Below are positions 1 through 64,000 of a stretch of 64,000 nt of DNA, piece by piece. The number at the start of each line of letters is the position of its first letter. Positions within the stretch are counted from its first letter, which is position 1. This DNA comes from Patescibacteria group bacterium (GTDB lineage: Bacteria; Patescibacteriota; Patescibacteriia; Patescibacteriales; UBA12465). The position numbers and the translations under genes were made by a program. Below the pieces are notes generated by a model that searched no databases, was not told the DNA's origin, and worked only from the letters and a program-made list of their open reading frames with translations. The stretch is taken from positions 93,459 to 157,458 of the forward strand of contig JBBACQ010000001.1 of assembly GCA_041656935.1 (NCBI GenBank), in the 5' to 3' direction.

Positions 1-680
1 GTTGGAATAACAATTATCTGATACATTAAATTTTCTCCTCGACGTAAAGTACTACATAATTCCATCAACCCCGCCATCGGATCCCTAAAAACTGTTTCTT
101 CTGGCCCTAAACGGTGTTCAAATTCTCGATAAAGCTTAATAGGATACATGTAATGGGCCGAATGAATAAATTCTGAGCCCCAAATATCATATTCTTCATC
201 AGGAAACTTACGGGGAAAGCTTTCACAATAATCATCCACCTCAACAATTTCAGCATCGGGATATTGAGAATAAACAGCTGATTCTACTAAGTTTCTAAAA
301 TGGGCTGGAGTCCTGATTAAAAACTGAGTGTATCCTTCTAAGCTAACTATTTCAAAGCTAAAAGATAGTTGAAACTCTCCTGAAAACCATTTATCAAAAA
401 AACTTTGAGTACCATGAGCTCCACCTAGATAAGTAAAAAGGTTTTCTACCGCTTGAGGAGATTGAATATTCCCTTTAGGAATATCAATTGCCAAGAGAAT
501 AAATTTAAAATTTTTAAACCATTTAGCTCTAATATAGTTTAACCAAAAATCCTTAACAACTAATAAAAACATTATGGCTATAATAACCCAACCAAAATTA
601 GCCATAAAACGCCATAACATAACATCTGGTGGCAAATTAAAAAAATCTTGAATTTTACTAAAATTAACAATTATGTTCAT
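1..680 (-). CDS. hypothetical membrane-anchored protein, N-terminal part (gene runs off left edge of window)
   Basis: Not in the supplied ORF track (no stop inside the window). Hand translation from ATG (680-678) stays open to position 1: MNIIVNFSKIQDFFNLPPDVMLWRFMANFGWVIIAIMFLLVVKDFW...LLAIDIPKGNIQSPQAVENLFTYLGGAHG...RRGENLMYQIIVIP. It has one N-terminal hydrophobic helix and no in-frame stop over about 226 codons. Confidence 0.55.
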   Translation of the reverse strand, partial: MNIIVNFSKIQDFFNLPPDVMLWRFMANFGWVIIAIMFLLVVKDFWLNYIRAKWFKNFKFILLAIDIPKGNIQSPQAVENLFTYLGGAHGTQSFFDKWFSGEFQLSFSFEIVSLEGYTQFLIRTPAHFRNLVESAVYSQYPDAEIVEVDDYCESFPRKFPDEEYDIWGSEFIHSAHYMYPIKLYREFEHRLGPEETVFRDPMAGLMELCSTLRRGENLMYQIIVIP

Positions 681-877
681 AAAAACAAAAAAAATAATTT
701 TTATATCTTTTAATATTCTAACATATTTTAATAAAAAAACCAATATATTCTACGAAGATGATAAAGACAAGAAAGTTTACTTAAAATAAGAGATTTAATC
801 ATATAATACTGTCTGTTTTTAGATAAAAAAATAAAGCTCTAGCTAGAGCTTTACTTCTATATCTTCTAATTAATAAA

Positions 878-1906
878 TTATTTTCCCCAATCTTTTAAAG
901 AGTAAATTCCTCTATCTACTAGAATATAACGATCGTCCAATATTAATTCATTATGGACCGAGCCTTGGCTAACCTTTTTATGGTCGAAACCGGTTTCATT
1001 TATCTTTTCAGTTATTTTAGAAAAGTGCATTGGTTTCTCTTCATTTTTTAATATTAAATATATTTTATCGGCGATTCTCTTTGGTTTTATTTCGGCTGAA
1101 TCATCACTTCCCCAATGACCAAAGATATTAGGATTAATTCCCTTAACTGCTTGCATAAAAGAATAAAAAGACTTGTTTTTATTTATAATATCAGCCCATT
1201 CTGGGAAAATTTCATCTTTAAAAATATATTTTAAATCTAATTCCTTACCAGCCTTATTCAAAAGATTGTTTTTATAATCTGAAAAAGATTTTAATCCTCG
1301 CAACACCTCAACCAACTCTTCAAAGTGCATGGTTTTTTTAATGTCTTTTATCTTGTCTTTTAATTCATCGGCCATCTTTTCAAAATATTCAATCGCCTGA
1401 TCTTTAATTTTGTAAGAAACGGCAAACTTATCAGAATTATCAACTTTATCAATATGATCATCTAAAATTTCTGATAATATAAAATCTAAATTATTTTTAT
1501 AAATTTTTCTATCAAAACCAACTGTAGAACCATTAGCCTTGATGAATAGAACTGACAAAATATCTAATAAAAAATCTTTTTCCATCAAACCCCCATGTTC
1601 TTCTAATAACTTAGATACTAAATCTCGCATAACATCTAAATGTTCGCTCAATTCTTCTATCTTTTTTAATTTTTTTAAACTAGATCTTTCTATTTGTCTA
1701 ATTCTCTCCCTAGTTAAATTATGCAAGTTTCCAATTTCTTCTAGGGTTTGATAGTCTTTATCTTTCAAAGCGAAACGACGGGATAAAATATCTTTCTCCC
1801 TTTCTTGAAGTTCTTTAAATAAAACATTAACGATTTCAATAGCGTTTAGTTTCATTAATTCCTTCTCTTTTTTCTCTTTTAACATTTTTTTTAGTAAATT
1901 TTCCAT
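878..1906 (-). CDS. sigma-70 region-4-like HTH protein with C-terminal HARE-HTH-like domain (no region 2 seen)
   Basis: The N-terminal segment LSRRFAL..YQTLEEIGNLHNLTRERIRQIERSSLKKLK matches the sigma-70 region 4 helix-turn-helix pattern. The C-terminal segment KPMHFSKITEKINE...VHNELILDDRYILVDRGIYSLKDW resembles the HARE-HTH of RNAP delta-type proteins. Confidence 0.6.
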   Translation of the reverse strand: MENLLKKMLKEKKEKELMKLNAIEIVNVLFKELQEREKDILSRRFALKDKDYQTLEEIGNLHNLTRERIRQIERSSLKKLKKIEELSEHLDVMRDLVSKLLEEHGGLMEKDFLLDILSVLFIKANGSTVGFDRKIYKNNLDFILSEILDDHIDKVDNSDKFAVSYKIKDQAIEYFEKMADELKDKIKDIKKTMHFEELVEVLRGLKSFSDYKNNLLNKAGKELDLKYIFKDEIFPEWADIINKNKSFYSFMQAVKGINPNIFGHWGSDDSAEIKPKRIADKIYLILKNEEKPMHFSKITEKINETGFDHKKVSQGSVHNELILDDRYILVDRGIYSLKDWGK

Positions 1907-1968
1907 ATATAAAAAATAAATAATAAATAGTTATTATAGATACATTAAAACATATTTTAAATAATAAG

Positions 1969-3003
1969 TCAATATCTATCCATGAAACCCTCTATTTTGT
2001 CAATTATCCCCCTATTTTCGGCTAAATATGGGCTTTTTTTGATAATTTCAGCCCTTAAACCCATTGCTTCTTGAAAGACTTTTCTAGAAAAAATTAGGGC
2101 AAAAAACCAAAGAATAATATATCGACCAGCAGTCAATAATTTTATTTTTGGAGAAAAAGAGAGGTTTTTAGATTTAAACAAAATAATAAATTGATTAAGA
2201 GCTGAATAGTCAGAAATAATTTTCTTCTGCCTAACTTTATTTATTAATTTTTGCCGATAAGAAGATAGCGTTCGATGATGATACATTTTAGCTTCAGGCA
2301 AGAATAATATTTTAGCCCCAAGCAATTGTAAACGATAAGACAAATCAACATCTTCTTTATACATAAACATTCGCTCATCAAAAAATTGATAATAATTATC
2401 AAAACTATAGGCAACTTTCTTTAAAATATTTAGATTTAATAAAGCTCCCGCCCCACTAAAACCAAAGACTTCTTCTTCTAATAAAAAACGATTCTCTCCT
2501 GATTGGCCTTGACCAATATCAAAAAAACGATGAGCCTTATTTAAGCCGACACCACAGCTATCAATTATAGTAGTTTTAACATTGTTCGAAAAATCCCAAT
2601 AGAATATCTTAGGAACCAAAATGGCTATCGTCTCATCCGCTTTGTATTTTTGGACTAAATTGGCTATAAAATCGATATCTAATAAAACATCGGGGTTAAG
2701 CATTAAAAAAAGATTACTTCCCTGTTCAATCGACCAATTCATCATGCAATTATAGGGTTTAGAAAATCCTAAATTCATATCAGATCGCCAAATTTTTCCC
2801 GGCTTATCTTTCTGATAATCAATTAGATAATTATGATTACTGTTAAAATCAGAGTCGCTATTATCAACTGCTAGAAAAAATATTTCTAAATCAGGATTCG
2901 ATATCCGAGCTTTTTCTATCGCTTCAGATAAACTAAATAAAAATAAATTTAAGTATTTATAAGTTGACTGATTATAAGTTATAATTCCAATGCTTAATTT
3001 CAT
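1969..3003 (-). CDS. glycosyltransferase family 2
   Basis: N-terminal LSIGIITYN...AVDNSD and a downstream DxD-like region typical of GT-A fold GT2 enzymes. Ends in TGA. Confidence 0.8.
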   Translation of the reverse strand: MKLSIGIITYNQSTYKYLNLFLFSLSEAIEKARISNPDLEIFFLAVDNSDSDFNSNHNYLIDYQKDKPGKIWRSDMNLGFSKPYNCMMNWSIEQGSNLFLMLNPDVLLDIDFIANLVQKYKADETIAILVPKIFYWDFSNNVKTTIIDSCGVGLNKAHRFFDIGQGQSGENRFLLEEEVFGFSGAGALLNLNILKKVAYSFDNYYQFFDERMFMYKEDVDLSYRLQLLGAKILFLPEAKMYHHRTLSSYRQKLINKVRQKKIISDYSALNQFIILFKSKNLSFSPKIKLLTAGRYIILWFFALIFSRKVFQEAMGLRAEIIKKSPYLAENRGIIDKIEGFMDRY

Positions 3004-3037
3004 TTTTAAAAAATTAGAATATAATTAGATAAATAAT

Positions 3038-3056
3038 AAAGCGCTGACAGCGCTTT
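3038..3056 (-). terminator. putative rho-independent terminator after rpsI
   Basis: AAAGCGC-TGACA-GCGCTTT hairpin. On the minus strand it is followed by a T-rich run, and it lies 55 nt downstream of the rpsI stop. Confidence 0.5.
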
Positions 3057-3110
3057 ATTAGTATTTTAGAATAAAAATGATTAACGTTTTGACACTGTAT
3101 AGAGTGCGCT

Positions 3111-3698
3111 TTAACGTTTACTCCATTGCGGAGCCTTACGCGCTTTCTTAAGCCCCGGTTTCTTTCTTTCTTTCTTACGAGGATCTCTGGTAATATAACC
3201 ACTAACTTTTAAAATTGCCCTAAATTCTGGATCATATTTTACTAAAGCTCGAGCTATTCCGTGTCTAATTGCATCTATCTGACCTAAAACACCACCACCT
3301 TTTACCAGTATTGAAAAATCGAAATCTTTTAATTTAGAAACTAACTTTAGGGGTTGTAGAGCCACACTAGAATTTTCTTCTCTTTTAAAATATTCTAAAG
3401 AGCTAAAACCATTAATAGTAAAATTACCTTGCCCTTTTTCATACATTCTAACTTGAGCTACGGCTGTTTTTCTTCGCCCCACAGCTTCAATATATTTTCC
3501 AGAAATAGTTTTATTTTTAGCAACCACAACATCAGCTACTTCTTTGGTTGAAGGTTTAACAACTTTACTTGTTTTTGCTTTTACTTCTTTTTCTAAAACA
3601 ACCTTATCTTTTTTAATAACTGGTTTTTTAACACTAGGCTTCTTATCAGTTGTCTTACTAATAGTTGTATTCTTCTTGTTTTTTTTGACTTCTGCCAT
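3111..3698 (-). CDS. rpsI: 30S ribosomal protein S9 with a Lys-rich N-terminal extension of about 65 aa
   Basis: Core GRRKTAVAQVRMY...GGGVLGQIDAIRHGIARAL...KKARKAPQWSKR is canonical S9. Preceded by rplM as in the L13-S9 operon. Confidence 0.95.
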   Translation of the reverse strand: MAEVKKNKKNTTISKTTDKKPSVKKPVIKKDKVVLEKEVKAKTSKVVKPSTKEVADVVVAKNKTISGKYIEAVGRRKTAVAQVRMYEKGQGNFTINGFSSLEYFKREENSSVALQPLKLVSKLKDFDFSILVKGGGVLGQIDAIRHGIARALVKYDPEFRAILKVSGYITRDPRKKERKKPGLKKARKAPQWSKR

Positions 3699-3749
3699 TT
3701 TATTGGAAATTAATTTTAATAATTAATAAAAACTGAATTATTCGATTAT

Positions 3750-4106
3750 TTATCTAATAATTAATCTTTTTATAATATCTTTTCTCATTCTAGTTGGGGC
3801 TAACATGTCCAAAACAGCTCGTCTAAGAACATCCCCAGGATTAAGTGCGAAAACATCTTTCATTTTTTTCTCTTTTAATCCTCCCTGATAACCTGAATAA
3901 CTAAAGTATTTTTTTTGATCTATTTTTTTACCAGTAAACTTTACATTTTTAATATTTATAACTTCAACAATATCACCTAAATCTAAGTGCGGAACAAATT
4001 CTGGTTTATTTTTCCCACGTAAAATAGTGGCTATTCTAGTAGCTAAGCGACCGACAGCTTGCCCGTCAGCATCAATTTTATGGATTTTTCTCTCAATATT
4101 TTTCAT
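3750..4106 (-). CDS. rplM: 50S ribosomal protein L13
   Basis: IDADGQAVGRLATRIATILRGKNKPEFVPHLDLGD...YSGYQGGLK matches the L13 pattern. Confidence 0.95.
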   Translation of the reverse strand: MKNIERKIHKIDADGQAVGRLATRIATILRGKNKPEFVPHLDLGDIVEVINIKNVKFTGKKIDQKKYFSYSGYQGGLKEKKMKDVFALNPGDVLRRAVLDMLAPTRMRKDIIKRLIIR

Positions 4107-4127
4107 ATTTATATTTATTACCTTTAA

Positions 4128-4478
4128 TTAAACTAGCTCAATTTGAACTATTTGAGCGCCATCGCCCTGTCTAGCTCCAATTTTTATTATTCGACAATAA
4201 CCACCTGATCGATCTTTATATCTATCACCTAAAACCTCCATCGACTTTTTTATAGCCTGAGGTTGCAAAAGTATTCTTATTAAATTTCTTCTAGCAGTTA
4301 AATCGCCCTTCTTAGACATAGTTATAACCTTTTCCACTAAGGGTTTAACAGCCTTAGCCTTAGCTTCAGATGTTTTAACTTTTTCGTAAATAATAATACT
4401 AGAAGCTAGGTTTCGCAACATTAGTTCTCGTGGTTCTTTTTTTCTATCTAATTTTTTGATTTTATTTTTATGTCTCAT
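4128..4478 (-). CDS. rplQ: 50S ribosomal protein L17
   Basis: MRHKNKIKKLDRKKEPRELMLRNLASS...GGYCRIIKIG..GDGA. Lies in the conserved position downstream of rpoA. Confidence 0.95.
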   Translation of the reverse strand: MRHKNKIKKLDRKKEPRELMLRNLASSIIIYEKVKTSEAKAKAVKPLVEKVITMSKKGDLTARRNLIRILLQPQAIKKSMEVLGDRYKDRSGGYCRIIKIGARQGDGAQIVQIELV

Positions 4479-4503
4479 AATTATAAAAAATAATAAATTT
4501 AAG

Positions 4504-5313
4504 TTACTCTTTCTTCTTTTTCTTAGGTTTTATTGGTTCTTCTTCTTGGTCTTCTTTAATTGATTCTTTCTTCTTTTTTTTCTCGACAACGATTTCGTCT
4601 TTAGAATCAACTTCAACTGAACCATTAACATTAACTAGGGCTTTAAATTGATCAATCAGAATAGCAACCGATTGGTCAAAAGCTTCTTCTAAGGAAATAG
4701 TGCCATCAGTCTTTATTTCTAAAATAAGTTTATCCCAATTAGTCATCTTACCAACACGAACGTTTTCAACTTTATAACTAATACCTAAAATCGGTGAAAA
4801 AATTGAATCTACTTCGATATAATCAACCTCTTTAACATCTTTTTTGGTTTTATCGGCTAAGAAATAACCTCGACCATTAGCTACATAAATCTCCATAATT
4901 AAGCTACCAGTAGGGTCAGTGATATTTCCTAGAACTAAATCGGAGTTAACTATTTCTATTTGACTATCTTTTTTAATATCCTTGGCTGTCACTTGCTTCT
5001 TCCCCTGAACGTTTAATTCTAATTTTAAAATTTCCTCGGTATCAGTTAATATTTTTAATCGTAATTGTTTTAAATTCAAAATAATATCTAAAATATCTTC
5101 CTTAACTCCCGGCAAGGCCATGAATTCATGTTTAGCCCCTTTAATTTTAACCCCTACTACCGCTGAACCTGGTAAAGATGACAATAAAACTCGACGTAGA
5201 GCATTTCCGATTGTATTTCCATACCCAGGATATAATGGTTCCACGATAATTGAGCCATCTAAATTATTATCATGTTTGAAATCAATCTTTTTTGCTAAGG
5301 CTATATTTTCCAT
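4504..5313 (-). CDS. rpoA: DNA-directed RNA polymerase alpha subunit, N-terminal domain only plus K/E-rich tail
   Basis: GYGNTIGNALRRVLLSSLPG.A...HEF..LPGVKEDILDIILNLK is the alpha-NTD. The sequence after ...DQFKALVN is low-complexity (EKKKKKESIKEDQEEEPIKPKKKKKE). Confidence 0.9.
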   Translation of the reverse strand: MENIALAKKIDFKHDNNLDGSIIVEPLYPGYGNTIGNALRRVLLSSLPGSAVVGVKIKGAKHEFMALPGVKEDILDIILNLKQLRLKILTDTEEILKLELNVQGKKQVTAKDIKKDSQIEIVNSDLVLGNITDPTGSLIMEIYVANGRGYFLADKTKKDVKEVDYIEVDSIFSPILGISYKVENVRVGKMTNWDKLILEIKTDGTISLEEAFDQSVAILIDQFKALVNVNGSVEVDSKDEIVVEKKKKKESIKEDQEEEPIKPKKKKKE

Positions 5314-5356
5314 ATTTTTTTTAATTAAAATTAATTAAATTTAAATATTTTAAATT

Positions 5357-5992
5357 TTATTTTGAATAAAACTCAATAATCATGTGGGTCTTAACATTAG
5401 AAGGTAAATCCTGGGGTCTAGGTTCATGCAAAACCTTAGCGGACAACTCTTTAATATCTACAGCTAACCAACTCTTAAGCTCCGGTGATAGATTCTTTAA
5501 TTTTTCTGGTAAATCTCTGAAATACTTATTATTTTTAGAGCTTTTTTTAATTTTAATAATTTGTCCAATTTTAGCTTGATAAGACGGCACATCAACTTTT
5601 CTATCATTAACCGAAAAATGACCATGATTAACTAATTGTCTGGCCAAACTTCTAGAAGAAGCAAAACCAGCTCTATAGATAAGACTGTCTAGACGCATTT
5701 CTAAATGTCTTAAAAAATTAGGACCAACATCACCACCCTTTTTCTGAACTTTATTAAAAGATGTTCTAAATTGATTTTCATTTAAACCATACATCTTTTT
5801 AGTTTTTTGTTTTTCATTTAATTGCAAACCGTAATCACTAGATCGCTTTTTACCCTTAGGTCCATGAAAACCAGGAGGATAATTCCTCTTAACCATCGCG
5901 CATTTAGTTGATAAACAACGCTCTCCTTTCAAAAATAGCTTCTCTCCAATCCGACGACATTGTTTACATTTTGAATCTAGATTTTTTCCCAT
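5357..5992 (-). CDS. rpsD: 30S ribosomal protein S4
   Basis: CKQCRRIGEKLFLKGERC...YGLQLNEKQK...RLDSLIYRAGFASSR..ARQLVNHGH: S4 zinc-ribbon plus S4 RNA-binding domain. Confidence 0.95.
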   Translation of the reverse strand: MGKNLDSKCKQCRRIGEKLFLKGERCLSTKCAMVKRNYPPGFHGPKGKKRSSDYGLQLNEKQKTKKMYGLNENQFRTSFNKVQKKGGDVGPNFLRHLEMRLDSLIYRAGFASSRSLARQLVNHGHFSVNDRKVDVPSYQAKIGQIIKIKKSSKNNKYFRDLPEKLKNLSPELKSWLAVDIKELSAKVLHEPRPQDLPSNVKTHMIIEFYSK

Positions 5993-6015
5993 ATTTATTT
6001 TAAATTAATAGATTA

Positions 6016-6621
6016 TTAAACTCGACGAGGTTTTTTAGGACGACAACCATTATGAGGAACTGCGGTTACGTCTTTAATACTAGAGATAATTAAACCATTA
6101 GCATTCAAAGATCTAATAGCAGATTCTCGACCAGTTCCTACCCCAGCTACAAAAACCTTAACCTCTTCTAAACCGAATTCTTCTTTAGCTTTTAAAACTG
6201 CAATTTTAGCAATAATTTGAGCAGCATACGGAGTAGCTTTTTTAGCTCCCTTAAAGCCAGCCATTCCAGCACTGGCCCAAGAAATAACATTACCGGTTTT
6301 ATCTGTTAAGGAAATAATAGTATTATTATAGGTAGCATTGATATAAGCATGGCCAGATTTTATTTTAACCAGCTCTTTTTTCTTTCTTTTTTTGATTAAT
6401 TTTTTCTTACTTCGAGCCTGTTTATTCTTTTCTAACTTTTGTTTAATTTCTTCTGGTAAATCCTCTATTTCGTTTTTATTTTCTTCTTTAGAAATATCAT
6501 CATCGGAAAACAAATCATCATCAACCGAATCATCTTCCAGCGATTGATCATTTTTATTATCAATATCTTTTATTTCTTCTAAAGATTCATCAATTTTTAT
6601 ATCTTTTTTTTCTTCGGTCAT
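6016..6621 (-). CDS. rpsK: 30S ribosomal protein S11 with an acidic N-terminal extension of about 75 aa
   Basis: Core [41 protein letters not shown]...[11 protein letters not shown]...[15 protein letters not shown] is S11. Confidence 0.95.
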
Positions 6622-6650
6622 ATTTTATTTAAATTAAATTCTATTAAAAA

Positions 6651-7046
6651 TTAAGTTTTTTGAGTAGCTGCCTTGCTTTTACCAGAGCCCATAGTTAATC
6701 TTTTATTACCTCTAACGGTACGACTATTGGTCTTAGTTCTTTGACCTCGGGCGGGCAATCTCTTAGTGTGGCAAACTCCCCTTCTAGCTCCAATTTCTTT
6801 TAATCTTTTAATATTGCTAGCTACCTCTCGACGTAAATCTCCTTCAGTGGTATATTTTTTCTCAATAATATCACGCAAAAGGTTTACTTCATTTTCTTTT
6901 AGGTCTTTTACTCTAATATTGGGATCAACATTAGCTAATTTTAAAATATCTTTAGCAAATTTAGGCCCAACACCAAAAACATAAGTTAAAGCTACTTCTA
7001 CTCTTTTTTCGTTTGGTATTGTTACCCCAGATATTCTTACTATCAT
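6651..7046 (-). CDS. rpsM: 30S ribosomal protein S13
   Basis: RISGVTIPNEKRVEVALTYVFGVG...IKRLKEIGARRGVCH..RLPARGQRTKTNSRT. Confidence 0.95.
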   Translation of the reverse strand: MIVRISGVTIPNEKRVEVALTYVFGVGPKFAKDILKLANVDPNIRVKDLKENEVNLLRDIIEKKYTTEGDLRREVASNIKRLKEIGARRGVCHTKRLPARGQRTKTNSRTVRGNKRLTMGSGKSKAATQKT

Positions 7047-7073
7047 AAATTTATAATTAAATAATTTTAAAAA

Positions 7074-7187
7074 CTAGCCCTGTCTTTGTTTATGTTTAGG
7101 ATTTTTACAAATAACATAAACTCGACCCTTACGGCGAACTATTTTACAATCTTTACATATTTTTTTAGCGCTAGCTCGTACTTTCAT
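7074..7187 (-). CDS. rpmJ: 50S ribosomal protein L36
   Basis: Below the ORF-track size cutoff. Hand translation gives [37 protein letters not shown], in the canonical slot between infA and rpsM. Confidence 0.9.
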
Positions 7188-7246
7188 AAAAATAAAAAAT
7201 TAAAAAATAAAAAACAAAAAGAACTCCAATTAAGACTTCTAATAAA

Positions 7247-7486
7247 TTACAGACGGAAGGTAATACGCCCCTTACTTAAATCATAAGGGCTAATTTGAAC
7301 CTTAACCTTATCACCCGGCAAAAGTCTAATTTTGTTCATTCTCATTTTGCCTGACAAATGACCCAAAATTTCATGCCCATTTTCTAGTCTTATTTTAAAA
7401 CTAGCAGCTGGCATCAATTCCAAAATTTCACCTTTTATTTCAATGAAATCTTTAGAGTCAATTATAGAATCGTTTTTATTATCCAT
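7247..7486 (-). CDS. infA: translation initiation factor IF-1
   Basis: [65 protein letters not shown]. The track start at 7492 is a GTG; the first ATG is at 7486. Confidence 0.9.
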
Positions 7487-7499
7487 CAACACAAAAAAC

Positions 7500-7526
7500 T
7501 TTGATAAAGACTAATTCTTTATCAAA
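7500..7526 (-). terminator. hairpin plus T-run downstream of alaS, just upstream of infA
   Basis: TTTGATAAAG-7 nt-CTTTATCAAA (10-bp stem). On the minus strand it is followed by GTTTTTTGT. Confidence 0.5.
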
Positions 7527-7584
7527 ATCTAAAAAATACAAAAATAAATATTTCTAAAATATTTAATGTAAAATAATTATATAT

Positions 7585-9486
7585 TTATTTACTATTATTG
7601 TCAAGAGGACTAAGAATGGCCTTAATTCGCCTTACCCCGGAAGAAGAGCTTTCTTCTTTTTGTATTTTAAAAACACCCATATCGGCCAAATTATCAACAT
7701 GTGGTCCTCCGCAAATTTCCTTAGAAAAAATCTCTTGACCGACGGATTTAAAATCACCGATAAAATATACTTTTACTTTTTCACTATATTTTTTTTCAAA
7801 AACACCCGTTGCTCCTTTGGCCTTAGCCTCTTCGACGGTCATCTCCTCACATTTGACCTGATATTTTCCGCGAATAACTTCGTTCACTAAATCTTCAACT
7901 TGTTTTTTCTGTTCATCAGTCATTTTTTCACCATGAGAAAAATCAAACCTCAAACGTTCAGCGGTGATATTACTTCCTCGTTGCTCAACTTGAGAACCTA
8001 AAACTCTTCTTAAGGCCTCTAATAATAAATGAGAAGCTGTGTGCAATTTAGTAGTAGCCTCACTTTGATCGGCTAAACCACCCTTAAATTTACCAGCTGA
8101 AGCGGTTTTGGATAGTTCTTGATGCTTAGACATGGCTGATTGATATTCATTCAAAAAATTATCGGAGGGTTTAATGTTTTTCTCGGCCATTATTTCTTGA
8201 GTCATTTCTAACGGATAACCATGACTTTGGAATAGATTAAAAACAATTTCTCCATTAATTACTTCGCCCTTTTCGGCAATTAAACTTAAAACCTTTTCCC
8301 CTTTTTCTATAGTTTTGCCGAATTTCTCTTCTTCTTCCCTAATTGACTGGGAAATAAAATCAGCATTTCTTTGAAGTTCCTGATAGTCACCTCCATAAAA
8401 ATCTATAATTATTTGAGCTAAACTTGCCAACCAATTATCTCTATTAATACCTATTTGACGAGAAGATCTTAAAGCCCGTCTGACCAAACGTCTAATAATA
8501 TAACCTTGATCGGTATTAGAAGGACTGAGTTTTTTATCATCACCTAAAAGAAAAACGGCTGATTTAATATGATCAGCTATTATCTCAAAATGTTTTTTGT
8601 TATCATCATATTTTTTACCAGACAATTCTTCAATTTTTTGGATAATATTTTCTAGAGAATCAATTCTGAAAATATTATCTAAATTATTAACAACCATAGC
8701 TAGTCTTTCTAAACCACCACCAAAATCAACATTTTTATTTTTTAATTCCTCCCAACCATTAACTGTTTTTTGGTATTGCATAAAAACGGAGTTACCAATT
8801 TCTACAAAACGACCGCAATCACAATTTAAATGACAGTGCTCACCAAACTTTGGATCATGTTGTTTTCCGGTATCATAAAAAGTTTCACTATCTGGTCCAC
8901 CTAGCTCCCCTACAGCATCACCTCTCTGCCACCAATTTTTATCACGATAAGCAAAAATTCTTTGGGTTGAAAAATTAATTTCTTCTCCCGAACCACTATC
9001 TCCTTTTTCAGTAGTTTCCGGGCCTTCTTCAACCTCTAAACCATATTTTTTATAAATATTCTTTAAAATTTCTATTGATTCATTATCTTTAGAAATGTTT
9101 TTTCCATCACCAACATAAACGGTTTGATAAATTTTATCTATATCTAATTTAAGTTCATCCATCATAAATTGGAACCACCAATTAAGCTGTTCCTCTTTAA
9201 AATAATCTCCCAAGCTCCAATTTCCTAGCATCTCAAAAAAAGTATTGTGACGACCATCACCAACTTCATCAATATCTTCAGAGCGGAAGCATTTTTGGCT
9301 ATTAACCAATCTAACGCCGGCCGGATGATTTTCACCCAATAAATACGGGACTAAAGGCGACATCCCGGAGTTTACAAAAAGCAAACTGGGATCATTTTCG
9401 GGAATTAAAGAAGCGCTGGAAATAACTTGATGGTTTTTCCCCGCGAAGAATTGTAGGTATTTTTGGCGTATTTCTTTAGTAGTCAT
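7585..9486 (-). CDS. alaS: alanine--tRNA ligase, short form (no C-Ala domain)
   Basis: TTKEIRQKYLQFFAGKNHQVISSASLIP.NDPSLLFVNSGM; editing-domain HTASHLL and CGGPHV motifs are present. 633 aa. Confidence 0.9.
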   Translation of the reverse strand: MTTKEIRQKYLQFFAGKNHQVISSASLIPENDPSLLFVNSGMSPLVPYLLGENHPAGVRLVNSQKCFRSEDIDEVGDGRHNTFFEMLGNWSLGDYFKEEQLNWWFQFMMDELKLDIDKIYQTVYVGDGKNISKDNESIEILKNIYKKYGLEVEEGPETTEKGDSGSGEEINFSTQRIFAYRDKNWWQRGDAVGELGGPDSETFYDTGKQHDPKFGEHCHLNCDCGRFVEIGNSVFMQYQKTVNGWEELKNKNVDFGGGLERLAMVVNNLDNIFRIDSLENIIQKIEELSGKKYDDNKKHFEIIADHIKSAVFLLGDDKKLSPSNTDQGYIIRRLVRRALRSSRQIGINRDNWLASLAQIIIDFYGGDYQELQRNADFISQSIREEEEKFGKTIEKGEKVLSLIAEKGEVINGEIVFNLFQSHGYPLEMTQEIMAEKNIKPSDNFLNEYQSAMSKHQELSKTASAGKFKGGLADQSEATTKLHTASHLLLEALRRVLGSQVEQRGSNITAERLRFDFSHGEKMTDEQKKQVEDLVNEVIRGKYQVKCEEMTVEEAKAKGATGVFEKKYSEKVKVYFIGDFKSVGQEIFSKEICGGPHVDNLADMGVFKIQKEESSSSGVRRIKAILSPLDNNSK

Positions 9487-9544
9487 TTATTTATTTCTTA
9501 ATAAAAACATTATATTTATTTTTTAATTAATTTGCAAACAAAAA

Positions 9545-10570
9545 CTAGAACACATTAACCTCTTCCTCTAAATCAATACTAAAATTATTCTTAACTTCTC
9601 GCTTTATTTCCCCAACCAAATTCAAAACATCCGCCTGTTTAGCCCCACCATGATTTACAATTATCAAAGCCTGTTTTTCATAAACTCCGACTGGACCAAA
9701 TTTTTTTCCCTTAAAACCACATTGTTCTATCAACCAACCAGCCGGAATCTTAATCCCCCTCTCATCGGGAAAACTTTTAATATCGGGAAACTTTTCTTTT
9801 AAGACTTCAAAATGCTCGGCACTAATTATTGGATTTTTAAAAAATGAACCAGCATTAGCTATGACTGCCGGATTAGGTAATTTACTATCACGAATTTCTC
9901 TGATAATTTCTGTTAGCTCTCTTAAACTCGGCTCCTTAATTCCCCTTTCCGCTAAAACTCGTTGAACATCAGGATAATTTAAATTTAATTTTCCACTACG
10001 ACTAAGCTTAAACTCTACCCACAAGATAAAATATTTTCCTTTTAATTCATTTTTAAAAACACTGTCCCGATAACCAAATTGGCATTCTCTTAAATCGAAA
10101 TGTTTTTTCTCTCCTGTTTTTAAATTTAGGGCGCCTAAATTATAGAAAACATCTTTTATCTCCACCCCGTAAGCCCCAATATTCTGCATTGGCGAGGCCC
10201 CAACTGTTCCGGGAATATAGAAAGTATTTTCTAAACCATACAAATTATTTTCAATCGTAAAGTAAACTAATTTAGACCAAATCTCACCGCTAAAAGACCG
10301 CACAACAACTTCCTTTTCATTCTCTGATATTATTTCTATTCCTTTAATTTCGTTCTTTATAACTAAACCAGAAAAACCTTGATCAGATAATAAAATATTT
10401 GATCCACCACCTAATATAAATATAGCCTCACCCTTTTTATTAGCCCAACTTAAGGCCGTTATCAATTCCTCTTCATTTTTAACCACAACAAAAAACTTAG
10501 CTAAACCACCAATTTTAAAAGTAGTATAATCAGACAATTTTATATTTTCTAAAATTTCTAGATTCATCAA
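9545..10570 (-). CDS. murB: UDP-N-acetylenolpyruvoylglucosamine reductase
   Basis: LSDYTTFKIGGLAKFF...ILGGGSNILLSD; FAD-binding MurB pattern; dcw-cluster context. Confidence 0.9.
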   Translation of the reverse strand: MMNLEILENIKLSDYTTFKIGGLAKFFVVVKNEEELITALSWANKKGEAIFILGGGSNILLSDQGFSGLVIKNEIKGIEIISENEKEVVVRSFSGEIWSKLVYFTIENNLYGLENTFYIPGTVGASPMQNIGAYGVEIKDVFYNLGALNLKTGEKKHFDLRECQFGYRDSVFKNELKGKYFILWVEFKLSRSGKLNLNYPDVQRVLAERGIKEPSLRELTEIIREIRDSKLPNPAVIANAGSFFKNPIISAEHFEVLKEKFPDIKSFPDERGIKIPAGWLIEQCGFKGKKFGPVGVYEKQALIIVNHGGAKQADVLNLVGEIKREVKNNFSIDLEEEVNVF

Positions 10571-10633
10571 ATTAATTATAAATTATAAATTATAAATTTT
10601 CTTCAAAAAATAAGAAAATTTAATTTATTTACA

Positions 10634-12058
10634 TTATTTTCGAATTTTCAATAAATTCTCCCCTACGCGAAAGACATCGCCGGCGCCTAGGAGCAAAATA
10701 ATGTTATCATTCCCTTTGATTTTTCGTAATTCTTTTTCAACCCTCTTCATATCCTTAAAATACTTTAACTCTTGGATAATTTTGCTTTTCAAATTATACT
10801 GCCCTATTTTCTCCATTAAATCAAGACTAGAAAAACCACCAGCCTTTTCTCGAGCTGAAGTATAAATTTCTAATAAATAAACCTTATCTGACTGAGCAAA
10901 ACTTTTGGCAAAATCATTCGCTAACGCCTTAGTTCGACTAATAGTATGCGGATGAAAAACAGTAATTATTTTTTTATTCTTATACTTTTGTTTAACTGCT
11001 TCTAAACAAGCTCTTACTTCGGTTGGATGATGAGCATAATCATCAATAATAATATTGCCCTGAAATTTTCCTAAAACCTCAAAACGACGAGCTGAGCCCG
11101 AAAAGGACCATAAAGCTTTTTTAATATCATCAACCTTAGCACCTAATTTCAATGAAGTAGCAATAACAGCCAAAGCATTAGAAACATTATGACGACCAAA
11201 TAATTTTATTTTAAACTCGCCCAAACTTTTATTATTCTCATAAACCTCAAAAGCTTGATAGCTAGATTCTAATTTTAAATTCTTAGAGAAATAAATTTTA
11301 TATTTTCCTCCCTTAAAATTCTTCCCCATATCATCTAGGCAATATCCAATTATTTTTCCGGCTGAATTTTTAGAAGCCCTGAAAGCTAAACTATTATCTA
11401 AATTAACCACCACAAAACCAGATTTAGGAATTTTTTTTATAAAATCAGCAAAAACCTTATAATACGCTTTTTCATCCTTAAAATAATCAGGATGATCAAA
11501 ATCAATATTATTTAAAACAATAGCTTGGGGATTAAAATACTGGAACTTATTCTGATACTCATCAGATTCGGCAATAAAATATTGGGATTTGCCAATTAAG
11601 GCGCTACCCTTAAATTGTTCAACATAAGAACCAGTCAAAACATTAGGTGAAAGACCGCTTCGTTGTAGAACATAACCCAACCAAGAAGTAACCGTTGTCT
11701 TACCATGGCTACCACAAACTGAAATTCCAAAATAATCACTAAATAAATATCCCAAAGCTTGAGCATAAGAAATTTTAGGAATATTTTTATTCTTAAAATA
11801 CCGCAGTTCAATATTTTCTTTTTCATTAAAAGCTGAAGAATAAATTATTAAATCAATTTTCTCTGGAAAATTTTTGAGTGAAAAACCATTTTTAAATTTA
11901 ATTTTGGCATTAATTAAGGTTTTATCAGTCGGGAAAACATCTTTAATATCCGATCCGCTAACATTAAATCCTTTACTCGCTAAAAACTGAGCTAGCATGG
12001 CCAATCCTACCCCCTTTATCCCTATCATATAAATATTCTTATAATCTTTCAGTTTCAT
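10634..12058 (-). CDS. murC: UDP-N-acetylmuramate--L-alanine ligase
   Basis: IGIKGVGLAMLAQFLASKGFNVSGSD and GSHGKTTVTSW (Mur ligase P-loop); context. Confidence 0.9.
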   Translation of the reverse strand: MKLKDYKNIYMIGIKGVGLAMLAQFLASKGFNVSGSDIKDVFPTDKTLINAKIKFKNGFSLKNFPEKIDLIIYSSAFNEKENIELRYFKNKNIPKISYAQALGYLFSDYFGISVCGSHGKTTVTSWLGYVLQRSGLSPNVLTGSYVEQFKGSALIGKSQYFIAESDEYQNKFQYFNPQAIVLNNIDFDHPDYFKDEKAYYKVFADFIKKIPKSGFVVVNLDNSLAFRASKNSAGKIIGYCLDDMGKNFKGGKYKIYFSKNLKLESSYQAFEVYENNKSLGEFKIKLFGRHNVSNALAVIATSLKLGAKVDDIKKALWSFSGSARRFEVLGKFQGNIIIDDYAHHPTEVRACLEAVKQKYKNKKIITVFHPHTISRTKALANDFAKSFAQSDKVYLLEIYTSAREKAGGFSSLDLMEKIGQYNLKSKIIQELKYFKDMKRVEKELRKIKGNDNIILLLGAGDVFRVGENLLKIRK

Positions 12059-12064
12059 ATTAGG

Positions 12065-13156
12065 TTAATTTAAAATTTGTTTAATTATTTTGACCATATC
12101 ATTATTACCATTTCTAATAACCGAAGAAATTTTTTCACTTAATCTGTTTTTTAATTCAGAATTATTTAAAATATTTCTAACCTCATTAATAAAAATATCA
12201 GGTCGTAAATTATCTTCAGCTAAAACTTTAGCTGCTCCGGCTTGGGCGAATTCTTTAGCATTAAATTCTTGATGAGAATTAGGCATCGGAATTAAAATAG
12301 CTGGTTTTTTGAAAAAAGATAACTCCGTTAATGTTCCTAGACCACAACGAGACACCACTAAATCAGCCACGAATAACAAAGCTAAAATATCTTGATGGGG
12401 AATAAAATCTATCTTTTTATAATTTTTATGGACAAAATGCTTTTGAACATCCCTCTCCTTCTTGCCACTAACATGAAAAACGGTTGAGAAAACAACTAAA
12501 TCTTCCATGGAATCAGAAATTAATCTATTCAAGAAAACTGACCCTGTTCCCCCACCTAAAACTAGAACTAAAGGAAAATTAGATTCTTCTATTTTATATT
12601 TTCTTAAAATAGCCTGCTTATCAAAACTAAAATCTTCTAAATTTGGACCTAAGTTCCCAATTAATTTAGCTTTGGAACTATAATTATCTAAAGATTTAGA
12701 AAATGTTAAGGTCGTTACTTTGGCTACTTTTGACATTATTTTATTAGCCAATCCTGGGGCAACATCTTGTTGATGAACTATAATTGGAATTTTTAAAAAC
12801 CAAGAAGCTAGGGATAATGGGACGGCCACAAAACCACCAGCACTTATAACCAATCCCGGTTTCTCTTTTTTTAGTAAAAATAAAGACTGCCAAAAAGCGA
12901 AAAATATTTTAAAAATATCTAAAAAATTAAATAAGGAAAAATAACGACGCCATTTGCCACTTAAAATTGGCCGATAAGGTATATCTTCTTTTTTAATTAT
13001 TTCTCGTTCGATTCCCTTGTAAGTTCCAACAAATAAAAAATCAAATTCATTTTTTAAATCTTTATGAATTTGAAGTAATGGTGTAACTGAACCACCAGTT
13101 CCGCCACCGCTAAGAATTATCTTAGTTTTTTTAAATTTTACGTTTTCGTTTATCAT
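12065..13156 (-). CDS. murG: undecaprenyldiphospho-muramoylpentapeptide beta-N-acetylglucosaminyltransferase
   Basis: ILSGGGTGGSVTPLL...GGGTGS...SRCGLGTLTEL; GT28 pattern; context. Confidence 0.9.
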   Translation of the reverse strand: MINENVKFKKTKIILSGGGTGGSVTPLLQIHKDLKNEFDFLFVGTYKGIEREIIKKEDIPYRPILSGKWRRYFSLFNFLDIFKIFFAFWQSLFLLKKEKPGLVISAGGFVAVPLSLASWFLKIPIIVHQQDVAPGLANKIMSKVAKVTTLTFSKSLDNYSSKAKLIGNLGPNLEDFSFDKQAILRKYKIEESNFPLVLVLGGGTGSVFLNRLISDSMEDLVVFSTVFHVSGKKERDVQKHFVHKNYKKIDFIPHQDILALLFVADLVVSRCGLGTLTELSFFKKPAILIPMPNSHQEFNAKEFAQAGAAKVLAEDNLRPDIFINEVRNILNNSELKNRLSEKISSVIRNGNNDMVKIIKQILN

Positions 13157-13185
13157 ACGAATGAGAATATAAAAAGATTAATAAT

Positions 13186-14409
13186 CTAAAAATCTTGTTC
13201 CGTTGTTCCTTGGCGACCAATATTTAAAAGTATACCACAAGAAGCTAAAAGCATCATTAAGGACGTTCCTCCGGCACTAACAAAAGGAAGTGGAACTCCA
13301 GTCATAGGGATAAGATTTATCATTCCGCCAATGTTTAAAAAGGCTTGAAAAAATATCCAAACTGATATCCCTACGGCTAAAGATCGACCATACATATCAG
13401 GGGCTCTTTTGGCAATAATCATCCCTTTCATGAAAATAAAGAAATAAATGAAAATAAGAATTATGGAACCAACCAAACCAATCTCTTCAGCAATTATTGG
13501 AAAAATTGAGTCAGACCAAACCTCTGGTAAATAATTAAATTTTTGTAAACTGTTCCCCAATCCTCGACCAAACAAACCGCCAGAACCTACTGCAATTAAT
13601 GATTGATTTATTTGATAACAAGAATCGCGATCAAAATCTGGATCCTGTAAACATTTAACTCGATTTAATTGATATTCTTTTATAAAACTAGAAGAGTTCG
13701 GTTTTTCGGCTTGATAGAAAAAATAAGTTAAAGCTATTATAAAAATCAAGGATGATATTATTATCTGCTTCATATTCCCCCCCGCTACAAAATAAATAGA
13801 TAAAGAGATAATAAAAACTAAAAATAAGGTACCGATATCTGGCTGGGCTAAAAGTAAAATAGCAATAAGACTTAAAACTATCATAAAAGGAAATAAGCCC
13901 TTAGAAAAAATTTTTAAATCATCTTTTCTAATCTCAACCCAAGCCGACAAATAAAAAATAAGAAAAAGTTTAGCTATTTCGGCCGGTTGAATAGAAAAGC
14001 CGAAAATATAAATCCAACTACGAGAAGTTCCAAAGTCCCCCCTAATTCCAGGAATAAAAACTAAAACCAATAAAACGAAAATACTTAAAAGAAAGAAAAG
14101 GGAAAAATTTTTAAAAACTTTATAATTAACCCGAATCAAAACGAGTAAAAAACCTAAACCTAAAAAAAGAGCAAATAATTGTTTTTTAATATAATAATAA
14201 GCATCGCCGGTGCTGGAGTGGGCGGTGACTAAAGAGGCGCTGAACAAAACGACTAATCCAAAAATTAATAAAATTAAAACCACGCCCAATAAATACTTGT
14301 CCACCTTCCCCTTAGCGAGAAAAAAATTCTTAAAACTAAAACCATTCCTGTTTTTAGAGACGCTAGTTACAGCCGGGGCTAATCTTCTTGTTTCTTTTCT
14401 TTTAAACAT
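13186..14409 (-). CDS. ftsW: SEDS-family peptidoglycan glycosyltransferase (FtsW by context)
   Basis: Polytopic membrane protein with QPAEIAKL, QPDIGT and PLPFVSAGGTS motifs. Lies between mraY and murG. Confidence 0.85.
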   Translation of the reverse strand: MFKRKETRRLAPAVTSVSKNRNGFSFKNFFLAKGKVDKYLLGVVLILLIFGLVVLFSASLVTAHSSTGDAYYYIKKQLFALFLGLGFLLVLIRVNYKVFKNFSLFFLLSIFVLLVLVFIPGIRGDFGTSRSWIYIFGFSIQPAEIAKLFLIFYLSAWVEIRKDDLKIFSKGLFPFMIVLSLIAILLLAQPDIGTLFLVFIISLSIYFVAGGNMKQIIISSLIFIIALTYFFYQAEKPNSSSFIKEYQLNRVKCLQDPDFDRDSCYQINQSLIAVGSGGLFGRGLGNSLQKFNYLPEVWSDSIFPIIAEEIGLVGSIILIFIYFFIFMKGMIIAKRAPDMYGRSLAVGISVWIFFQAFLNIGGMINLIPMTGVPLPFVSAGGTSLMMLLASCGILLNIGRQGTTEQDF

Positions 14410-14416
14410 TGCGATT

Positions 14417-15466
14417 TTAATTAAATGTTTTATCAGCTAAGAAAATTAATACACCAATAACAGCCATAACACCGGATATCAACCAAAAACGCATCACGAT
14501 TTTACTTTCTGGCCAGTTCTTAGCCTGAAAATGATGATGAATAGGTGCTGATAAGAAAACTTTTTTCTTCCTTATTTTCCTAGATAAAATTTGAATAATA
14601 ACTGATAAAGATTCAATAACAAATATAAAGCCAATGAAAGGTAAAATTAAAACATTATTAGTTAAAAGAGCAATAATCCCCAGCGTTACCCCTAAACTCA
14701 TTGATCCTGTATCCCCCATATAAAAACGAGCTGGGGGAATATTAAACCATAAAAAGGCTAATAAGGCTCCAATTATAACTCCACAAAAAACCGCCAAATC
14801 ATACCTCCCCATAACAAAAGAAATAATTCCATAAGAGGCAAAGGCCACTAATAAGGCTCCACCGGCTAAACCATCCAGTCCGTCAGTTTCATTAACCGAA
14901 AAAGAAGTCGCTACAATTACAAAAATAAAAACTGGAATATACCACCAACCTATTTGGAAATAACCCAAGAAAGGAACATGAATAGTCGTCCAATCTAATT
15001 TAAAATAAAACCATAAAGCTCCAATCACGGCAATCAAAGTATAGATTAATAAACGATGTCTCATTTTAAGTCCACCTCCGCCGAAAACTCCTCGGTCTCT
15101 AACATCCAACCAATCATCTAATAACCCAATTAAAGCTGAGGCTAATAACGCCCCCAAAGGCAATAATGTTTCTTTTTGTGATAAAAAATTCAAAGCTGAA
15201 CTAAGATCTCCCGGAAAAAGTAGATATAAATAATAGAAGAAAACAGCGAAAATAAGAGTTGTTCCCCAAATTAAAATTCCTCCCATAGTAGGAGTTCCAG
15301 CTTTATGTAAATGTAACTTAGTAAAAATTGGGGTTCCACCTGAATTTCTGATTTTCTTACCTAATTTGTTCTTGTATAAAAAATTAGTTAAAACCGGGGT
15401 CCACAAAAAAGTGAAAACAAAAGCCAAAGTCGATAAAAATAAGATTTTAATAATTTGAAATTCCAT
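14417..15466 (-). CDS. mraY: phospho-N-acetylmuramoyl-pentapeptide transferase
   Basis: HKAGTPTMGG, DDWLDV, NETDGLDGLA and HHHF motifs. Confidence 0.95.
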   Translation of the reverse strand: MEFQIIKILFLSTLAFVFTFLWTPVLTNFLYKNKLGKKIRNSGGTPIFTKLHLHKAGTPTMGGILIWGTTLIFAVFFYYLYLLFPGDLSSALNFLSQKETLLPLGALLASALIGLLDDWLDVRDRGVFGGGGLKMRHRLLIYTLIAVIGALWFYFKLDWTTIHVPFLGYFQIGWWYIPVFIFVIVATSFSVNETDGLDGLAGGALLVAFASYGIISFVMGRYDLAVFCGVIIGALLAFLWFNIPPARFYMGDTGSMSLGVTLGIIALLTNNVLILPFIGFIFVIESLSVIIQILSRKIRKKKVFLSAPIHHHFQAKNWPESKIVMRFWLISGVMAVIGVLIFLADKTFN

Positions 15467-15476
15467 ACTAATATTT

Positions 15477-15890
15477 TTAAAAATTAATTAAATAAACCGA
15501 ATAAAGTGATAGTCCTAAAAAAATATTTAATAAAACCAGAAAAGATAATAAGAAATAAGATAAAAATTTAAAATCATCTTTTTTTATTAAAAACAATAAC
15601 ATAATTTTATTTATTAAAATAAAAATCAGCCCTAATAAAGGAAGTAAAAATAAATATTTTTTATGGCCGATTAAATCTACCCCGAAGTCAACATTATAAT
15701 GTAATATCGCTACATCCTGACCTATTCGGCTATACATGAAATAAGCCCCCCACCATAAAAATAGATTTATTAAGATAATAAATGTAAAATAAACCCTAAC
15801 AAATAAAACTCGATATAAACCAAATAACAAAATCCTACTTTTAGCTAAAAAAATAGTAAATTGGTCATAAATTTGAATAAAAAAATTCAT
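15477..15890 (-). CDS. hypothetical small polytopic membrane protein
   Basis: ATG-initiated ORF 10 nt upstream of mraY with about 4 hydrophobic segments. AT-rich codons could inflate apparent hydrophobicity. Confidence 0.45.
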   Translation of the reverse strand: MNFFIQIYDQFTIFLAKSRILLFGLYRVLFVRVYFTFIILINLFLWWGAYFMYSRIGQDVAILHYNVDFGVDLIGHKKYLFLLPLLGLIFILINKIMLLFLIKKDDFKFLSYFLLSFLVLLNIFLGLSLYSVYLINF

Positions 15891-15994
15891 AAAATTAGAT
15901 AAATTCCGTTATTAAATAGTAATATTCAGTTCTTTAATATTTTAGCACATTTTAAATATAATATAAAATATGCTATAGTTAAATAAATAAAAAT

Positions 15995-16666
15995 ATGATG
16001 ATATTCTCCGTAATACCTGCCTATAATGAAGAAAAAAACATAGCTACAACGGTTATGGATGTTTTAAATTATGTCGATAAAGTTGTAATAGTTGATGATT
16101 GTTCAAAAGATAAAACAATTGAAAAAATTAAAAGTATAAATAATGATAAAATTAAGCTCTTATCTCATCCGATAAACTTAGGCCAAGGAGCAGCCCTTCA
16201 AACCGGGAATGAATATGCCCTAAAAAATGGAGCTGATATTATTGTCCATTTTGATGCTGATGGTCAATTTTTAGCCAAAGAAATTTCTCGAGTAGTAGAA
16301 CCACTAAAACGAGGTGAGACTGATATTGTTTTTGGCTCACGTTTTTTAGAAATTAAATCTGATGTTCCAGCTTTAAAGAAAAAAATTATTATGCCTTTAG
16401 CGAAATTATTTAATTTTATATTTTTTGGCATCAAAACCAGTGATCCCCAAAGTGGTTTTCGAGCCATGACTAAAGAAGTAGCTGAGAAGATTAAAATTGA
16501 AAATAATCGCATGGCTCATTGTACTGAAATTTTAGCCAAGGCCCATAAATATAAATATAAAATTAAGGAGGTTTCAATTACTGTTTTATATGAAGAGTTT
16601 GGCCAGAAATTTTCTGGGGGTTTTAAAATAATTAAGGATTTGCTTTTTAGGAAGATCAGTGGATAA
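15995..16666 (+). CDS. glycosyltransferase family 2 (polyprenol-phosphate sugar synthase-like)
   Basis: SVIPAYNEEKNI...VVIVDDCSKD...FDADGQF...GFRAM pattern of Dpm1/GtrB-type GT2. Confidence 0.8.
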   Translation: MMIFSVIPAYNEEKNIATTVMDVLNYVDKVVIVDDCSKDKTIEKIKSINNDKIKLLSHPINLGQGAALQTGNEYALKNGADIIVHFDADGQFLAKEISRVVEPLKRGETDIVFGSRFLEIKSDVPALKKKIIMPLAKLFNFIFFGIKTSDPQSGFRAMTKEVAEKIKIENNRMAHCTEILAKAHKYKYKIKEVSITVLYEEFGQKFSGGFKIIKDLLFRKISG

Positions 16667-16697
16667 TTTAAATATTTAATAAAATAATTATAAAAAT

Positions 16698-17015
16698 ATG
16701 ATTCAACAAGTAATTGCCATTTTGATTTTAATTTTCTTTATTTTTAAATTAGGCCGAGAATGGAAAAAAAAATCCATTACTATTAATGAATTCTTTTTTT
16801 GGTTAATTTTTTGGTCTATTGGGGTTGTAATTATCCTTTTTATTAAACCGATTGATAAATTAGTAATGGATCTAGGCTTTTCTTCTTCGGGTATTAATTT
16901 GGTCTTCTATGTAGCGGTTTTAATGTTGTTTTATTTAATATTTAGAATGAGGTTAAGGATGGTAAAAATGGAAAAAGATATTACCGAGTTAAGCCGGAAG
17001 ATTAGTTTGAAATAG
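16698..17015 (+). CDS. small membrane protein, DUF2304-like partner of GT2
   Basis: 105 aa with 3 hydrophobic helices and a C-terminal amphipathic tail, immediately downstream of the GT2. Confidence 0.5.
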   Translation: MIQQVIAILILIFFIFKLGREWKKKSITINEFFFWLIFWSIGVVIILFIKPIDKLVMDLGFSSSGINLVFYVAVLMLFYLIFRMRLRMVKMEKDITELSRKISLK

Positions 17016-17036
17016 TTTATCTTAATAATAAAAAAA

Positions 17037-17064
17037 GCCTCGGGTAGTATTAGCAAACCGAGGC
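17037..17064 (-). terminator. rho-independent terminator of the high-GC orphan gene
   Basis: GCCTCGG-14 nt-CCGAGGC. On the minus strand it is followed by TTTTTTT. Sits between convergent genes. Confidence 0.7.
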
Positions 17065-17108
17065 ATAATAATATTAAAAGAGCTTAAAAAAAACAAAGGG
17101 ACAAAGCC

Positions 17109-17768
17109 TTAAGAGCTAATTTGCGAGAGCGCGAAGGCAAAACCGCCAAGACCATTCCACCTGCGACCAGGACCGCTATAGTTCGTACTCAACCAGGAAC
17201 CACCATCAAGGCAATCAACGCGAAGCAATCTCAAGTCGCCATTAGAATCTTTGATGGACTTATGCATGACTGCAATCCATGTCAAACCCATAGCTTCTTC
17301 AAGCTCCTTATCAGAGAAAACCTCACGGATAAGGCAGGCAACTTCAGAGTTGGGTATTTTGAATTTACGCCTAACAGCAAAGGCGCGAATCTTCCTAGTA
17401 ATCCGATCACTATCCTCGAAAAGCAGGCCCTTGAGGACAGCTATCTCAGTTGTCACTCCCGAGGTCGGCTTGAATTCTTTGGAACATAATATTTTCTTAG
17501 CATAATCGCTAACTCGGAACCCTTTGCCTTCCAAGCGGGCAATCCATTCTTCACCAGTAGTACCATCACTGGTGACTGAGAAATAGATGATTCCGTCTTT
17601 CTCACGCCACCTTGGCTTGATTAAGGAAACCTGTAATTCACCAGCGTTCATCATGCGCACGGCTTCTTTGGGATCAATAATCCCGGTTTGCAACATGACA
17701 TTTTTAACCATAGCATTAAGTTTACCGGTTTCAATCCCGGAAATCAAAAAATTAGTTTTATTACTCAT
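17109..17768 (-). CDS. hypothetical protein, compositionally atypical (about 50% GC)
   Basis: 219-aa ORF with a strong SD (AAGGAGG) about 6 nt upstream of the ATG. Hand counts give 30/60 and 31/60 G+C in lines 17101 and 17401, versus 13/60 in flanking line 16741. I recognise no family. Confidence 0.75.
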   Translation of the reverse strand: MSNKTNFLISGIETGKLNAMVKNVMLQTGIIDPKEAVRMMNAGELQVSLIKPRWREKDGIIYFSVTSDGTTGEEWIARLEGKGFRVSDYAKKILCSKEFKPTSGVTTEIAVLKGLLFEDSDRITRKIRAFAVRRKFKIPNSEVACLIREVFSDKELEEAMGLTWIAVMHKSIKDSNGDLRLLRVDCLDGGSWLSTNYSGPGRRWNGLGGFAFALSQISS

Positions 17769-17837
17769 TATAACCTCCTTGCGCTATATTGCGCTTTTTT
17801 AATTTGCCCTATTCCGGAGCCAGAACTACAATCTTTA

Positions 17838-17889
17838 TGATTACAGCTATAAAACACCTTCATAATAAAGAATCTCATAGCTGTAATCA
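17838..17889 (-). promoter_or_regulatory. perfect 13-bp stem hairpin in the 5' leader of the orphan gene
   Basis: TGATTACAGCTAT-26 nt-ATAGCTGTAATCA, located between the predicted promoter and the RBS. Confidence 0.5.
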
Positions 17890-17911
17890 ATTTTTAAAAG
17901 TACAACAAATT

Positions 17912-17940
17912 ATTATAACATAATAGTGATAATAAGTCAA
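17912..17940 (-). promoter_or_regulatory. near-consensus sigma-70-type promoter for the orphan gene
   Basis: On the minus strand: TTGACT (17940-17935), 17-nt spacer, TATAAT (17917-17912), about 145 nt upstream of the ATG. Confidence 0.5.
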
Positions 17941-18016
17941 GTTTAAAAAACAATTAAAATATTTTTTATGATAATTCTTGGAAATATTAAAAAAATATAG
18001 TAAAATTAATTTTTTA

Positions 18017-18090
18017 CTTGCCAGCAATTCAAAATTTCAGGATATTCGCTATAAAATTTTTCATGCCACTTTTTCTAAAAAGTGCCATAA
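18017..18090 (+). repeat. single copy of the 77-nt 'arm + GCCAC hairpin' repeat unit
   Basis: CTTGCCAGCAATTCAAAATTTCAGGATATTCGCTATAAAATTTTTCATGCCACTTTTTCTAAAAAGTGCCATAA is near-identical to the units at 30807-30959. Confidence 0.8.
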
Positions 18091-18094
18091 AAAA

Positions 18095-18838
18095 TTATTT
18101 TCTACAATAATAAGTACGGCTTTGGACGCGGGGTCCACAATAGGTGTCTTCTTTTGTCGCCAAAATCTCAAAACCGCTATCTTCTAAAAACTTTTTCATG
18201 TCTATCTCAGAAATAAAACTCATTTTAATAGGGTAAAGCCCTATTTTTTGATATAAAAACTTTTCCGAAAATCCGATTAACTTTAAGAAATTATATAAAC
18301 GTCGGACCGGATGAAAACGAAAAGCCAGAGGAATCTTGCTCGGTAATTGAAAAACCAAAATACCAGCATTTTTTAGAACTCGCTTAAATTCCAAAATATA
18401 TTTTTTTATCAATTCCCTGCTGGGTAAATGTTGCAAAACTATACCAGAATAAACAAAACTAAATTTATCATCAGAAAAAATTTTTAAATCAGCTTCATTA
18501 ATAAAAAACTCAGCTGATAATCCGCGGTTTATCTCTCTGGCTCTTTCTATCATCGGACGGGAAATATCGGTACCATTATATTTAGAAAAATATTTTAGAA
18601 AATAGCGAGCTAAGCGACCTACCCCGCAACCAAAATCCAACATTTCATCTTTTGCTGGAGCAATATTAATATTTTTAAATTGGGAAAAAATATTTTCTAC
18701 TTCCCTTTCTCCGGTTTTTAAAAATTCCTCTAAATCCCAATTATTAAATCTTTTGGAGTTATCAGACAAAACCGCCCAGAGAGGATCCAGCTCGCCTAAT
18801 TTCTCCCAATTTTTTTTGTGTCTTTCAATTTGGCTCAT
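18095..18838 (-). CDS. class I SAM-dependent methyltransferase
   Basis: MLDFGCGVGRLARYF (motif I), followed by the YSGIVLQHL region. Confidence 0.8.
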   Translation of the reverse strand: MSQIERHKKNWEKLGELDPLWAVLSDNSKRFNNWDLEEFLKTGEREVENIFSQFKNINIAPAKDEMLDFGCGVGRLARYFLKYFSKYNGTDISRPMIERAREINRGLSAEFFINEADLKIFSDDKFSFVYSGIVLQHLPSRELIKKYILEFKRVLKNAGILVFQLPSKIPLAFRFHPVRRLYNFLKLIGFSEKFLYQKIGLYPIKMSFISEIDMKKFLEDSGFEILATKEDTYCGPRVQSRTYYCRK

Positions 18839-18900
18839 ATTTTTGTATTTATATTTATTAAGGAAATTATAGCAATATAAAATTATATTTTCAAATAAAA

Positions 18901-18924
18901 AACCGGCTCTTGCTTGAACCGGTT
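18901..18924 (-). terminator. putative terminator after the beta-barrel-like gene
   Basis: AACCGG-12 nt-CCGGTT, followed by a T-run on the minus strand. Confidence 0.5.
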
Positions 18925-18945
18925 AGATTGATTAGAGTGAGATAA

Positions 18946-19800
18946 CTATAGGTGAACAAATAAACACAAGTTCACTGCTTTGCTCTCGTGTTTATAACCA
19001 AGAGCGAATAGTCCTCCTCCTATTTTTCCAACTTCAAATGCTTTAGAAAATCCAATTTCCATTCTTGGAAAATTAGAAGTTTCGGTTTCGTATCCAGCGT
19101 CCAGATACAATCCGATTCCCTTAGCAATATCGAAATTAGAAAAATTAGCGATTATACTTGAGCCCCCAATGTTCTCAAAGGAAATTACATTATATAATCT
19201 CCCCACTGAGAAAACAGTGGCCACACCTATTTTTTCATCACAGACAGAATAATATGAAGCTAGTTCTATCTTTTTGAAAGAAAACTTGGCATGATATTCC
19301 GCCTTATCACCCCTCTCAGCTATCCCAAGACCGAAAGATGCTCCAGAATTAAAACGATAAGTTGTTTTAATCCCTAAAGCTCCTCCAGGAATTCTGGCCT
19401 GAGACCAAGTCTCAAAGTGGCCGTTGGCCGTAGGAGGAAGTGGTCTCAATTCTGTAGAAAGTGTCGCCATGCGACCAAACTCCACACTAAATTTTTCTTT
19501 TTTATTGTGAAGTTTAACAGAAAAAGAGTTTAAAGGTAGGCTATTACCCCCCGAATAATCAAAAGTACCGAATGACTTTATTTTCAAAAAAGGTAAAGCC
19601 TGCCAAGAAACGATGGCTCCGACACGAAAAGAGTAGAAGCTTTCTTGAAATGGTTTTTCAACTCGAAAAGAAAAACCATTGATTACACCAGCGTAAACGC
19701 TGGTAGTGGCAGTACTATCTTTCGAAACTAGGGGCAGAATCTGAGCCCAGGAAAATTGGGCAACTGCAACAAGAGTAATAATAAAAAGAACTTTTTTCAT
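18946..19800 (-). CDS. secreted protein with porin/OMP-like beta-barrel character
   Basis: Signal peptide MKKVLFIITLVAVAQFSWA|Q. The mature part is Gly/aromatic-rich with alternating hydrophobic dyads (e.g. GALGIKTTYRF, ASFGLGIA, AKFSFKKIELASYY, IGLYLDAGYE, LFALGYKH). No SD upstream. GC is patchily elevated (34/60 in line 19381). Confidence 0.6.
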   Translation of the reverse strand: MKKVLFIITLVAVAQFSWAQILPLVSKDSTATTSVYAGVINGFSFRVEKPFQESFYSFRVGAIVSWQALPFLKIKSFGTFDYSGGNSLPLNSFSVKLHNKKEKFSVEFGRMATLSTELRPLPPTANGHFETWSQARIPGGALGIKTTYRFNSGASFGLGIAERGDKAEYHAKFSFKKIELASYYSVCDEKIGVATVFSVGRLYNVISFENIGGSSIIANFSNFDIAKGIGLYLDAGYETETSNFPRMEIGFSKAFEVGKIGGGLFALGYKHESKAVNLCLFVHL

Positions 19801-20073
19801 GCTATCTATTTTTTAAGTTACGTTAATTAAATTGTTTATAAACTCCACCTAAATCTACTGAATAAAAAAGATGGATTTAATAAACAATTTAATTATTAAA
19901 CTTTTTTGTCGAAGAACTAAATAACCCCATATTATAGCATATATTCATAAATATGTCAAGGATTTAACTAAAAAGAGGTAAACTAAAAACAAAAAACCTC
20001 CCCAATGAGAAGTCTTTAGAGCTAATAAACACTAATTACTATAAAAAAATAATACCCTAATGCCGACCAGATA

Positions 20074-21357
20074 TTACCTCCGACGACGATTAAAATTACC
20101 AGACCGACCCTTCGGTTTCTTGGTAAAAAACTTTTTATTACTTCCTCTATTATTACCAGTACCTCTACTGCTATTACCGCTATTATTACCTCCCTCTTTA
20201 TTCGTTCTATCAACCAATCCACCGTCCAAACTCATTCTTCTAATCGGTAAATTCTTCTTTATTAGTCTCTCTATTTTCTGAATACTTCTGATCTGATTAC
20301 TCAAAGAAAAAGTTATGGCCTTGCCACCCTTCCCAGCTCTAGCTGTTCTACCAATGCGATGAACATAATCCTCAGAATTATCCGGCAAATCATAATTTAA
20401 AACTAATTGAATATCATTAATATCCAATCCCCGCGCCGCAACATCAGTCGCCACCATAATTCTACTAGAAGCATCTTTAAAATCTTGTAAAGATTTTTTT
20501 CTTTGATTAAAAGATAAATTGGAATGAATTTCTACCGATTTAAAACCATTATCATTTAATCGCTTGCACAAGGCACTGGCGCCATATCTAGTCCTAACAA
20601 AAATCAAAACTAATTTTCGATAATCACCTAATATTTTTATTAAATTTTTAAATTTCTCTTCCGATTTAATCAAATAAATTTCTTGATCAATTAAATCCAC
20701 CGTACTACCTGATGGGGCGACCTGAATTTGAAGTGGTGTCTTTAAATATTTCTCCGCTAACTTTATTATAACCGCCGGCATAGTAGCTGAGAATAATAGA
20801 GTCTGACGAGTAGTCGGTATTAATTTTATTAATTCCTCAATTTGTGGAGCAAAGCCCATATCAAACATCATATCGGCCTCATCTAAAACTAAAAAGGAAA
20901 TATCATCTAACCTAATTGTTCTTCTTCGAATATGATCTAATAATCTTCCCGGAGTAGCCACAATAATATTAGGATTTCTTTTCAAAGAAAATAATTGCCG
21001 ATTAAAAGCTTCCCCTCCAATAATAGAAATAGTTCTCATGCCTAAGCCCCCAGCAATTTTCTTTAAATTCTCTTCCACTTGGTTGGCTAGTTCTCTAGTA
21101 GGAAGTAAAACTAAAGCTCGTCCCCGAGAACATAACAAACTTTGAACCAATGGAATACCAAAAGCAAAGGTTTTCCCAGTCCCCGTTTGGGCAACCCCCA
21201 TTAAATCATGCCCCTTGATAGCCGAAGGGATTGATTTTCGTTGTATTAAAGTTGGTTCTATTATTCCGTTTTTTGTTAAAATAGATAAAATCCTTTCATC
21301 AATACCAAGACCAACAAAACCACTGGCTTTTCCATCCTTTTCCTCATTTTTTTGCAT
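20074..21357 (-). CDS. DEAD-box ATP-dependent RNA helicase with RG/N-rich C-terminal tail
   Basis: AQTGTGKT, PTRELA, VLDEADMMFD, SAT and HRIGRTARAG motifs. Confidence 0.9.
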   Translation of the reverse strand: MQKNEEKDGKASGFVGLGIDERILSILTKNGIIEPTLIQRKSIPSAIKGHDLMGVAQTGTGKTFAFGIPLVQSLLCSRGRALVLLPTRELANQVEENLKKIAGGLGMRTISIIGGEAFNRQLFSLKRNPNIIVATPGRLLDHIRRRTIRLDDISFLVLDEADMMFDMGFAPQIEELIKLIPTTRQTLLFSATMPAVIIKLAEKYLKTPLQIQVAPSGSTVDLIDQEIYLIKSEEKFKNLIKILGDYRKLVLIFVRTRYGASALCKRLNDNGFKSVEIHSNLSFNQRKKSLQDFKDASSRIMVATDVAARGLDINDIQLVLNYDLPDNSEDYVHRIGRTARAGKGGKAITFSLSNQIRSIQKIERLIKKNLPIRRMSLDGGLVDRTNKEGGNNSGNSSRGTGNNRGSNKKFFTKKPKGRSGNFNRRRR

Positions 21358-21368
21358 AAAATGTAAAT

Positions 21369-23396
21369 TTAAAATTTAAAGTAAAAAATCATGACTCTAG
21401 AATTATCCACACTATAGACCAGATCAGCTTCTACTCTAACCTCTTCTACGATTTTAGTAAAGCCCCACCAATAATCATTAACCACAAAATAAACACCTTC
21501 AGCCCCAATCTCAGTCATTAATTCTAACATTAATTCCCTGTTAGGGTTCTCAATCATCTTTAAATAGTAGTCATATAATAATCCCCCGGTCTGAACGGAA
21601 TAATAAAGCCAAGGACCGTAATATCTTTTAAAACCATATTCCTTAATAGCGCTAGCCCCTACTTGCTGATTAGCTAAAACAACATAATTATCATTTTCCT
21701 TAACGCTCTCAATAAAGCGCACGGCTGTAAAGTCAGAAGATGAAACTGAAAAAGCACGAGAATTAAAATGATTATCTTTACGGGGATAATTTAAATATAG
21801 CGAGACCAAAAGTAAACCCGATAAAAATATAGAGATAATAATTTTGAAAAGTATTTTTTCTGATTTTATTTTTTTTATAGAACAAATAAAGATCTCATAA
21901 AAAACTGGGATTAAAAACAAAAAAGATAATATTAAAATTCTGCTGGCATAACTCCCTTTATCTATTTGACTTAAAAATGGAAAATCAATAAACAAACTTA
22001 AAAAATATGACAACATTAAAGCCAAAGAATTAAAGTAGAAAATTTTTAATTCCTTAAGGCGATATTTGAAAACAAAAATTGTAGCTAAAGAAAATAGGAT
22101 TAATAAGAACCAATTTTTATTGAGACCAAAAAAATAAATAAAATTTAAAATGGCATTCTCCTGCCCAACTAACCTAGGAACCCAATTAACCAAATTAATA
22201 TTAGGGAAAGAGAATCGGCCACCAGAAAATATTAAAAGTATTGGCAAAACTATAATTTGGCCTAAATAAGCTAAGTATTTTGAAGCATTTAGCAATTTAT
22301 AATTAAATTTTAAGTTCCACTTCCCTATTTTCAGCAAACTTCCATTATTTTTAATAATACCAATGAACAAAATAAAGGTAAAAATAATTGCCGGAACTCC
22401 AGCTAAGGGATGAATAAAAAATATAGCCAAAGCTAAAGAAAATAGAAAGAAAAAATTAGTTTTTTGGGCAACAAAGTTTTTATTAAAAGAAAATATTAAT
22501 AAAATAATTAAAAACAAAAAGGCTAAGTTTTGTGGAACAGTATAAGTAAAAATTGAAAATGGTAAAATTAGAAATAATAATAAGGGCCAAACAGTTTTGT
22601 GGAATCCTCTTTTTTTAAAATTAAAAATAAAGGTTAATGGGATTAATACGGCTGATAAAAATGGAACCAATAATTTATCTAAAGTCTCCAAAGAAAAAGG
22701 CCAAATCTTTAAAAAGAATAATTCTAAGGTATATTGGCCCAGATAATAAATAGTTTTGGGCTCTACAACACCAAATTTTAAAATGTCAGCCAAAACTCGT
22801 TGATGAAGTAATTGATCATAACCAAAGGCAATTTTATAAATAAAAAATGAAACAGAAAAAAATAAGAAATATAACATAAACACAAACAAATATGACCACC
22901 TGCTTTTAAAATAGAAATTTATAAATATGGTTACTATTAAAAGCCAAAGAAAAAACCAGAAATAATTGGGTAAGAATTGCCAAGGAGAAGCAATAGCCGA
23001 GAAACTGCCGGATTTGAAGAAGATTTGAAACAAAAGAAAGAATAGAGATAGAGTTATCACGGGCAAAATAATTTTTAGAAATACAGAAATTCGCAAGGAT
23101 TCGGACAGCGCTGGGGTTCCCTTCCCCTCCCGCGTATAGTCGCTACGCGACATGCGGTCGGCCGGGAATGATAAGGACGGGGAGGGCGAAGCTTGTTGAT
23201 TACCCCTATAAATGCTAAAATAAATAAAGCTATAAGTTAATAATAACGATAAAAATAGAGTAATAATAACCACTAAATCGTTAAATTTATAAAAATAATA
23301 AAAAATAGAGCCGATATTTATAATCAGCGACAAAAATAAAAGGAAAAATAAAAGAAAATTTTTCTTAAAAAGATTTAAAAAAGTATCTAAACTCAT
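21369..23396 (-). CDS. large polytopic membrane protein with C-terminal soluble domain (possible GT-C-like glycan-assembly protein)
   Basis: More than 12 hydrophobic segments, then a soluble tail of about 130 aa. The track start at 23459 overlaps the divergent GT4 gene; I prefer the ATG at 23396 (MSLDTFLNLF...). Contains an in-frame GC-rich insert. Confidence 0.6.
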   Translation of the reverse strand: MSLDTFLNLFKKNFLLFFLLFLSLIINIGSIFYYFYKFNDLVVIITLFLSLLLTYSFIYFSIYRGNQQASPSPSLSFPADRMSRSDYTREGKGTPALSESLRISVFLKIILPVITLSLFFLLFQIFFKSGSFSAIASPWQFLPNYFWFFLWLLIVTIFINFYFKSRWSYLFVFMLYFLFFSVSFFIYKIAFGYDQLLHQRVLADILKFGVVEPKTIYYLGQYTLELFFLKIWPFSLETLDKLLVPFLSAVLIPLTFIFNFKKRGFHKTVWPLLLFLILPFSIFTYTVPQNLAFLFLIILLIFSFNKNFVAQKTNFFFLFSLALAIFFIHPLAGVPAIIFTFILFIGIIKNNGSLLKIGKWNLKFNYKLLNASKYLAYLGQIIVLPILLIFSGGRFSFPNINLVNWVPRLVGQENAILNFIYFFGLNKNWFLLILFSLATIFVFKYRLKELKIFYFNSLALMLSYFLSLFIDFPFLSQIDKGSYASRILILSFLFLIPVFYEIFICSIKKIKSEKILFKIIISIFLSGLLLVSLYLNYPRKDNHFNSRAFSVSSSDFTAVRFIESVKENDNYVVLANQQVGASAIKEYGFKRYYGPWLYYSVQTGGLLYDYYLKMIENPNRELMLELMTEIGAEGVYFVVNDYWWGFTKIVEEVRVEADLVYSVDNSRVMIFYFKF
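23091..23196 (-). repeat. GC-rich palindromic element inserted in-frame in the membrane-protein gene
   Basis: Imperfect terminal inverted repeats CTTCCCCTCCCG (23121-32) and CGGGGAGGGCGAAG (23178-91); inner hairpin CGCGTA-7 nt-TACGCG. Shares 22-nt and 18-nt blocks with 47258-47279 and 47355-47372. Confidence 0.75.
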
Positions 23397-23425
23397 ATCT
23401 ATAATATAGCAAAAAATACAAATAT

Positions 23426-24523
23426 ATGAAAATTGCCCAAGTGGTCTGTGTCTACCCACCCTATGCCGGCGGAATTGGAACCTCGGCCCTAAAATTACAA
23501 AAAACTTTGTCTACCCAACACGACAGCTCTGTTTTTACAATTAGGGACAAACACGGGATAGCCGAAGATGATAAAAAAAATAATATAATCCGATTAAAAC
23601 CATTTCTTAAATTAGGCCATGGAGCAATCTTGTGTTCCCTATTAAAAAGATTAAAAAACTTTGATGTTATTTACTTCCACTACCCTTTTTTTGGAACTGG
23701 AATAATAATCTGGCTATTTAAAATTATACACCCTAAGAAAAAACTGATAATTCATTACCACATGGATGTCCATCACAAAAATGTTTTATTCCAAATATTA
23801 AGCTGGCCCGAAGAAATTATCAAGAAATCATTATTCAAAAAAAGTGAAATCATCGTTAGTGCTTCATTAGATTATATAAAGCACAGTCAAATAAAAAATA
23901 TTTATAAAAAATACCCAGAGAAATTTAGAGAGGTTCCTTTTTCGGTTGACACCAACGAATTCAAACCGCTGGAAATGGATAGAAAAGAAAATATAGTATT
24001 ATTTGTTGGTGGGCTAGACAAGGCTCATTACTTTAAGGGGGTTGATATTTTAATTAAAGCAATAAGCGAAATAAAGGATATTGAGCTAGAATTAAGAATT
24101 ATTGGTGAGGGTGAATTAAAAAATGAATTTAAAAATTTAAGCCGAGATTTAAGCGTTGAAAATAGAATAAAATTTTTAGGAAAACTTGATAAAAAAGGCT
24201 TAATAGAACATTATCAAAAAGCTAAATTTTTGGTTTTGCCATCTATTAACAGTAATGAAGCCTTTGGTATTGTCTTAATAGAAGCTATGGCTTGTGGCAC
24301 TCCAGTTATCGCCTCTGATTTACCGGGAGTCAGAACCGTTTTTGAAAATGAAAAATCGGGATTATTAGTGGAACCAAAAAATATTGAAGATTTAAAAAAT
24401 AAAATTGAGTTAATTTTACAGAATGAAGAAAAACAAAAAAATATGAGCCAAGAGGCCCATAGATTAGCATTAGAAAAATATGCAGAAGATATAATTGACT
24501 CTAAAGTTTTAGAATTATTTTAA
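23426..24523 (+). CDS. glycosyltransferase family 4
   Basis: GT-B fold signature near the C-terminus: LPSINSNEAFGIVLIEAMACGTPVIASDLPG. Confidence 0.85.
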   Translation: MKIAQVVCVYPPYAGGIGTSALKLQKTLSTQHDSSVFTIRDKHGIAEDDKKNNIIRLKPFLKLGHGAILCSLLKRLKNFDVIYFHYPFFGTGIIIWLFKIIHPKKKLIIHYHMDVHHKNVLFQILSWPEEIIKKSLFKKSEIIVSASLDYIKHSQIKNIYKKYPEKFREVPFSVDTNEFKPLEMDRKENIVLFVGGLDKAHYFKGVDILIKAISEIKDIELELRIIGEGELKNEFKNLSRDLSVENRIKFLGKLDKKGLIEHYQKAKFLVLPSINSNEAFGIVLIEAMACGTPVIASDLPGVRTVFENEKSGLLVEPKNIEDLKNKIELILQNEEKQKNMSQEAHRLALEKYAEDIIDSKVLELF

Positions 24524-24548
24524 GTAAAATATATAATAAATAGAAAAA

Positions 24549-24620
24549 TTGTGTTTATCGTGAACATTCAAAAATTTTGGAAAAAATATTTTTTAGGCCA
24601 CTTTTTTAGAAAAAGTGCCA
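24549..24620 (+). repeat. variant copy of the arm + hairpin repeat unit
   Basis: TTGTGTTTATCGTGAACATTCAAAAATTTTGGAAAAAAT resembles 31083-31121. It is followed by GGCCACTTTTTTAGAAAAAGTGCC, ending 10 nt before the GT4 ATG. Confidence 0.7.
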
Positions 24621-24630
24621 TAATAAAACT

Positions 24631-25692
24631 ATGAAAATAGCAATAATCAATAACCTATACAAACCCTATCACAAAGGTGGAGCCGAGAAGGTTTGCGAAA
24701 GACTAATCACCGAATTAGAAAAAAACGGTCATTTTTGTTTTATCGTCACCACTAAACCAAAAATATTAACCGACACAAACCAAAATCCCAAGACCTATTA
24801 CCTCGATTCCAACTATTATAACTTAGGAAAAAAATCACTCCCCTATCGCTTTTTCTGGCAAATCGGAAATATTTTTAATTTTGGCCAAGGAAAAAAATTA
24901 AAAAAAATATTACAACTAGAAAAACCCGACTTAATTATATCTAATAATTTAATGGGCATCGGCTTGAAAACTTTCCAAATTATTAAAAAATTAAACATTA
25001 AACATACCCACATCTTACACGACATTCAATTGATCCACCCCTCTGGTTTAATAATTTTTAAACAAGAAAAAATTATCAACACTCTACCTTCCAAGATTTA
25101 CCAAAACATTAGTCGTTATTTTTCTGGCTCACCAGAAAAAGTAGTTTCCCCTTCTAATTGGCTATTACAAGAACATATTAAAAAAGGCTTTTTCAAGAAA
25201 AGCGAAAAAATAGTTCAGCCCAACCCTCAGCCATTCGGAGAAAAAAAAGAAATTATTAGAGAAAAAAATAAAAACACAACTGACTTTTTATTTATTGGCC
25301 AAATAGAAGAACATAAAGGAATAATTTTCCTAATTGAAACTTTTAAAAAAATAGAAAACGCCAAAATTAATCTTAAGATTATTGGTGACGGAAAATTAAT
25401 AGATAAAATAAAATTAATAGCTCAAGATGATAACCGTATCAAAATTTTAGGACTAAAAAATAAAGAAGATGTGACTAAAGAATTAATCGAAGCTGATTGC
25501 TTAATAGTTCCCTCGCTTTGTTATGAAAACTCCCCTACGGTAATTTACGAAGCTCAGCATTTTAATCTACCGATTATCGCTTCAAATATTGGCGGTATTC
25601 CAGAATTACTACTAAAAGAACCAAACTCATTATTTAAACCCGGGAATGGAAAAGAACTTATCGAGAGAATAAATAAGTTCGCACCGAAATAA
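24631..25692 (+). CDS. glycosyltransferase family 4
   Basis: VPSLCYENSPTVIYEAQHFNLPIIASNIGG: GT4 E-x7-E-like region. Confidence 0.8.
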   Translation: MKIAIINNLYKPYHKGGAEKVCERLITELEKNGHFCFIVTTKPKILTDTNQNPKTYYLDSNYYNLGKKSLPYRFFWQIGNIFNFGQGKKLKKILQLEKPDLIISNNLMGIGLKTFQIIKKLNIKHTHILHDIQLIHPSGLIIFKQEKIINTLPSKIYQNISRYFSGSPEKVVSPSNWLLQEHIKKGFFKKSEKIVQPNPQPFGEKKEIIREKNKNTTDFLFIGQIEEHKGIIFLIETFKKIENAKINLKIIGDGKLIDKIKLIAQDDNRIKILGLKNKEDVTKELIEADCLIVPSLCYENSPTVIYEAQHFNLPIIASNIGGIPELLLKEPNSLFKPGNGKELIERINKFAPK

Positions 25693-25773
25693 GAAGACAC
25701 CGTCCGCCCAGAAAACCTTTACAAAATATAAAATTTATTATACTATTTAATATTAAAAATTAATCTAAAAAAT

Positions 25774-26577
25774 ATGAGCTTTCAAGAAGACCGAATTTTA
25801 GAAAAAATTTTTGGAGAAAAACCCGGGCAGTTAGCTGAAAAAAATTATCTAGGATCTATTAACGAAGCAACCTACAATGAGATAATTAAAGAAAAACTAT
25901 ATACAGAATTTTTAAAAAAAGAAAATTTGAGAATTTTTAATTACTTCGTGAAAGAAACGAAAAATAATGGCTATAAATCTAATACCAGCTCGATTGTTTT
26001 AAACAAAATAAAAATAGAAGTTCCAGAAATATATAAAGATTGCCAAAAAACAATAGAGAAAATAGAAAACCGGATAACTAATCTTATAAAAAATAAAAAT
26101 ATTTTTATAAAAGAAATAAGTATTAACAATCAATTAGAAATAGTAAAAAATAGTCAACCAAACAAAAAAATAGCTGGTGATCCAATAACAGAATTCACTA
26201 AAGACTTGAAAGAAAATATTGTTAATAACTTAGATATTGATCCACTAGATTTAAAATATTATACCGCCGTTGGGTCTCATTTAGACTATTCTAGCGGAAT
26301 AGATGCTTTCTTTAGTTTAGAATATAAAGACGAACAGGGCCGAGGAAGAAATATCTTAATTTTTATAGACATAACCATGGATAACATTATTAACAAAAAT
26401 GAAAAAATAGCGGATAAAGAAAGAAACGGTGGCAAATATTTAGCCGATGTTATCATGTTCGCGGAGGAAGTTGATTATAAAAGAGAGCGAGATATCTTTA
26501 AGCTAAGTTTATACACCCAAAAAATAATTCAACAAATAAAAGAAAAGAAAGAAAAGGACAAATCTTCATTAAATTAA
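25774..26577 (+). CDS. hypothetical protein
   Basis: 267-aa ATG ORF. I recognise no family. The C-terminal half (YYTAVGSHLDYSSGIDAFF...ILIFIDITMD) looks globular. Confidence 0.55.
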   Translation: MSFQEDRILEKIFGEKPGQLAEKNYLGSINEATYNEIIKEKLYTEFLKKENLRIFNYFVKETKNNGYKSNTSSIVLNKIKIEVPEIYKDCQKTIEKIENRITNLIKNKNIFIKEISINNQLEIVKNSQPNKKIAGDPITEFTKDLKENIVNNLDIDPLDLKYYTAVGSHLDYSSGIDAFFSLEYKDEQGRGRNILIFIDITMDNIINKNEKIADKERNGGKYLADVIMFAEEVDYKRERDIFKLSLYTQKIIQQIKEKKEKDKSSLN

Positions 26578-26588
26578 AAAAAATAAAA

Positions 26589-26614
26589 AAAGAGTTTATC
26601 AAAAATAACTCTTT
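26589..26614. terminator. bidirectional rho-independent terminator
   Basis: AAAGAGTT-10 nt-AACTCTTT with an A-run before and a T-run after, between the convergent hypothetical gene and hisS. Confidence 0.65.
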
Positions 26615-26628
26615 TTTTATATCTAAAA

Positions 26629-27912
26629 TTAATTTATTTTTTTTATTTCCTCTTGCCCACTACTCATGTTTTTTATCTTATAAACTCCTTTAGCAAATTC
26701 ATCTTCTCCTAGAATAATAACATAATCTATTTTACTTTTATCAGCATACTCTAAGGCTCGGGAAATCTTATTAAGACCGAAACCTACTTCTACTTTGATT
26801 CCATTCTTTCTCATTTTACTAGCCAACAACAAAGACTCTTTTTCTAAATTATCACTTAAAATTGGGAAAAGGTAAACGTCATCTTTTAAATTATTCTTTG
26901 GTAAAATATCCCAAACAGATAAAAATAATCTAAAAGTTTCATCCCCTGGAGCAAAACCAATGGCTGGGAAATTTTTTACCCCAAAAACACTAGCTAAACC
27001 ATTATAGCGACCACCACCGAACATCGCCCTGTTATTATCAGGGTGAAGATCGAAAACTTCAAAAATTAAACCATCATAATAATCGAACCCTCTAATAATT
27101 TCTGGGCTAAATTTAACATATCCAAGCAAGCCCAAGCCATTTAATTTTTCAAAAATATTAACTAAAGATTGCCAACCACTACTGTCTTTTAACTCTGGAA
27201 TTTTATCAACTAACATTTCTATATTTTCCGAGGTCAAAAATTTAAAAATTAGATCGATTTGATCACTCTCTAAACCAATTTCCTTCATTCTAGAGATTAA
27301 CTCATCTTGGGACATTTTATTATATTTATCCATTAGTCTCATTAGACCAATTTTCATATTTTCTTCAATCTTTAAGAGAGAGAATAATGAATCTAATAAT
27401 TGCCGATGACTTACCTTTAAAATAAAAGAATCTTTAGGTGGATTAAAAGAAGAAACCAAATCGATAGAAAGTTGCAATATTTCTAAATCTGATTGAATAC
27501 TATCATCGCCAAAAATATCACAATTCAGTTGCCAAAATTCACGATTACGACCTCGTTGAGGTTTTTCGTTACGAAAAAAATTGGCCAACGAAAACAATCT
27601 TAAGGGTTTAGAAGCCGTTGGATAAATTTTCGAAACCAGGCGAACGACACTCGGTGTCATCTCTGGTCTAATCGCTAATTCCCGATCACCTTGATCAACA
27701 AAAACCATTAACTCCTTTCCACCAATGTCTTCACCCGACTTAGCCCGATAAATATCAGCATTTTCTAATAACGGAGTTAAATATTCTAAAAAACCATACG
27801 ACAAACACACCTGTCGCCACTTATCAAAAATATATTTTCTAATACCAAACTCCTCTGGAAGCCAATCTTTAGTTCCTTTTACTTCTTGATTAGAAATTTT
27901 TTTATCAGTCAT
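26629..27912 (-). CDS. hisS: histidine--tRNA ligase
   Basis: KGTKDWLPEE...LAIRPEMTPSVVRL...FRNEKPQRGRNREFWQ...GGGRYN: class II HisRS motifs. Confidence 0.9.
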   Translation of the reverse strand: MTDKKISNQEVKGTKDWLPEEFGIRKYIFDKWRQVCLSYGFLEYLTPLLENADIYRAKSGEDIGGKELMVFVDQGDRELAIRPEMTPSVVRLVSKIYPTASKPLRLFSLANFFRNEKPQRGRNREFWQLNCDIFGDDSIQSDLEILQLSIDLVSSFNPPKDSFILKVSHRQLLDSLFSLLKIEENMKIGLMRLMDKYNKMSQDELISRMKEIGLESDQIDLIFKFLTSENIEMLVDKIPELKDSSGWQSLVNIFEKLNGLGLLGYVKFSPEIIRGFDYYDGLIFEVFDLHPDNNRAMFGGGRYNGLASVFGVKNFPAIGFAPGDETFRLFLSVWDILPKNNLKDDVYLFPILSDNLEKESLLLASKMRKNGIKVEVGFGLNKISRALEYADKSKIDYVIILGEDEFAKGVYKIKNMSSGQEEIKKIN

Positions 27913-27937
27913 ATTATTAAAATTATATTTTAAATAA

Positions 27938-28663
27938 TTAAATAACTAATTTATCTTGTAATTTTTCCTTAGCCAAAATCTGAGCTTCTAATAAACTATC
28001 AAAGGTCCCAGCATCAATCCAAGCCCCATTTACCATGGCAACATCTAATTCGCCCTTCTCTAAATATATTCGGTTAACATCGGTAATTTCTAATTCTCCG
28101 CGTTCTGATGGTTTCAAATTTTTTGCTATTTCTACTATGCTACTATCATAAACATACAAACCAGTAACACAATAATTAGATTTCGGATTTTTTGGCTTTT
28201 CTTCAATAGAAATAGCTCGATTATTAGAATCAAACTCAACTACGCCAAATCTTTCAGGGTCAGGGACATGTTTAGCAAAAATTTTAGCCCCACTTTTAAA
28301 ATTTTTAATATCGTCGGAAAAATCATCTTCAAAAATGTTATCGCCCAAAATCATACAAACATTGTCGTTATCAATAAACTTTTGCCCAATAATAAAAGAC
28401 TGAGCCAAGCCTTCAGGTTTATCTTGAATTTCATAAGTAAATTTTACTCCAAACTCTCGACCACTACCCAATAAGTTTAAGTAATGGCCCGCCTGCTCGG
28501 GGGAAACAATTATTAAAATATCTTTAATTCCCGCCTTTATCAAAGTGTTCAAGGGATAATAAATCATTGGTCGATTATAAACTGGTAGTAATTGTTTAGA
28601 TGTTACCTTGGTACAAGGTCTAAGACGAGTTGCACTTCCCCCTGATAAAATAATTCCTTTCAT
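27938..28663 (-). CDS. rfbA: glucose-1-phosphate thymidylyltransferase (short form)
   Basis: [18 protein letters not shown]...[16 protein letters not shown]; adjacent to rmlD and rmlB. Confidence 0.75.
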
Positions 28664-28753
28664 GTTTTTATTGGCCGTAATTTTGTTTCTGTGTTTTTAG
28701 ATAAAAATATTTAAAACAAACAGAAAGACAAAAGTTGGATTAATTAATTTATA

Positions 28754-29674
28754 TTATTTTAAATTACTTGAATATTCCTTAAGCGCTTCTTTCCATGATC
28801 TCAAGGCTGGTAATTTAGAATTAGCTAAAACTGAATATTTAGGTCGTTTAGCTGGACGAGGAAACTTATCAGCTGGAACTGGTCTTATTTTAATATTAAT
28901 CTTTTTCAATCTAAATAACTCTTTAGCAGCATCATACCAAATCGCTGGGTCACTATTTCTTACATGATAAAAACCAAAATCATTTTTGCTCTCTAAAATT
29001 TCTCTGGTTTGTCGAGCTAGATCCGGAGTATAGGTAAAACAACTCAATTCTTCGCTAACCACTTTAATCTCTCTTTTCCCCTTAGCTATTCGCCAAATTA
29101 AATCAAAAAAATTCTCTTTAGAATCAACTGATTCTCCCTTAGGACCAAAAAGTTTAGAGGTTCTAATAACATAATATTTTAACTTTTTATTAACCAATCT
29201 TTGAATTTCAACTTCTCCGGCCATCTTAGTCAAACCATATTTATTTATCGGACATCTTTCATCATCCTCTAAAAAACCACCCTTCTCTTTAAATTTTAAA
29301 AGACATTCATTATTACAATCATTTTCGTGACAAATATCTCCCCCAAAAACATAATCACTAGAATAATGAATCAAGATTGAGTTATTAACAATCGCGGCCT
29401 TACCGATATATCTCAAAGCATCTCCATTAATTTTGCTCGCTAATTTAAATTCATCTTCAAACTCCTCACATCTATCAACCGCATTATAGGCAGCTGTATT
29501 TATAATGATGTCTGGTTTAATTTTGTTAATTTTCGGAACAATTAAATCATACTCTAACAGATTTAAATCGTTTTTATCATAATTAATAATCTGATAATCT
29601 GAAAAATTAGAAAATTCCTTATTTAATTGATCAGCTAGATTTCCGCCAGCTCCTAAAATCAAAACTTTTTTCAT
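28754..29674 (-). CDS. rfbD: dTDP-4-dehydrorhamnose reductase
   Basis: ILGAGGNLADQL, SSDYVFGG, YGLTKMAGE. Contains a Cys-rich insert between YVF and YG. Confidence 0.85.
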   Translation of the reverse strand: MKKVLILGAGGNLADQLNKEFSNFSDYQIINYDKNDLNLLEYDLIVPKINKIKPDIIINTAAYNAVDRCEEFEDEFKLASKINGDALRYIGKAAIVNNSILIHYSSDYVFGGDICHENDCNNECLLKFKEKGGFLEDDERCPINKYGLTKMAGEVEIQRLVNKKLKYYVIRTSKLFGPKGESVDSKENFFDLIWRIAKGKREIKVVSEELSCFTYTPDLARQTREILESKNDFGFYHVRNSDPAIWYDAAKELFRLKKINIKIRPVPADKFPRPAKRPKYSVLANSKLPALRSWKEALKEYSSNLK

Positions 29675-29678
29675 AATT

Positions 29679-30647
29679 CTATTTTTTTAATTTTTGCCAC
29701 CACGAAGGGTTCTCTTTATACCAATTAATTGTTTTTTCTAAACCAACAATAAAGTCTATTTGAGGAGCCCAACCTAATTCTCGCTTAATTTTAGAAAAAT
29801 CAATGGCATAACGCCAATCATGACCTGGTCTATCAGCGACATATTCAATCATTTCGTCTTTCTCATCCATTAATTTTAAAATATTTAATGTAATATCAAT
29901 ATTTTTAATTTCATTATCGCCACCCAAACAATAAGTTTCGCCAATCTTTCCTTTTTTAATAATCATTTCTACCCCACGATTATGATCATCAACGTGAATC
30001 CAATCACGAATATTTTCTCCTTGACCATAAACGGGAATCTTTTTCCCTTCGATAAGATTAGTAATAAAAAGTGGAATTAATTTTTCTGGATACTGATAAG
30101 GACCATAATTATTAGAACAATTGGAAATGGTAATTGGTAGTTTATGAGTATGAAAATAAGCTCGAACTAAGTGATCGGAACTAGCCTTGGAAGCACTATA
30201 AGGTGAACGAGGGTCATAAGGTGTTTTTTCATTAAATTTAGGATCATTTAATTCTAGAGAACCAAAAACTTCATCAGTCGAAACATGATGAAAACGAATA
30301 TTGCCATTATTTTTAGCACAATCTAATAAAATACGAGTTCCCTCGACATTGGTTTTTATAAAATCAGCACTATTCTCTATAGATCTATCAACATGACTCT
30401 CGGCCGCGAAATGAACAATCAGATCAACCTCTTTGACAATACCATTAACTAAATTATAATCGCAAATATCTCCCTGAATAAATTTGTAATTCTCTCCTTC
30501 TTGAATATCTTTTAAATTTTCTAAGTTTCCAGCGTAAGTTAATTTATCTAGGTTAATAATATTATCTTTAGGGTTAGATTTAAGCCAGTATCTAATGAAA
30601 TTAGAGCCAATAAAACCAGCTCCGCCGGTTACCAAAATTCTAGCCAT
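29679..30647 (-). CDS. rfbB: dTDP-glucose 4,6-dehydratase
   Basis: ILVTGGAGFIGSNF, HFAAESHVDRS, STDEVFG, YSASKASSDH. Confidence 0.9.
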   Translation of the reverse strand: MARILVTGGAGFIGSNFIRYWLKSNPKDNIINLDKLTYAGNLENLKDIQEGENYKFIQGDICDYNLVNGIVKEVDLIVHFAAESHVDRSIENSADFIKTNVEGTRILLDCAKNNGNIRFHHVSTDEVFGSLELNDPKFNEKTPYDPRSPYSASKASSDHLVRAYFHTHKLPITISNCSNNYGPYQYPEKLIPLFITNLIEGKKIPVYGQGENIRDWIHVDDHNRGVEMIIKKGKIGETYCLGGDNEIKNIDITLNILKLMDEKDEMIEYVADRPGHDWRYAIDFSKIKRELGWAPQIDFIVGLEKTINWYKENPSWWQKLKK

Positions 30648-30806
30648 AATGGTTTGTTTTAATAATAATTAGTTATTTTATTATACTATAATAAAGTTTT
30701 GGAGTAAAGAATAACCTTTTTGTGCTATTTTTTTAGGAAAAATACCCACTTGACCATCTCTGGCGAAAAAAATTAGCAAACTAAAGTTTTTTTTAAAAAT
30801 AATAAT

Positions 30807-30959
30807 TTTTTCATGCCACTTTTTTAGAAAAAGTGGCCCAAAAATCGCCAGCAATTCAAAATTTCAGGACATTCGCTATAAAGTTTTTCATGCCACTTTT
30901 TTAGAAAAAGTGGCCCAAAAATCGCCAGCAATTCAAAATTTCAGGACATTCGCTATAAA
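30807..30959 (+). repeat. tandem duplication, 2 x 77 nt (arm + GCCAC hairpin)
   Basis: 71 nt starting at CATGCCAC (30812 and 30889) are identical by my alignment. Each unit has the hairpin GCCACTTTTT-TAG-AAAAAGTGGC (30815-30837 and 30892-30914). Confidence 0.9.
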
Positions 30960-31062
30960 AGCTAGTAAAATTTAGAACTCGGATGAGCTTCGCTCATCCT
31001 CAAACAGCTAAATTTTACACGCTTTTTACGCTTATGTCTAATCTGAAATTTTTCAAAGCTGG
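30925..31062. repeat. extended imperfect palindrome A (about 138 nt), candidate MITE or structured RNA
   Basis: Outer arms CCAGCAATTCAAAATTTCAGGACATTCGC / ACGCTTATGTCTAATCTGAAATTTTTCAAAGCTGG; inner stem 30965-30975/31008-31018 (11 bp, all Watson-Crick); apical hairpin GGATGAG-CTTCG-CTCATCC. Confidence 0.7.
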
Positions 31063-31090
31063 CAAGTAAAAAAAATTAATTTCTTGTTTT

Positions 31091-31225
31091 CTTGCGAACA
31101 TTAAAAAATTTTGGGGAAATTGCGAGTGTAGAAACCTTGCAAAATTTGGTTGTTTGAGGCGTAGCCGAGTTCTAAATTTTGCTAGGTTTCATAACGAGCA
31201 ATCCAAAATTTTTTAGTTCGCTAAG
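31091..31225. repeat. extended imperfect palindrome B (about 135 nt), inverted homologue of A
   Basis: Outer arms 31091-31114/31203-31225; inner stem 31131-31147/31174-31190 (17 bp, 1 mismatch). The reverse complement aligns to A through AAAATTTAGAACTCGG...CCTCAAACA.C.AAATTTT. Confidence 0.7.
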
Positions 31226-31344
31226 TTTTTTTGGACACTTTTTTTGTTAAAAAAAGTGTCTTAATAAATAAGTAAGTATACAAAAAACTTTAGTTCGCTA
31301 TTTTTTGGATGCTTTTTTTATTAAAAAAGTGTCTTAATAAATAA
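31214..31344 (+). repeat. diverged tandem repeat, again with 77-nt period, each unit carrying a hairpin variant
   Basis: TAGTTCGCTA at 31214 and 31291. Hairpins GACACTTTTTTT..AAAAAAAGTGTC (31234-31260) and GATGCTTTTTTT..AAAAAAGTGTC (31308-31333); both are followed by TTAATAAATAA. Confidence 0.75.
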
Positions 31345-31383
31345 TTCAAGTTTTAAATATTCGTAAGAAAAATATTTAAATCA

Positions 31384-31836
31384 CTATGAAATAGTATAAG
31401 GAGAATCTTTATCATCTTCCCAACGGATTTCATCAATTTCTTCTTTCTTGCCCTCTCCCTTATACAACTTATCTGGAAAATTTAGACAATATGAGTCACC
31501 GGGGCCCAAGGCCTTATAACCATGAACCACTCCCGGTGGAACAACAATTAAAGTCGGCTCCCCTTCTCCAGCTTCAATACTTAGATGTTCCCCCTTAGTT
31601 TCACTGTCTTCTCGTCGGTCCCAAAGATGAAGACTAAACTTTCCCGGACCAACAAAAACAAAACAATCACTCTGATTTTTGTGCTCATGCGGACCACGAA
31701 TAACTCCCGGCTTAGTAACACTGATATAGGCCATTTCTGGCCGATAATCAAATTCATCGGACCGATAAACCTCACTCAACCAACCACGATCATCGTGATA
31801 TTGGTCTAATTTTTTAATAATTACTCCATTTATCAT
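31384..31836 (-). CDS. rfbC: dTDP-4-dehydrorhamnose 3,5-epimerase (short cupin form)
   Basis: HDDRGWLSEVYR...IRGPHEHK...LIVVPPGVVHGYKA: cupin epimerase pattern; rml context. Confidence 0.8.
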   Translation of the reverse strand: MINGVIIKKLDQYHDDRGWLSEVYRSDEFDYRPEMAYISVTKPGVIRGPHEHKNQSDCFVFVGPGKFSLHLWDRREDSETKGEHLSIEAGEGEPTLIVVPPGVVHGYKALGPGDSYCLNFPDKLYKGEGKKEEIDEIRWEDDKDSPYTIS

Positions 31837-31986
31837 ATTTTTATAATTAATTATAAATATTTTTATTACTTAGATTCTAACATTTAATCTCCCTAAAAAC
31901 AAGTTAATCTAAAAATCAAAATCTTACCCCCGACCACCAAAAAGAGATAAAAATGTTCAACATATATAAATATTTCTGTCAAAACC

Positions 31987-32015
31987 TTGCTTTATTTTAA
32001 TACTTATGATATCAT
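31987..32015 (+). promoter_or_regulatory. candidate extended -10 promoter for rpmE
   Basis: TTGCTT (31987-92), 17-nt spacer containing the extended -10 TG (32007-08), then TATCAT (32010-15), about 50 nt upstream of the ATG. Confidence 0.3.
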
Positions 32016-32067
32016 CAAGAACATCCATTAAACATAATGGTTTTATTATTTACATTATAAAATAAAT

Positions 32068-32340
32068 ATGAAAAAAGATATTCATCCTAAATACAATCAC
32101 AAAATAAAAGCTAGTTGTGCTTGTGGTTTTTCTTTCACCACTGGATCAACTGAAACGGAAATAAAAACCGAGCTATGTTCAGCTTGCCATCCTTTTTATA
32201 CTGGAAAACAAAAATTAGTTGATACCGCTAATAGAGTCGGAAAATTCAAAGCCAAATTAGAAAAAAAAGATGATACCCGATCAGGTAAAAAAGCCAAAAG
32301 AACTGCTAAATCTAAAAAACAAGCCGAAAAAAATAAATAA
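32068..32340 (+). CDS. rpmE: 50S ribosomal protein L31 with K-rich C-terminal tail
   Basis: MKKDIHPKY...CACG...[13 protein letters not shown]. Confidence 0.9.
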
Positions 32341-32362
32341 CAACTCTAAATAAAAAAATAAG

Positions 32363-32390
32363 GGCTCCATTTGGGGGCTTTTATTTTATC
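32363..32390 (+). terminator. possible terminator after rpmE
   Basis: GGCUCC-AUUUG-GGGGCU (includes G-U pairs), followed by UUUAUUUUAU. Confidence 0.35.
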
Positions 32391-32413
32391 CAAAAATAAA
32401 CTAAACTAAAGAT

Positions 32414-33457
32414 ATGACTATCCTAGAAATAAAAACTAAATATAATGAGCTAGAGGCTAAATTATCTGACCCCGAAATAATATCCAATCATGAAAAAATA
32501 AGCCAAATCGCTAAAGAACACTCGGGATTAAAAAAATCTTATGATTTAATATTGGAAATAGAAAAAATAGAAAAAAATATTATTGATAACCAAGAATTAA
32601 TTGACAACGACCCCGCCTCAGAATTAGGAAAAATCGCCGAAGAAGAATTAAAAGAATTGAAAGAAAAAAAAGAAAAATTAGAGCAAGAATTACATGCTGA
32701 ATTAAATCCCGCTGACCCCAATGATAAAAGAAGCGTCATTGTTGAAATTAGAGCTGGAGCCGGAGGAGATGAAGGCGCCTTATTCACGGCTGAATTATTC
32801 AGAATGTATTTGCGTTTTGCTGAGAAGATGAATTGGAAAACTGAAATATTAAGCTCTAGTGAAATTGGAATTGGTGGCTACAAGGAAATAATATTTTCCA
32901 TCGAAGGGAATAATGTTTACGGTTATTTAAAATATGAAGCCGGAACTCATCGAGTTCAAAGAGTCCCGGAAACTGAAAAACAAGGACGAGTTCACACCTC
33001 TACTTCTACTGTAATGGTTTTTCCAGAAGCCGAAGAGGTAGATGTTAAAATAGAGCCAAGTGATATTAGAATTGATACCTTCTGCTCTTCTGGCCCTGGC
33101 GGACAAAGCGTTAACACTACTTATTCAGCTATTCGTATTACTCACCTTTCCACCGGACTGGTAGTTAGTTGCCAAGATCAAAAGTCGCAACATCAAAACA
33201 AAGAAAAAGCTATGCAAATTTTACGCTCTCGTTTATTAGCTAAAATTGAGGAAGAAAAATCAGCCAAAGAATCACAAGAAAGAAAAGAACAAGTTGGTAA
33301 AGGTGATCGAAGCGATAAAATTCGTACTTATAATTTCCCCCAAAATCGAATCACTGATCATCGAGCCAATAAATCTTGGCACAATATTGATGAAATAATG
33401 AATGGAAATATTGAAGAAATGATAATAGAAATAAAAAATGAAAAGAATAAAAATTAA
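32414..33457 (+). CDS. prfA: peptide chain release factor 1
   Basis: RVQRVPETEKQGRVHTS (PxT motif) and SGPGGQSVNTT (GGQ). Confidence 0.9.
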   Translation: MTILEIKTKYNELEAKLSDPEIISNHEKISQIAKEHSGLKKSYDLILEIEKIEKNIIDNQELIDNDPASELGKIAEEELKELKEKKEKLEQELHAELNPADPNDKRSVIVEIRAGAGGDEGALFTAELFRMYLRFAEKMNWKTEILSSSEIGIGGYKEIIFSIEGNNVYGYLKYEAGTHRVQRVPETEKQGRVHTSTSTVMVFPEAEEVDVKIEPSDIRIDTFCSSGPGGQSVNTTYSAIRITHLSTGLVVSCQDQKSQHQNKEKAMQILRSRLLAKIEEEKSAKESQERKEQVGKGDRSDKIRTYNFPQNRITDHRANKSWHNIDEIMNGNIEEMIIEIKNEKNKN

Positions 33458-33460
33458 AAA

Positions 33461-34339
33461 ATGAAAATATCAGAAATAATATCAGAAATAGTAAACGATT
33501 TCAAAAAAAATAATATTAATAATCCTCAATTAGAAGCTTTAGCGATTGCTTCTTTTGTTTTAAAAATAACACCAGAGAAAATAATTGGCCATTCAGAAAA
33601 AAAAATAAATCCTCAATCAATAAAAAAAATAAGGAAAATTTATAAAAAAAGATTGGAAAACTGGCCGTTAGCCTACTTAATAGGTAAGAAAAATTTTTAC
33701 AACCTAGAGTTTAAAGTTGATAAAAATGTTCTTATTCCTAGACCAGAAAGCGAATTAATAATTGATGAGGTTTTAAAAAACGACTTCTCCAAAGAAAAAA
33801 CAATAATTATAGATGTCGGCACAGGGTCTGGCTGTCTTATTATTACTTTAGCTGATCTTCTAAAAAAAGACGGAAATATTTGTTTTCTAGCCATCGATAA
33901 GAGCAGAAAAGCCCTAAAAATAGCCCGACAAAACGCCAAAAAACATAATTTAAGGGATAAAATAAAGTTTATCAAAGGCAATTTACTGAAACCGATTGAT
34001 AAAAAAATAATAGAAAAAGAAACAAACATTATAATAATAGCTAATTTGCCCTACTTAACTAAAAAGGAGATTAGAAATTCTGCCAGCATTAAAAAAGAAC
34101 CCCGGAAGGCTCTATATGGTGGAAGAGATGGACTAAAATATTATGAAAAATTATGGAAACAAATCAAAAAATTAAAGAACAAAAATTCTAAGATAATTGT
34201 TTATCAAGAAATAAATGATTGGCAAGTAGAAAATTTAGAAAAAATTATTACAAAAAAAATGAAGCCAACAAAACCTCATTCTAAAATAACGGAAGATTTA
34301 TTTAAACAACGAAGATTAATAATCACCACATTGGAATAA
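33461..34339 (+). CDS. prmC: release factor glutamine N5-methyltransferase
   Basis: IIDVGTGSGCL (SAM motif) and ANLPY (variant NPPY); downstream of prfA. Confidence 0.85.
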   Translation: MKISEIISEIVNDFKKNNINNPQLEALAIASFVLKITPEKIIGHSEKKINPQSIKKIRKIYKKRLENWPLAYLIGKKNFYNLEFKVDKNVLIPRPESELIIDEVLKNDFSKEKTIIIDVGTGSGCLIITLADLLKKDGNICFLAIDKSRKALKIARQNAKKHNLRDKIKFIKGNLLKPIDKKIIEKETNIIIIANLPYLTKKEIRNSASIKKEPRKALYGGRDGLKYYEKLWKQIKKLKNKNSKIIVYQEINDWQVENLEKIITKKMKPTKPHSKITEDLFKQRRLIITTLE

Positions 34340-34355
34340 TTAGAATCTTTATTTT

Positions 34356-35573
34356 TTAAAGACTATTTAGTTCTCTTAAAGTGTCTTCGGCGCATTTTCT
34401 CCAACTGAAATTACTGGATCGATGAGATCCTTTTTTTATTAAATCCTCTCTTAAAGCCTTATTTTCAATAATATCTTTTATCTTTTGCGCTAAATCATAG
34501 GGATTAAGTCTATCGAAAAATAAAGCCGAATCTTGAGCGACTTCATGTAAGACTTTAATGTCTGACAATACAACTGGTGTCCCGCAAGCCATCGCTTGTA
34601 AAACTGGAATACCAAAACCTTCATAAAGCGAAGGAAAAATAAAGGCTTCCGCTGAACCAAAAATATAAGGTAAATCAGCTTCCTCTACCCAACCTAAAAT
34701 CATAACATCTTGGTCAACGCCTAATTCTTCAATCATATACCTCATTTCATCGTAACCAAAACCAGCACTACCAACTAAAATTAATTTTTCTTTGCTATCT
34801 TTATTATTTTCCTTAAAAATAGCAAACCCCTCTATCAAATTATAAATATTTTTTTTTCTTTCTATTCTTCCCACAGACAACAGAAAGGGTGAATCAATCC
34901 CATATTTATCTAAAACAATTTTTTTACTCTCTTCATCTTCTATTATCTTGTATAAAATATTATTAAAACCATTATGAACAACTTTAATTTTATCCTCTTT
35001 GGTTTTAGAATAGTTTTCTAAAATTTCTTCTTTGGTAAAATTAGAAACAGTAATTATTTTTTTAGCTCGCTTCAAGGCAAATTTGGTTGCCCAATTTAAA
35101 TATTCAGTTGACTTAAGATGATATTTACCAAAAGTTAAAAATTTTACCAAAAAACTAAAAACTTTATCAAAAAAATTAGAATTATCAGTTAAAACTTCTT
35201 GATCATACAAAAAATTATTTTTTACAAAAGCAATATCATGAATAGTATTAACTGTTTTTTTAGGAAAAAATAATGGTAAGGAATGAGCCGGAACAAACAA
35301 GACATCAGGACGACAAAAAATCATTTCCAAAGTCAATCGACCTAAGGTCCATAAATATCTAAAGGGCCATTTTAAAATTTTTATCCTAACATTTTTATTA
35401 AATTCCAAATTTAAATCATTTAAAAAAGCCCGACCTAAGGGCTTATCTGAATATAAAATATATTTATTTTTTCTATCTATCTGAACTAAATTCACAATTA
35501 AATAATAAGAGTACCATTCGGTACCAGTTTTAAAATCTTTATTAGCTCGTGAAGCATCTATTCCAATAGTCAT
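34356..35573 (-). CDS. glycosyltransferase family 4
   Basis: FPSLYEGFGIPVLQAMACGTPVVLSD: GT-B signature. Confidence 0.85.
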   Translation of the reverse strand: MTIGIDASRANKDFKTGTEWYSYYLIVNLVQIDRKNKYILYSDKPLGRAFLNDLNLEFNKNVRIKILKWPFRYLWTLGRLTLEMIFCRPDVLFVPAHSLPLFFPKKTVNTIHDIAFVKNNFLYDQEVLTDNSNFFDKVFSFLVKFLTFGKYHLKSTEYLNWATKFALKRAKKIITVSNFTKEEILENYSKTKEDKIKVVHNGFNNILYKIIEDEESKKIVLDKYGIDSPFLLSVGRIERKKNIYNLIEGFAIFKENNKDSKEKLILVGSAGFGYDEMRYMIEELGVDQDVMILGWVEEADLPYIFGSAEAFIFPSLYEGFGIPVLQAMACGTPVVLSDIKVLHEVAQDSALFFDRLNPYDLAQKIKDIIENKALREDLIKKGSHRSSNFSWRKCAEDTLRELNSL

Positions 35574-35603
35574 AATACTAAAAATATTTAAAAAATTCCT
35601 TAT

Positions 35604-36617
35604 TTATTTGGTTGCTAAAATACTTCTCTTATAAGAATCTAAATTGTCTAGAGCGATACCCGTTCCTTTGGCTACACATAATAAAGGATCATCAGCAATA
35701 TAAGCTGACACACCTAAAGCTTGAGCAAATAATTGATCGATATTCCTCAACAAAGCAGTTCCACCAGTTAAAACTATGCCCTTATCAATAATATCAGCTA
35801 TTAACTCAGGTGGTGTTTGTTGAAGTATTTTTTTAGCTGTATTTAGAACAACTTCTAATTCTCCAGAAATAGCTGAGGTAACATCATTACTATTAACCTC
35901 GATGGTTTTTGGAAGACCACTAACAACATCCCGACCATTTATTTCCATAAATAACTTATTTTCTTCATCTAAAAACAAGGCTGACCCAACTTTTATTTTC
36001 ATTTCCTCGGCGGTTCTTTCTCCAACAACTAAACCATATTTTTTTCGGACATACTCTAAAATAGCTAAATCTAATTTATTTCCACCCACCCGAACGGAGG
36101 TTGATGAAACTACCCCACCTAAAGAAATAACAGCCATTTCTGAGGTTCCGCCACCAATATCAACCACCATGTGACCAGTGGCCGAACTAATAGGAATATT
36201 AGCTCCGATGGCCGCCGCTACCGGCTCTTTGATAATATAGGCCGCCTTAGCTCCCGCTGCGATAGTAGCCTCAATAACTGCCCGTCTTTCCGTTGATGAA
36301 ATACCAGCCGGAACAGCTACCATGACCTCAGGCCTAAAGATTCTGATTTTCCCTAAAGTTTTATTAATAAAATAACGAATCATCGCTTCAGTAGTACGAT
36401 AATCAGCAATAACTCCCTCTTTTAATGGTTTCAAGGCCACAATAGTATCAGGAGTTCTACCTAACATATCTTTAGCTTCGTTCCCGACTGCTAAAACTTT
36501 ATTATCGCCAATAGAAACAGCTACGACACTCGGTTCGTTGATAACCACACCTCTTTTAGGTAGATATACTAAGGTATAAGTTGTGCCTAAATCTATTCCG
36601 ATTCTTTTAACCCACAT
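35604..36617 (-). CDS. mreB: rod-shape-determining actin homologue MreB, second paralogue
   Basis: IGIDLGTTYTLVY...NEPSVVA...MVVDIGGGTSEMAVISLGG...VLTGGTALL. Confidence 0.9.
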   Translation of the reverse strand: MWVKRIGIDLGTTYTLVYLPKRGVVINEPSVVAVSIGDNKVLAVGNEAKDMLGRTPDTIVALKPLKEGVIADYRTTEAMIRYFINKTLGKIRIFRPEVMVAVPAGISSTERRAVIEATIAAGAKAAYIIKEPVAAAIGANIPISSATGHMVVDIGGGTSEMAVISLGGVVSSTSVRVGGNKLDLAILEYVRKKYGLVVGERTAEEMKIKVGSALFLDEENKLFMEINGRDVVSGLPKTIEVNSNDVTSAISGELEVVLNTAKKILQQTPPELIADIIDKGIVLTGGTALLRNIDQLFAQALGVSAYIADDPLLCVAKGTGIALDNLDSYKRSILATK

Positions 36618-36673
36618 AAATTTTAAATTAATATAAATACATATTAACGGTTTATTAGGTTTTAGTCAATAAA

Positions 36674-37930
36674 TTATTCTTTTCTGAGGGCCTCTACTGG
36701 GTCAAGTTTGCCAGCTTTTCTGGCTGGAAGAAGACCAAATAGAACTCCAAAAAACAAGCCGAACAAAATAGCAACCACCAAGGCCTTTAAAGGCACGATA
36801 AATTTCCAATCTAAACCAAAATAATTAGCTCCTAAAAAAATTAAAAAAGAAAAAACCACTCCCAAGACAATCCCCAAAAAAGAACCAATTAAAGTAATGA
36901 GAATTGATTCAATTAAAAATTGGCGCATGATATCAGAAAATTTGGCTCCCACAGCCTTGCGCAAGCCAATCTCTGAGGTTCTTTCAGAAACGATAACATA
37001 CATCACATTTAAAATACCCACTCCGCCAACAACCAAAGAAACCGTAACTATTAATAACAACAAAATAGTAATACTATTAGTTATATCTTTAGATGTTTTT
37101 AACATCTCTTTCATGGTGGTAACTCTAAAATCATCTCTATCGGGATCGGTAATATTATGATTTTCTCGAAGAATTTCTTTCACCACTTCAGAGGTTTCTT
37201 CAGCTAATTCTGGCTCAATTATTTTATGAACCATATACATAAAATAATCAATCCCCATTATTTTTTTCTGTAAAGTTCTTACTGGAAGAAAGACCATAGA
37301 ATCAAAATCGAAACCAATCATAGCTCCCCTTTCCTTCAAAACTCCAACCACCTGATACCGACCTCTTTTTATTGTAATATTTTTACCAATTGGATCTTCC
37401 TCTTTAAAAATATCGCTCGCTACTTTACTACCTAGAACAACTACTTGCGACAAAGAATTATTATCGCTATCAGTAAAAAAATAGCCACTGCTAATTTCTG
37501 ACTTATCAATATTTATATAATCAGGCCCTACCCCAAATAAAAAAATCTTTTTAGTTTCATTTAAATAGGTTAATGTTTCTTGACTGAGTATAGCCCCATA
37601 CCCAGAGGAAACATTATCTAATTTTTTTATATCCTCTAAATCTTTTTCTTTCATGGTAGTAACTTGGACACCACTGGCAATGGCACTGGCGCTATCAGAT
37701 TCAGCTTGCATCCCTTTTTTAGAGCTAGGAACTTTTATTTCGGTTTGAATAATATCGGTCCCGAAGGCTTCTATCTGCCCAATTATCAAACTTCTGATAC
37801 CCTCCCCAGCTGAGAAAACAATAACAATACTAGCAATACCAATAACCATCCCTAAAACAGTTAAGGTGGTTCTCATTTTATTTTTTATCATTGAAATTAA
37901 TGATAATCGGACAATTTCTTTTATTCTCAT
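36674..37930 (-). CDS. ABC transporter permease, MacB/FtsX type
   Basis: N-terminal TM, large extracytoplasmic domain, C-terminal FtsX 3-TM bundle with RTSEIGLRKAVGA. Confidence 0.85.
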   Translation of the reverse strand: MRIKEIVRLSLISMIKNKMRTTLTVLGMVIGIASIVIVFSAGEGIRSLIIGQIEAFGTDIIQTEIKVPSSKKGMQAESDSASAIASGVQVTTMKEKDLEDIKKLDNVSSGYGAILSQETLTYLNETKKIFLFGVGPDYINIDKSEISSGYFFTDSDNNSLSQVVVLGSKVASDIFKEEDPIGKNITIKRGRYQVVGVLKERGAMIGFDFDSMVFLPVRTLQKKIMGIDYFMYMVHKIIEPELAEETSEVVKEILRENHNITDPDRDDFRVTTMKEMLKTSKDITNSITILLLLIVTVSLVVGGVGILNVMYVIVSERTSEIGLRKAVGAKFSDIMRQFLIESILITLIGSFLGIVLGVVFSFLIFLGANYFGLDWKFIVPLKALVVAILFGLFFGVLFGLLPARKAGKLDPVEALRKE

Positions 37931-37936
37931 AAAAAA

Positions 37937-39193
37937 TTATTCATAACTTAAGGCTTCTACTGGCTCTAATTTACTAGCTCGCCCAGCAGGATATAATCCG
38001 AAAACTAACCCTACCAGAGCTGAAATAAATACGGCCAATAAAACAGACACTAAACTAACCACAAAAGACCAATCATATTTTAAAAATGACATCACAACCG
38101 AAATAAGCCAAGAGACAAAAACACCTAAAATAATCCCAATAATTCCTCCTATTAAGGTTAGAAACACAGCTTCTAGTAAAAACTGGCTGATAATATTCTT
38201 GTTAGAGGCCCCAATAGCTTTTCTAATACCAATTTCTCTGGTTCTTTCATTAACGCTAATAAGCATAATATTCATAATTCCAATTCCACCAACAACTAAA
38301 GATATGCCTGCCATTAAAGCTAAAAAATATCTTAAAGCATCAGTGACAGTTTTAACTAAATCTAATAATTCAGTTAAGCTCCTAGCTGAAAAATCATCAC
38401 TGTCACCACTTTGGTCAATTATACCATGATTATCCCTAAGTATTTTTTCAACTTCAGAAATAATTAAATCAACATCAGCTGACTCTTCGGGCTTAAGAGT
38501 AATCATATTTAAATAATTTATTCCAGCAATTGTTTTTTGCATTGTTTTTAATGGCAACAAAACTTTATTATCATAATCGCTAAAAGCAACTTGACCTCTT
38601 TCTTCTAAAACACCAATAACTGTAAAAATCTGTCGATTTATTTTTACTCTTTGACCCACAGCAGTAGAATCACCAAAAATTTCATTTTTCACAGTGCTTC
38701 CTAAAATCACTACCTTGCTCAAAGCATCATTCTCCTCACTACTAAAAAACCTCCCGGAAGATAATTCTCCTCCTTGCGTATCTAAATATCCTTCAGTTAC
38801 TCCCTCTAAATTAGTATCATACGAATTATTTTGAAAAGAAACTGTACCAACTCCATTTACATAGGCCACCATCGAAGAAACTCCAATATTATTTTTATTT
38901 TTTTCTAAATCAACTAAATCATCTAATACTAAAGATGTCACTACTATACCCAAAACTGAAGTTGGCGGGCCCTTATCATCTGATTTTCCAGGAGTAATTG
39001 AGATGGTGTTAGAACCAATTCCTTCAATTTGACCTAAAATTAAACTTTGAGCTCCAGCTCCAACTGACATGATAATAATAACCGAGGCTACTCCGATTAT
39101 TATTCCTAACATGGTTAAAAAACTTCTGACTTTGTTGGCCAGAAGAGATTTAATAGAAGTCCTAAGGGATTGTTTTAAAGATAAAATGTCCAT
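37937..39193 (-). CDS. ABC transporter permease, MacB/FtsX type
   Basis: Same architecture as its neighbour; RTREIGIRKAIGA. Confidence 0.85.
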   Translation of the reverse strand: MDILSLKQSLRTSIKSLLANKVRSFLTMLGIIIGVASVIIIMSVGAGAQSLILGQIEGIGSNTISITPGKSDDKGPPTSVLGIVVTSLVLDDLVDLEKNKNNIGVSSMVAYVNGVGTVSFQNNSYDTNLEGVTEGYLDTQGGELSSGRFFSSEENDALSKVVILGSTVKNEIFGDSTAVGQRVKINRQIFTVIGVLEERGQVAFSDYDNKVLLPLKTMQKTIAGINYLNMITLKPEESADVDLIISEVEKILRDNHGIIDQSGDSDDFSARSLTELLDLVKTVTDALRYFLALMAGISLVVGGIGIMNIMLISVNERTREIGIRKAIGASNKNIISQFLLEAVFLTLIGGIIGIILGVFVSWLISVVMSFLKYDWSFVVSLVSVLLAVFISALVGLVFGLYPAGRASKLEPVEALSYE

Positions 39194-39198
39194 TTTTT

Positions 39199-39912
39199 TT
39201 ATTTAATAAGCATACTATCTCGGGCTAATTTTCTATTCCTAACCACTTCATCACTAGTTATTAACCCATCTTTTATTTTTATAATCCTTTTAGCATGTTC
39301 AGCCGTATGCGTTTCGTGAGTAACCAAAATAATAGTATTCCCCTCATCATTCAATTTTTGTAAAATCTCCATAATCTGAGTACCAGATTTAGAATCTAGG
39401 TTCCCGGTTGGTTCATCAGCAAAGATTACTGACGGATTATTCACTAAAGCCCGAGCAATAGCTACTCGTTGTTTTTCACCACCAGAAATTTGATTAGTAT
39501 AATAATCTAAGCGATGGTCTAACCCCACACTAGCCAAAACTTTTTTAGCTCGCTCCCCCATTTTCTTTCTATTAGACGAATAAGTTAAGGGTAAAATTAC
39601 ATTATCTAAAACCGAAGTTTTAGGAAGCAGGTTAAAAGATTGAAAAACGAAACCAATTTTTTCATTACGAAAAACGGCTAATTGGTCATCATCGAAATCA
39701 CTAACATTCTGCCCCTCAAATTCATAACTACCACTACTCAACCTATCTAATAATCCTAAAATATGCATTAAAGTTGATTTTCCTGATCCTGAAGGACCCA
39801 TAATAGAAACAAATTCTCCTTTATCAATATTAAAAGAAACGCCATGCAGAACTTTAGTCACAACATCGCCCGAATTAAATTCTTTTTTTAAGTCCTTAAT
39901 TTTTATTAACAT
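39199..39912 (-). CDS. ABC transporter ATP-binding protein (MacB/LolD type)
   Basis: [37 protein letters not shown]. Confidence 0.9.
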
Positions 39913-39915
39913 AAA

Positions 39916-41826
39916 TTATTTCTTGATTGAAGAGATGACTAAATCACCCTCTTTTATCTCTTCAGAAAAAATTTCAATCACTGCTTGGTCTCCTGAAATA
40001 CCAACGGTAACTGGAATTTCTTGAATATCTTTACCGTTCAAAACTCTAATATAGCGTTCCCCATCATTTCTTAATAAAACTGAACGACTAGGAACTGTTA
40101 AAACATCTTTTTTGTAATTAGTTATAATATCAATATTGGCCGTCATCCCCGATTTAATAACAAAACCATTTTTTTCTAATTCATCTTCTGTGAAACTTAT
40201 TTTTATTTTGTAATAAATAACATCAGAAATAGAAGTCGAAGCTGGCTCAATAAAATAAACCTGACCATTAATTTTATAATCATCTCCGAAGGCATCGAAA
40301 GTCACTTTGGCATCATTACCTATTTTTATTTTAGAAATATCAGATTCAGAAATAAAAACCTCAATCTCAAAATTATTTTCCGTTAACAAACTAATAACGG
40401 CCTGACTACTATTAACCTGCTCTCCAACTTCATAATTTATTTTTACTATTTTACCATTTATCGGAGATTTTATTATATTATCCTCTATTTGTTTTTGAAT
40501 TAAATCTAAATTAGCCATCGCCTGATCAACTTGGGCTTGGGCTAATTTTAGGTCATCTGATTTAGCCGGAGTTTTTAACTTCTTTAATTGCAAATCAACT
40601 ACTTCATAATTTTTCTTAGCCGAATCCAATCGAGCTTCAGCTGAAAGTATCTGCTGATTACCATTTATTCTAGCTAATGACAAAGTATTTTCGGCGGTAG
40701 TTATGGTATCGCTTAAAGTTGTCTCCGCTCTTTTTACGGCATCCTCGGCACTAGCGATATTAGTATCATAGCTCAAGAGAGCGCTGGTATAAGAAAAATA
40801 GGCACCCTGAACAGCCGTAATAGAAGCGCTAATTAAACTCTTATTAGTATTGACATTAGCCTTGAAACCATCCAAAGATGCTTGAGAAAAAGAAGAAGAA
40901 ATAATGGAATTTTCTAAAGCACTAAAACAATAACCTAAAGTAGAGAAGGTTTTATCTAAAAGAATATTTAACTCATCCGATGCTTTTTCGATATTAGTAT
41001 TACTAGGATTAGCTTTAGCAATTTTTATATAATTATCAACTACTGGTAAAATACCGACAGCTTGGTTATAAGATTTTTCGGTTTCTGATTTGTAAATAAG
41101 ATTTTTAACACTAAAAATATTTTCTATATCTTCATCATCCATAATTCTTTTAGTGGAATCTAAAGCTGACCGAGCAACTGAATAATTATATTCCAAAGAA
41201 GATAGCAAAGAATCTCTGGTATTATTAATAGTTTGCTGAGACGTTTTTTTAACATTATCTAAATTTATTCTAGCTGAATCAACCGCTTGTTTAACCGACA
41301 TTGGAGCTAAAAGATTAGAAGCTTTCAGATCATTAAGATTCTTTTCAGCCTGAGAAATATTTTCAGCAACAATCTTATTAACTTGTTCTAAATCATTCAA
41401 AGAAGAGTTATAAGAACTTTTGGCTTGACTAACTTGAGCTTCCAACACAGCAATATCCTCATAAGACGCTCCTTTAATTAATTTAGTCTGATTTGTTTTG
41501 GCAATATTTAACATTGCATTTATTTCCTCTTTTTTTATAAGCAAGGAAGAATAATCTAATTCCGCTAAAACATCTCCCTCCTTAACTTGATCGCCAACTT
41601 CGACATAAACCAAATTAAGCTTACCAATCTGAGAAAAATTTAAACCGATTTCTTGACTAGCTTTAACGGTGCCAATTTCACTAACTGTTTGAGTAATATC
41701 TTGTTTCTGCAGTTCCGTAGTAACATATTCAACTTTTTCTTTTCTAAAGAATAAAGAAAAAATAATAATTAACAAAACTAAAAAACCAGCACCAATAATA
41801 AAAATTCTCCTTTTTTTTATAGACAT
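39916..41826 (-). CDS. HlyD/MacA-type membrane-fusion adaptor with an unusually long coiled-coil region
   Basis: N-terminal TM; lipoyl-like halves (VKEGDVLAELD ... SPINGKIVKINYEVGEQV); about 360 aa of A/S/N/L/K/Q-rich helical sequence between them. 636 aa. Confidence 0.8.
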   Translation of the reverse strand: MSIKKRRIFIIGAGFLVLLIIIFSLFFRKEKVEYVTTELQKQDITQTVSEIGTVKASQEIGLNFSQIGKLNLVYVEVGDQVKEGDVLAELDYSSLLIKKEEINAMLNIAKTNQTKLIKGASYEDIAVLEAQVSQAKSSYNSSLNDLEQVNKIVAENISQAEKNLNDLKASNLLAPMSVKQAVDSARINLDNVKKTSQQTINNTRDSLLSSLEYNYSVARSALDSTKRIMDDEDIENIFSVKNLIYKSETEKSYNQAVGILPVVDNYIKIAKANPSNTNIEKASDELNILLDKTFSTLGYCFSALENSIISSSFSQASLDGFKANVNTNKSLISASITAVQGAYFSYTSALLSYDTNIASAEDAVKRAETTLSDTITTAENTLSLARINGNQQILSAEARLDSAKKNYEVVDLQLKKLKTPAKSDDLKLAQAQVDQAMANLDLIQKQIEDNIIKSPINGKIVKINYEVGEQVNSSQAVISLLTENNFEIEVFISESDISKIKIGNDAKVTFDAFGDDYKINGQVYFIEPASTSISDVIYYKIKISFTEDELEKNGFVIKSGMTANIDIITNYKKDVLTVPSRSVLLRNDGERYIRVLNGKDIQEIPVTVGISGDQAVIEIFSEEIKEGDLVISSIKK

Positions 41827-41857
41827 ACAAGTAAAATATAAAGTATAAATTATAAAA

Positions 41858-42295
41858 TTAATCCATCACTAAATCCTCGGCATCCTCTAAATTATCAGAA
41901 TCTTCGAAGGTCTTATCTCCTCGTGACATTATTCGCATTACTTTATTAGAAAAAGTATAAATATCAAACTCATTCTTCATAAAATAATAATTAGCTCCTA
42001 AACCAACGCTTCGACTTCGACCATCTTCTTCACTTAAATCAGTAAATATGTATATTTCCACTCCCCTCAAATCATCATCGCTCTTCACTCTCTTCATAAT
42101 TTCTGAACCATCTATCTTAGGTAGAACGATATCCAAAATCACAATATCGGGCTTAAATTTTTTTATCCTATCCATTAAATCTTCCAACTCTTCATTAGAG
42201 TCGCTAATTTCTACTCCATAATCATTAGAAGAGAAAATGTCTTTTAAACCATACAAAATATTTAAATCATCTTCAATTATAAAAATATTTTTCAT
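41858..42295 (-). CDS. stand-alone response-regulator receiver domain protein
   Basis: IFIIEDD...PDIVILDIVLPKIDG...: CheY-like fold, no output domain. Confidence 0.8.
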   Translation of the reverse strand: MKNIFIIEDDLNILYGLKDIFSSNDYGVEISDSNEELEDLMDRIKKFKPDIVILDIVLPKIDGSEIMKRVKSDDDLRGVEIYIFTDLSEEDGRSRSVGLGANYYFMKNEFDIYTFSNKVMRIMSRGDKTFEDSDNLEDAEDLVMD

Positions 42296-42322
42296 ATTTT
42301 TTAGATTAATTTTTAAAATATA

Positions 42323-42718
42323 TTAACTTAATAATTTAGCTAAAACATTCTCTACCTCTTTTTGAGAATAATCTCCGTGAGGCCATAATTCTAAACCATC
42401 ATTTTCTTCTCTGGGAATGATATGAAAATGGAGATGCTCAATAACTTGACCGGCTATTCTACCATTGTTTTGAATAACATTACAAGCCGAAACTCCCAAT
42501 TTATCTTTTAATTTTTGAACAATCATCTTAACCACGACCATTAGATTTTTCAATTCTCCCTCTGGAATATCGTAAATATTAGAATAATGATTTTTAGGAA
42601 CAACCAAACTATGACCTAAAACAACTGGAGCGATATCTAAAAAAGCTAAAGAAGAATCATCTTCATAAAACTTACGAGCGGGAATTTCATCTTTAATTAT
42701 TTGGCAAAAAATACACAT
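42323..42718 (-). CDS. HIT-family (histidine triad) protein
   Basis: CIFCQI...GQVIEHLHFHIIPR. Confidence 0.85.
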   Translation of the reverse strand: MCIFCQIIKDEIPARKFYEDDSSLAFLDIAPVVLGHSLVVPKNHYSNIYDIPEGELKNLMVVVKMIVQKLKDKLGVSACNVIQNNGRIAGQVIEHLHFHIIPREENDGLELWPHGDYSQKEVENVLAKLLS

Positions 42719-42723
42719 AGAAA

Positions 42724-43707
42724 TTATTTAGCTAATAATTTTTTAGAGGTTAATAATCCATTCTGAGCCCCAGACTTAGAAACTACCGAGGCCACATTTT
42801 TAACTCCTAAAAACATGGCTTTTTTGTAATCACCATTAAATCTGTCTAAAAAAGCAACCACCGTGGAACCAAAAGCATCCCCTACCCCAGTAGTATCAAT
42901 TCTGTTTTGGTTTTTTATTATTTTCTGATGGTAAAAATTATTTCCATCGTAGAAATAAGCTCCATTAATTCCATCAGTTAAAATAACTATTTGAGGACCT
43001 AACTTTTTCAAAATTTGAATTAAATTTTCACTTTTATTTAAAAATTCGTCACTCTTTTTCTTAAATCTTTTATCTTTTTTAACAATTTCCAAACCCTCAT
43101 CTTTATTTATTACTAAAATCTCCGTCTTCTTTAAAAAATATTCTATTTTTTTAATTCCGCCCGATAATTGATTTAATCCTGGATTCCAGGCTATCTTGTT
43201 TTTAAAAGCAAAAATATGTTTTAAACTATTTAAATAATTATCCGGCAAGGAAGTTAAATAAACCCATCTAGAGTTTTCAATAATTTTACGATTCTGGGGA
43301 CCAATTACTAAAGAATCGTTAACTCCTCGATAGGTAAAAATAATCCGATCTTTCTTATTATTTAAGATAAAAGAAAAACCGGTACTCTCCTTTTTATTTA
43401 TTGTAATATTAGAAATATCAACCTTATTTTTCTTAAGATTATCTAAAACCCGAGCAGTTCTGTCGTCTTTACCAACAACCGCTAAAACAGCGACTTTAAA
43501 GCCCATTTTGCTAAAATTAACAGCTGTATTAGAAGCCCCGCCACCGAAATAACGACCGAACTCTTTAATGTTTATTTTAGCTCCATATTCAAAAGCTAAT
43601 AACTTCTGCCTTAATAAATCCTTATTATTATCAACTAAAACACCATCGGAAGTAAAAAAAACAATATCTTCCGTTATTCCCCCAATTGTTAAAAAATCGT
43701 TTAACAT
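42724..43707 (-). CDS. PfkB-family carbohydrate kinase
   Basis: GGGASNTAV...DTTGVGDAFGS (PfkB signature 2). Confidence 0.8.
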   Translation of the reverse strand: MLNDFLTIGGITEDIVFFTSDGVLVDNNKDLLRQKLLAFEYGAKINIKEFGRYFGGGASNTAVNFSKMGFKVAVLAVVGKDDRTARVLDNLKKNKVDISNITINKKESTGFSFILNNKKDRIIFTYRGVNDSLVIGPQNRKIIENSRWVYLTSLPDNYLNSLKHIFAFKNKIAWNPGLNQLSGGIKKIEYFLKKTEILVINKDEGLEIVKKDKRFKKKSDEFLNKSENLIQILKKLGPQIVILTDGINGAYFYDGNNFYHQKIIKNQNRIDTTGVGDAFGSTVVAFLDRFNGDYKKAMFLGVKNVASVVSKSGAQNGLLTSKKLLAK

Positions 43708-43750
43708 AATATTTAAAAAAATAATAAACCACTATAATAATAGCATAAAA

Positions 43751-44281
43751 TCATCTTTTTTCAAAAACTAAACCACTAGAAACTCCTTTATTAGAACCGA
43801 AAAAATAAAAAGATAAAATCATGAAAAAGGCAATCCAAATAAATTCTAGAAAAAGATTAAGCCAAAAAAATCTATTAAACCAAAAAACTCCAAAATAATT
43901 TTTCTCAAATAAAAATATCAAAAAATAAAGAAAAATATTATAGAAGAAAACTAGAAAAAAACTAAGAGATAAAAAAGAATAAATAGAACGATTAGTAAAA
44001 AAATTATTCCAAACAAAATCAGCTAAAAATAAGGTACATAAAAAAGAAAGGGTGAATAAACCGAAGGGATAGAAGGAAAATATATCCATTACTAAACCAG
44101 AGCATAAAGCGAATATTAAGGAACTCTTATAACCACTAAAAACAAAAAATAGGATAATTATTAATAAGAATAAGTTAATACGGCTAGTAACGCCAGAAAA
44201 GGATCCTAAAAATGATACTTGAAATAAAAAAACCAAAAGGGAAAGAAAGAACAAAATAATAATTCTTCTGTATCTAATCAT
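43751..44281 (-). CDS. mreD: rod-shape-determining protein MreD
   Basis: Small polytopic membrane protein directly after mreC. The track start at 44317 overlaps mreC; the ATG at 44281 (MIRYRR...) leaves a 10-nt gap. Ends in TGA. Confidence 0.6.
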   Translation of the reverse strand: MIRYRRIIILFFLSLLVFLFQVSFLGSFSGVTSRINLFLLIIILFFVFSGYKSSLIFALCSGLVMDIFSFYPFGLFTLSFLCTLFLADFVWNNFFTNRSIYSFLSLSFFLVFFYNIFLYFLIFLFEKNYFGVFWFNRFFWLNLFLEFIWIAFFMILSFYFFGSNKGVSSGLVFEKR

Positions 44282-44291
44282 TTTAAAAAAA

Positions 44292-45095
44292 TTAATTAGG
44301 AATAATAACGGCCACAATATTTAAATTATTAATATTAAACAGGGGTTCCGCACTAATATTTTGCCAAATATCATTAATTTCTTGATTTACATAATTAACC
44401 CGCCCTAAAGCTAAGCCACGCGGAACATCTCTTTCTAAGCCGGAAGTAATTATTCTATCTCCAACACTCACTACTTCTCCTTGAGAAATAAAATTTAGTT
44501 TTATAGATAATCCCAAATTACCTTCAGCTAATCCAACGCTACCAGAAGAATTATTAATGGAAACAGCCATTTTACAAAAATTATTATTAATAAGACAAAT
44601 TCTAGAATTTTTTTCATTAACCTCCACTACTTTTCCAACTATAACTCCCGATTCATTTACTACCGCCAAACCGCTTCTTAATCCCGCCTGCTCTCCTTTA
44701 TTTATAACTAGATTTTGATTATAGTTAGAGAAATTTAAAAGATTGTCTTGCCAAACAATGTTGGCTAAAACATAATCGAAAGAACTATCATCGAAAAAAT
44801 TTAAATATTCCCTCAACTTTTTATTTTCCTCTTCTAACGAATATAATTTAGCTAAATCAACTTCTTCTAATTCTAATTTTTTTTCTAAAATTGTTATTTC
44901 TTCCAATAATTTAGATTTGCTTTTGGTTTTATTATTTAAATTCTTGGATAACTTTTGACCCAGAAAACTAATTGGATGGACTATTTTGGCTAACATTCTT
45001 TGACCCAAGGAAGAAAAACCAACTATATTTAAAAAAACAAGCAGTAAAAAAACCGCTAGAAAAAATTTATATTTTTTGGGATCAATTAGTTTCAT
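44292..45095 (-). CDS. mreC: rod-shape-determining protein MreC
   Basis: N-terminal TM, coiled coil (LEEENKKLREYL), beta-rich C-terminal domain (ITSGLERDVPRGLALGRV). Confidence 0.8.
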   Translation of the reverse strand: MKLIDPKKYKFFLAVFLLLVFLNIVGFSSLGQRMLAKIVHPISFLGQKLSKNLNNKTKSKSKLLEEITILEKKLELEEVDLAKLYSLEEENKKLREYLNFFDDSSFDYVLANIVWQDNLLNFSNYNQNLVINKGEQAGLRSGLAVVNESGVIVGKVVEVNEKNSRICLINNNFCKMAVSINNSSGSVGLAEGNLGLSIKLNFISQGEVVSVGDRIITSGLERDVPRGLALGRVNYVNQEINDIWQNISAEPLFNINNLNIVAVIIPN

Positions 45096-45102
45096 AAAAA
45101 GA

Positions 45103-46146
45103 TTATAAATCTAAAACCATCGTTATCTTTTTTAATAATTCTTCATTAGCAAAGAGACTGCCAGCTCCTCGGACCATAGCTGATAATGGATCTTCAACTA
45201 CGATTACCGGAATTTTAGCTGCTTTAGAAATTAATTTATCTAAACCATAAAGCAAGGCTCCGCCTCCACTCAAATACAAACCATGTTCATAAATATCAGC
45301 CACTAATTCTGGCGGAGTTTCTTCTAAGGTTAATTTAATATTCTCAACCATTTTTACAATTGTCTTTTTTATAGCTTCTCTGATTTGACTGTCGGTAATA
45401 GTTATAGCTGTCGGCAATCCGTTAATGAGATCCTTTCCCCTAATTTCCATGGCTCTTTCTTCGGCAAAAGGAATAATTGAAGCTAAATTTATTTTTATTT
45501 TTTCAGCTAATTGTTCTCCAATTAAAACATTAAAATTATCTCTTATATAATCAATAATATTATTATCCAATTCATTTCCAGCTAGTCTAAGGGACTTCCA
45601 AGAAACAACACCTGATAGAGAAATAACAGCAATATCGGTAGTTCCACCACCAATATCAACTATCATGTTAGCTCTAGGACTGTCCACCGGTAACCCGGCT
45701 CCCAAGGCGGCCGCCATGACTTCTTCGATTAAATAGACCTTACGAGCTCCAGCTGATTTAGCCGCGTCTTCAACCGCTTTTTTTTCTACTTCAGTGATGT
45801 CTAAGGGGATACCAATAATAACTCGGGGACGAGGTAAAAAAGAAAAGCCCTCGCCATGGACTTTATTAATAAAATGTTTAAGCATTTTTTCGGTTATTTC
45901 AAAATCAGAAATAACCCCATCAACTAAGGGTTTAATGGCCTGAATATGACTAGGTGTCTTCCCAACCATTTTTTTAGCATCATGACCGATTTCTAAAATT
46001 TCAGTAGTTTTGGTGTTAATAGCTACTACACTAGGCTCATTAACTACAATTCCTTTTTTATCAACATAAACTAAGGTGTTTTTAGTGCCTAAATCAACGG
46101 CAATATCGTAACCAAAGCTTCCAATTTTTTTGAAAATATTAAACAT
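45103..46146 (-). CDS. mreB: rod-shape-determining protein MreB
   Basis: IAVDLGTKNTLVY..NEPSVVA...IVDIGGGTTDIAVISLSG...YLSGGGALL; heads the mreBCD operon. Confidence 0.9.
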   Translation of the reverse strand: MFNIFKKIGSFGYDIAVDLGTKNTLVYVDKKGIVVNEPSVVAINTKTTEILEIGHDAKKMVGKTPSHIQAIKPLVDGVISDFEITEKMLKHFINKVHGEGFSFLPRPRVIIGIPLDITEVEKKAVEDAAKSAGARKVYLIEEVMAAALGAGLPVDSPRANMIVDIGGGTTDIAVISLSGVVSWKSLRLAGNELDNNIIDYIRDNFNVLIGEQLAEKIKINLASIIPFAEERAMEIRGKDLINGLPTAITITDSQIREAIKKTIVKMVENIKLTLEETPPELVADIYEHGLYLSGGGALLYGLDKLISKAAKIPVIVVEDPLSAMVRGAGSLFANEELLKKITMVLDL

Positions 46147-46338
46147 AAATATTTAAAAAATTAAATTTAATTTAGATAAAAACCCTGATATTCGGGATAA
46201 TCCTAATAATCGTACCTAGTTTAGAGAAATTAATTATTCTTATTTAATGACCTATCCTTTTTCTGTTGTTTTTAATAATAAAACACCAAAAAACTCAAAT
46301 AATTTGGTCAGTTAGATACTATTATCATATCTAAAAAA

Positions 46339-46363
46339 AATGCTTTTGTAAATACTAAGCATT
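46339..46363 (-). terminator. rho-independent terminator after ruvA
   Basis: AATGCTT-11 nt-AAGCATT; on the minus strand it is followed by T8. Confidence 0.6.
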
Positions 46364-46419
46364 TTTTCTCCGATTAAACTTAGAATAATAATACTATATA
46401 AAATTAGGTAAAGAAATAT

Positions 46420-46992
46420 TTATTTCGACATCCTTTTAAGAGCCTCTTTTATCTTTTCGCCACTATCAACAATGTTTTTATCTACCTTATTCAAGGCCTC
46501 GCGGGCCTCCGGCAAAGAATAACCTAGGGCCATCAAAGCATCAATTTCATCAGCCGAGCTTCCACTACTAGATAAATCATAATCGCCACCTAGTTTAAAT
46601 AATTTATCCTTTAGTTCTAAAACGACTCTTTCGGCTATTTTTTTGCCAATCCCAGAAACTTTAGTAAGTAAATGGGAATCCCCTCGAACAATCGACTCTT
46701 TAATATCAGATAATTTGGCAATTCCTAAAACTGACAAGGCCGATTTTGGACCAATCCCAGAAATAGAAATGAGTAACTCAAAAAAACTTAATTCTTCTAA
46801 AGTTTTAAAACCATATAAATCTAAGGCTTCTTCTCGAACATACTGATGAGTAAAAATTTCTAATTCTTGGCCAACTTTTAATTCATTTAGAAAATTTTCG
46901 CCAACAAAAACACTATAGCCGATATTATTAACCTCGATTAAAACGGAATTTTTTAATTTAAAGGAAATTTTTCCTTTTAGATATGAAATCAT
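46420..46992 (-). CDS. ruvA: Holliday junction branch-migration complex subunit RuvA
   Basis: MISYLKGKI...GYSVFV...FELLISISGIGPKSALSVL...VSGIGKKIAERVVLELKDK. Confidence 0.9.
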   Translation of the reverse strand: MISYLKGKISFKLKNSVLIEVNNIGYSVFVGENFLNELKVGQELEIFTHQYVREEALDLYGFKTLEELSFFELLISISGIGPKSALSVLGIAKLSDIKESIVRGDSHLLTKVSGIGKKIAERVVLELKDKLFKLGGDYDLSSSGSSADEIDALMALGYSLPEAREALNKVDKNIVDSGEKIKEALKRMSK

Positions 46993-47009
46993 ATTTTTTT
47001 ATTTATGGT

Positions 47010-47083
47010 ACCTCCGGCGAGACATTGCAAAACAATGACGCCCTCTGCGCACCTCCGGCGAGATATTGCAAAGCAATGACGCC
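47010..47083. repeat. GC-rich tandem direct repeat, 41-nt period, 2 units
   Basis: ACCTCCGGCGAGACATTGCAAAACAATGACGCC (47010-42) versus ACCTCCGGCGAGATATTGCAAAGCAATGACGCC (47051-83); 2 mismatches. Confidence 0.85.
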
Positions 47084-47094
47084 CCCCCTACGTC

Positions 47095-47262
47095 ATTCCC
47101 GCGAAAGCGGGAATCCAGGGTTAATCCGAAAAACGAAAAAATACTATTTAAAAATAATTAACTCAATATAAATATTATTATTAAAATTACTATCCAGTTG
47201 GTAAATCAAATCTACAAAAATTTATCAAACATTTTAATAATAGGGATTAACCCTGGATTCCC
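47095..47262. repeat. GAAA-loop hairpin plus perfect 19-bp inverted repeat bracketing an AT-rich spacer
   Basis: ATTCCCGC-GAAA-GCGGGAAT (47095-47114); GGGAATCCAGGGTTAATCC (47109-27) versus GGATTAACCCTGGATTCCC (47244-62). Confidence 0.85.
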
Positions 47263-47372
47263 TTCCCCTCCCGCGTATAAAAATTAACAAACTATTATTG
47301 TGATCTTCTTTGTTTTAATTAATTAAACAAGATCTTATGTAATCAAAATTTTACGCGGTCGGCCGGGAATGA
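47258..47372 (-). repeat. split copy of the 23.1-kb GC-rich element
   Basis: TTCCCTTCCCCTCCCGCGTATA (47258-79) and GCGGTCGGCCGGGAATGA (47355-72) are identical to 23117-38 and 23154-71. Here they are separated by about 75 nt of AT-rich sequence containing its own hairpin. Confidence 0.8.
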
Positions 47373-48614
47373 AGCGGGAATAGTAAATCTTCTTAAAACG
47401 GCTAACTCTGGAATTATTTTGGTAGCTAAAATTTCTAAAATAATCTCCTGGCCACCACCTCCACCATGGGCTTCATTTATCTTTTGTTTAGTTTTAAGAT
47501 CTAACATCTCTTTTAAACCTAATTTTATTATATCATAATTTGGCAAAATTATCTCTACCCGATCTCCAGCTTTAATAGTATTATGAACCTTAATTATTAA
47601 TCTATTTCGATATTTATTACCCTCTTTTTTAGACTGATTTCGAATAACCTGACCACAAAACTCCCAATTTGGAATAAAATGAGAGTTTTCGATATTCTGT
47701 TCCCCCTTTTTACCTAACAAAAAACCAGTAGTGTAACCACGATGAGTTATCTTATTAAATAACTCTTTATACAAAAAATTTATTTTTTTAGGGTTTTCTA
47801 AGGCCTGTTTATAGATACCAACAACATTGGCTAAATAATAAACACTTTTAGCTCGCCCCTCAATTTTAAAACTAGTTATCCCCGCTTTTATCAATTCGGG
47901 TATATTTTTTATTAAACATAAATCTTTTGAATTTAATAAATAAGAACCGTGCTCCTCCTTAACCAGCTCCAATTCTTCGTTCTTGCCCTTGGCTTTGATA
48001 AAAACATCATACTCCCAACGACAAGGTTGGACACAATCGCCTAAATTAGCGCTTCGTTGAATAAAATCTTTAGACAAAAAACAACGCCCCGAATAACTCA
48101 TACACATAGCTCCATGAACAAAATATTCCAATTCCATTTTGGGACATTTTCTATGTATTTCCCCTATCTCTTTCAAGGTCGTTTCCCGCCCTAAAATTAT
48201 CCTTGTAATTCCCTGACTTTGCCAAAACTTAACAGCTTCGTAATTAGTGCAATTAGCCTGAGTTGATAAATGTAAATTAATTTTAGGACAATATTTTCGA
48301 ATTAAATTCAAAATACCCGGATCAGAAAAAATTAAACCATCGGGCTGAAGTTTATTTATTAATTTTAAATATTCAGGTATATTTTCGATATGCTTATTAT
48401 GAGCAAAAATATTTACCGTCACATAAACCTTTTTCTTATTTTCGTGCGCATAATCTATGGCTTCTTTTAAAGATTTAAGAGAAAAATTATTTATTCTAAC
48501 CCTTAAAGAAAAATCAGGAATACCTAAATAAACCGCATCGGCCCCATGAGCTAAAGCGGTTTTCATTTTAATTAAATCTCCAGCTGGAGCTATTAATTCT
48601 ATTTTTTTATTCAT
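47343..48614 (-). CDS. peptidase U32 family protein
   Basis: IELIAPAGDL...GADAVYLG...; E-x-F-x-HGAMC-x-SYSGRC pattern (EYFVHGAMCMSYSGRCF). The last 13 or so codons lie in the GC-rich repeat. Confidence 0.85.
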   Translation of the reverse strand: MNKKIELIAPAGDLIKMKTALAHGADAVYLGIPDFSLRVRINNFSLKSLKEAIDYAHENKKKVYVTVNIFAHNKHIENIPEYLKLINKLQPDGLIFSDPGILNLIRKYCPKINLHLSTQANCTNYEAVKFWQSQGITRIILGRETTLKEIGEIHRKCPKMELEYFVHGAMCMSYSGRCFLSKDFIQRSANLGDCVQPCRWEYDVFIKAKGKNEELELVKEEHGSYLLNSKDLCLIKNIPELIKAGITSFKIEGRAKSVYYLANVVGIYKQALENPKKINFLYKELFNKITHRGYTTGFLLGKKGEQNIENSHFIPNWEFCGQVIRNQSKKEGNKYRNRLIIKVHNTIKAGDRVEIILPNYDIIKLGLKEMLDLKTKQKINEAHGGGGGQEIILEILATKIIPELAVLRRFTIPASFPADRVKF

Positions 48615-48651
48615 ACAATAATAAAAATCAGTCTATCCAAAATCAAAAAAA

Positions 48652-49701
48652 TTATTTTTTATAAAGAATCTCCGATTCCTCAAAATAATTTCTATTATTA
48701 AAATAATTATTTGTTTTATTTATAATTTTTCTCATCATCGCTACTGTCTCCACTGGATAAGCTCCCACCGCCGTCTCGTCCGACAACATTAAAGCATCAG
48801 CTCCATCAAAAATAGCATTAGCCACATCACTAACTTCGGCTCTGGTCGGTCGATAATAATCCACCATCGAGGCCATCATTTGAGTGGCTACAATAGCTGG
48901 TTTATTATGCCAATGAGCGTGTCTAACTAGGTTTTTTTGAATAATCGGTAAATCTTCTAACGGAACTTCAATCCCTAAATCACCCCGAGCAATCATAATA
49001 GCATCAGAGACCTTAATGATATCATCAATATTCCTCAAAGCAATCTCTCTTTCTATTTTTGAAATTATTTTTATTTTATCATTATCTAATTTCTTTTTAA
49101 CTTGTAGAATGTCGTTTGAATTTTGCACAAAAGACACCGCCACAAAATCAGGCGGATTTTTTTTAGCAAATTCAATATCTAATAGATCTTTAGCCGTAAG
49201 AATATCTCTATTAAAAACCGTATTAGGAACATTAACTCCTTTGCGAGATAATAAGGGGCCCCCTCGCTCTACTTTAGCCATAAACTTTTTTCCTAATAAA
49301 TCTACCTCAATTATTTTCAATTCTATTGAGCCATTGTCTAAAAATAAAAGATCACCCAAAACCAAATCATTTATCAATTCACTATCATCAATTGTAATTT
49401 CTAAATTATCAATATTCCCTTTATTATAAAAAAAGGTATAAATTTCACCTTCACTCATAATAATTTCATGTTTTAGTTTCCCAATTCTAATTCTAGGCCC
49501 CTGTAAATCAAAAATTATTTTAATAGTTATTCCTAACTCTTCTTTTATTTTATCAATGTTCTCTTTAATCTTATAATACTGCTCATATTTAGCATGAGAA
49601 AAGTTTAACCTAATAATATCTAAGCCACTTAAAGCCATCGACTTTAAAATATTATAATCCTCAGATTTAGGGCCAACTGTTGCAATTATTTTAGTATCCA
49701 T
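48652..49701 (-). CDS. pyk: pyruvate kinase, short form lacking the C-terminal domain
   Basis: TKIIATVGP...IIRLNFSH...GPRIRIG...IMIARGDLGIE...ATQMM.SM. 349 aa. Confidence 0.85.
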   Translation of the reverse strand: MDTKIIATVGPKSEDYNILKSMALSGLDIIRLNFSHAKYEQYYKIKENIDKIKEELGITIKIIFDLQGPRIRIGKLKHEIIMSEGEIYTFFYNKGNIDNLEITIDDSELINDLVLGDLLFLDNGSIELKIIEVDLLGKKFMAKVERGGPLLSRKGVNVPNTVFNRDILTAKDLLDIEFAKKNPPDFVAVSFVQNSNDILQVKKKLDNDKIKIISKIEREIALRNIDDIIKVSDAIMIARGDLGIEVPLEDLPIIQKNLVRHAHWHNKPAIVATQMMASMVDYYRPTRAEVSDVANAIFDGADALMLSDETAVGAYPVETVAMMRKIINKTNNYFNNRNYFEESEILYKK

Positions 49702-49725
49702 TTTTATATTATTAATTATTTAAAT

Positions 49726-50625
49726 TTAACTTTGAATCCCTCGTAGAGCTCTAATCCGATCCTCTACTGGTGGATGAGTCATAAAAGCCTTAGCTAAAAA
49801 ACCCTTTTTATTTTTCTCTTTTAAGGGAGAAGCAATATAGAGATGCGCGGTAGCCCGATTAACGGCCCTGAGTTTATTAGGATCAGCTGAAATTTTTTCC
49901 AAAGCTCGCGCTAAGCCTTCGGGATAACGAGTTATAAGAGCCCCGTCAGCGTCAGCCAAAAATTCTCTTTTACGAGAAATAGCAAATTGCATAATATAGG
50001 CAAATAATGGAGATAAAATAGATAAAATTATTGCAACTATGATAATAATAGCTCCCCCTTTATTATTATCACGAGATCGGCCCGCCCCCGAATAGAAAGC
50101 CCAACGACGAAACCAATCGGCCAGCAAGACTATCATCCCTACCAAAACTGTTGTTAAGGTGGCAATTAAAATATCATAATTTTTAACATGCGAAAGCTCA
50201 TGGGCTATTACTCCTTCTAACTCAGTTCTATCTAATTTATCTAAAAGTCCAGTTGTCACCGCTACTACCGCTTTTTGAGGATTTCTACCGGTAGCGAAAG
50301 CATTAGGGGCTGGATCATTAATAATATAAATTCGAGGTAAAGGTAATCCAACAGCGATACAAAGATTTTCAACTAATCGATAAAGTTCTTTATTGTCTTC
50401 GAATTTTAATTCTTTAGCATTGCTCATTTTTAAAACAATTTTATCACTAAACCAATAAGCGATAAAAGAAGAAAGAACACTAAAGAAAACAACAATATAA
50501 AGAATAGTTGAACTGGCGAAAGCTAAGCTAAAAAAATAACCAATTAGTATAGTAATGATTAAAAAACCAGAAAAAAGAAACCAAGTTTTTCTCTTATTAG
50601 AATCACTGTGATTATATAAAGTCAT
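49726..50625 (-). CDS. htpX: M48-family zinc metalloprotease HtpX
   Basis: NAFATG...GVIAHELSHVKNYD...EFLADADGA. Confidence 0.9.
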   Translation of the reverse strand: MTLYNHSDSNKRKTWFLFSGFLIITILIGYFFSLAFASSTILYIVVFFSVLSSFIAYWFSDKIVLKMSNAKELKFEDNKELYRLVENLCIAVGLPLPRIYIINDPAPNAFATGRNPQKAVVAVTTGLLDKLDRTELEGVIAHELSHVKNYDILIATLTTVLVGMIVLLADWFRRWAFYSGAGRSRDNNKGGAIIIIVAIILSILSPLFAYIMQFAISRKREFLADADGALITRYPEGLARALEKISADPNKLRAVNRATAHLYIASPLKEKNKKGFLAKAFMTHPPVEDRIRALRGIQS

Positions 50626-50699
50626 ATTTACTAAAAATCCAACTTAAAGAATTAAGTTAGATTATTATTTAAATCTATTTCTATTTTAAATTTATATTT

Positions 50700-50849
50700 T
50701 TAATTAAAAAAATATTTGTAAGCCAAAAAAACAACTACCCCGCCAACCACTACCAAGGCTAATATTGGCCACAGCAAAGATGAACTACTAGCAGTTGCCG
50801 GCTCTGATACCGAAATAAAATTTATTCCAAAACTTTTATCAGGTGACAT
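50700..50849 (-). CDS. possible 49-aa single-pass membrane protein
   Basis: Below the track cutoff. Hand translation gives MSPDKSFGINFISVSEPATASSSSLLWPILALVVVGGVVVFLAYKYFFN*. The ATG is 5 nt after the lemA stop, and the segment is locally GC-richer than the flanks. Confidence 0.35.
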   Translation of the reverse strand: MSPDKSFGINFISVSEPATASSSSLLWPILALVVVGGVVVFLAYKYFFN

Positions 50850-50854
50850 AAAAA

Positions 50855-51421
50855 TTAAAATTTAACTTCAATATTTTCTCTCTGGGAAGATTCTTCTATT
50901 TCAAAAAACATACGAGAAGAGAAACCTAATTGTTTAGCAATTATATTAGTCGGGAAAACTTCTATCTTAGTATTAAAATCCTTGACGTTACTGTTATAAA
51001 AACGACGAGAAGCCTGAATTTTATTCTCAGTATCAGATAATTCTTTTTGTAATTCCAAGAAATTTTGGTTAGCTTTTAAATCAGGGTAACCTTCACTAAG
51101 AGCAAAAATTGATTTTAAAGTTGAAGACAAGGTATTCTCGGCTTGTAACTTTCCCTCAATGTCAGAACTATTTTGCATCGACATAGCCGAATTTCTAGCT
51201 TGAATTACTTTTTCTAAGGTTTCTCTTTCATGCCCAGCATATCCTTTAACGGTTTCAATTAAATTAGGAATTAAATCGTAACGTCTTTTAAGCTGAACAT
51301 CAATATCGCTCCAAGCTTCATCAACTCGATTTTTTAAACGAATTAATCCATTATACATGGAGATAATCATGACGATCAAGACAAAAAGGATCGCTAAAAT
51401 TATCCATAAAAATAAAGACAT
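50855..51421 (-). CDS. lemA: LemA family protein
   Basis: N-terminal TM, then YNGLIRLKNRVDEAWSDIDVQLKRRYDLIPNL...RRFYN. Confidence 0.9.
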   Translation of the reverse strand: MSLFLWIILAILFVLIVMIISMYNGLIRLKNRVDEAWSDIDVQLKRRYDLIPNLIETVKGYAGHERETLEKVIQARNSAMSMQNSSDIEGKLQAENTLSSTLKSIFALSEGYPDLKANQNFLELQKELSDTENKIQASRRFYNSNVKDFNTKIEVFPTNIIAKQLGFSSRMFFEIEESSQRENIEVKF

Positions 51422-51496
51422 AATTTTAAAAGTTAATTATAAACTGATTTTATTATAGCAAAAATTAGCCTAAAAGACAAACCGAAAAAAGAAAAA

Positions 51497-54430
51497 TTAA
51501 GAACTACTATCTAAACCAATAAACAAAGATTCATTGTCAATTTTAAACTCCTGCTTGTCTATTTTCTCTAATATCTCTCCCAAAACTACATCAGAACTAG
51601 AGGTTTCCTTTTTAATCTCCTCTTTAAATTTATCTAAAACCTCAGATATGAAAGAATTATTAGATTGAATAATAACTTTAGCTTGATCGTTAATAGATAA
51701 ACTTAAATCCTTCCTCCTTAAGTTTATGAAACGAACCAACTCTCTTTTAATCCCCTCTAATTTTAATTCCGGACTTATATTAAGATCAAGTTCCACTCTA
51801 ACATCACCCTCTTCTTCAACGGTCTCAATCTTTTTAATATTTAACTCCTCAACCACTAAATCTAAATATTCTTTATGCTCCGTTATTTTTAAACCCTTAG
51901 CAAAAACTTGAGCTTGGCCTAAAATCTGTCTAACTTTAATCCCAGCCTTATCACGCTCAGCTAAACCTAATTCTACAACCTTTCTAACTTCAATCATTTT
52001 TTCTATAACCTCATCAGCTTGAACATCAACCTGATAACTCGGCCAATCTTCTAAATGAACACTCTTATCTTTTTCTGAATAATTATAGCCACTAATCTTT
52101 TGCCATAAATCTTCGGCGATAAACGGCATAAATGGAGCCATTACTTTAGCCAGATTTAAAAAGACAAAACGCATCGTTGATAAGGCCATTAATTTATCAT
52201 TGTCATCAGCACCTTTCAGCCGATCACGACTGCGACGTAAATACCAAGTAGAAAATTCATCGATAAATTCAGTTATCGGACGCATGGATTTATTTAAATT
52301 ATAATTAGACATCGCCGTTTCTACTTCTTCAATCAATTTATTTATTTTTACTAAAATCCATTTATCTAAAACATTTTGGCTCTCTTGATGCTTATTCCAA
52401 AAATCTTCGACTAAACTTTCAGCATACATTTGATAAAAATTATAAATATTATTTAAGAGCATTATATTTTTTCTAAGCGCCTCTTCTACCCCCTTTTCAG
52501 AAAAATTTAAATTTTCCGCCTGAGCTACTGGTGATGATAATAAATAGGCTCGTAAAGAATCAGCCCCATATTTATCAATAATCAACATTGGGTCAGGATA
52601 ATTCTTTAATCTTTTACTCATTTTTTTACCATCTTCCGCCAAAACAATCCCATTTACAACTACGTTTTTATAAGCATGACTACTTTTAACTCCGCCCGAA
52701 ATAACATGCAAATAATAAAACCAAGTTCGAGTTTGATCAACTCCCTCAGCGATAAATTCCGCTGGAAAATTTTTCTCAAACTTTTCCTTATTACTAAAAG
52801 GATAATGAAATTGAGCGTAAGGCATAGACCCGCTCTCAAACCAACAATCAAGAACATCCGGAATTCTCTTCATCGAACCCGAGCAAGTAGGACAAGGGAA
52901 AGAAATTCTATCAACTACATCCTTGTGAATATCAGTTATTTTCTGACCACTTAAACCCTCCAACTCTTCAACGCTACCAATAACTTTCCGCTCGCCACAA
53001 GAACACTCCCAAACTGGCATAGCGCTAGCCCAAAACCGCTGACGAGAAATTGACCAATCACGGGCTCCTTCCAACCAATTACCAAATCTTCCCTTTTTTA
53101 AATGACTAGGAGACCAATTAATATTTTCCGCTGATTTCAAAAGCTGGTCTTTTATTTTACTCACCGCCACAAACCAAGAAGTAGTAGCATAATTTATTAA
53201 AGGAGTTTCACAGCGCCAACAATGCGGATAACTGTGCTCATATTTTTCCTTAGAGAAAAGAAGATTTTCTTTGGCTAAGTATTTAATAATTTCAATATCA
53301 GTTGACATATGATCGCCACTGGGCTTAACATTTAAACCTTTAAAATCAGATACTTTGTCTTTGAAAGAACCATCAATATTAACATGCTGAATAAAGGGCA
53401 ATTTCTTTTCTTTTCCTAAATTCATATCATCTTGACCAAAGGCTGGCGCAATATGAACTACCCCAGTTCCATCTTCAGTGGTAACAAAATCAGCCGAATA
53501 AATTTTCCAAGCATTTTCTTTATTAATTAATTTTTCATCATCAAGATAATAATTAAATAAAGGTTTATAGGACTTCCCTAATAATTTAGACCCCTTAAAT
53601 TCTTCTTCTATTTTATATTCCCTATCCTTTAAAATATCAGTTAATCTTTCCTTGGCTAAAATATATTTTTGGATAACTCCGTCTTCCTTGGTATGAGAAG
53701 TTTTTACATAATCAATATCTTCCCCTACCGCTAAAGCAGTATTACCAATCAAGGTCCAAGGAGTCGTCGTCCAAGCCAAAACAAAGGTCTCCGGCTCAGC
53801 TACTAATTCAAATTTAGCTGTACAAGACAAATCTTTAATATCTTCATAACCCTCGGCCACTTCTGATTGCGACAAAGTGGTTTCACAACGCGGACAAACA
53901 TGCATCGAACGATAATCTTTATAAATTAAATCCCTATCCCATAATTGTTTAAATACCCACCAAATTGATTCCATAAAAGAAAGATCCATCGTATGATAGG
54001 CGTTTTTTTTATCAACAAAACGGCCTAGTTTATCGGAAGTTTTATACCACTCTTCAGCATATTCTAAAACCTTAGAACGACAAGTTTTATTAAACTTTTC
54101 TATCCCAATTTTTTCAATATCTTTTTTAGTTTTAATTCCTAACTCTTTCTCCACTATATTTTCAATCGGCAAACCATGACAATCCCAACCCCATTTTCTT
54201 TCTACCCGATAACCCTTCATGGTAAAAAATCTTGGAAAAACATCTTTCATAATTTGACCAATAATATGACCATAATGTGGTGTCCCGGTAGCGAAGGGTG
54301 GGCCATCATAAAAAACATAATCTCCCTGAGGGGCAGATTTATAAATTGATTTTTGAAAAATTTGATTTCTCTCCCAAAAATCTAAAACCTGATCTTCCAT
54401 CTTAACTTTTTGTTCTTCTGTTTTATTCAT
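51497..54430 (-). CDS. ileS: isoleucine--tRNA ligase (type 2-like)
   Basis: YDGPPFATGTPHYGHI (HIGH), KMSKRLKN (KMSKS), CP1 editing region. Confidence 0.95.
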   Translation of the reverse strand: MNKTEEQKVKMEDQVLDFWERNQIFQKSIYKSAPQGDYVFYDGPPFATGTPHYGHIIGQIMKDVFPRFFTMKGYRVERKWGWDCHGLPIENIVEKELGIKTKKDIEKIGIEKFNKTCRSKVLEYAEEWYKTSDKLGRFVDKKNAYHTMDLSFMESIWWVFKQLWDRDLIYKDYRSMHVCPRCETTLSQSEVAEGYEDIKDLSCTAKFELVAEPETFVLAWTTTPWTLIGNTALAVGEDIDYVKTSHTKEDGVIQKYILAKERLTDILKDREYKIEEEFKGSKLLGKSYKPLFNYYLDDEKLINKENAWKIYSADFVTTEDGTGVVHIAPAFGQDDMNLGKEKKLPFIQHVNIDGSFKDKVSDFKGLNVKPSGDHMSTDIEIIKYLAKENLLFSKEKYEHSYPHCWRCETPLINYATTSWFVAVSKIKDQLLKSAENINWSPSHLKKGRFGNWLEGARDWSISRQRFWASAMPVWECSCGERKVIGSVEELEGLSGQKITDIHKDVVDRISFPCPTCSGSMKRIPDVLDCWFESGSMPYAQFHYPFSNKEKFEKNFPAEFIAEGVDQTRTWFYYLHVISGGVKSSHAYKNVVVNGIVLAEDGKKMSKRLKNYPDPMLIIDKYGADSLRAYLLSSPVAQAENLNFSEKGVEEALRKNIMLLNNIYNFYQMYAESLVEDFWNKHQESQNVLDKWILVKINKLIEEVETAMSNYNLNKSMRPITEFIDEFSTWYLRRSRDRLKGADDNDKLMALSTMRFVFLNLAKVMAPFMPFIAEDLWQKISGYNYSEKDKSVHLEDWPSYQVDVQADEVIEKMIEVRKVVELGLAERDKAGIKVRQILGQAQVFAKGLKITEHKEYLDLVVEELNIKKIETVEEEGDVRVELDLNISPELKLEGIKRELVRFINLRRKDLSLSINDQAKVIIQSNNSFISEVLDKFKEEIKKETSSSDVVLGEILEKIDKQEFKIDNESLFIGLDSSS

Positions 54431-54443
54431 ATTTTTATTTTAT

Positions 54444-55625
54444 TTATTTAAAATTTAAATTTTTAAATTTTGGATTTTTTAAACCATCCGGTAAATACTT
54501 TTGATCAGAGCTATCCATCTCCGGAGTATATTTATAATTTTTACCATAATCTAAACTTTTCATCAATTGAGTACTAGCATTTCTTAAATGCAAAGGAACT
54601 GGGAGCGAACCACTCTGATTTATTTCATCTAAGGTAATATTATAGGCCTTATAAACAGCAATACTCTTTTTAGATTTAGCTAAATAAATTACACATTGAG
54701 CTAAAGCTAAATTACATTCCGGCAAACCAATCTTAGCACAAGCTTCATGGGCTGAAGTAGCCAACATTAAGGCGCTATTATTGGCTAAACCAATATCTTC
54801 ACTAGCAAAACGAATCAAACGACGTGCGATGAACAAAGGGTCTTCACCTGATTCAATCATTCTAATTAACCAATAAAGAGAGGCTTGGGCATCCCCACCG
54901 CGCATTGATTTATGTAAAGCTGATATTATATTATAATGTTCTTCCCCATTTTTATCATAATTTAATTTTGGCTTATTGGCAATATTTTTAATTAAACTGA
55001 TGGAAATTTCTTTTCCAGAATTAAAAACGTCTTCTAAAATATTTAAAGCTCGACGAGCATCACCTCCGCTAATTTGAGCTATAAATCTAGCTTCTTTATC
55101 CTTTATTTTAATCTTTAATTCCTTGCCACCTCGATGAATTATTTTCATTAAGGCCTGATCGTCTAAACTTTCTAACACGATAGTTTTTAATCGAGAGAGC
55201 AAGGCCGAATTAATAGCAAAACTAGGATTCTCGGTAGTAGCACCAATCAAAATTAAAAGACCATTTTCAATATAGGGTAAAAGAGCGTCTTGCTGACTTT
55301 TATTCCACCGATGAATTTCATCAACAAAAAGAACGGTTCTCCCCCCTAAGCGTTTACTCGTTTCGGCTTGCTTTATAATTTCGCGCAAATCTTTTAAACC
55401 ACTATCAACCGCCGATAGAGCTTTAAACTCAGCCTTGGTTTCTTTGGCAATAATAAAAGCTAAGGTAGTTTTACCAGAACCAGGTGGTCCCCAAAAAATT
55501 AAAGAAGTAACCTGATCTTTTTGAATAACACTTCTTAACCAGGTTTCTTTACCAATAATTTTTTCTTGACCAAAAAAATTGTCTAAACTTTGTGGGCGAA
55601 GCAAAGTCGCCAAAGGAGTTTCCAT
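54444..55625 (-). CDS. rarA: replication-associated recombination protein A (AAA+ ATPase)
   Basis: FWGPPGSGKTTLA, LFVDEIHRWNK, MgsA C-terminal region HYNIISALHKSMRGGD. Confidence 0.9.
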   Translation of the reverse strand: METPLATLLRPQSLDNFFGQEKIIGKETWLRSVIQKDQVTSLIFWGPPGSGKTTLAFIIAKETKAEFKALSAVDSGLKDLREIIKQAETSKRLGGRTVLFVDEIHRWNKSQQDALLPYIENGLLILIGATTENPSFAINSALLSRLKTIVLESLDDQALMKIIHRGGKELKIKIKDKEARFIAQISGGDARRALNILEDVFNSGKEISISLIKNIANKPKLNYDKNGEEHYNIISALHKSMRGGDAQASLYWLIRMIESGEDPLFIARRLIRFASEDIGLANNSALMLATSAHEACAKIGLPECNLALAQCVIYLAKSKKSIAVYKAYNITLDEINQSGSLPVPLHLRNASTQLMKSLDYGKNYKYTPEMDSSDQKYLPDGLKNPKFKNLNFK

Positions 55626-55647
55626 TTTTTTAAAAAATTAAAAATAT

Positions 55648-58188
55648 TTATTTCTCTTCTACTAATTTATTATTTTTATTTCGATAATACATTAATTTAA
55701 CAATCTCAGAACAAACAATATAAACAATTGCTACTCCAAATATAATTATTAAATGCTTGACACTCGGAGCGGTAAAATGGAAAAATTTCTGACCGAAACT
55801 AGTAAAAGGAATAATAACAGTAATAATAACAGCCAAGCCAGTTAAAAACAAAACCATAAACGATGGTCGGTTGCCTTTGAAAATTGGTTTTTTAGTTCTA
55901 ATAGAAAATAAAAATAATAACTCAGTAATAATACTAGAAATAAACCAATTGGTCTGCAAAACTTCGGGAGAAATCCGATAAAACATAGCAAAATATATAA
56001 AATCAAAAATTGAACTAACCACTCCTAAAATTATAGCAATGATTATAATATCATTAATTTTATACTTCTTCGGAGAGAGCAATTCTTCTTTATCAACCTT
56101 ATCAGTCGCGATAGCAATCATCGGAAAATCTGATAATAAATTTAATAATAAAATCTGTAGGGGCAACATCGGCAAAAAATCTATTAATAAAGAAGCTATA
56201 GCAACGGCATAAAAATTACCAAAATTAGAAGCTAAGGTCGCTTTTATGTATTTACTACTATTAGCGAAAATCTTCCGACCCTCTTTAACCCCTTCAATAA
56301 TTACATTTAAATCATTAGCTAACAGAACGATATCGGCTGTTTCTCGAGCAATATCGGAGGCGGATTCTACGGCCAAAGACACACCGGCCACTTTAAGAGC
56401 CGGAGCATCATTTATCCCGTCTCCTAAATAACCGATACTATATCTTTCTTGAAGAGATTTGATTATATCAAATTTCTGTTCGGGCAAGACACGAGCAAAA
56501 ACTTGATACTCATCTAAAATCTTATCTCTCTCCTCCTCTGATAACCCAACTAAATCTTTTCCTAAGAAAACTTTTTTAGGATCATCTATTAATCCAATTT
56601 GATAGGCTACCGAACCGGCTACCTCGGGGCTATCACCGGTAATTATTTTAATTCCAACATTTAATTCTTTAGCATCTATAATCGCCTGGCTAACAGATTT
56701 TTTAATAGGATCGGCCAAAGATATTACTCCTAAAAAATCTAAATCCTTTTCAAAACTAACTAAATTATTTTTTAAATCATCTAAGGCTATCTCTCTAACA
56801 TCTTTTTTAGCTACCGCTAAAACTCTTCGCCCTAAATTTCCTTGTTCTAAAATCCATTTTTTAATATTTTCTATCTCCTGGTCATTTATATTACCACACA
56901 AATCGAATAAAGCTTCTGGGGCCCCTCGAACAATAAAATCAACCTCATCTTCTATTTTCACTAAAACATTATTCCTCTGTCTTTGAGGATCAAAAGGAGT
57001 ATCAAGAATAAAACTAAAGGCTGATAAATCTTTTTTATCTTCGTCATCCATCTTCTCCAACAAAGCAATATCAAAGGGTTCTTTATTATTACTGGAGCGA
57101 GACGAAGCCAAATTAGCATAGAGTAATATTTCTTTAACTGAGGAAGAGGAACTATAGAAATCTAGCACTGTTAATTTATTCTCGGTCAGGGTTCCAGTTT
57201 TATCAGAACATAGAATATCAATGTTCCCCAAATCTTCAACCGAAGAAAGTCTTTTAACTACTACTTTTTTCTTAGCTAGATTCATCGCTCCTTTAGAAAA
57301 AGAAAAGGTCATTACTAAGGGCAAAGCCTCCGGAATAACAGATATCGCTAAAGCAATAGAAAATATTACCAACTCTAAAATATTTAATCCCTCTTTTAAA
57401 AAAGCATTAAAAACGAAAACGAAAATTAAGGTTACTAAAACCAATTTTAAAATAAAGGAGGAAAATTTGGAAATCCCTTTTTCAAAATCGCTAACTTTTT
57501 TAGTTTGCGAAGTTAATTTAGTAACACCGCCTAAAAAAGTATCTGCTCCTGTGGCTATCACTATCGCCTTAGCCTTACCGCTAGCTACTATTGTTCCAGA
57601 AAAACATAAATTAGAAGAGGAGAAAAGATCAATATTCTCTTCCATTATAATTTCCCCTTGCTTAGAGGTTAAAACAGATTCTCCAGTTAAAATTGACTCA
57701 TCTATACTTAAATCATGCGACTCAATGATTCTTAGGTCAGCGCTAATCTTATCGCCGGTTTCTAAGATAACAATATCTCCTTTCACTAAATTTTCACTAT
57801 CAATAAATTTTTCTTGACCATCACGAATTACTCTGGTCTGAATCTTTATATATTTCTTCAATAATTTAACAGTGTTCTCTGAGCGATATTCTTGAAAAAA
57901 ACCCAAAAGAGTATTAATAATTATAAAAAGTAAAATCATTGACCCTTCAATCTCCTGCTTTAGAAGAAACGACAAGGCTGAAGCCACCAATAATAAAAAA
58001 ATAAAAGGAGATTTAAATTGCTTTAGAAGAATTCTCCACCACTTTAAATCTTTTTCGGGGATATTATTCCAACCATACTTATTTATTCTAATTTGAGACT
58101 CAGCCGAACTCAACCCTTTATCAACGTCAACTCCTAATTCCAGGGCAATATCGCTAGAATCTTTTTTAGAAAATTTTAAAATTTCCAT
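55648..58188 (-). CDS. P-type cation-transporting ATPase (P2/P3-like)
   Basis: CSDKTGTLT, TGDS, GDGINDAPAL. I prefer the start at ATG 58188 (MEILKF...), which is preceded by AGGA; the track start at 58248 adds 20 aa. Confidence 0.9.
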   Translation of the reverse strand: MEILKFSKKDSSDIALELGVDVDKGLSSAESQIRINKYGWNNIPEKDLKWWRILLKQFKSPFIFLLLVASALSFLLKQEIEGSMILLFIIINTLLGFFQEYRSENTVKLLKKYIKIQTRVIRDGQEKFIDSENLVKGDIVILETGDKISADLRIIESHDLSIDESILTGESVLTSKQGEIIMEENIDLFSSSNLCFSGTIVASGKAKAIVIATGADTFLGGVTKLTSQTKKVSDFEKGISKFSSFILKLVLVTLIFVFVFNAFLKEGLNILELVIFSIALAISVIPEALPLVMTFSFSKGAMNLAKKKVVVKRLSSVEDLGNIDILCSDKTGTLTENKLTVLDFYSSSSSVKEILLYANLASSRSSNNKEPFDIALLEKMDDEDKKDLSAFSFILDTPFDPQRQRNNVLVKIEDEVDFIVRGAPEALFDLCGNINDQEIENIKKWILEQGNLGRRVLAVAKKDVREIALDDLKNNLVSFEKDLDFLGVISLADPIKKSVSQAIIDAKELNVGIKIITGDSPEVAGSVAYQIGLIDDPKKVFLGKDLVGLSEEERDKILDEYQVFARVLPEQKFDIIKSLQERYSIGYLGDGINDAPALKVAGVSLAVESASDIARETADIVLLANDLNVIIEGVKEGRKIFANSSKYIKATLASNFGNFYAVAIASLLIDFLPMLPLQILLLNLLSDFPMIAIATDKVDKEELLSPKKYKINDIIIIAIILGVVSSIFDFIYFAMFYRISPEVLQTNWFISSIITELLFLFSIRTKKPIFKGNRPSFMVLFLTGLAVIITVIIPFTSFGQKFFHFTAPSVKHLIIIFGVAIVYIVCSEIVKLMYYRNKNNKLVEEK

Positions 58189-58276
58189 AAAATTATTCCT
58201 TATAAATATAATAGGATTATATAATAAAAAAAGGCCTTTGTCCATCAAAAAGCCCCAATTTTAGATATCTGAAATA

Positions 58277-59218
58277 TTAACTAATAGGAAATAAAAGCCT
58301 AAATTTAGTTCCCTCGCCTAAAATACTACTAACCGAAATTTCTCCCTTAAAATCAACCTCAACAGCGGTTTTCACTAATGATAAGCCAATACCACAATGC
58401 TGAGTTTCTGAACTGTTTTTAGAAGAAAAGAAGGGGTCAAAAATCTTTTTTAAATTAGCCGAAGATATTCCCACCCCATTATCTTTAATTATCAACTCAA
58501 TCTTATCTTCTTTTTTTTCTAAAATAACTATAATCTTTTTATCTTTATTATTTTTGGGGAAAGATTCAATGGCATTACTTATTAAATTAGTCACGATTTG
58601 GCTAAATTTTATAGAATCTCCAGATATCTTTATATTATCCCTAATTTTTAACTCCAGCTCAATATTATTCTTTATAAAATAAAAATTCAAAATAATTAAA
58701 GATCTCTTTATCTCCTCCGATAAAGAAAAAATCTTTTTTTCTCCGCCTTTTTGACATTGTTTTTTAAATGATTTTAATAAATTAACCGCCCGATTATTAA
58801 TATAAATAAATCTCTTAATTAAACCCTCAATTTTACTATTATTACCAATATTTTCCGAAACCTCGTTTAAAAGAAGGCTGGAGGTAGTTAAAATATTAGC
58901 TAAATCATGATAAACACCCAGAGAAATTCTGCTAGCCTCAATTAAATTATAAGAATCGGCTATCTTTTCGAAACATTCCTTAATTTTATCTGAAAAGTCA
59001 GCTTCCAGTTTTTTTAGTTTGTTTTTATTATCTTTTAATTTAGCTAATAAACAAAAAGACAAAAAATTAATAGCTGACAGTCCGACCAAACAAATTAAGA
59101 ATAAGGAAAAAAAATGATCATTTTTATAATAATTATAACAAGACCATAGGGCTAAAAAGATTAAAAAATTTAATAATATTAAACCAAAGAAAAACCGAAT
59201 ATATTTACAAACAGTCAT
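58277..59218 (-). CDS. membrane sensor histidine kinase (two TM helices, no obvious extracytoplasmic sensor domain)
   Basis: H-box LGVYHDLANIL; N/G boxes NLISNAIES, DNGVGI, GIGLSLV. Confidence 0.8.
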   Translation of the reverse strand: MTVCKYIRFFFGLILLNFLIFLALWSCYNYYKNDHFFSLFLICLVGLSAINFLSFCLLAKLKDNKNKLKKLEADFSDKIKECFEKIADSYNLIEASRISLGVYHDLANILTTSSLLLNEVSENIGNNSKIEGLIKRFIYINNRAVNLLKSFKKQCQKGGEKKIFSLSEEIKRSLIILNFYFIKNNIELELKIRDNIKISGDSIKFSQIVTNLISNAIESFPKNNKDKKIIVILEKKEDKIELIIKDNGVGISSANLKKIFDPFFSSKNSSETQHCGIGLSLVKTAVEVDFKGEISVSSILGEGTKFRLLFPIS

Positions 59219-59494
59219 AACAAAATTTAAAATTAAAAATTAGATAATTTCATTACTTAAATTATAAAATAATATTACCTTTACTATTATAAAATAAAGA
59301 TAAAAAAGATATAAACACAAGATAAAAATTGAGGAATAAATAAATGTCAGAAAGAGAGCAGAGTTTATTATTAAACAACTATTAACACTAGATTTGGATA
59401 AAATAAAATTGCCCGAAAGCAACAAATATTCTAAACCAGCTGATTAATATAAAAAAGTAATATTCTTAAAATATTGAAGACTATTCTAAATGTG

Positions 59495-59568
59495 AGCCGC
59501 CTGTCGGGTTCGAACCGACGACCTACTGTTTACAAGACAGTCGCTCTAGCCAACTGAGCTAAGGCGGC
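59495..59568 (-). tRNA. tRNA-Thr (anticodon UGU)
   Basis: Hand-folded cloverleaf: acceptor GCCGCCT/AGGCGGC, D arm GCTC/GAGC, anticodon stem ACTGT/ACAGT with loop CTTGTAA, T arm GTCGG-TTCGAAC-CCGAC. CCA is not encoded. Confidence 0.9.
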
Positions 59569-59573
59569 GAGAA

Positions 59574-59685
59574 TTCAATTATCAATTATCAATTACCAAT
59601 TATCAATTATTTAGTCGCGTGTCATATAACGAATTCGGGGGCTATACTCGGCAATTAATTGAAAATTGAAAATTGATAATTGAAC
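59574..59685. repeat. heptamer-repeat inverted repeat in the tRNA-Lys/tRNA-Thr spacer
   Basis: Five TCAATTA-type heptamers (59574-59610) face TTGAAAA/TTGATAA heptamers (59651-59685). The first 14 bp pair perfectly, giving an imperfect stem of about 27 bp. Confidence 0.7.
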
Positions 59686-59696
59686 ATTCACTAAAG

Positions 59697-59769
59697 TGCG
59701 CCCAGCAGGATTCGGACCTGCGACCTTCTGCTTAAAAGGCAGCTGCTCTACCAGCTGAGCTATAGGCGC
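59697..59769 (-). tRNA. tRNA-Lys (anticodon UUU)
   Basis: Acceptor GCGCCTA/TGGGCGC, D arm GCTC/GAGC, anticodon loop CTTTTAA, T arm GCAGG-TCCGAAT-CCTGC. CCA is not encoded. Confidence 0.9.
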
Positions 59770-59939
59770 AAATTTATCTAAATAAAACAAATTAGACCAA
59801 CGGTCTATTTATTTAGATTATAATTAAAAAATAAAAATAAATCAATAGTTTTTAGATTAACCATAAACTATGGATAAAAAGTGAATTAATAGTGGAAAAC
59901 AAACTTGATTTAAAAAAGCAGTTAAGATATTATATAAAC

Positions 59940-61325
59940 ATGTCAGAAAAAAATATAAACAACTTAGAGAAACTTCCTCCACAAAACATTGAGGCCGAAC
60001 AGTCGTTATTGGGCTGTTTATTATTGGATAAAGAGGCAATTTTCAAAATAATTGACATTATCCAAGCCGAAGATTTCTATCATAATAATCATAAATTCAT
60101 CTTTGAATCGATGCTTGATTTATTTAATAATCAAGAACCCATAGATATAGTAACCTTATCAAACCGGCTAGAGGAAAAAAAGATGATTCAAAACGTTGGT
60201 GGACGAACTTATTTAGCTCAATTATCGAACACCGTGGCAACCTCAGCCAATACTACTTATTATGCCAACTTAATTCAAAAAAAGGCTACTCTTAGAAGAT
60301 TGCAAGTTTCCGCTAGCGAAATAATGGACCTAAGCTTTGAAGAAGAAAGAGAAATTGATGATGTTTTAGACCAAGCTGAGAAAAAGATATTTGGCGTATC
60401 CAGAAAATATTTAAAAAATTCCTTTTTAGGTATCGATAGCTTATTAACCGAAGCCTTCGAAAGAATAGATGAACTGCATAAAAGAAGCGGAAATTTAAGA
60501 GGGCTTTCAACTGGGTTTTACGATTTAGACAATTTATTAGCTGGTTTACAAAAATCAGATTTAGTAATATTGGCCGCTCGGCCTAGTGTTGGTAAAACAG
60601 CTTTAGCCATGGATATAGCTCGCCAAGCAGCTATAAAAAACAAGGCAGGAGTAGGAATTTTCTCTTTAGAAATGAGCAAGGAACAATTAGTAGATAGAAT
60701 GCTCTGTGCTCAAGCTAATGTTAATTTATGGAAAATGAGAACTGGAAATTTGTCTGATAAAGATGAGGACAGCGATTTTTCAAAAATTGCCGATGCGATG
60801 GGACTATTATCAGAAGCTCCTATTTATATTGATGACTCCCCTAACATCTCAGTTATGGAAATTAGAGCTAAATCAAGAAGACTACAATCAGAAAAAGGAT
60901 TAGGTTTAGTAGTGGTAGATTATTTACAATTAATGGAAGGCCGAGGAAAATACAGTGATAATTGAGTTCAAGAAATATCCGAAATAAGTCGCGGTCTAAA
61001 AGGTATCGCCCGTGAACTGAATATCCCCGTTTTAGCCCTAGCCCAATTATCAAGAGCCGCCGAACAGCAAAGCGGACCAGCCATCCCTAAACTGTCTCAT
61101 CTCAGAGACTCCGGTTCTATTGAACAAGATGCTGATGTAGTAATGTTTATATACCGTAAGGCTGCCGATCGAGCCTATAATATCCAAGATCTCCCTATGG
61201 ACGAGAGATATAAAGCTGAAATCCATATCGCTAAACACCGTAATGGACCTACCGGAAAGATTGATTTGTTCTTTTCTGAAGAAACTGCTAGTTTCAAAAA
61301 TATCAGCAAAACTGGAGACAATTAA
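59940..61325 (+). pseudogene. dnaB: replicative DNA helicase DnaB, single frame interrupted by one in-frame TGA (60963-60965)
   Basis: PPQNIEAEQSLLGCLLLD..., Walker A ARPSVGKTALAMD, VVVDYLQLM, then TGA, then VQEISEISRGLKGIAREL...LAQLSR...LRDSGSIEQDAD...KHRNGPTG. Track ORFs 59892..60965 and 61143..61325 share the frame. The likely true start is ATG 59940. Confidence 0.85.
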
Positions 61326-61380
61326 AATTAATACAGTGGTTACTAACTCAAAAATATTATTTATAATTAAATAGAAAATT

Positions 61381-61656
61381 ATGTTCGGAAAATTAAAACA
61401 ATTAAAAGATTTACGCAGTCAGGCCAAAACTATGCAAAGTGCCTTATCAGAAGAAAAAATTGAAATGGAAAAAAATGGGATTAAACTAAGCATGAATGGC
61501 AATATGGAAATTACTGATTTAAAAATTACTTCCGATTTAAGCAAAGAAGAAATTGCTCGAACTAGTAAAGATCTTTTTAATGAGGCTATCAAAAAAACCC
61601 AAAGGATAATGGCCAAAAAAATGCAAGAAATGGGTGGTTTTCCAGGATTAAATTAG
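61381..61656 (+). CDS. ybaB: YbaB/EbfC family nucleoid-associated protein
   Basis: 91 aa: KQLKDLRSQAKTMQSAL...LFNEAIKKTQ...MGGFPGL; typical size and position next to recR. Confidence 0.85.
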   Translation: MFGKLKQLKDLRSQAKTMQSALSEEKIEMEKNGIKLSMNGNMEITDLKITSDLSKEEIARTSKDLFNEAIKKTQRIMAKKMQEMGGFPGLN

Positions 61657-61666
61657 AGAATAAAAA

Positions 61667-61686
61667 ATCGCACTTTTGGGTGCGAT
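61667..61686. terminator. terminator hairpin between ybaB and the convergent orphan gene
   Basis: ATCGCAC-6 nt-GTGCGAT. T6 follows on the minus strand; AAAATTTT follows on the plus strand. Confidence 0.6.
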
Positions 61687-61692
61687 AAAATT

Positions 61693-62022
61693 TTAAAAAC
61701 AGTTCGCCATTCTTAATACTTGAACTGAAATTTCTTTATCTTGAAATTTTTTATTTTTTGTTGTCAGATCAATTTCTTTTCTAATAATTTTATAATTACT
61801 CCCAGGAGTTAAAGAATTAAAGTTAGAAAAGGCTTTATTATATTGAGATGATTGCTGAGGTCCAATATATTTGACCTCCGACCCGTTCTTAGTATGTCTA
61901 AATTCCTCGAGGTTAATCACCCCCTTGATCTTTCTTCTTTTTCTGGAAAAAAAATTAATGGGCAAAGAGACCTCTTCTCCTAAATTATTCAAAATTACAA
62001 AACGGTCAAAATTGTTGTTCAT
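61693..62022 (-). CDS. hypothetical protein
   Basis: 109-aa ORF with a strong SD (AAGGAG) 7 nt upstream of the ATG and a terminator downstream. I recognise no family. Confidence 0.6.
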   Translation of the reverse strand: MNNNFDRFVILNNLGEEVSLPINFFSRKRRKIKGVINLEEFRHTKNGSEVKYIGPQQSSQYNKAFSNFNSLTPGSNYKIIRKEIDLTTKNKKFQDKEISVQVLRMANCF

Positions 62023-62083
62023 AGAATCTCCTTTGTTCTTTTATTGTTAAAGTAAAAATCTATTTTATATTAATATCTAAAAA

Positions 62084-62698
62084 ATGTCAATACAATATCC
62101 CCAATCTATAGAAAATTTAATAAAACAATTCTCTAAATTGCCTAGTGTTGGAAGAAAAACAGCCGAACGCTATGTTTTTTATCTATTAAATCAAAAAACA
62201 GACCAACTAAGATCTTGGGCCAAGAATATTAATGAAGTATCGGCCGGTTTAAAATTCTGCCAAAAATGTTTTAATTTATCAGAAAAAAGTCCTTGCCAAA
62301 TATGTTCTGATAATAAAAGAAAAGAAAATTTAATTTGTTTAGTAGCTAATCCCCAGGATTTAGTGGCGATAGAAAATACCAAACAATACGAAGGTAAATA
62401 TTTTGTTTTAGGCGGATTAATAAACTCTATAGAAAATTTTGGACCAGAAAAATTGAATATTAAAGCCCTAATTAAAGAAATAAATTCTAAATTAAAAAAT
62501 AATCAAAAAATAGAGATAATATTAGCCCTCAGTCCAACAATTGAAGGAGAGGCGACTTGTTTATACTTACAGAAAATTTTAAAAAATCCTAAAATAAAAA
62601 TAAGTAAATTAGCCCGAGGATTATCAACTGGCGCCAGTTTAGAATACGCTGATGAAAATACCTTAGCTAACGCCCTAAAATTTCGTAGAGATATTTAG
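62084..62698 (+). CDS. recR: recombination protein RecR
   Basis: LPSVGRKTAERYVFYL (HhH), CQKCFNLSEKSPCQICSD (Zn finger), Toprim region. Confidence 0.9.
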   Translation: MSIQYPQSIENLIKQFSKLPSVGRKTAERYVFYLLNQKTDQLRSWAKNINEVSAGLKFCQKCFNLSEKSPCQICSDNKRKENLICLVANPQDLVAIENTKQYEGKYFVLGGLINSIENFGPEKLNIKALIKEINSKLKNNQKIEIILALSPTIEGEATCLYLQKILKNPKIKISKLARGLSTGASLEYADENTLANALKFRRDI

Positions 62699-62703
62699 AA
62701 AAC

Positions 62704-62733
62704 AAAAAAGACTTTTTCCGAAAAGTCTTTTTT
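62704..62733. terminator. bidirectional terminator between recR and rplU
   Basis: AAAAAAGACTTTT-TCCG-AAAAGTCTTTTTT. Confidence 0.65.
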
Positions 62734-62745
62734 GTTTGAAAAATA

Positions 62746-63060
62746 TTAAGAAATTTTTTCTACTTTTATTTGAGTAAATTCTTGACGATGACCAACTGTT
62801 TTTTTATATCTAGTTTTACTCTTATATTTTACAACTAGAACCTTTTTATTTTTTCCTCTAGTTAAAACCTCAGCTTCAACCTTTTCTCCTAAAGATGGTT
62901 TGCCTAAATCAATAACACTCCCGTCGGTTTCGGCTGTCATCAAAGTTTCAAATTTCACCTTTTTTCCAGGTTCAGTGGAGAGTTTTTCTATTTTTAAAAC
63001 ATCACCCTCTTTAACCTTATATTGTTTTCCTCCTGTTTTAATTATTGCTATCTTAGCCAT
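62746..63060 (-). CDS. rplU: 50S ribosomal protein L21
   Basis: MAKIAIIKTGGKQYKVKEGDVLKIEKL...GHRQEFTQIKV. Confidence 0.9.
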   Translation of the reverse strand: MAKIAIIKTGGKQYKVKEGDVLKIEKLSTEPGKKVKFETLMTAETDGSVIDLGKPSLGEKVEAEVLTRGKNKKVLVVKYKSKTRYKKTVGHRQEFTQIKVEKIS

Positions 63061-63103
63061 AAATTTTTAAGTTATTTTTAATAACCATATAATAAAGGAA
63101 ACC

Positions 63104-64000
63104 TTAATTATTGTCAACTCTCACTATGTCAGCCCCCAATTTTCTAAGGCGCTCATCAATTTTTTCATAGCCTCGATCAATCTGATAAATATTATCTATT
63201 TCCGTGGTTCCTTTGGCTATTAAGGCTGCGATAACTAAACCAATCCCGGCCCTAATATCAGGACTAATAAGCTTCTTGCCGTAGAGCTTACTAGGACCAG
63301 CGATAACGACCCGGTGAGGATCGCACATAGTAACATTAGCTCCCATTTGAGATAACATATCAGTCCAAATTAAACGACGATCATAAATGGTTTCATGAAT
63401 TAAGGACATTCCCTTAGCTTGGGTCATTAAAACCGCATAAGGAGACTGCAAATCGGTAGGAAATCCTGGATATTCATGCGTTTGAATGCTATAAGGACTA
63501 AGATTACTGCTTTTTTTAATCTTTATCCAATTTTTTCCAATAGAAAAATTTACTCCGATTTTTTTAAAAACACTTAACAACACCGCCAAGTGTTCGGGCT
63601 CACAATTTTTGATAGTTATGTCCGAGTTTGTCGCCACAGCCATAATAGCGAAAGAGCCAGCCTCAATTCGATCAGGCATAATATTTATATCGCCACCCCT
63701 TATTTTTTTAACTCCCACTATAGTTATCGTTGAGGTCCCAGCTCCACTAATTTTAGCTCCACATTTATTTAAATAATCAGCTAAATATTTTATTTCTGGC
63801 TCCATAGCACAATTTTTTAAAACAGACTTCCCCTCAGCTAAACAAGCTGTCATCATCAAACTTTCAGTCCCAGTAACCGAAACTTTAGGAAAGAAAAAAT
63901 TTCCAGCTTTTAATTTTTTAGCTTTAATGCTATAAAAACGATCTTCAATTTTTATTTCAGCTCCCAAGGCAGAAAAACCGTCTAAAAACAAATCGATCGG
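63104..64000 (-). CDS. murA: UDP-N-acetylglucosamine 1-carboxyvinyltransferase, C-terminal part (5' end beyond window)
   Basis: VSVTGTESLMMTA..., HEYPGFPTDLQ, IYDRRL, IDRGYEKIDERLRKLGA. The frame stays open to position 64000; the track 'M' at 63991 is a TTG. Confidence 0.9.
   Translation of the reverse strand, partial: PIDLFLDGFSALGAEIKIEDRFYSIKAKKLKAGNFFFPKVSVTGTESLMMTACLAEGKSVLKNCAMEPEIKYLADYLNKCGAKISGAGTSTITIVGVKKIRGGDINIMPDRIEAGSFAIMAVATNSDITIKNCEPEHLAVLLSVFKKIGVNFSIGKNWIKIKKSSNLSPYSIQTHEYPGFPTDLQSPYAVLMTQAKGMSLIHETIYDRRLIWTDMLSQMGANVTMCDPHRVVIAGPSKLYGKKLISPDIRAGIGLVIAALIAKGTTEIDNIYQIDRGYEKIDERLRKLGADIVRVDNN

Follow-up and report, generated by a model that had tools for sequence, protein, structure and literature searches.

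Diversity-generating retroelements (DGRs) that serve several targets are known from Treponema and Legionella, and a 2017 study by Paul et al. in Nat Microbiol reportedly also deals with Patescibacteria-restricted DGRs. Roux et al. 2021 (PMC8144416) described a CPR-restricted DGR clade whose targets carry no recognisable domains; surveys of the surroundings of the reverse transcriptase (RT) miss remote targets, and for variable repeats (VRs) lying away from the RT the same authors cite their refs 9 and 13. In the DGR of Bordetella phage BPP-1, arranged as mtd VR - avd - TR - brt with TR for the template repeat, the Rfam RT motif RT-10 lies between TR and brt (PMC5737381).

We compare with these systems a gene found in a stretch of 64,000 nucleotides from a Patescibacteria group bacterium, which is called the window throughout. 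In our reading, to which we give a probability of roughly 80%, the ORF encodes a stand-alone DGR variable protein, whose VR has been rewritten by adenine-directed mutagenesis as a remote (‘trans’) target. The gene and its relatives resemble the Patescibacteria DGR ‘clade 2’ (Roux et al. 2021, PMC8144416) in being cellular and confined to Patescibacteria, in an RT of the RVT_1 type with a DGR motif, in a VR at the 3′ end of a small protein without recognisable domain, signal peptide or transmembrane segment, and in the adenine-specific TR/VR mismatches of the homologues of the window gene. What sets the window copy apart from ‘clade 2’ is that TR and RT are missing beside it. Remote targets, where several kilobases or a contig boundary separate the VR gene from TR and RT, occur within the same gene family, in Falkowbacteria; there the donor TR has been located, whereas none was located for the window gene in the 64 kb. 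With the BPP-1 DGR the family would share A-mutagenic reverse transcription and a directional replacement of the 3′-terminal VR, and both have a GC-rich, A-free VR 3′ end and a hairpin downstream of the VR. The differences are that the family is cellular and not phage-borne, that its target is not a tail fibre, that no conserved Avd-like ORF was detected in its cassettes, that its hairpin is terminator-like and lies ~45-80 nt after the stop codon, and that the Rfam RT motifs (RT-10, for example) have no match in ten complete family cassettes. The features of the locus are listed in the table.

Table. Features of the stand-alone target locus, in window coordinates.
Feature	Coordinates	Strand	Details
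Predicted sigma-70-type promoter	17912..17940	-	-35 TTGACT 17940-17935; 17-nt spacer with TG; -10 TATAAT 17917-17912
Conserved structured leader, ~137 nt	17769..17905	-	P1 17889-17838 (~20 bp); P2 within 17826-17806; P3 GCGC/GCGC 17794-17781
Shine-Dalgarno AAGGAGG	17774..17780	-	5 nt before ATG, read from sequence
Probable DGR variable-protein (target) gene, 219 aa, ATG start	17109..17768	-	Window member of a Patescibacteria-wide family
Probable VR, 128 nt, codons ~174-216	17121..17248	-	Aligns column for column with 38 family TRs
Intrinsic-terminator-like hairpin	17030..17064	-	Stem GCCTCGG/CCGAGGC, 14-nt loop, T7

In NCBI, the window protein is matched exactly by MFA5644021.1 (locus tag WC928_00625). 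A preliminary description of this DNA had called it an orphan of unknown function with no family recognised. That holds for the curated libraries, scans of Pfam, NCBIfam, PHROGs and PADLOC giving nothing usable, but homologues are abundant: a word-indexed search returned 802 at E<=1e-3 (the best 120 of them 56-81% identical) and an exhaustive search at least 2,268 clusters at 50% identity, all of them in Patescibacteria, and 201 relatives in GTDB species genomes are spread over many lineages of that group. The function, too, can now be narrowed to that of a DGR variable (target) protein. The same description had mentioned three long antisense ORFs over the gene, and we find them on the plus strand (17121-17489, 17251-17505 and 17587-17802); they are by-products, because substitutions among orthologues track the minus-strand frame, with 12/7/33% variable sites at codon positions 1/2/3 outside the VR. 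This codon pattern rules them out as genes, and outside the VR the minus-strand frame is under purifying selection.

A VR/TR pair of ~128 nt, 80-93% identical, occurs in 38 of 80 related loci, where the VR makes up the final ~43 codons and the TR lies ~470 nt downstream of it; in these pairs, 599 of 650 VR/TR mismatches fall on TR adenines. About 30 loci have, on the same strand and downstream, an ORF of ~330 aa for a DGR-type RT, with an RVT_1 match and the motifs LGNLTSQ and YADD. Over ~95-100% of its length, the window protein shares 52-68% identity with the proteins of loci that have VR/TR and RT (L003, L004, L023 and others), a full-length homology that places it in this family of DGR targets. 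A complete cassette runs from a promoter and a ~135-nt leader through a target of ~218 codons ending in the 128-nt VR, then a terminator hairpin, to the TR, ~350 nt after the stop codon, and the DGR-type RT, ~400 nt beyond. The RT would copy the TR RNA with errors at adenines, and the error-bearing cDNA would replace the VR, so randomising ~15-20 AAY-type codons of the C-terminal ligand-binding surface. Hypervariable C-termini are found in other lineages within clusters of 90% identity, with 24 and 23 variable columns out of 48.

Not all copies come with this machinery. Of the 63 loci whose downstream sequence extends over 2.6 kb or more, 31 have neither TR nor RT within 6 kb, and this share of about one half may be unexpectedly high. 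In Falkowbacteria (LCGL01000001), L006 has no TR of its own, but its VR is matched by the TR of L003 at a distance of 15 kb, and TR adenines account for 20 of the 24 mismatches. Family members from distant lineages differ in genomic context.

Closer to the window, two relatives carry the gene in the same context: P0002, with 81% aa identity and on a contig of 901,513 bp, and P0003, with 79% aa identity. The shared order is MTase - gene - DUF2304 - GT2 - 137 aa - MraY - FtsW - MurG - MurC - MurB. In the comparison of these three orthologues, VR substitutions affect 22 of the 31 TR-adenine columns and 20 of the 97 others (OR 9.4, p=1e-6), and the variable sites of the VR are distributed over codon positions 1/2/3 as 45/35/19%, a pattern opposite to that outside the VR. 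Nucleotide identity is 76-79% over the last ~140 nt and 86-90% upstream. The scaffold codons interspersed between the variable ones (GSWL, W, GFAF) stay fixed, while the codons derived from AAY vary at the 3′ end, as in the VRs of the family. The VR 3′ end, GGTTTTGCCTTCGCGCTCTCGCAA, is A-free and GC-rich and resembles an IMH, the element directing homing into the VR. From the VR, the expected TR (~128 nt) would have the skeleton NTTCNNATGGCGNNNNGNGNTTGNTTNGCGTTNNTNGNNNNGNTGNTGGTNCCTGGTTGNNNNCGNNCTATNGCNNTCCTGNTNNNNGGTGGNATNGTNNTGNCGGNTTTGCCTTCGNGCTCTCGCAA, where N stands for the TR-adenine positions.

A C-terminus might also diverge without any retroelement in the window lineage, through positive selection of the ordinary kind or because the constraint on a surface loop is relaxed, and the fact that no TR or RT was found for the window genome (in the 64 kb, or through the best 120 RT homologues) would suit that explanation. 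Such processes, however, do not account for variable columns that coincide with family TR adenines, for scaffold codons that stay fixed among them, or for the demonstrable DGR templating of the same region in 38 related loci, and we regard this alternative as very improbable.

The search for the partners of the VR gave the following results. In the 64 kb, neither blastn (word size 7) nor an A-degenerate regular expression (at least 40 nt) found a second copy of 17109-17260, tblastn with 25 family RTs gave a best E of 0.27, and the window holds no paralogue of the gene. In the syntenic relative L081, no RVT gene is called for 10 kb to either side of the gene, nor is one called on the shorter contig of L083, which covers ~4 kb upstream and ~9 kb downstream. 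Proteins at the two ends of the window led only to short Logan contigs. The best 120 RT homologues (at least 64% identical to a Falkowbacteria RT) include none on the 177,679-bp contig to which the 64 kb belong, none on the 901,513-bp contig and none from the same MAG, which is a weak negative. A 48-nt pattern built on the VR skeleton had no match in viral contigs and a single one in metagenome contigs, L087, which belongs to the same population and is 1,347 bp long; the metagenome scan is silent on the TR, since contigs that would match by construction are absent from the collection.

The scenario that we favour starts from what the window retains, a target module of promoter, leader, VR-bearing gene and terminator and nothing else of the cassette. 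This module has been inherited vertically between the methyltransferase gene and the DUF2304/GT2/mur-fts cluster, and its VR would have been rewritten after the window lineage split from the two syntenic sister lineages. If the rewriting followed the split and no TR or RT is local, the template and the RT would lie, or would until recently have lain, elsewhere in the genome, and the window gene would for this reason be a remote (‘trans’) target. From the pattern of substitutions, a trans-acting DGR probably did the rewriting. This DGR may be silent or already lost in the window lineage, because the VR, unlike those of the hypervariable lineages, is identical between the window and L087/P0391 (two independent assemblies of the population, with no heterogeneity between their consensus sequences); the sequence of P0002 was likewise assembled identically on 3 contigs and that of P0003 on 5.

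Taken further, the loss would leave a fossil: with TR and RT gone, the gene would survive in its own module as a binding protein of fixed specificity that is no longer diversified. We consider this possible, though doubtful. No TR or RT is found in the 64 kb, the best 120 RT homologues miss both long contigs, independent samples of each of the three syntenic lineages give one and the same VR for that lineage, and decayed remote copies do exist in the family, such as L008, with 13 mismatches at TR adenines and 12 at other bases. On the other hand, the divergence at A-sites and at codon positions 1-2 requires DGR activity after the split in at least two lineages, and the VR shows little erosion: in its core, the non-adenine columns differ between the window and P0002 at only 10 of 97, near the gene-wide background, and its A-free 3′ end is intact in the window gene. 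Moreover, the identity across samples comes from few samples, and from consensus assemblies that hide minor variants.

The composition of the gene had been part of a pattern taken as a sign of recent acquisition. With 44.5% G+C as against 31.3% for the window, it is indeed the strongest GC outlier, no other stretch of 660 nt in the window being as rich in G+C (mean 0.312, sd 0.034; ~4 sd), and its GC3 of 0.459 stands well apart from the 0.241 ± 0.030 of the other ORFs that reach 150 aa, 49 in number (z = 7.35); the earlier figure of about 50% is reached only in single 60-nt lines (up to 0.50-0.55, with flanking lines at 0.15-0.30). A horizontally transferred orphan accessory gene would explain such an excess by its foreign origin, and the lack of matches in curated protein libraries and the varying context of the family among distant lineages would go along with it. 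We find this hardly credible. The gene has thousands of homologues, it is syntenic in P0002 and P0003, and its divergence among the three lineages is comparable to that of the neighbouring genes, so that the claim of recent acquisition falls. The excess of G+C is a family trait and specific to the target gene, which exceeds its flanks by 11.6 points on average in 80 loci, whereas the co-resident RT gene stands at -4.6 points and the spacers of the cassettes are not GC-rich either; a mobile element of foreign composition was rejected on account of the RT. Carriage by phages or plasmids was also rejected, as the family is essentially absent from phage and plasmid collections and counts one relative among 2.9 million viral contigs.

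Another source of the excess could be translational selection for C-ending codons in a very highly expressed gene. C3 is 0.39 in family targets and 0.18 in RT genes, and 0.23 in the window gene against 0.10 in its window neighbours, a doubling in both cases, and the gene has a near-consensus promoter, a strong RBS, a 5′ hairpin and a terminator. Even so, the ribosomal-protein, rpoA and MreB genes of the window do not exceed a GC3 of 0.30, and codon selection could account for the composition but not for the identity of the gene; as an explanation of the locus we judge it unlikely. Two further ideas were rejected: that the high GC results from an avoidance of adenine, as T3 is depleted too and C3 doubled, and that the coding sequence is an unusually structured RNA (z = -1.74).

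The idea of a self-contained, independently expressed unit has fared better, since promoter, leader, RBS and terminator are conserved together with the gene in the syntenic relatives and in the family. The predicted promoter matches 11 of 12 consensus positions in AT-rich DNA where promoter-like sites are frequent (34 found as against 17 expected in 4 kb); both hexamers are kept in L081 and L083, exactly where alignability begins, and the DNA farther upstream is unalignable between the window and either relative. The Shine-Dalgarno AAGGAGG, noticed from the start like the promoter, is kept in 11 of 13 aligned family leaders, with AAGGAGA in L001 and a divergent or missing motif in L022 and L042. 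The GC stem and T7 of the terminator are present as had been described; taken alone, the fold is marginal (z = -2.0). A consensus terminator scanner missed this hairpin because of the length of its loop. It is conserved in L081, and it is positionally homologous to the strong hairpin and T-run that follow the stop codon in most family loci, with or without a TR. The hairpin may conceivably serve as a DGR target-site hairpin as well. The repeat reported beside the promoter at 18017-18090 exists, at 18020-18093; it is a dispersed repeat unrelated to the unit, and was rejected as a component of it. To judge from these signals, promoter, leader and terminator would drive independent and probably strong expression of the window gene.

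The leader is better conserved than the gene behind it: it is ~97-100% identical among the three orthologues, as against 86-88% for their coding sequences. Its predicted fold has an MFE of -45.9 kcal/mol (z = -5.5), and the hairpin first described as a perfect 13-bp stem is real and longer than that, with ~19-20 pairs. Throughout the family, the leader has ~135 nt and three hairpins. With a covariance model (R1), it is recovered immediately before the family gene in 70 loci, with scores of 55-148 bits; in the alignment to the model 97.3% of cells are paired, compared with 31-48% in slid-partner controls, and 22 of 27 pairs have changed on both sides. Rfam 15 has no match to the leader, and only two tRNAs reach the gathering threshold in the whole window; the best sub-threshold scores over the leader are noise, at 24 bits both for TtnuHACA12 (threshold 80) and for rimP on the other strand (threshold 47), and ten complete family cassettes gave nothing in Rfam except tRNAs. 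No mention of a conserved structured leader or of a GC3 excess specific to the target was found in the accessible DGR literature.

It is conceivable, if rather improbable, that the leader with its three hairpins represents a new kind of cis-regulatory RNA reserved for the DGR variable-protein genes of Patescibacteria, and that, together with the GC3/C3 excess and unusually conserved synonymous sites, it reflects nucleotide-level selection on a target module that spreads and persists independently of the RT. The leader could be a ligand-, protein- or RT-responsive element gating the expression of the variable protein.

As for the protein itself, AF2 models have pLDDT values of 75 and 80 (80 for the window protein), and the top Foldseek matches (PDB twice, BFVD) are mostly C-type lectin domains, at E values no better than 0.04 and with TM-scores that stay under 0.35; profile comparison with PDB sequences gave nothing. 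The window protein would be a variable binding protein, perhaps with a C-type-lectin-like fold.

An unannotated ‘hypothetical protein’ thus becomes recognisable as a probable DGR variable protein, and its locus illustrates that a gene of deviating composition in a small genome of the symbiont type is not necessarily a product of horizontal transfer. Within the cassettes, the richness in GC3 is limited to the target gene, and no current model accounts for that. The covarying leader, absent from Rfam, offers a handle on how the expression of variable proteins is controlled. Were the target module truly independent of the RT, about half of the DGR targets in Patescibacteria would be invisible to RT-anchored surveys. 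Such surveys probably undercount targets in any case, because about half of the family copies stand alone and the window copy bears the marks of adenine-directed rewriting, and trans-targeting may be common in Patescibacteria.

The gene under study is a stand-alone variable-protein target of a Patescibacteria diversity-generating retroelement (DGR), a known kind of gene. Its ORF exists as the preliminary description had reported it, and the encoded protein matches NCBI MFA5644021.1 (WC928_00625) exactly, on a 177,679-bp MAG contig. The window, with a G+C content of 31.3%, looks like a Patescibacteria (CPR) chromosome, in which ribosomal-protein and RNA-polymerase-alpha genes lie close to the start and MraY, FtsW, Mur genes and MreB are neighbours of the gene.

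Curated libraries (Pfam, PHROGs, NCBIfam, PADLOC) yield no family for this protein. It is not, however, the orphan it had been called: a word-indexed search returned 802 homologues, and an exhaustive profile search 2,268 clusters at 50% identity (790 with E<=1e-30). The best 120 of the 802 homologues are 56-81% identical to the window protein, nearly all of 195-260 aa (most of 213-224), and any name given to them is "hypothetical". GTDB contigs (one genome per species) contribute 201 relatives from many Patescibacteria lineages, including Falkow-, Nomura-, Wolfe-, Uhr-, Lipton-, Komeili-, Yanofsky-, Azam-, Vogel-, Adler- and Brennerbacteria. At the C-terminus of the family, invariant scaffold residues (GSWL ... 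P ... W ... GFAF) are spaced by hypervariable positions, the pattern of a DGR variable repeat (VR), which is borne out by the related loci.

In 38 of 80 such loci (L001-L080), the 3'-terminal ~128 nt of the gene are repeated ~470 nt downstream with 80-93% identity, and because 599 of the 650 mismatches between the two copies sit at adenines of the downstream one, the latter is the template repeat (TR). About 30 loci carry, ~400 nt past the TR and on the same strand, an ORF of ~330 aa with an RVT_1 match and with LGNLTSQ and YADD motifs, typical of DGR reverse transcriptases (RTs). In cassettes of the L003 type (e.g. L003:6624-8499), neither the stretches from target to TR and from TR to RT nor the flanking ORFs of 70 aa or more showed a conserved Avd-like accessory ORF, and the ~400-nt TR-RT spacer matched no Rfam RT motif. 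AF2 models (pLDDT 75 and 80) gave structural matches mostly to C-type lectin domains; since all of them fall below significance, this fold is a candidate only.

Nowhere in the 64 kb of the window is there an RT (tblastn E no better than 0.27), a further copy of the VR, even with any base allowed opposite adenine, or a paralogue of the gene. Many family members stand alone in this way: of the 63 loci with 2.6 kb or more of sequence downstream, 31 have neither TR nor RT within 6 kb, 25 have both, five only the TR (L036, L039, L043, L046, L056) and two only the RT. In these last two (L001, L020) the RT directly follows the family gene, with no detectable VR/TR pair. The incomplete cassettes may be decaying or rearranged DGRs. 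A Falkowbacteria contig (LCGL01000001) carries a complete cassette, L003, together with two stand-alone copies, and trans-targeting operates in the family, since the L003 TR fits the VR of one of them, L006, at a distance of 15 kb; TR adenines account for 20 of the 24 mismatches. The VR of the other, L008, is more decayed, its mismatches being divided between TR adenines (13) and other bases (12).

Recent acquisition, as had been proposed, is contradicted by syntenic orthologues in two relatives, P0002 (81% amino-acid identity, on a 901,513-bp contig) and P0003 (79%, on five Logan contigs). Both share with the window the order methyltransferase - gene - DUF2304 - GT2 - 137-aa ORF - MraY - FtsW - MurG - MurC - MurB, with Pfam families assigned to the syntenic genes, and the gene has diverged from theirs to an extent resembling that of its neighbours. 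A 284-aa ORF of the window (18946-19800), with a hydrophobic N-terminus, has the second-highest third-position G+C (GC3) and no Pfam match; the P0003 locus (L083) has an ORF of equal length and position, likewise without a Pfam match, and the P0002 locus (L081) two unrelated-looking ORFs in its place. Neither does the family travel with phages or plasmids, as had been suggested for checking: phage and plasmid collections yielded essentially nothing, and 2.9 million viral contigs a single relative, L091 (IMGVR_UViG_3300009537_000070, 5012-5476). This copy stands alone, with no TR or RT in the 11.5 kb around it and a G+C of 0.40 against 0.31 in its surroundings, and its contig could be cellular DNA wrongly classed as viral.

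Between the window and the two orthologues, nucleotide identity is 76-79% in the last ~140 nt and 86-90% upstream of the VR. In the 128-nt VR core, 22 of the 31 TR-adenine columns (adenine in the family's TRs) vary among the three orthologues, against 20 of the 97 others (OR 9.4, p=1e-6), and the enrichment is significant in all three pairwise comparisons. Variable fractions at codon positions 1/2/3 are 45/35/19% in the VR and 12/7/33% in the rest of the gene; the latter reflects purifying selection, and the former is the signature of mutagenised AAY codons. Divergence at TR adenines and at the first two codon positions therefore indicates that adenine-directed mutagenesis hit the syntenic locus after the lineages split. 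TR and RT are absent nearby at all three loci. The VR of the window recurs unchanged in a JGI contig assembled independently from its population (L087, P0391; 99.85% identical over 1,347 nt), and P0002 and P0003 were assembled identically on three and five contigs, respectively; as a positive control, 24/48 and 23/48 C-terminal columns vary inside single 90% clusters of two other lineages. Among the 120 best RT homologues, all at least 64% identical to a Falkowbacteria RT, none comes from the MAG of the window, a weak result, since the cognate RT could be only ~60% identical. We put the chance that the gene remains the target of a DGR present at another site in the genome at a little under one in two, and regard recent loss of the DGR from the lineage as a somewhat less likely alternative.

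All the expression signals that had been named are found in the sequence, the main hairpin of the leader (P1) being real but of ~20 pairs instead of 13.

Features of the gene and of its surroundings in the window
Feature	Position	Strand	Support or remark
Gene	17109-17768	-	219 aa
VR	17121-17248	-	128 nt, 3' end of gene
Promoter TTGACT - 17 nt (with TG) - TATAAT	17940-17912	-	11/12 consensus matches
Leader	about 17905-17769	-	folds far better than shuffles, z = -5.5
Hairpin P1	17889-17838	-	
Shine-Dalgarno AAGGAGG	17780-17774	-	sequence
GCCTCGG/CCGAGGC + T7 hairpin	17064-17030	-	sequence
284-aa ORF	18946-19800	-	
MreB	35604-36617	-	
Dispersed repeat	18020-18093; 30815-30968; 24577-24632		
Dispersed repeat, weaker copies	30801-30844; 31043-31082; 31197-31269		

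Promoter and leader are ~97-100% identical across the three syntenic orthologues, and the intergenic DNA upstream is unalignable. With a covariance model based on 13 leaders, the element is found immediately upstream of the family gene in 70 loci (55-148 bits), across the Patescibacteria lineages sampled. It comprises three hairpins: P1, with a loop at times holding an inserted stem; P2, short; and P3 (GCGC/GCGC), which adjoins the Shine-Dalgarno sequence. In the model's alignment 97.3% of cells are paired, against 31-48% in slid-partner controls, and in this alignment, fitted to the model, both-sided changes occur at 22 of 27 pairs (254 cells). The leader has no match in Rfam 15; RT-associated RNA motifs adjoin RT genes, not target genes (Weinberg et al. 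2017, PMC5737381). The same motif precedes two divergent proteins, at L015:4850-4971 and L076:4838-4969, the latter with 27% identity to the window protein, the former with no significant similarity to it; as both C-termini look VR-like, the leader may associate with DGR-target genes beyond one protein family. Most of the 80 loci have, 20-110 nt past the stop codon, short TTAG/TTTGA-type direct repeats followed by a strong GC-rich hairpin of 13-15 bp with a T-run, of which the window terminator is the local form; repeats and hairpin may act in DGR target recognition or solely in termination. The repeat previously described as abutting the promoter (at 18017-18090) lies outside the DGR-target module: it is a copy, just past the methyltransferase stop codon, of a dispersed repeat, ~75 nt long and containing a palindrome (GGCAC TTTTT AG AAAAA GTGCC-like), which also occurs as two tandem units in a repeat-rich intergenic region (~30.8-31.3 kb) and as inverted copies around 24.6 kb.

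The G+C of the ORF is 44.5%, below the "about 50%" first given, and still the highest of any 660-nt stretch in the 64 kb, ~4 sd over their mean; its GC3 is 0.459, against 0.241 +/- 0.030 in 49 other long ORFs (z = 7.35). The three plus-strand ORFs overlying it are indeed present, and are by-products of this high G+C, since substitutions among orthologues track the minus-strand frame. Housekeeping genes of the window, among them MreB and the ribosomal-protein genes, are well under the target's GC3. MreB forms a second G+C peak (~0.41), but its GC3 is ordinary (<= 0.30), unlike that of the DGR target gene. Across the 80 loci the G+C of the gene is on average 11.6 points above that of its flanks. 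Within complete cassettes only the target (+10 points outside the VR, +22 in the VR) and the TR (+12) are raised relative to flanking DNA, the spacers being at about 0 and the RT at -4.6. Enrichment at third positions of targets is mainly in C (0.39 vs 0.18 in RT genes), at the expense of A and T alike; avoidance of adenine is not the cause, because T is lost as well. Synonymous-site conservation is 0.81, against 0.56-0.78 in syntenic neighbours, and the coding sequence shows no unusual structure (z = -1.74). The GC3 excess may stem from translational selection, from GC-biased gene conversion between paralogues or from constraint at the nucleotide level. As a whole, the preliminary description was largely right in what it observed and wrong in reading an orphan, recently acquired gene; noteworthy across the family are a leader RNA absent from Rfam and a GC3 excess specific to the target gene.

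Follow-up and report, generated by a model that had tools for sequence, protein, structure and literature searches.

A CGTC-tagged palindromic repeat lies in frame within a membrane-protein gene of a Patescibacteria genome

CGTC-tagged REPs are defined by an unpaired terminal CGTC (often TGTC or CCTC) at one end, an 8-9 bp stem whose first two pairs are A-T, a 4-5 nt loop and a CCA-type tail. They form many dispersed copies per genome, often as opposite-orientation dimers, and are reported from Proteobacteria, Chlorobi, Bacteroidetes, Spirochaetes and Thermotogae (Di Nocera, De Gregorio, Rocco 2013, BMC Genomics 14:522, PMC3733652). The same paper equates CGTC-1 with dRS3 of Neisseria and RPE-6 of Rickettsia conorii, counts RPE-6 and RPE-4 of R. 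conorii among the CGTC-tagged REPs, and cites Ogata and colleagues for the description of Rickettsia palindromic elements (RPE). Peptides published as REP-encoded are SFPRKRES and DSRFRGND in R. conorii and MDPSLRWGD in S. wittichii (PMC3733652). A further described system is QMITE2 of Coxiella burnetii (Wachter et al. 2018, BMC Genomics 19:247, PMC5896051). REPs and MITEs have already been described as in-frame insertions in hosts other than Rickettsia (PMC3733652, PMC5896051), and the behaviour as such is therefore known. New here are Patescibacteria as the host phylum and near-identical copies in Alphaproteobacteria. Patescibacteria (CPR) have very small, streamlined genomes, and our literature search found no report of REP- or RPE-type repeats in them.

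The window is the whole 64,000-nt stretch of Patescibacteria DNA analysed, and all positions refer to it unless a relative's locus is named. The tract at 23091-23196 has 63.2% G+C against a window mean of 31.3% (sd 7.1% for 106-nt segments, z=4.48). Only 6 of the 63,895 segments of 106 nt are as rich in G+C, and every one of them lies at this locus. The minus-strand ORF 21369..23396 stays open throughout the tract, which reads ...NQQASPSPSLSFPADRMSRSDYTREGKGTPALSESLR.... The original prediction of a GC-rich tract of about 105 nt kept in frame in this ORF is thus borne out, as are its inner hairpin, CGCGTA-7 nt-TACGCG at 23132-23150, and two blocks, of 22 nt and 18 nt, that recur identically at 47258-79 (blastn E=5e-7) and 47355-72 (E=1e-4). 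We consider the tract very likely to be a non-autonomous, hairpin-forming repeat of the CGTC-tagged REP superfamily, inserted in frame in a tolerant loop. Its parts are as follows.

21369..23396, minus strand: host gene, an ORF for a 675-aa polytopic membrane protein with a C-terminal globular domain
23174..23196, minus strand: C-rich 5' extension of the tract (..GCTTCGCCCTCCCCGTCCT), which includes the second arm of the terminal inverted repeats first proposed
23111..23173, minus strand: core repeat element of 63 nt, from alignment, profile and fold, encoding ..LSFPADRMSRSDYTREGKGTP..
23173-23170, minus (coding) strand: core head, TATC
23169-23164, minus strand: core left arm, ATTCCC
23163-23122, minus strand: core interior of 42 nt, GGCCGACC, then the hairpin GCATGTCGCGTAGCGACTATACGC, then GGGAGGGGAA
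23121-23116, minus strand: core right arm, GGGAAC
23115-23111, minus strand: core tail, CCCAG
23091..23110, minus strand: 3' extension of the tract (CGCTGTCCGAATCCTTGCGA), from orthologue DNA set side by side

The terminal inverted repeats first proposed, CTTCCCCTCCCG at 23121-32 and CGGGGAGGGCGAAG at 23178-91, are present and imperfectly complementary, but the family has other ends. An element spanning 23111-23173 emerges once 28 further copies are compared, which leaves the arm at 23178-91 outside; neither the 47 kb copy nor any alphaproteobacterial copy has this arm. The 5' extension is common to the related loci L002 and L003, where it reads TCCTCCCCGTCCT, and is lacking in the 47 kb and alphaproteobacterial copies. 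Homologues of the 3' extension are an AT-richer sequence in L002 and L003 and the decayed remnant in L001 and L004.

By sequence, the core is a variant of the CGTC-tagged REP superfamily in which a 42-nt structured interior replaces the usual 4-nt loop. The plan of the variant is TGTC, ATTCCC, GGCCGACC-hairpin-GGGAGGGGAA, GGGAAT and CCA. The head is TGTC in L002, L003 and 25 of 26 alphaproteobacterial copies and CGTC in the remaining one of the 26, while TATC of the window copy is one substitution away from TGTC. The tail is CCCAG in the window and L002, CCCAGG or CCAGG in Alphaproteobacteria and CCAGG in the 47 kb copies. The stem ATTCCC/GGGAAT begins with AT and has only 6 bp, or 5 bp in the window copy (GGGAAC), short of the 8-9 bp of the family definition. 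The interior, with its own hairpin, also departs from the defined 4-5 nt loop.

The element corresponds to codons about 69-102 of the host gene, between helices 40-67 and 98-128. There are 129 homologues of the host gene, and the order GT4 / host gene / DEAD helicase is conserved. The host protein matches no Pfam family, and its fold weakly resembles GT-C glycosyltransferases (best Foldseek matches AftA, STT3 and AglB, E>=9e-3). In the AlphaFold model (pLDDT 71.5), residues 66-101 score 32-36 with confident helices on either side. A hydrophilic insert between hydrophobic helices, as had been proposed, is therefore what is observed: hydrophobic stretches span residues 35-63 and 100-131 and the segment between them is modelled as a disordered loop. 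The segment is absent from distant orthologues, as the original prediction required: in P0010 to P0053 an invariant NQQ is followed by a short loop rich in A+T. When the 34-aa peptide, a short query that is weak for diverged copies, was run by phmmer exhaustively against 1.84 billion representative proteins, there were 0 matches at E<=0.001, which rules out a conserved protein segment. A literature search for element-encoded peptides found nothing.

Occupancy of the loop varies among close relatives. L002 carries the same element, L003 has a different, longer interior, and L001 and L004 keep a decayed right half. Altogether, CGTC-type units that are the same, nested, decayed or different occupy this loop of close orthologues and also a second loop of the protein, where L007 has another family member. 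All forward-orientation units read as ...LSFP.... The sequence TGTC-ATTCCCGCGAAAGCGGGAAT-CCA at L005 11020-39 and L007 1657-76 reads as LSFPRKRES, and residues 424-431 of R. conorii RC0382 are SFPRKRES, so that simple units in the CPR clade give the identical peptide. Besides LSFPRKRES, the CPR orthologues contain the peptides SRFRGDDK and DPSLRWDDK. Matches to the simple units reach 97-100% in Neisseria and Azospirillum. Because the loop is hypervariable, neither a target-site duplication nor a clean empty-site junction can be defined for the membrane-gene copy.

A second copy of the element and a cluster of related units lie near 47 kb, between the genes for a U32 peptidase (47343..48614) and RuvA.

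47343..47381, minus strand: last 12 codons and stop of the U32 peptidase gene, repeat-encoded (..VLRR, then FTIPASFPADRVKF and stop)
47244..47374, minus strand: second copy, its inner hairpin loop enlarged by about 75 nt of AT-rich sequence (47280-47354)
47373-47351, minus strand: left arm of the second copy, TTC-ATTCCC-GGCCGACC-GCGTAA
47277-47244, minus strand: right arm of the second copy, TACGC-GGGAGGGGAA-GGGAAT-CCAGGGTTAATCC
47091..47127, plus strand: canonical CGTC-1 REP unit, unique in the window, with 0 expected by chance
47091-94, 47095-102 and 47103-06, plus strand: CGTC, stem ATTCCCGC and loop GAAA of this unit
47107-14 and 47115-17, plus strand: stem GCGGGAAT and tail CCA of this unit
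47040-47010 and 47081-47051, minus strand: two direct CGTC-headed modules, CGTCATTGyTTTGCAATrTCTCGCCGGAGGT

The second copy overlaps the 3' end of the peptidase gene, and the tail of that gene is read in the SFPADR frame, as in the membrane protein. The 38 orthologues of the peptidase end 2-3 residues past VLRR. The copy fills a site that is empty in relatives and supplies a new 12-residue tail and stop to the peptidase. Between U32 and RuvA lie 4 nt in L036, 121 nt of AT-rich sequence in L035 and 350 nt, repeat-filled, in the window. Lying 130 nt from the second copy, the simple unit (47091-47117) has every feature of CGTC-1, including the 8-bp stem ATTCCCGC/GCGGGAAT, and it matches Neisseria, Azospirillum and sphingomonad replicons with up to 100% identity over 30 nt. 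Its extension CCAGGGTTAATCC (47115-27) makes a 19-nt perfect inverted repeat with 47244-47262, which makes the CGTC-1 unit and the second copy a tail-to-tail pair of about 280 bp. The direct modules at 47010..47081 complete the cluster in the spacer; no further copy of this module occurs in the relatives' loci examined.

Further copies, on which the original prediction depended, therefore exist: the 47 kb copy, an orthologous one in L002, a variant in L003 and one in the second loop in L007. In the 64 kb, the complex form occurs just twice and the simple unit once. Outside the host gene, about 130 kb of DNA from relatives contains no copies except one intergenic relative at L005 8824-8870. By chance, the loose pattern ATTCC..GGGAAT is expected about 7 times per 194 kb, and its matches were counted only with the correct head and tail.

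The closest copies outside the clade are alphaproteobacterial. An exact-match scan found 26 loci of another phylum sharing 24 specified bases. The signature of these copies is TCATTCCCGGCCGA ... GGGAGGGGAA(GGGAA)yCCAGG round a variable hairpin, and both arms are exact in the window. In a scan of 185,579 species-representative genomes that required all 24 exact bases, the two-arm signature is limited to Pseudomonadota, and to Alphaproteobacteria where the class is given; the richest alphaproteobacterial genomes have at least three copies by this exact-match count. The expanded-loop variant is found in Rhizomicrobium electricum DSM 21034, Micropepsaceae, Hyphomicrobiales and other alphaproteobacterial MAGs. 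Trained on the 26 alphaproteobacterial copies alone, an nhmmer profile matches the window at 23114-23171 with E=2.8e-9, L002 with E=1.4e-10, L007 with E=1e-5 and both halves of the 47 kb copy with E=4.7e-4 and 1.8e-3. The nearest alphaproteobacterial copies are 81-84% identical to the window element over 62 nt. The two-arm pattern has 0 matches in viral contigs, and the complex element has no match in a plasmid database. A metagenome match to the CPR-specific right arm TACGCGGGAGGGGAAGGGAA was set aside as chance; it was the sole match, in an unrelated contig of 53% G+C without the left arm.

The arms are invariant across 29 aligned copies (window, 26 alphaproteobacterial and 2 CPR). A three-tier fold is predicted alike for 28 of the 29 despite 20 different inner-stem sequences, and in all 29 folding favours the forward strand over its complement (p=8e-6 for the 26 alphaproteobacterial copies tested). 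As DNA or RNA, the tract as a single sequence folds no better than dinucleotide shuffles (z=-0.2 and +0.2), so the evidence for structure is comparative rather than thermodynamic. These folds bear on an alternative, that the element persists through a role of its own and is more than a tolerated selfish insertion. It might then act as a strand-specific RNA or ssDNA structure inside the mRNA, pausing translation after the first two helices, stabilising the transcript or binding a protein. Many REPs have been argued to act as RNA elements (Di Nocera et al., PMC3733652), and in both window copies the better-folding strand is the mRNA sense. Between the window and L002 the core is 95% identical and the flanks 82-86%; synonymous difference is 0.26 in the element and 0.46-0.48 outside. 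However, the sample is tiny (63 nt with 3 differences), and gene conversion or constraint by a mobilising enzyme would mimic the pattern. L001 and L004 retain the gene without the left half and hairpin, and two related modules in the L007 loop lie the other way round. Rfam finds only tRNAs in the whole window at the gathering threshold, and at permissive E-values both loci and ten alphaproteobacterial loci give chance-level matches only. We regard a function of this kind as unlikely.

Selection on the host gene argues for a repeat that is read through. Four comparisons, insertion-bearing lineages among them, give codons 1-68 a dN/dS of 0.13-0.18; the value is about 0.63 for the element and 0.07-0.13 for the rest of the gene. 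Residues 1-68 contain positions invariant across 19 orthologues. With the upstream codons under purifying selection, translation of the insert within the protein is probable; predicted tryptic peptides spanning it include MSRSDYTR and EGKGTPALSESLR. The NCBI pipeline gene call (P0005) begins at residue 174 and gives 502 of the 675 residues, probably because of the insert. Taken at face value, this call would mean that the insertion broke the gene, with the N-terminal 68 codons a dead remnant and the functional start downstream; many REPs near ORF 5' ends may indeed be non-coding (PMC3733652). The selection on codons 1-68 speaks against it. The frame is also open through the element in the window, L002 and L003 though their interiors differ, and a start at residue 174 loses five predicted transmembrane helices conserved in all orthologues. 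A broken gene is accordingly very unlikely. RPE-like, in-frame colonisation of coding sequence is in turn supported by the open frame, by purifying selection on both sides, and by the orthologues and further copies.

A native, fast-evolving low-complexity loop, GC-rich by chance and with no repeat element, would account for the length variation among orthologues. It is scarcely credible given the exact repetition of 22-nt and 18-nt blocks in another gene context 24 kb away, the 24 bases shared with 26 loci of another phylum, the profile match and the G+C excess. An assembly chimera or contamination, with GC-rich alphaproteobacterial DNA spliced into a CPR contig, would fit the nearest relatives of the tract, yet its probability is negligible: the same codon insertion is present in independent assemblies from different samples (identical in P0001 from Logan, and in L002 and L003), the tract diverges in step with the host gene, and it is just 63-106 nt, in frame, with orthologous gene on both flanks.

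Under the preferred reading, a repeat inserted in frame, a copy would have entered the DNA for the loop that joins the second transmembrane helix of the GT-C-like protein to the third, in an ancestor of a small Patescibacteria clade. It would have survived because it kept the frame, brought no in-frame stop and added about 20-35 hydrophilic, disordered residues to an insertion-tolerant loop. The insert would be transcribed and presumably translated within the protein, the peptide being nearly neutral, and the core nucleotide sequence appears better conserved than the surrounding gene. Another copy would have landed at the end of the U32 peptidase gene, replacing its last residues and stop codon. 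Mobilisation may have occurred in trans, by an enzyme encoded outside the window. No transposase, RAYT or IS110-type gene is present in the 64 kb window and no transposase in the relatives' loci examined, so mobilisation is unproven. We know of no transposase for CGTC repeats. Nor does the element show a MITE's combination of terminal inverted repeats and target-site duplication: the 47 kb pair shows no flanking duplication against the empty sites in L036 and L035 despite its 19-nt perfect inverted repeat, and at 23 kb there is only an imperfect 12/14 repeat with one arm outside the family-defined element. An intein or intron was rejected for this tract, which is too short and has no such signatures. 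A frameshift in dnaB was also considered and dropped, as it is a single in-frame TGA.

Horizontal transfer to the Patescibacteria clade from Rhizomicrobium/Micropepsaceae-like Alphaproteobacteria, or through a vector common to both, is a possible but doubtful origin. It is allowed by the identical arms, the 81-84% identity over 62 nt, the 63% against 31% G+C and the exact signature confined to Pseudomonadota. If it took place, the repeats would record, at the molecular level, that an ultra-small episymbiont and its host had been in physical association, and could be used to predict hosts of uncultured CPR bacteria. The near-identical arms pose a testable choice between cross-phylum movement and constraint by a very conserved mobilising enzyme. 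Several CGTC-type modules have been built repeatedly into two loops of one conserved membrane protein and into the end of a peptidase, suggesting that repeat-driven protein variation, previously known from Rickettsia, Coxiella and others, operates in CPR genomes too. A practical consequence is the shortened automatic annotation of the host gene.

Compared with the alphaproteobacterial expanded-loop variant, the window element has identical arms over 16 and 21 nt, an interior of the same length class (26-30 nt) with a GCGC-GTA/GAA-GCGC-type tip, and the same predicted three-tier fold and strand polarity. The alphaproteobacterial copies are apparently mostly intergenic in hosts of 58-69% G+C, whereas the window copy is intragenic in a 31% G+C genome and has a degenerate head (TATC) and closing base (GGGAAC). 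Against the written definition of CGTC-1, the unpaired head, AT-starting stem and CCA-type tail are alike. Units are likewise paired in opposite orientation at 47 kb and clustered in intergenic mosaics, mostly just downstream of ORFs and sometimes within them, with no transposase beside them. The differences from CGTC-1 are an outer stem of 6 bp (5 bp in the window copy) instead of 8 bp, a 42-nt structured interior instead of a 4-nt loop, and a host outside the five phyla listed in PMC3733652. QMITE2, compared by description only, is also a small palindromic element common to a distant host and Alphaproteobacteria, with a conserved stem and divergent palindromic tip. It too inserts in frame and extends C termini, as in enhC, which acquires 33 residues and a new stop, but it has a full-length form with TIRs. 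RPEs are likewise palindromic repeats in frame in genes, a tolerated hydrophilic addition. The classic in-frame family, RPE-1, inserts a longer palindrome whose sequence is unrelated to the window element. Expression of decorated proteins is demonstrated for Rickettsia, while that of the window insert is inferred from sequence; the window host has no relationship to Rickettsia, and copy number here appears low. The original prediction called RPE behaviour in such a genome notable, and this stands for the new host phylum though not for the in-frame insertion, already documented elsewhere. Judged by its sequence, the likeness to Rickettsia palindromic elements exceeds behaviour: RPE-4 and RPE-6 are CGTC REPs, and the window element belongs to the same CGTC-tagged superfamily.

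The tract at 23091-23196 has a G+C content of 63.2% against a window mean of 31.3% (z=4.48, 106-nt windows across 64 kb). No other 106-nt stretch in the 64 kb is as extreme, and windows reaching its G+C value occur only at this locus. The tract lies within the minus-strand ORF 21369..23396 (ATG start, 675 aa) and leaves the frame unbroken (translation ...NQQASPSPSLSFPADRMSRSDYTREGKGTPALSESLR...), as the original prediction stated. The two imperfectly complementary arms and the inner hairpin CGCGTA-N7-TACGCG that it described are present, and its 22-nt and 18-nt blocks recur exactly at 47258-79 and 47355-72. The stability of the tract fold is not above that of shuffled sequence of the same composition, and an Rfam search gave no family matching the tract.

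The ORF's homologues belong to Patescibacteria (CPR) genomes and metagenomes. The gene is flanked by a GT4 glycosyltransferase gene and a DEAD-box helicase gene, with synteny kept across relatives, and no Pfam family was found for its protein. The AlphaFold model (pLDDT 71.5) has a multi-helix membrane domain and a C-terminal globular domain. Its best structural matches, all weak, are the GT-C glycosyltransferases AftA, STT3 and AglB (E at least 9e-3, TM 0.3-0.4), and a GT-C identity is only a lead from the predicted model. The insert lies in a loop, between hydrophobic stretches 35-63 and 100-131; its pLDDT is 32-36, with confidently modelled helices (40-67 and 98-128) on either side. Insert-free orthologues have Lys/Arg-rich loops, suggesting that the loop is cytoplasmic.

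An alignment of 19 orthologues shows that residues upstream of the tract are conserved (Y33, Y34, F57, F60 and Q68 are invariant). The segment is absent from distant orthologues, where the original prediction had proposed to look for it: in every more distant protein (P0010 to P0053), NQQ is followed by a short loop encoded by AT-rich DNA. Among the relatives' loci, L002 carries the window's element at the identical codon, and L003 has the same element ends with a longer, different interior. L001 and L004 apparently keep only a decayed right half (AGAGAAGGGGCGGACTCCGGCATTAG versus GGGAGGGGAAGGGAATCCCAGAATTAG). The first loop holds another GC-rich remnant in L005 and several other modules in L007 and L008; the second loop (~residues 345-375) holds further modules in L005, L007, L008 and the protein P0039. 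An assembly artefact is excluded because independent assemblies of different samples carry the insertion. The orthologues at L007 1220-3439 (P0009) and L008 3150-5381 (P0007), as well as P0039, contain up to three or more first-loop modules in both orientations. In the Falkowbacteria orthologue P0039, three tandem copies of GRGDKKETSLCSS and ACHLDRESCGATCERGDL-type peptides suggest other palindromic repeat families. Both loops behave as hotspots for repeats.

In CGTC-tagged REPs the head CGTC (in many cases TGTC or CCTC) is unpaired, the stem measures 8-9 bp with A-T pairs first, the loop has 4-5 nt and the tail is CCA; they occur predominantly in Alphaproteobacteria, and no dedicated transposase is known for them (Di Nocera et al. 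2013, PMC3733652). Neisseria dRS3 and R. conorii RPE-6 are the counterparts of CGTC-1, and RPE-4 is that of CGTC-4 (PMC3733652). The window element shares the head, the tail and a stem that opens with AT (ATTCCC/GGGAAT). Its outer stem, however, has 6 bp, and the loop gives way to a 42-nt structured interior, so it is classed here as a variant within the CGTC superfamily and not a strict CGTC-1 member. Intragenic R. conorii CGTC-1 units encode SFPRKRES, VIPAKAGI, CHSRESGNP, DSRFRGND and WIPAFTGMT, and MDPSLRWGD is listed for S. wittichii (PMC3733652 supplement); the CPR orthologue peptides include LSFPRKRES (P0008, P0009), SRFRGDDK (P0009) and DPSLRWDDK (P0007). One simple unit in the window is an exact fit to CGTC-1:

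47091-47117, simple unit CGTC-ATTCCCGC-GAAA-GCGGGAAT-CCA

This unit is unique in the window, where none is expected by chance. Matches to it, at up to 100% identity over 30 nt, lie in replicons of Neisseria gonorrhoeae (at least 40 places per record), Azospirillum, sphingomonads, Cupriavidus and Legionella. A unit 97% identical to it lies under the annotated ileS of Sphingopyxis indica (plasmid/chromid record NZ_CP076395.1, 32501-32530), a further case of a housekeeping gene with a copy inside it.

The window, L002 and L007 copies have common arms on the coding strand, TCATTCCCGGCCGA... and ...GGGAGGGGAA. A two-arm scan covering 185,579 species, each represented by one genome, finds 26 loci, all in Pseudomonadota and, where class is given, Alphaproteobacteria. 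The hosts are Rhizomicrobium electricum DSM 21034 (three loci), Micropepsaceae, Hyphomicrobiales, Microvirga and unclassified MAGs, with G+C of 58-69%. In the copy alignment the head TGTC, ATTCCCGGCCGA and GGGAGGGGAA(GGGAA)yCCAGG are invariant or nearly so, and the interior varies in length (7-30 nt) and sequence. A profile built from these 26 copies alone and run against 194 kb of CPR DNA recovers the window element (E=2.8e-9), the L002 copy (E=1.4e-10), the L007 second-loop copy (E=1e-5) and the two halves of the 47 kb copy (E=4.7e-4 and 1.8e-3), with no other matches in that DNA. Over 62 nt, the closest alphaproteobacterial copies share 81-84% identity with that of the window.

Predicted independently, 28 of 29 copies adopt the same three-tier fold: outside lies a TTCCC/GGGAA stem, followed by a clamp of two pairs (CC/GG) and an inner hairpin that varies, its stems having 20 different sequences. 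The forward strand is predicted to fold better than its complement in 26/26 alphaproteobacterial and 3/3 CPR copies (mean -24.7 versus -19.3 kcal/mol; p=8e-6), which points to a structure acting on one strand, as RNA or single-stranded DNA. The better-folding strand is the mRNA sense strand for both window copies. Compared with L002, the window has 95% identity in the 63-nt core and 82-86% in the flanks; 3 core differences are seen versus about 9 expected, suggesting in this small sample that the core may be under nucleotide-level constraint or homogenised between copies. An intergenic complex unit between two GT4 genes (L005 8824-8870, TGTC-ACTCCCGCGAAGGCGCGAGCC-ACGTAGCGGAGCTATACGTG-GGGAAT) has an inner hairpin matching that of the window with compensating changes (CGCG/CGCG to CACG/CGTG).

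For codons 1-68, dN/dS is 0.13-0.18 in four comparisons; it is 0.07-0.13 for the rest of the host gene and about 0.63 for the element codons. Given the value for codons 1-68, selection still acts on the N-terminal helices, and this makes sense only with translation running through the element. The public annotation (NCBI WC928_00645, P0005) gives 502 aa starting at residue 174 of 675, and omits the insert and five conserved transmembrane helices. Since selection on the N-terminal helices implies translation through the element, this start is probably wrong, and the repeat probably caused the mis-call. Three of the six frames of the element are open; it is therefore not unlikely that a single event stays in frame and free of stops. 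Every forward-orientation unit inside an ORF is read as ...LSFP..., but the independent events (roughly four or five, counting the U32 peptidase tail) are too few for a firm claim of frame preference.

This tail belongs to the second locus. The U32 peptidase gene ends ...VLRR|FTIPASFPADRVKF* on the minus strand. Because 38 orthologues end 2-3 residues past VLRR, its last 12 codons and stop are repeat-derived, in the same SFPADR frame. The orthologue P0124 ends in a different C-terminal extension (...VLRRRPIMCHPRRVIAKR), perhaps another repeat-derived tail of independent origin at this gene end. Between U32 and RuvA the spacer measures 4 nt in L036, 121 nt (AT-rich) in L035 and 350 nt in the window, a filled site versus empty sites in relatives. 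The window spacer holds the following parts, in this order:

Part 1, stub ATTCCCGC
Part 2, complex element with its inner loop expanded by 75 nt of AT-rich sequence
Part 3, 117 nt of AT-rich DNA
Part 4, inverted simple CGTC-1 unit; it and the complex unit have in common a perfect inverted repeat of 19 nt (CCAGGGTTAATCC plus stem)
Part 5, two copies of another CGTC-headed module

The arrangement resembles the mosaic repeat clusters of Neisseria. The AT-rich sequence of ~75 nt (47280-47354) is an imperfect palindrome (GATCTTGTTTAATT/AATTAAAACAAAGAAGATC) exactly in the inner-hairpin loop of the second copy; the interior of L003 1431-1532 is also longer, and includes an AT-rich stem extension and a GCGAAGC mini-hairpin. 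It seems that further insertion or expansion takes place in the hairpin loops of these repeats. The CGTC-headed module CGTCATTGyTTTGCAATrTCTCGCCGGAGGT (minus strand) occurs as direct copies at 47010-47040 and 47051-47081 with GCGCAGAGGG between them, and has no other copy in any relatives' locus examined.

The window holds housekeeping genes only (ribosomal proteins, Mur ligases, MreB, aminoacyl-tRNA synthetases, glycosyltransferases and similar) and no transposase gene. Ribosomal proteins S9 and S11 (3111-3698 and 6016-6621, minus strand) have long N-terminal extensions, the Pfam domains beginning only at residues 74 and 90. The dnaB frame (59892-61325, plus strand) is continuous except for one in-frame TGA at 60963-60965 (...GKYSDN*VQEISEISRGLK...), beyond which the frame runs on through the conserved C-terminal half with its LRDSGSIEQDAD and AKHRNGPTG. 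The TGA could be explained by a sequencing error, by a recent nonsense mutation or by TGA read-through/recoding; other window genes, e.g. the U32 peptidase, use TGA as stop. A 77-nt unit is duplicated in tandem at 30804-30957 (99% identical), long imperfect inverted repeats span 30768-31306, and an AT-rich hairpin family (GCCACTTTTTTAGAAAAAGTGGC) lies in intergenic spacers, also at 18056, 24589 and 31303. All of these look like duplicated terminator-type hairpins, and none is related to the GC-rich repeats.

The features originally described are thus confirmed, and the analysis supports the Rickettsia palindromic element-like behaviour originally proposed. The cross-phylum identity may reflect transfer or constraint. 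The element is a CGTC-type REP and a relative of RPE-6, i.e. a known kind of repeat, and several phyla were already known to have REP and MITE insertions that keep the frame (PMC3733652, PMC5896051). It occurs here in Patescibacteria, a phylum for which the literature searched contained no report of such repeats, and has a variant form common to Patescibacteria and GC-rich Alphaproteobacteria.

Follow-up and report, generated by a model that had tools for sequence, protein, structure and literature searches.

Patescibacteria (CPR) have small, compact genomes, and descriptions of repeat families in them are rare. What, then, occupies the 736 nt (30648-31383) between rmlB and an rmlC-like gene in the 64-kb stretch of Patescibacteria DNA analyzed here (the window)? 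This is the largest gap between co-directional neighbors in the window, where such gaps (n = 51) have a median of 31 nt; 33 are shorter than 60 nt, and the initial annotation had likewise put most of them below that length. The gap had also been described as free of any credible ORF, and indeed the single ORF of at least 40 aa within it is a 57-aa frame with a TTG start and no Pfam match. The stop codon of the rmlC-like gene directly borders the start of the repeat island that fills the gap. We interpret the island, with moderate confidence, as a cluster of one non-coding, hairpin-forming intercistronic repeat family comparable to REPINs, BIMEs, ERIC sequences and MITEs (Table 1). The family itself is new but of a kind familiar among bacterial intergenic repeats, and the island is neither a broken gene nor a proven regulator.

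Table 1. Genes, repeat modules and dispersed units discussed in the text, by position in the window.
Feature	Position	Strand	Remarks
Dispersed partial unit	18000..18094	-	Small hairpin core 18065-18086, linker, 3'-arm copy 18020-18056, centre-like flank
Internally deleted unit	24554..24630	+	5'-arm start joined to small hairpin (core 24597-24619)
rmlA	27938..28663	-	Pfam
rmlD	28754..29674	-	Pfam
rmlB (dTDP-glucose 4,6-dehydratase)	29679..30647	-	Pfam; 100% identity to an NCBI protein from a Patescibacteria MAG
Putative rmlB promoter	30680..30708	-	TTTACT-17 nt-TATAAT; scan match 10/12; directly upstream of rmlB
Proximal remnant	30718..30797	-	3'-arm fragment and linker ~30752-30797; degenerate small hairpin 30722-30749
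Two identical 77-nt tandem units	30807..30959	-	TRF; per unit: 3'-arm copy, GAUUUUUGG, small hairpin GCCAC-T5-CTA-A6-GTGGC, linker
Big rod hairpin copy 1	30920..31066	- (same sense as rml genes)	Outer stem 31063-31058 : 30929-24
A/T-rich centre AAGTAAAAAAAATTAATTTCTTGTTTTCTT	31064..31093	.	Between the 5' ends of both big hairpins; symmetry centre of the 598-nt palindrome
Big rod hairpin copy 2	31091..31227	+ (antisense to rml genes)	Outer stem GCGAAC 31094-31099 : GTTCGC 31216-31221
U7 tract and small hairpin a	31222..31274	+	U7 31226-31232; core GACAC-T7-GTT-A7-GTGTC 31234-31260; directly 3' of big hairpin 2
Small hairpin b, right half	31297..31349	+	Core GATGC-T7-ATT-A6-GTGTC 31308-31333; two G-U pairs on + strand
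rmlC-like gene (dTDP-4-dehydrorhamnose 3,5-epimerase family, 150 aa)	31384..31836	-	Pfam PF00908, E = 1.1e-14; gene order kept in relatives

The unit of the family consists of a rod-like hairpin of ~140 nt, a U5-U7 tract that follows the rod end after 2-5 nt in all sense copies, and a hairpin of ~25-45 nt with a T-run/A-run stem. In the island two diverged units lie head-to-head, and the 77-nt tail of each, made of 3' arm and small hairpin, is tandemly duplicated on its side. The initial annotation had listed a degenerate hairpin, two identical 77-nt units, two ~135-nt palindromes in opposite orientation and a second, diverged tandem pair of the same period, and each of these is present as part of the one family. 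Self-comparison, which had been proposed as a check, finds 30792-31357 to be 66% self-complementary across 598 nt (E = 3.5e-53). TRF describes the left pair with period 77, 2.0 copies and 100% matches, the hairpin cores lying at 30815-30837 and 30892-30914 and the arm copies at 30847-30883 and 30924-30960. The right pair is placed at 31227-31377 with period 74 and 75% matches; a repeat search recovers the 77-nt spacing on both sides of the island, with right-half families spaced 77/73. There, a 3'-arm remnant (31278-31298) precedes small hairpin b, and the two together make up the second 77-nt period. Three copies of the 23-mer GCCAGCAATTCAAAATTTCAGGA are present in the window, with 0 expected. 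Parts of the island are also recognizable elsewhere: the A/T-rich centre flank is found again at 18000-18019 and in the relative L012, the segment with small hairpin a is near-identical to L004:9850-9890, and the proximal remnant is, by direct comparison, orthologous to a second, degenerate promoter-adjacent hairpin of L004 and L010.

An unusually long gap that contains a tandem pair of 100% identity could be the remnant of a decayed gene or an artefact of assembly, and 77 is among the k-mer sizes that some assemblers use. However, the diverged right-hand pair repeats with the same period of 77 nt at ~75% identity, a pattern that no assembler can produce; the period itself is therefore real, while the copy number of two for the perfect unit rests on one assembly of the island. 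Assemblies made independently from other samples (L004, L010, L011 and L012) contain the same unit, and the island is not a fold-back chimera, since its halves are 66% and not 100% identical. As for a lost gene, which the initial annotation had suggested looking for in relatives, relatives have gaps of 56-69 nt and no gene at the rmlC-rmlB position, and the gap in the window gives no ORF or Pfam signal. This explanation, to which we attach hardly any credence, is largely refuted.

The two palindromes fold as rods of ~135-140 nt whose z-scores relative to shuffles range from -7 to -11, and a covariance model assigns them to opposite strands. Copy 1 has an MFE of -62.6 kcal/mol (z = -8.6) and scores 140.6-144.3 bits on the minus strand versus 45-48 bits on the plus strand with covariance model R1, and its apex is GGATGAGC-GAA-GCTCATCC. 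For copy 2 the MFE is -52.7 kcal/mol (z = -7.1) and the scores are 149.3 bits on the plus strand versus 51 bits on the minus strand. Both sides have changed in 15 of 54 rod pairs, compared with 6.7 +/- 1.8 in shuffles (0 of 500 reach 15) and 2-5 in slid registers, a covariation drawn from five sequences, four of one clade. Sense-strand rods contain 25 G-U pairs versus 5 A-C, and the sense strand folds 6-8 kcal/mol better than the antisense strand in all three copies tested. The stems of the small hairpins covary as well (GCCAC/GTGGC, GACAC/GTGTC, CACAC/GTGTG). Conserved internal loops of the rod are AGCGUAGAAA, CUGUUUGA, GAGUUC and UUUCAUAGCG, the largest internal loop (8/5 nt) adjoining the apex; conservation is highest in the internal loops and the apex-proximal region and lowest at the termini. 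The unit is 84.6-88.1% identical between genomes whose rmlB and rmlC share 77.6-81.9%, the full window unit with big and small hairpin (31091-31272) being 84.6% identical to that of L004. A candidate promoter within the rod (TAGACA-17-TAAAAT) was rejected: in other copies a T of its -10 is replaced by C along with the pairing partner, and because the change is compensated it is the structure, not a promoter, that is conserved. As a possible promoter of the rods themselves, there is only a weak TAATTT-like box at a distance of 5-11 nt upstream, without a conserved -35.

The claim that the island splits the dTDP-rhamnose operon did not hold. The region of the predicted rmlB promoter can be aligned in L002, L004, L005, L009, L010, L012, L014 and L023. 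TTTACT is kept in L002, L004, L005, L010, L012 and L014; in L009 (TTTACG, shorter spacing) and L023 (TGACAA) the -10 hexamer is kept but the -35 has diverged. The promoter sequence is found directly upstream of rmlB in most relatives whether the island is present or absent, several of them having the short gap only, and the island therefore does not newly split the operon. Judging from this predicted promoter, rmlC and rmlB look like transcription units that were already separate. As to whether the two genes are adjacent in relatives, gene order is the same and the spacer varies, being 56-69 nt long or holding a unit or an unrelated insert. A perfect antisense TTGACA-16-TATAAT inside rmlB (30433-30460) was discarded as largely a by-product of coding, and is not kept in L009 or L010.

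The initial annotation had left room for the modules being unique to this locus, and they are not. The family is present at three loci in the window, namely the island and the partial units at 18.0 kb and 24.6 kb. The unit at 18.0 kb is bordered by a methyltransferase stop codon on one side and by the promoter of the following gene on the other, and is 89% identical to 30847-30921 across 75 nt. The unit at 24.6 kb stops 11 nt ahead of the ATG of a GT4 glycosyltransferase gene, and L012 has a unit at the orthologous site (GT4 proteins 77% identical). At the rml site, L004 and L010 have a single unit in sense orientation upstream of rmlB and L012 has an antisense unit cut by the contig end, and the rod is thus present in both orientations at this locus. 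In the distant Patescibacterium L011 (47% GC) a unit is located between DUF1361 and GT2_3 genes, a site at which the L011 relatives L019-21 have none. In L011, in L012 and at 24.6 kb in the window, 11-17 nt separate the end of the small hairpin from the ATG. Overall, seven of nine copies are oriented toward the downstream gene, and several are immediately upstream of glycan genes. The window has two full rods, both in the island, with none at other places in ~270 kb of loci, and no unit copies occur in 13-21 kb of four relatives. Across 185,579 representative genomes a 26-nt core pattern has one matching site, which is L011, and in viral contigs it has none. The 23-mer of the youngest subfamily has 0 matches in the representative genomes and one in metagenome contigs, the 18-kb locus of the same organism. 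Two looser patterns gave 4 and 1 matches in viral contigs, all by chance and without a covariance-model match, and a weak covariance-model match at L009:19856-19970 was unrelated on inspection.

Presence of the unit at the rml site changes between close relatives. L002, L005-8, L009 and L023, representing four lineages, have a 56-69-nt gap without it, and the gap of L014 contains an unrelated GC-rich repeat insert. Although L004, L005 and L014 share 95-96% identity in rmlB, the first has the unit, the second has nothing and the third has the unrelated insert, in line with the earlier suggestion of a hotspot. The element is probably a mobile intercistronic one, and probably also acts as an RNA stem-loop or terminator. 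Several observations speak against mobility. A Pfam scan of the ~55 window ORFs finds no transposase, RAYT, integrase or recombinase, nor is there a transposase beside the units in the retrieved loci of relatives. Comparison by eye of filled sites (L004, L010, window) with empty ones (L005, L002, L009) reveals no direct repeat of the kind left by target-site duplication. Additionally, full rods are low in copy number, and conservation of loops and apex over termini is the opposite of a classical TIR transposon and typical of functional RNA. The orientation of most copies toward the downstream gene and the position of several just upstream of glycan genes point the same way.

The same observations bear on a second explanation, in which the unit is a host-beneficial structured RNA of surface-glycan operons, acting in cis from a leader or intercistronic position, and the island is a local duplication of that RNA. 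We regard this as possible, though on balance improbable. Such an RNA could be an attenuator or terminator, a processive-antitermination element, an RNase III processing site, an insulator or a small RNA gene. Covariation, conserved internal loops and G-U strand bias are what it would lead one to expect, as are conservation above that of the flanking genes, the U5-U7 tract after every sense copy and the small number of full rods. Its sense units also stand directly upstream of glycosyltransferase genes (L011, L012, window 24.6 kb) and upstream of rmlB (L004, L010, window copy 1). However, the unit is dispensable, being absent in L005 (compared with L004, 95% rmlB identity), L002, L009, L023 and L019-21 (compared with L011); antisense copies occupy the rml site in the window (copy 2) and in L012, and no Rfam family matches. 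The unit at the rml site is not in the rmlB leader, because the rmlB promoter lies downstream of it. The association with glycan genes is subject to bias, rmlB having been the route by which most loci were retrieved. Nothing demonstrates the control of surface-glycan expression that the initial annotation had envisaged. A bolder proposal, which we think unlikely, is that the unit belongs to a hitherto undescribed class of patescibacterial structured RNA and is a portable cassette between cistrons, which would regulate or insulate surface-glycan genes (by termination, attenuation or antitermination) and spread between and within genomes under selection on the RNA fold. If so, the island would be the first example seen caught amplifying.

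Long inverted repeats around a core of ~300 nt, upstream of surface-glycan genes, could also form a switch that is driven by inversion or recombination, either an inverton or copy-number phase variation, and that governs rhamnose and glycan gene expression. The rod orientation at the rml locus varies between relatives, and the perfect 77-nt tandem pair could expand or contract. We nevertheless judge such a switch to be very improbable: the window contains no recombinase gene by Pfam, and the inverted halves, at only 66% identity, are a poor substrate for homologous inversion. Inversion would not move the rmlB promoter, since it lies outside the repeats on the rmlB side, and flipping a single rod changes little because the rods are near-palindromic.

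Among known systems, REPINs form hairpins in ssDNA or mRNA with common compensatory changes; they cluster through insertion beside each other, build up tandem arrays and decay until singlets are left (PMC3116915). REPs, palindromic units of 20-40 bp that carry an unpaired tag (GTAG or CGTC) at one end, lie mostly after ORFs and between unidirectional genes (PMC3733652). The unit shares this kind of location. Like REPINs and BIMEs, it is a non-coding, extragenic, imperfect hairpin on the ~100-nt scale with compensatory changes, and the island shares with them its clusters of probable adjacent insertions, fixed-spacing tandem arrays and decay to single fragments (PMC3116915). Unlike them, the unit has no RAYT (Y1) transposase gene in the window, a gene that mobilises REPINs and BIMEs and usually has the repeats on its flanks, and its copy number appears low, where RAYT-associated repeats reach tens to hundreds of copies per genome. 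With respect to the inverted-doublet criterion for REPINs, the rod is a long hairpin with compensatory changes whose arms are not themselves REP hairpins, that is, not 20-40-bp REP palindromes. The phyla listed for REPs in the cited work do not include Patescibacteria (PMC3116915, PMC3733652). The small hairpins, which are preceded by a U-run and followed by A-rich sequence, have no GTAG or CGTC tag. Four of five rod copies have an internal GUAG, which does not stand at the end of a short palindrome and is a lead only; the motif GCGUAG...CGUG may resemble the RfaH ops element.

The unit also resembles ERIC sequences (IRUs) of enterobacteria. These are imperfect palindromes of ~127 bp that lie in intergenic regions which are transcribed; relatives differ in whether an orthologous site holds one, either orientation is found, and the sequence is strongly conserved where present. 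They may act on mRNA stability at the RNA level, and no mobilising mechanism is known for them. The unit differs in sequence family and host phylum and in being a composite of rod, U-tract and second hairpin. MITEs such as the Correia elements of Neisseria are short, non-coding and A/T-rich, symmetrical by inversion over their whole length and co-transcribed with their neighbors; elements of this type may carry terminators or outward promoters and show insertion polymorphism. The unit is comparable in these traits and also has terminal inverted repeats, its outer stems (GCGAAC/GTTCGC, GCCAGC/GCTGGC, GCGCGC/GCGCGC) varying among copies. In contrast to MITEs, it has no target-site duplication found at its insertion sites, no parent insertion sequence seen, and termini that are its least conserved part. 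Sense units resemble intrinsic terminators in having a G-C-closed stem followed within 2-5 nt by U5-U7, whereas the usual terminator stem is 5-14 bp long and the unit has a rod of ~60 bp with conserved loops and occurs in antisense copies. The window's one ordinary terminator-like hairpin (62691-62746) looks different. The small hairpin was rejected as the general terminator type of this genome, as hairpins of its type are limited to the three repeat loci apart from one ordinary bidirectional terminator and one weak match. Two further candidates were set aside: 6S RNA (RF00013), a ~180-nt rod with a large central bubble, has no Rfam match at E <= 10, and the unit is multi-copy and dispensable; integron attC sites have conserved RYYYAAC/GTTRRRY core sites and a nearby integrase or cassette array, while the outer stems here vary and no integrase is found in the window. 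At E <= 10 or E <= 1, the island and the L004 and L011 copies gave sub-threshold chance matches to miRNA-precursor models only.

Returning to a mobile intercistronic repeat, we infer a possible course of events from the anatomy, family membership, presence and absence, covariation and promoter conservation that were directly observed. Units would insert or duplicate into the short stretch, not itself essential, that separates a stop codon from the promoter or start codon after it. The lineage of the window may at first have had a single unit, antisense to the rml genes and common to L012, and a second unit, in sense, would then have landed head-to-head beside it. The 77-nt tail of 3' arm and small hairpin would subsequently have been tandemly duplicated on both sides, and fragments would have been left at two further intergenic sites. 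The machinery of propagation probably recognises a folded single strand, either ssDNA or RNA, and recognition of that kind would account for the compensatory changes, for the conservation of internal loops and for the high sequence conservation of the unit wherever it occurs. The units may be co-transcribed with rmlC, in which case the sense rod with its U-tract could serve as a stem-loop barrier or intrinsic-type terminator that ends the rmlC message, and transcription of rmlB-rmlD-rmlA would start from a separate promoter immediately downstream of the island.

In annotation, the long gap between rmlC and rmlB should be taken neither for a lost gene nor for a sign of a disrupted rhamnose pathway. 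A scan of the window with Rfam 15 at gathering threshold returns two tRNAs only, and a tRNA/tmRNA scan places two tRNAs near 59.6 kb and finds nothing else. The analysis yields a concrete repeat family with a usable covariance model, which is more conserved than neighboring housekeeping genes and varies in presence among close relatives. A mobile family would point to a mobilising activity not yet known from these organisms, and a functional RNA would be a new cis-element tied to surface-glycan genes. The family can also break metagenome assemblies, and the 5.4-kb contig of L012 has two copies of the element, one at each end.

The window has a G+C content of 31%, and its ORFs include genes for ribosomal proteins, a mur/ftsW cluster, tRNA synthetases, MreB/MreC, glycosyltransferases and other housekeeping functions; Pfam searches of about 55 ORFs found no transposase or integrase. 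On the - strand, the order is rmlC-like (31836..31384), gap, rmlB (30647..29679), rmlD, rmlA and hisS. The tight gene packing described in the initial annotation holds, with a median of 31 nt between co-directional genes and 33 of 51 such gaps under 60 nt, and the 736 nt separating rmlC from rmlB are the longest of the 51. As first described, the gap contains no credible ORF (the sole ORF of at least 40 aa is a 57-aa TTG ORF without a Pfam match), and the hairpin, tandem pairs and extended palindromes listed for it are all present. Self-comparison shows 30792-31357 to be self-complementary at 66% over 598 nt (E = 3.5e-53), and repeat searching gives a 77-nt spacing on both sides. The two palindromes fold into long rods, with minimum free energies of -56 to -63 kcal/mol for copy 1 and -45 to -53 kcal/mol for copy 2 (z-scores -7 to -11).

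By comparison with relatives, the basic unit resolves into three parts: an imperfect rod hairpin of ~140 nt, a U5-U7 tract 2-5 nt past its closing stem, and a short N5-T5-7-loop-A5-7-N5′ hairpin, whose lower stem can be extended through the U-tract and the A-rich 3′ flank. We define as 'sense' the strand that reads rod, U-tract, small hairpin. A covariance model of the rod, run with filters off, finds only two full rods in the window. The table lists these together with the partial units and the state of the rmlC-rmlB gap in loci fetched from other genomes (L handles).

Unit copies and remnants in the window, and the rmlC-rmlB gap across genomes
Feature	Coordinates	Length	Sense strand	Description
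Rod copy 1	31066..30920		-	
Tail of copy 1	30959..30807			Two identical 77-nt repeats (3′ arm + GAUUUUUGG + small hairpin + linker); TRF 2.0 copies, 100% identity, copy number as assembled
Decayed remnant	30797..30718			Arm plus hairpin; abuts rmlB promoter
Rod copy 2	31091-31227		+	
Tail of copy 2	31222-31349			Diverged pair, same 77-nt period; TRF 31227-31377, 74-nt period, 75%
A/T-rich centre	31064-31093	30 nt		Separates facing 5′ ends of copies 1 and 2
Partial unit	18000-18094			Small hairpin + 3′ arm, 89% identical to island copy
Partial unit	24554-24630			5′-arm start fused to small hairpin; ends 11 nt before GT4 glycosyltransferase ATG
Window gap	30648-31383	736 nt		Island
L002 gap		65 nt		Empty
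L005-L008 gap		69 nt		Empty
L009 gap		66 nt		Empty
L023 gap		56 nt		Empty
L014 gap		131 nt		Unrelated GC-rich repeat
L004 gap		299 nt		Single sense unit + second, degenerate small hairpin
L010 gap		305 nt		Single sense unit + second, degenerate small hairpin
L012 gap		more than 218 nt		Antisense rod; contig begins within rod

The hairpin is under selection, and the unit is something other than neutral spacer DNA. All five full rods share the helix and internal-loop layout, and pairing is kept in 90.8% of cells of their alignment. Changes on both sides affect 15 of 54 pairs, against 6.7 +/- 1.8 in shuffles (none of 500 reaches 15) and 2-5 pairs when the partner column is slid. In the apical stem, GGATGAGC/GCTCATCC in window copy 1 corresponds to AGCCAAGC/GCTTGGCT in L004, with four of eight pairs compensated; the stem is cut to GGC/GCC in copy 2 and L011. 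The outer stems also covary (GCGAAC/GTTCGC, GCCAGC/GCTGGC, GCGCGC/GCGCGC). Unpaired AGCGUAGAAA, CUGUUUGA, GAGUUC and UUUCAUAGCG vary little or not at all, the GC-rich L011 copy included. In the small hairpin, covariation is seen at the two outer pairs across ten copies, three of which contain U-G pairs. Unit identity reaches 84.6% between window copy 2 and L004 and 88.1% between L004 and L010, whereas rmlB and rmlC of these genomes are only 77.6-81.9% identical; identity to the L011 copy is 76%. The sense strand has 25 G-U pairs versus 5 A-C pairs and folds better by 6-8 kcal/mol in all three copies tested, a bias that points to one functional strand, which may be RNA or single-stranded DNA.

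Gene order around rmlC-rmlB is kept in related Patescibacteria. Among L004, L005 and L014, identity is 95-96% for rmlB and 90-92% for rmlC; three different gap states at such identity indicate rapid turnover of the site. We regard gene decay and misassembly as all but excluded as explanations of the gap. GC-rich hairpin repeats at L014:607-737 (CCAGCCTTCGCTGG with two copies of CGCTGGAATGACAAGG) and L002:16405-16474 (CGCGCCTTCGCGGG) fill the exact intergenic slots of the A/T-rich window units and are unrelated to them. In L004, ~9 kb of additional genes (284-9248; a TrmB-family regulator, an acetyltransferase, an AAA_14/DUF4143 ATPase and several unknowns) separate rpmE (L31) from rmlC, which are adjacent in the window and other relatives; the neighbourhood is thus a general insertion hotspot.

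The unit also occurs at other sites. The opposite end of the L012 contig lies inside a unit as well (3′ arm and small hairpin); 11 nt downstream follows a GT4 gene that is the ortholog, at 77% aa identity, of the window 24631 gene, where the window carries an internally deleted unit. Together with the rods at the rml site, this indicates two orthologous insertions common to the window and L012. Multi-copy repeats typically break assemblies, and the L012 assembly is broken by these. Searching 185,579 representative genomes with a 26-nt core pattern yielded one further copy, in L011, a Patescibacteria MAG of 47% G+C. Here the unit is flanked by a DUF1361 gene and a glycosyltransferase gene of GT2_3 type, its small hairpin ending 17 nt before the glycosyltransferase ATG; it is absent from the corresponding 103-nt gap in the relatives L019-21. 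Pattern scans of a viral collection gave no genuine copy. A ~155-nt rod-like palindrome of a different sequence family (GGGGCTTGTCGCCAA...TTGGCGACAAGCCCC, rich in AAAATTTT) is present at L019:1360-1520 in a different Patescibacteria genome, and long rod palindromes may be recurrent in these genomes. In the window, the 18000-18094 partial unit separates the stop codon of a methyltransferase gene from the promoter of the gene that follows. The adjoining 17769-18000, downstream of the 18-kb module, holds a TTGACT-17-TATAAT promoter and a ~150-nt leader that includes both a hairpin and an AAGGAGG ribosome-binding site; the 219-aa gene behind the leader (17768..17109) has no Pfam match, and no Rfam family matched.

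A sigma-70-type promoter sequence, TTTACT-17-TATAAT, lies immediately upstream of rmlB (30708..30680). It can be aligned, with its -10 hexamer kept, in every relative examined; the -35 is also kept in L002, L004, L005, L010, L012 and L014 and has diverged in L009 and L023. Several relatives keeping the promoter have a short gap with little else inside, and from this conservation rmlB-rmlD-rmlA is very probably driven by its own predicted promoter in most of these genomes. The island occupies the slot from the rmlC stop codon to the rmlB promoter, so the initial description of an island that splits the operon is misleading, and we found nothing pointing to its suggested control of surface-glycan expression. 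The island is unlikely to be an invertible or phase-variable switch, since the repeats do not include the promoter, its two halves share only 66% identity and the window has no recombinase. A perfect TTGACA-16-TATAAT match inside rmlB (30433-30460, +), antisense to the gene and directed into the island, is kept in L014 and absent in L009 and L010; we rejected it as a promoter because it is largely a by-product of coding sequence (DYNLVN..VK).

A functional cis-acting RNA, which would be compatible with mobility, is the leading alternative reading, to which we give a minority weight. Conserved loops with covarying stems, the small number of full rods, and a sense-oriented placement immediately ahead of glycosyltransferase genes (L011, L012, window 24.6 kb) speak for it, but this glycan-gene association is biased, most loci having been retrieved through rmlB. 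Moreover, the unit is missing from close relatives, two rods, those of window copy 2 and L012, which are probably orthologous, are antisense to the rml genes, and the unit stands upstream of the rmlB promoter.

We favor the initially proposed nest of miniature mobile elements, because the unit shares many traits with non-autonomous repeats of the REPIN/BIME, ERIC or MITE kind: dispensability, presence or absence among near-identical genomes, either orientation at one locus, insertion beside existing copies, fixed-period tandem arrays, decay to fragments, contig breaks, and patchy occurrence across distant hosts with high sequence conservation where present. Much like this, REPINs form hairpins in single-stranded DNA or mRNA with common compensatory changes, and cluster by insertion beside existing elements, with tandem arrays and with singlets arising by decay (PMC3116915). 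REPs typically lie after ORFs, between genes of one direction, and many are believed to act as RNA elements (PMC3733652). The folded strand would be what propagation recognises, and a sense rod and U-tract co-transcribed with rmlC would act as a stem-loop barrier or terminator. We do not file the unit as a REP/REPIN, because its small hairpins lack the GTAG/CGTC end tag and no RAYT gene was seen by Pfam among the ~55 window ORFs scanned. Unlike a classical MITE, it has no target-site duplication that we could find, and its termini are its least conserved part. No Rfam family matches it, and we found no relevant report of such elements in the literature on Patescibacteria/CPR. The unit is a new family belonging to a known type of element, and present evidence does not support a new type of system. 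Such repeats are rarely described in this phylum, and the family now has a workable covariance model.

Other structures were seen in the window. Between tRNA-Thr (59494-59568, -) and tRNA-Lys (59696-59769, -), two inverted heptamer arrays (TCAATTA x5 and AATTGAA x4.6; 59574-59688) jointly form a ~115-nt hairpin. At 59892-61656, a DnaB ORF of just 357 aa, whose DnaB_C domain covers profile positions 1-144 of 255, precedes a gap of 415 nt and then an ORF of 91 aa, so that this gene may have been split, interrupted or frameshifted. Convergent genes flank an ordinary bidirectional terminator-like hairpin (A6-GAC-T4...A4-GTC-T6) at 62691-62746, and a 273-nt gap contains a hairpin with 27-nt arms that are 89% complementary (19824-19895).
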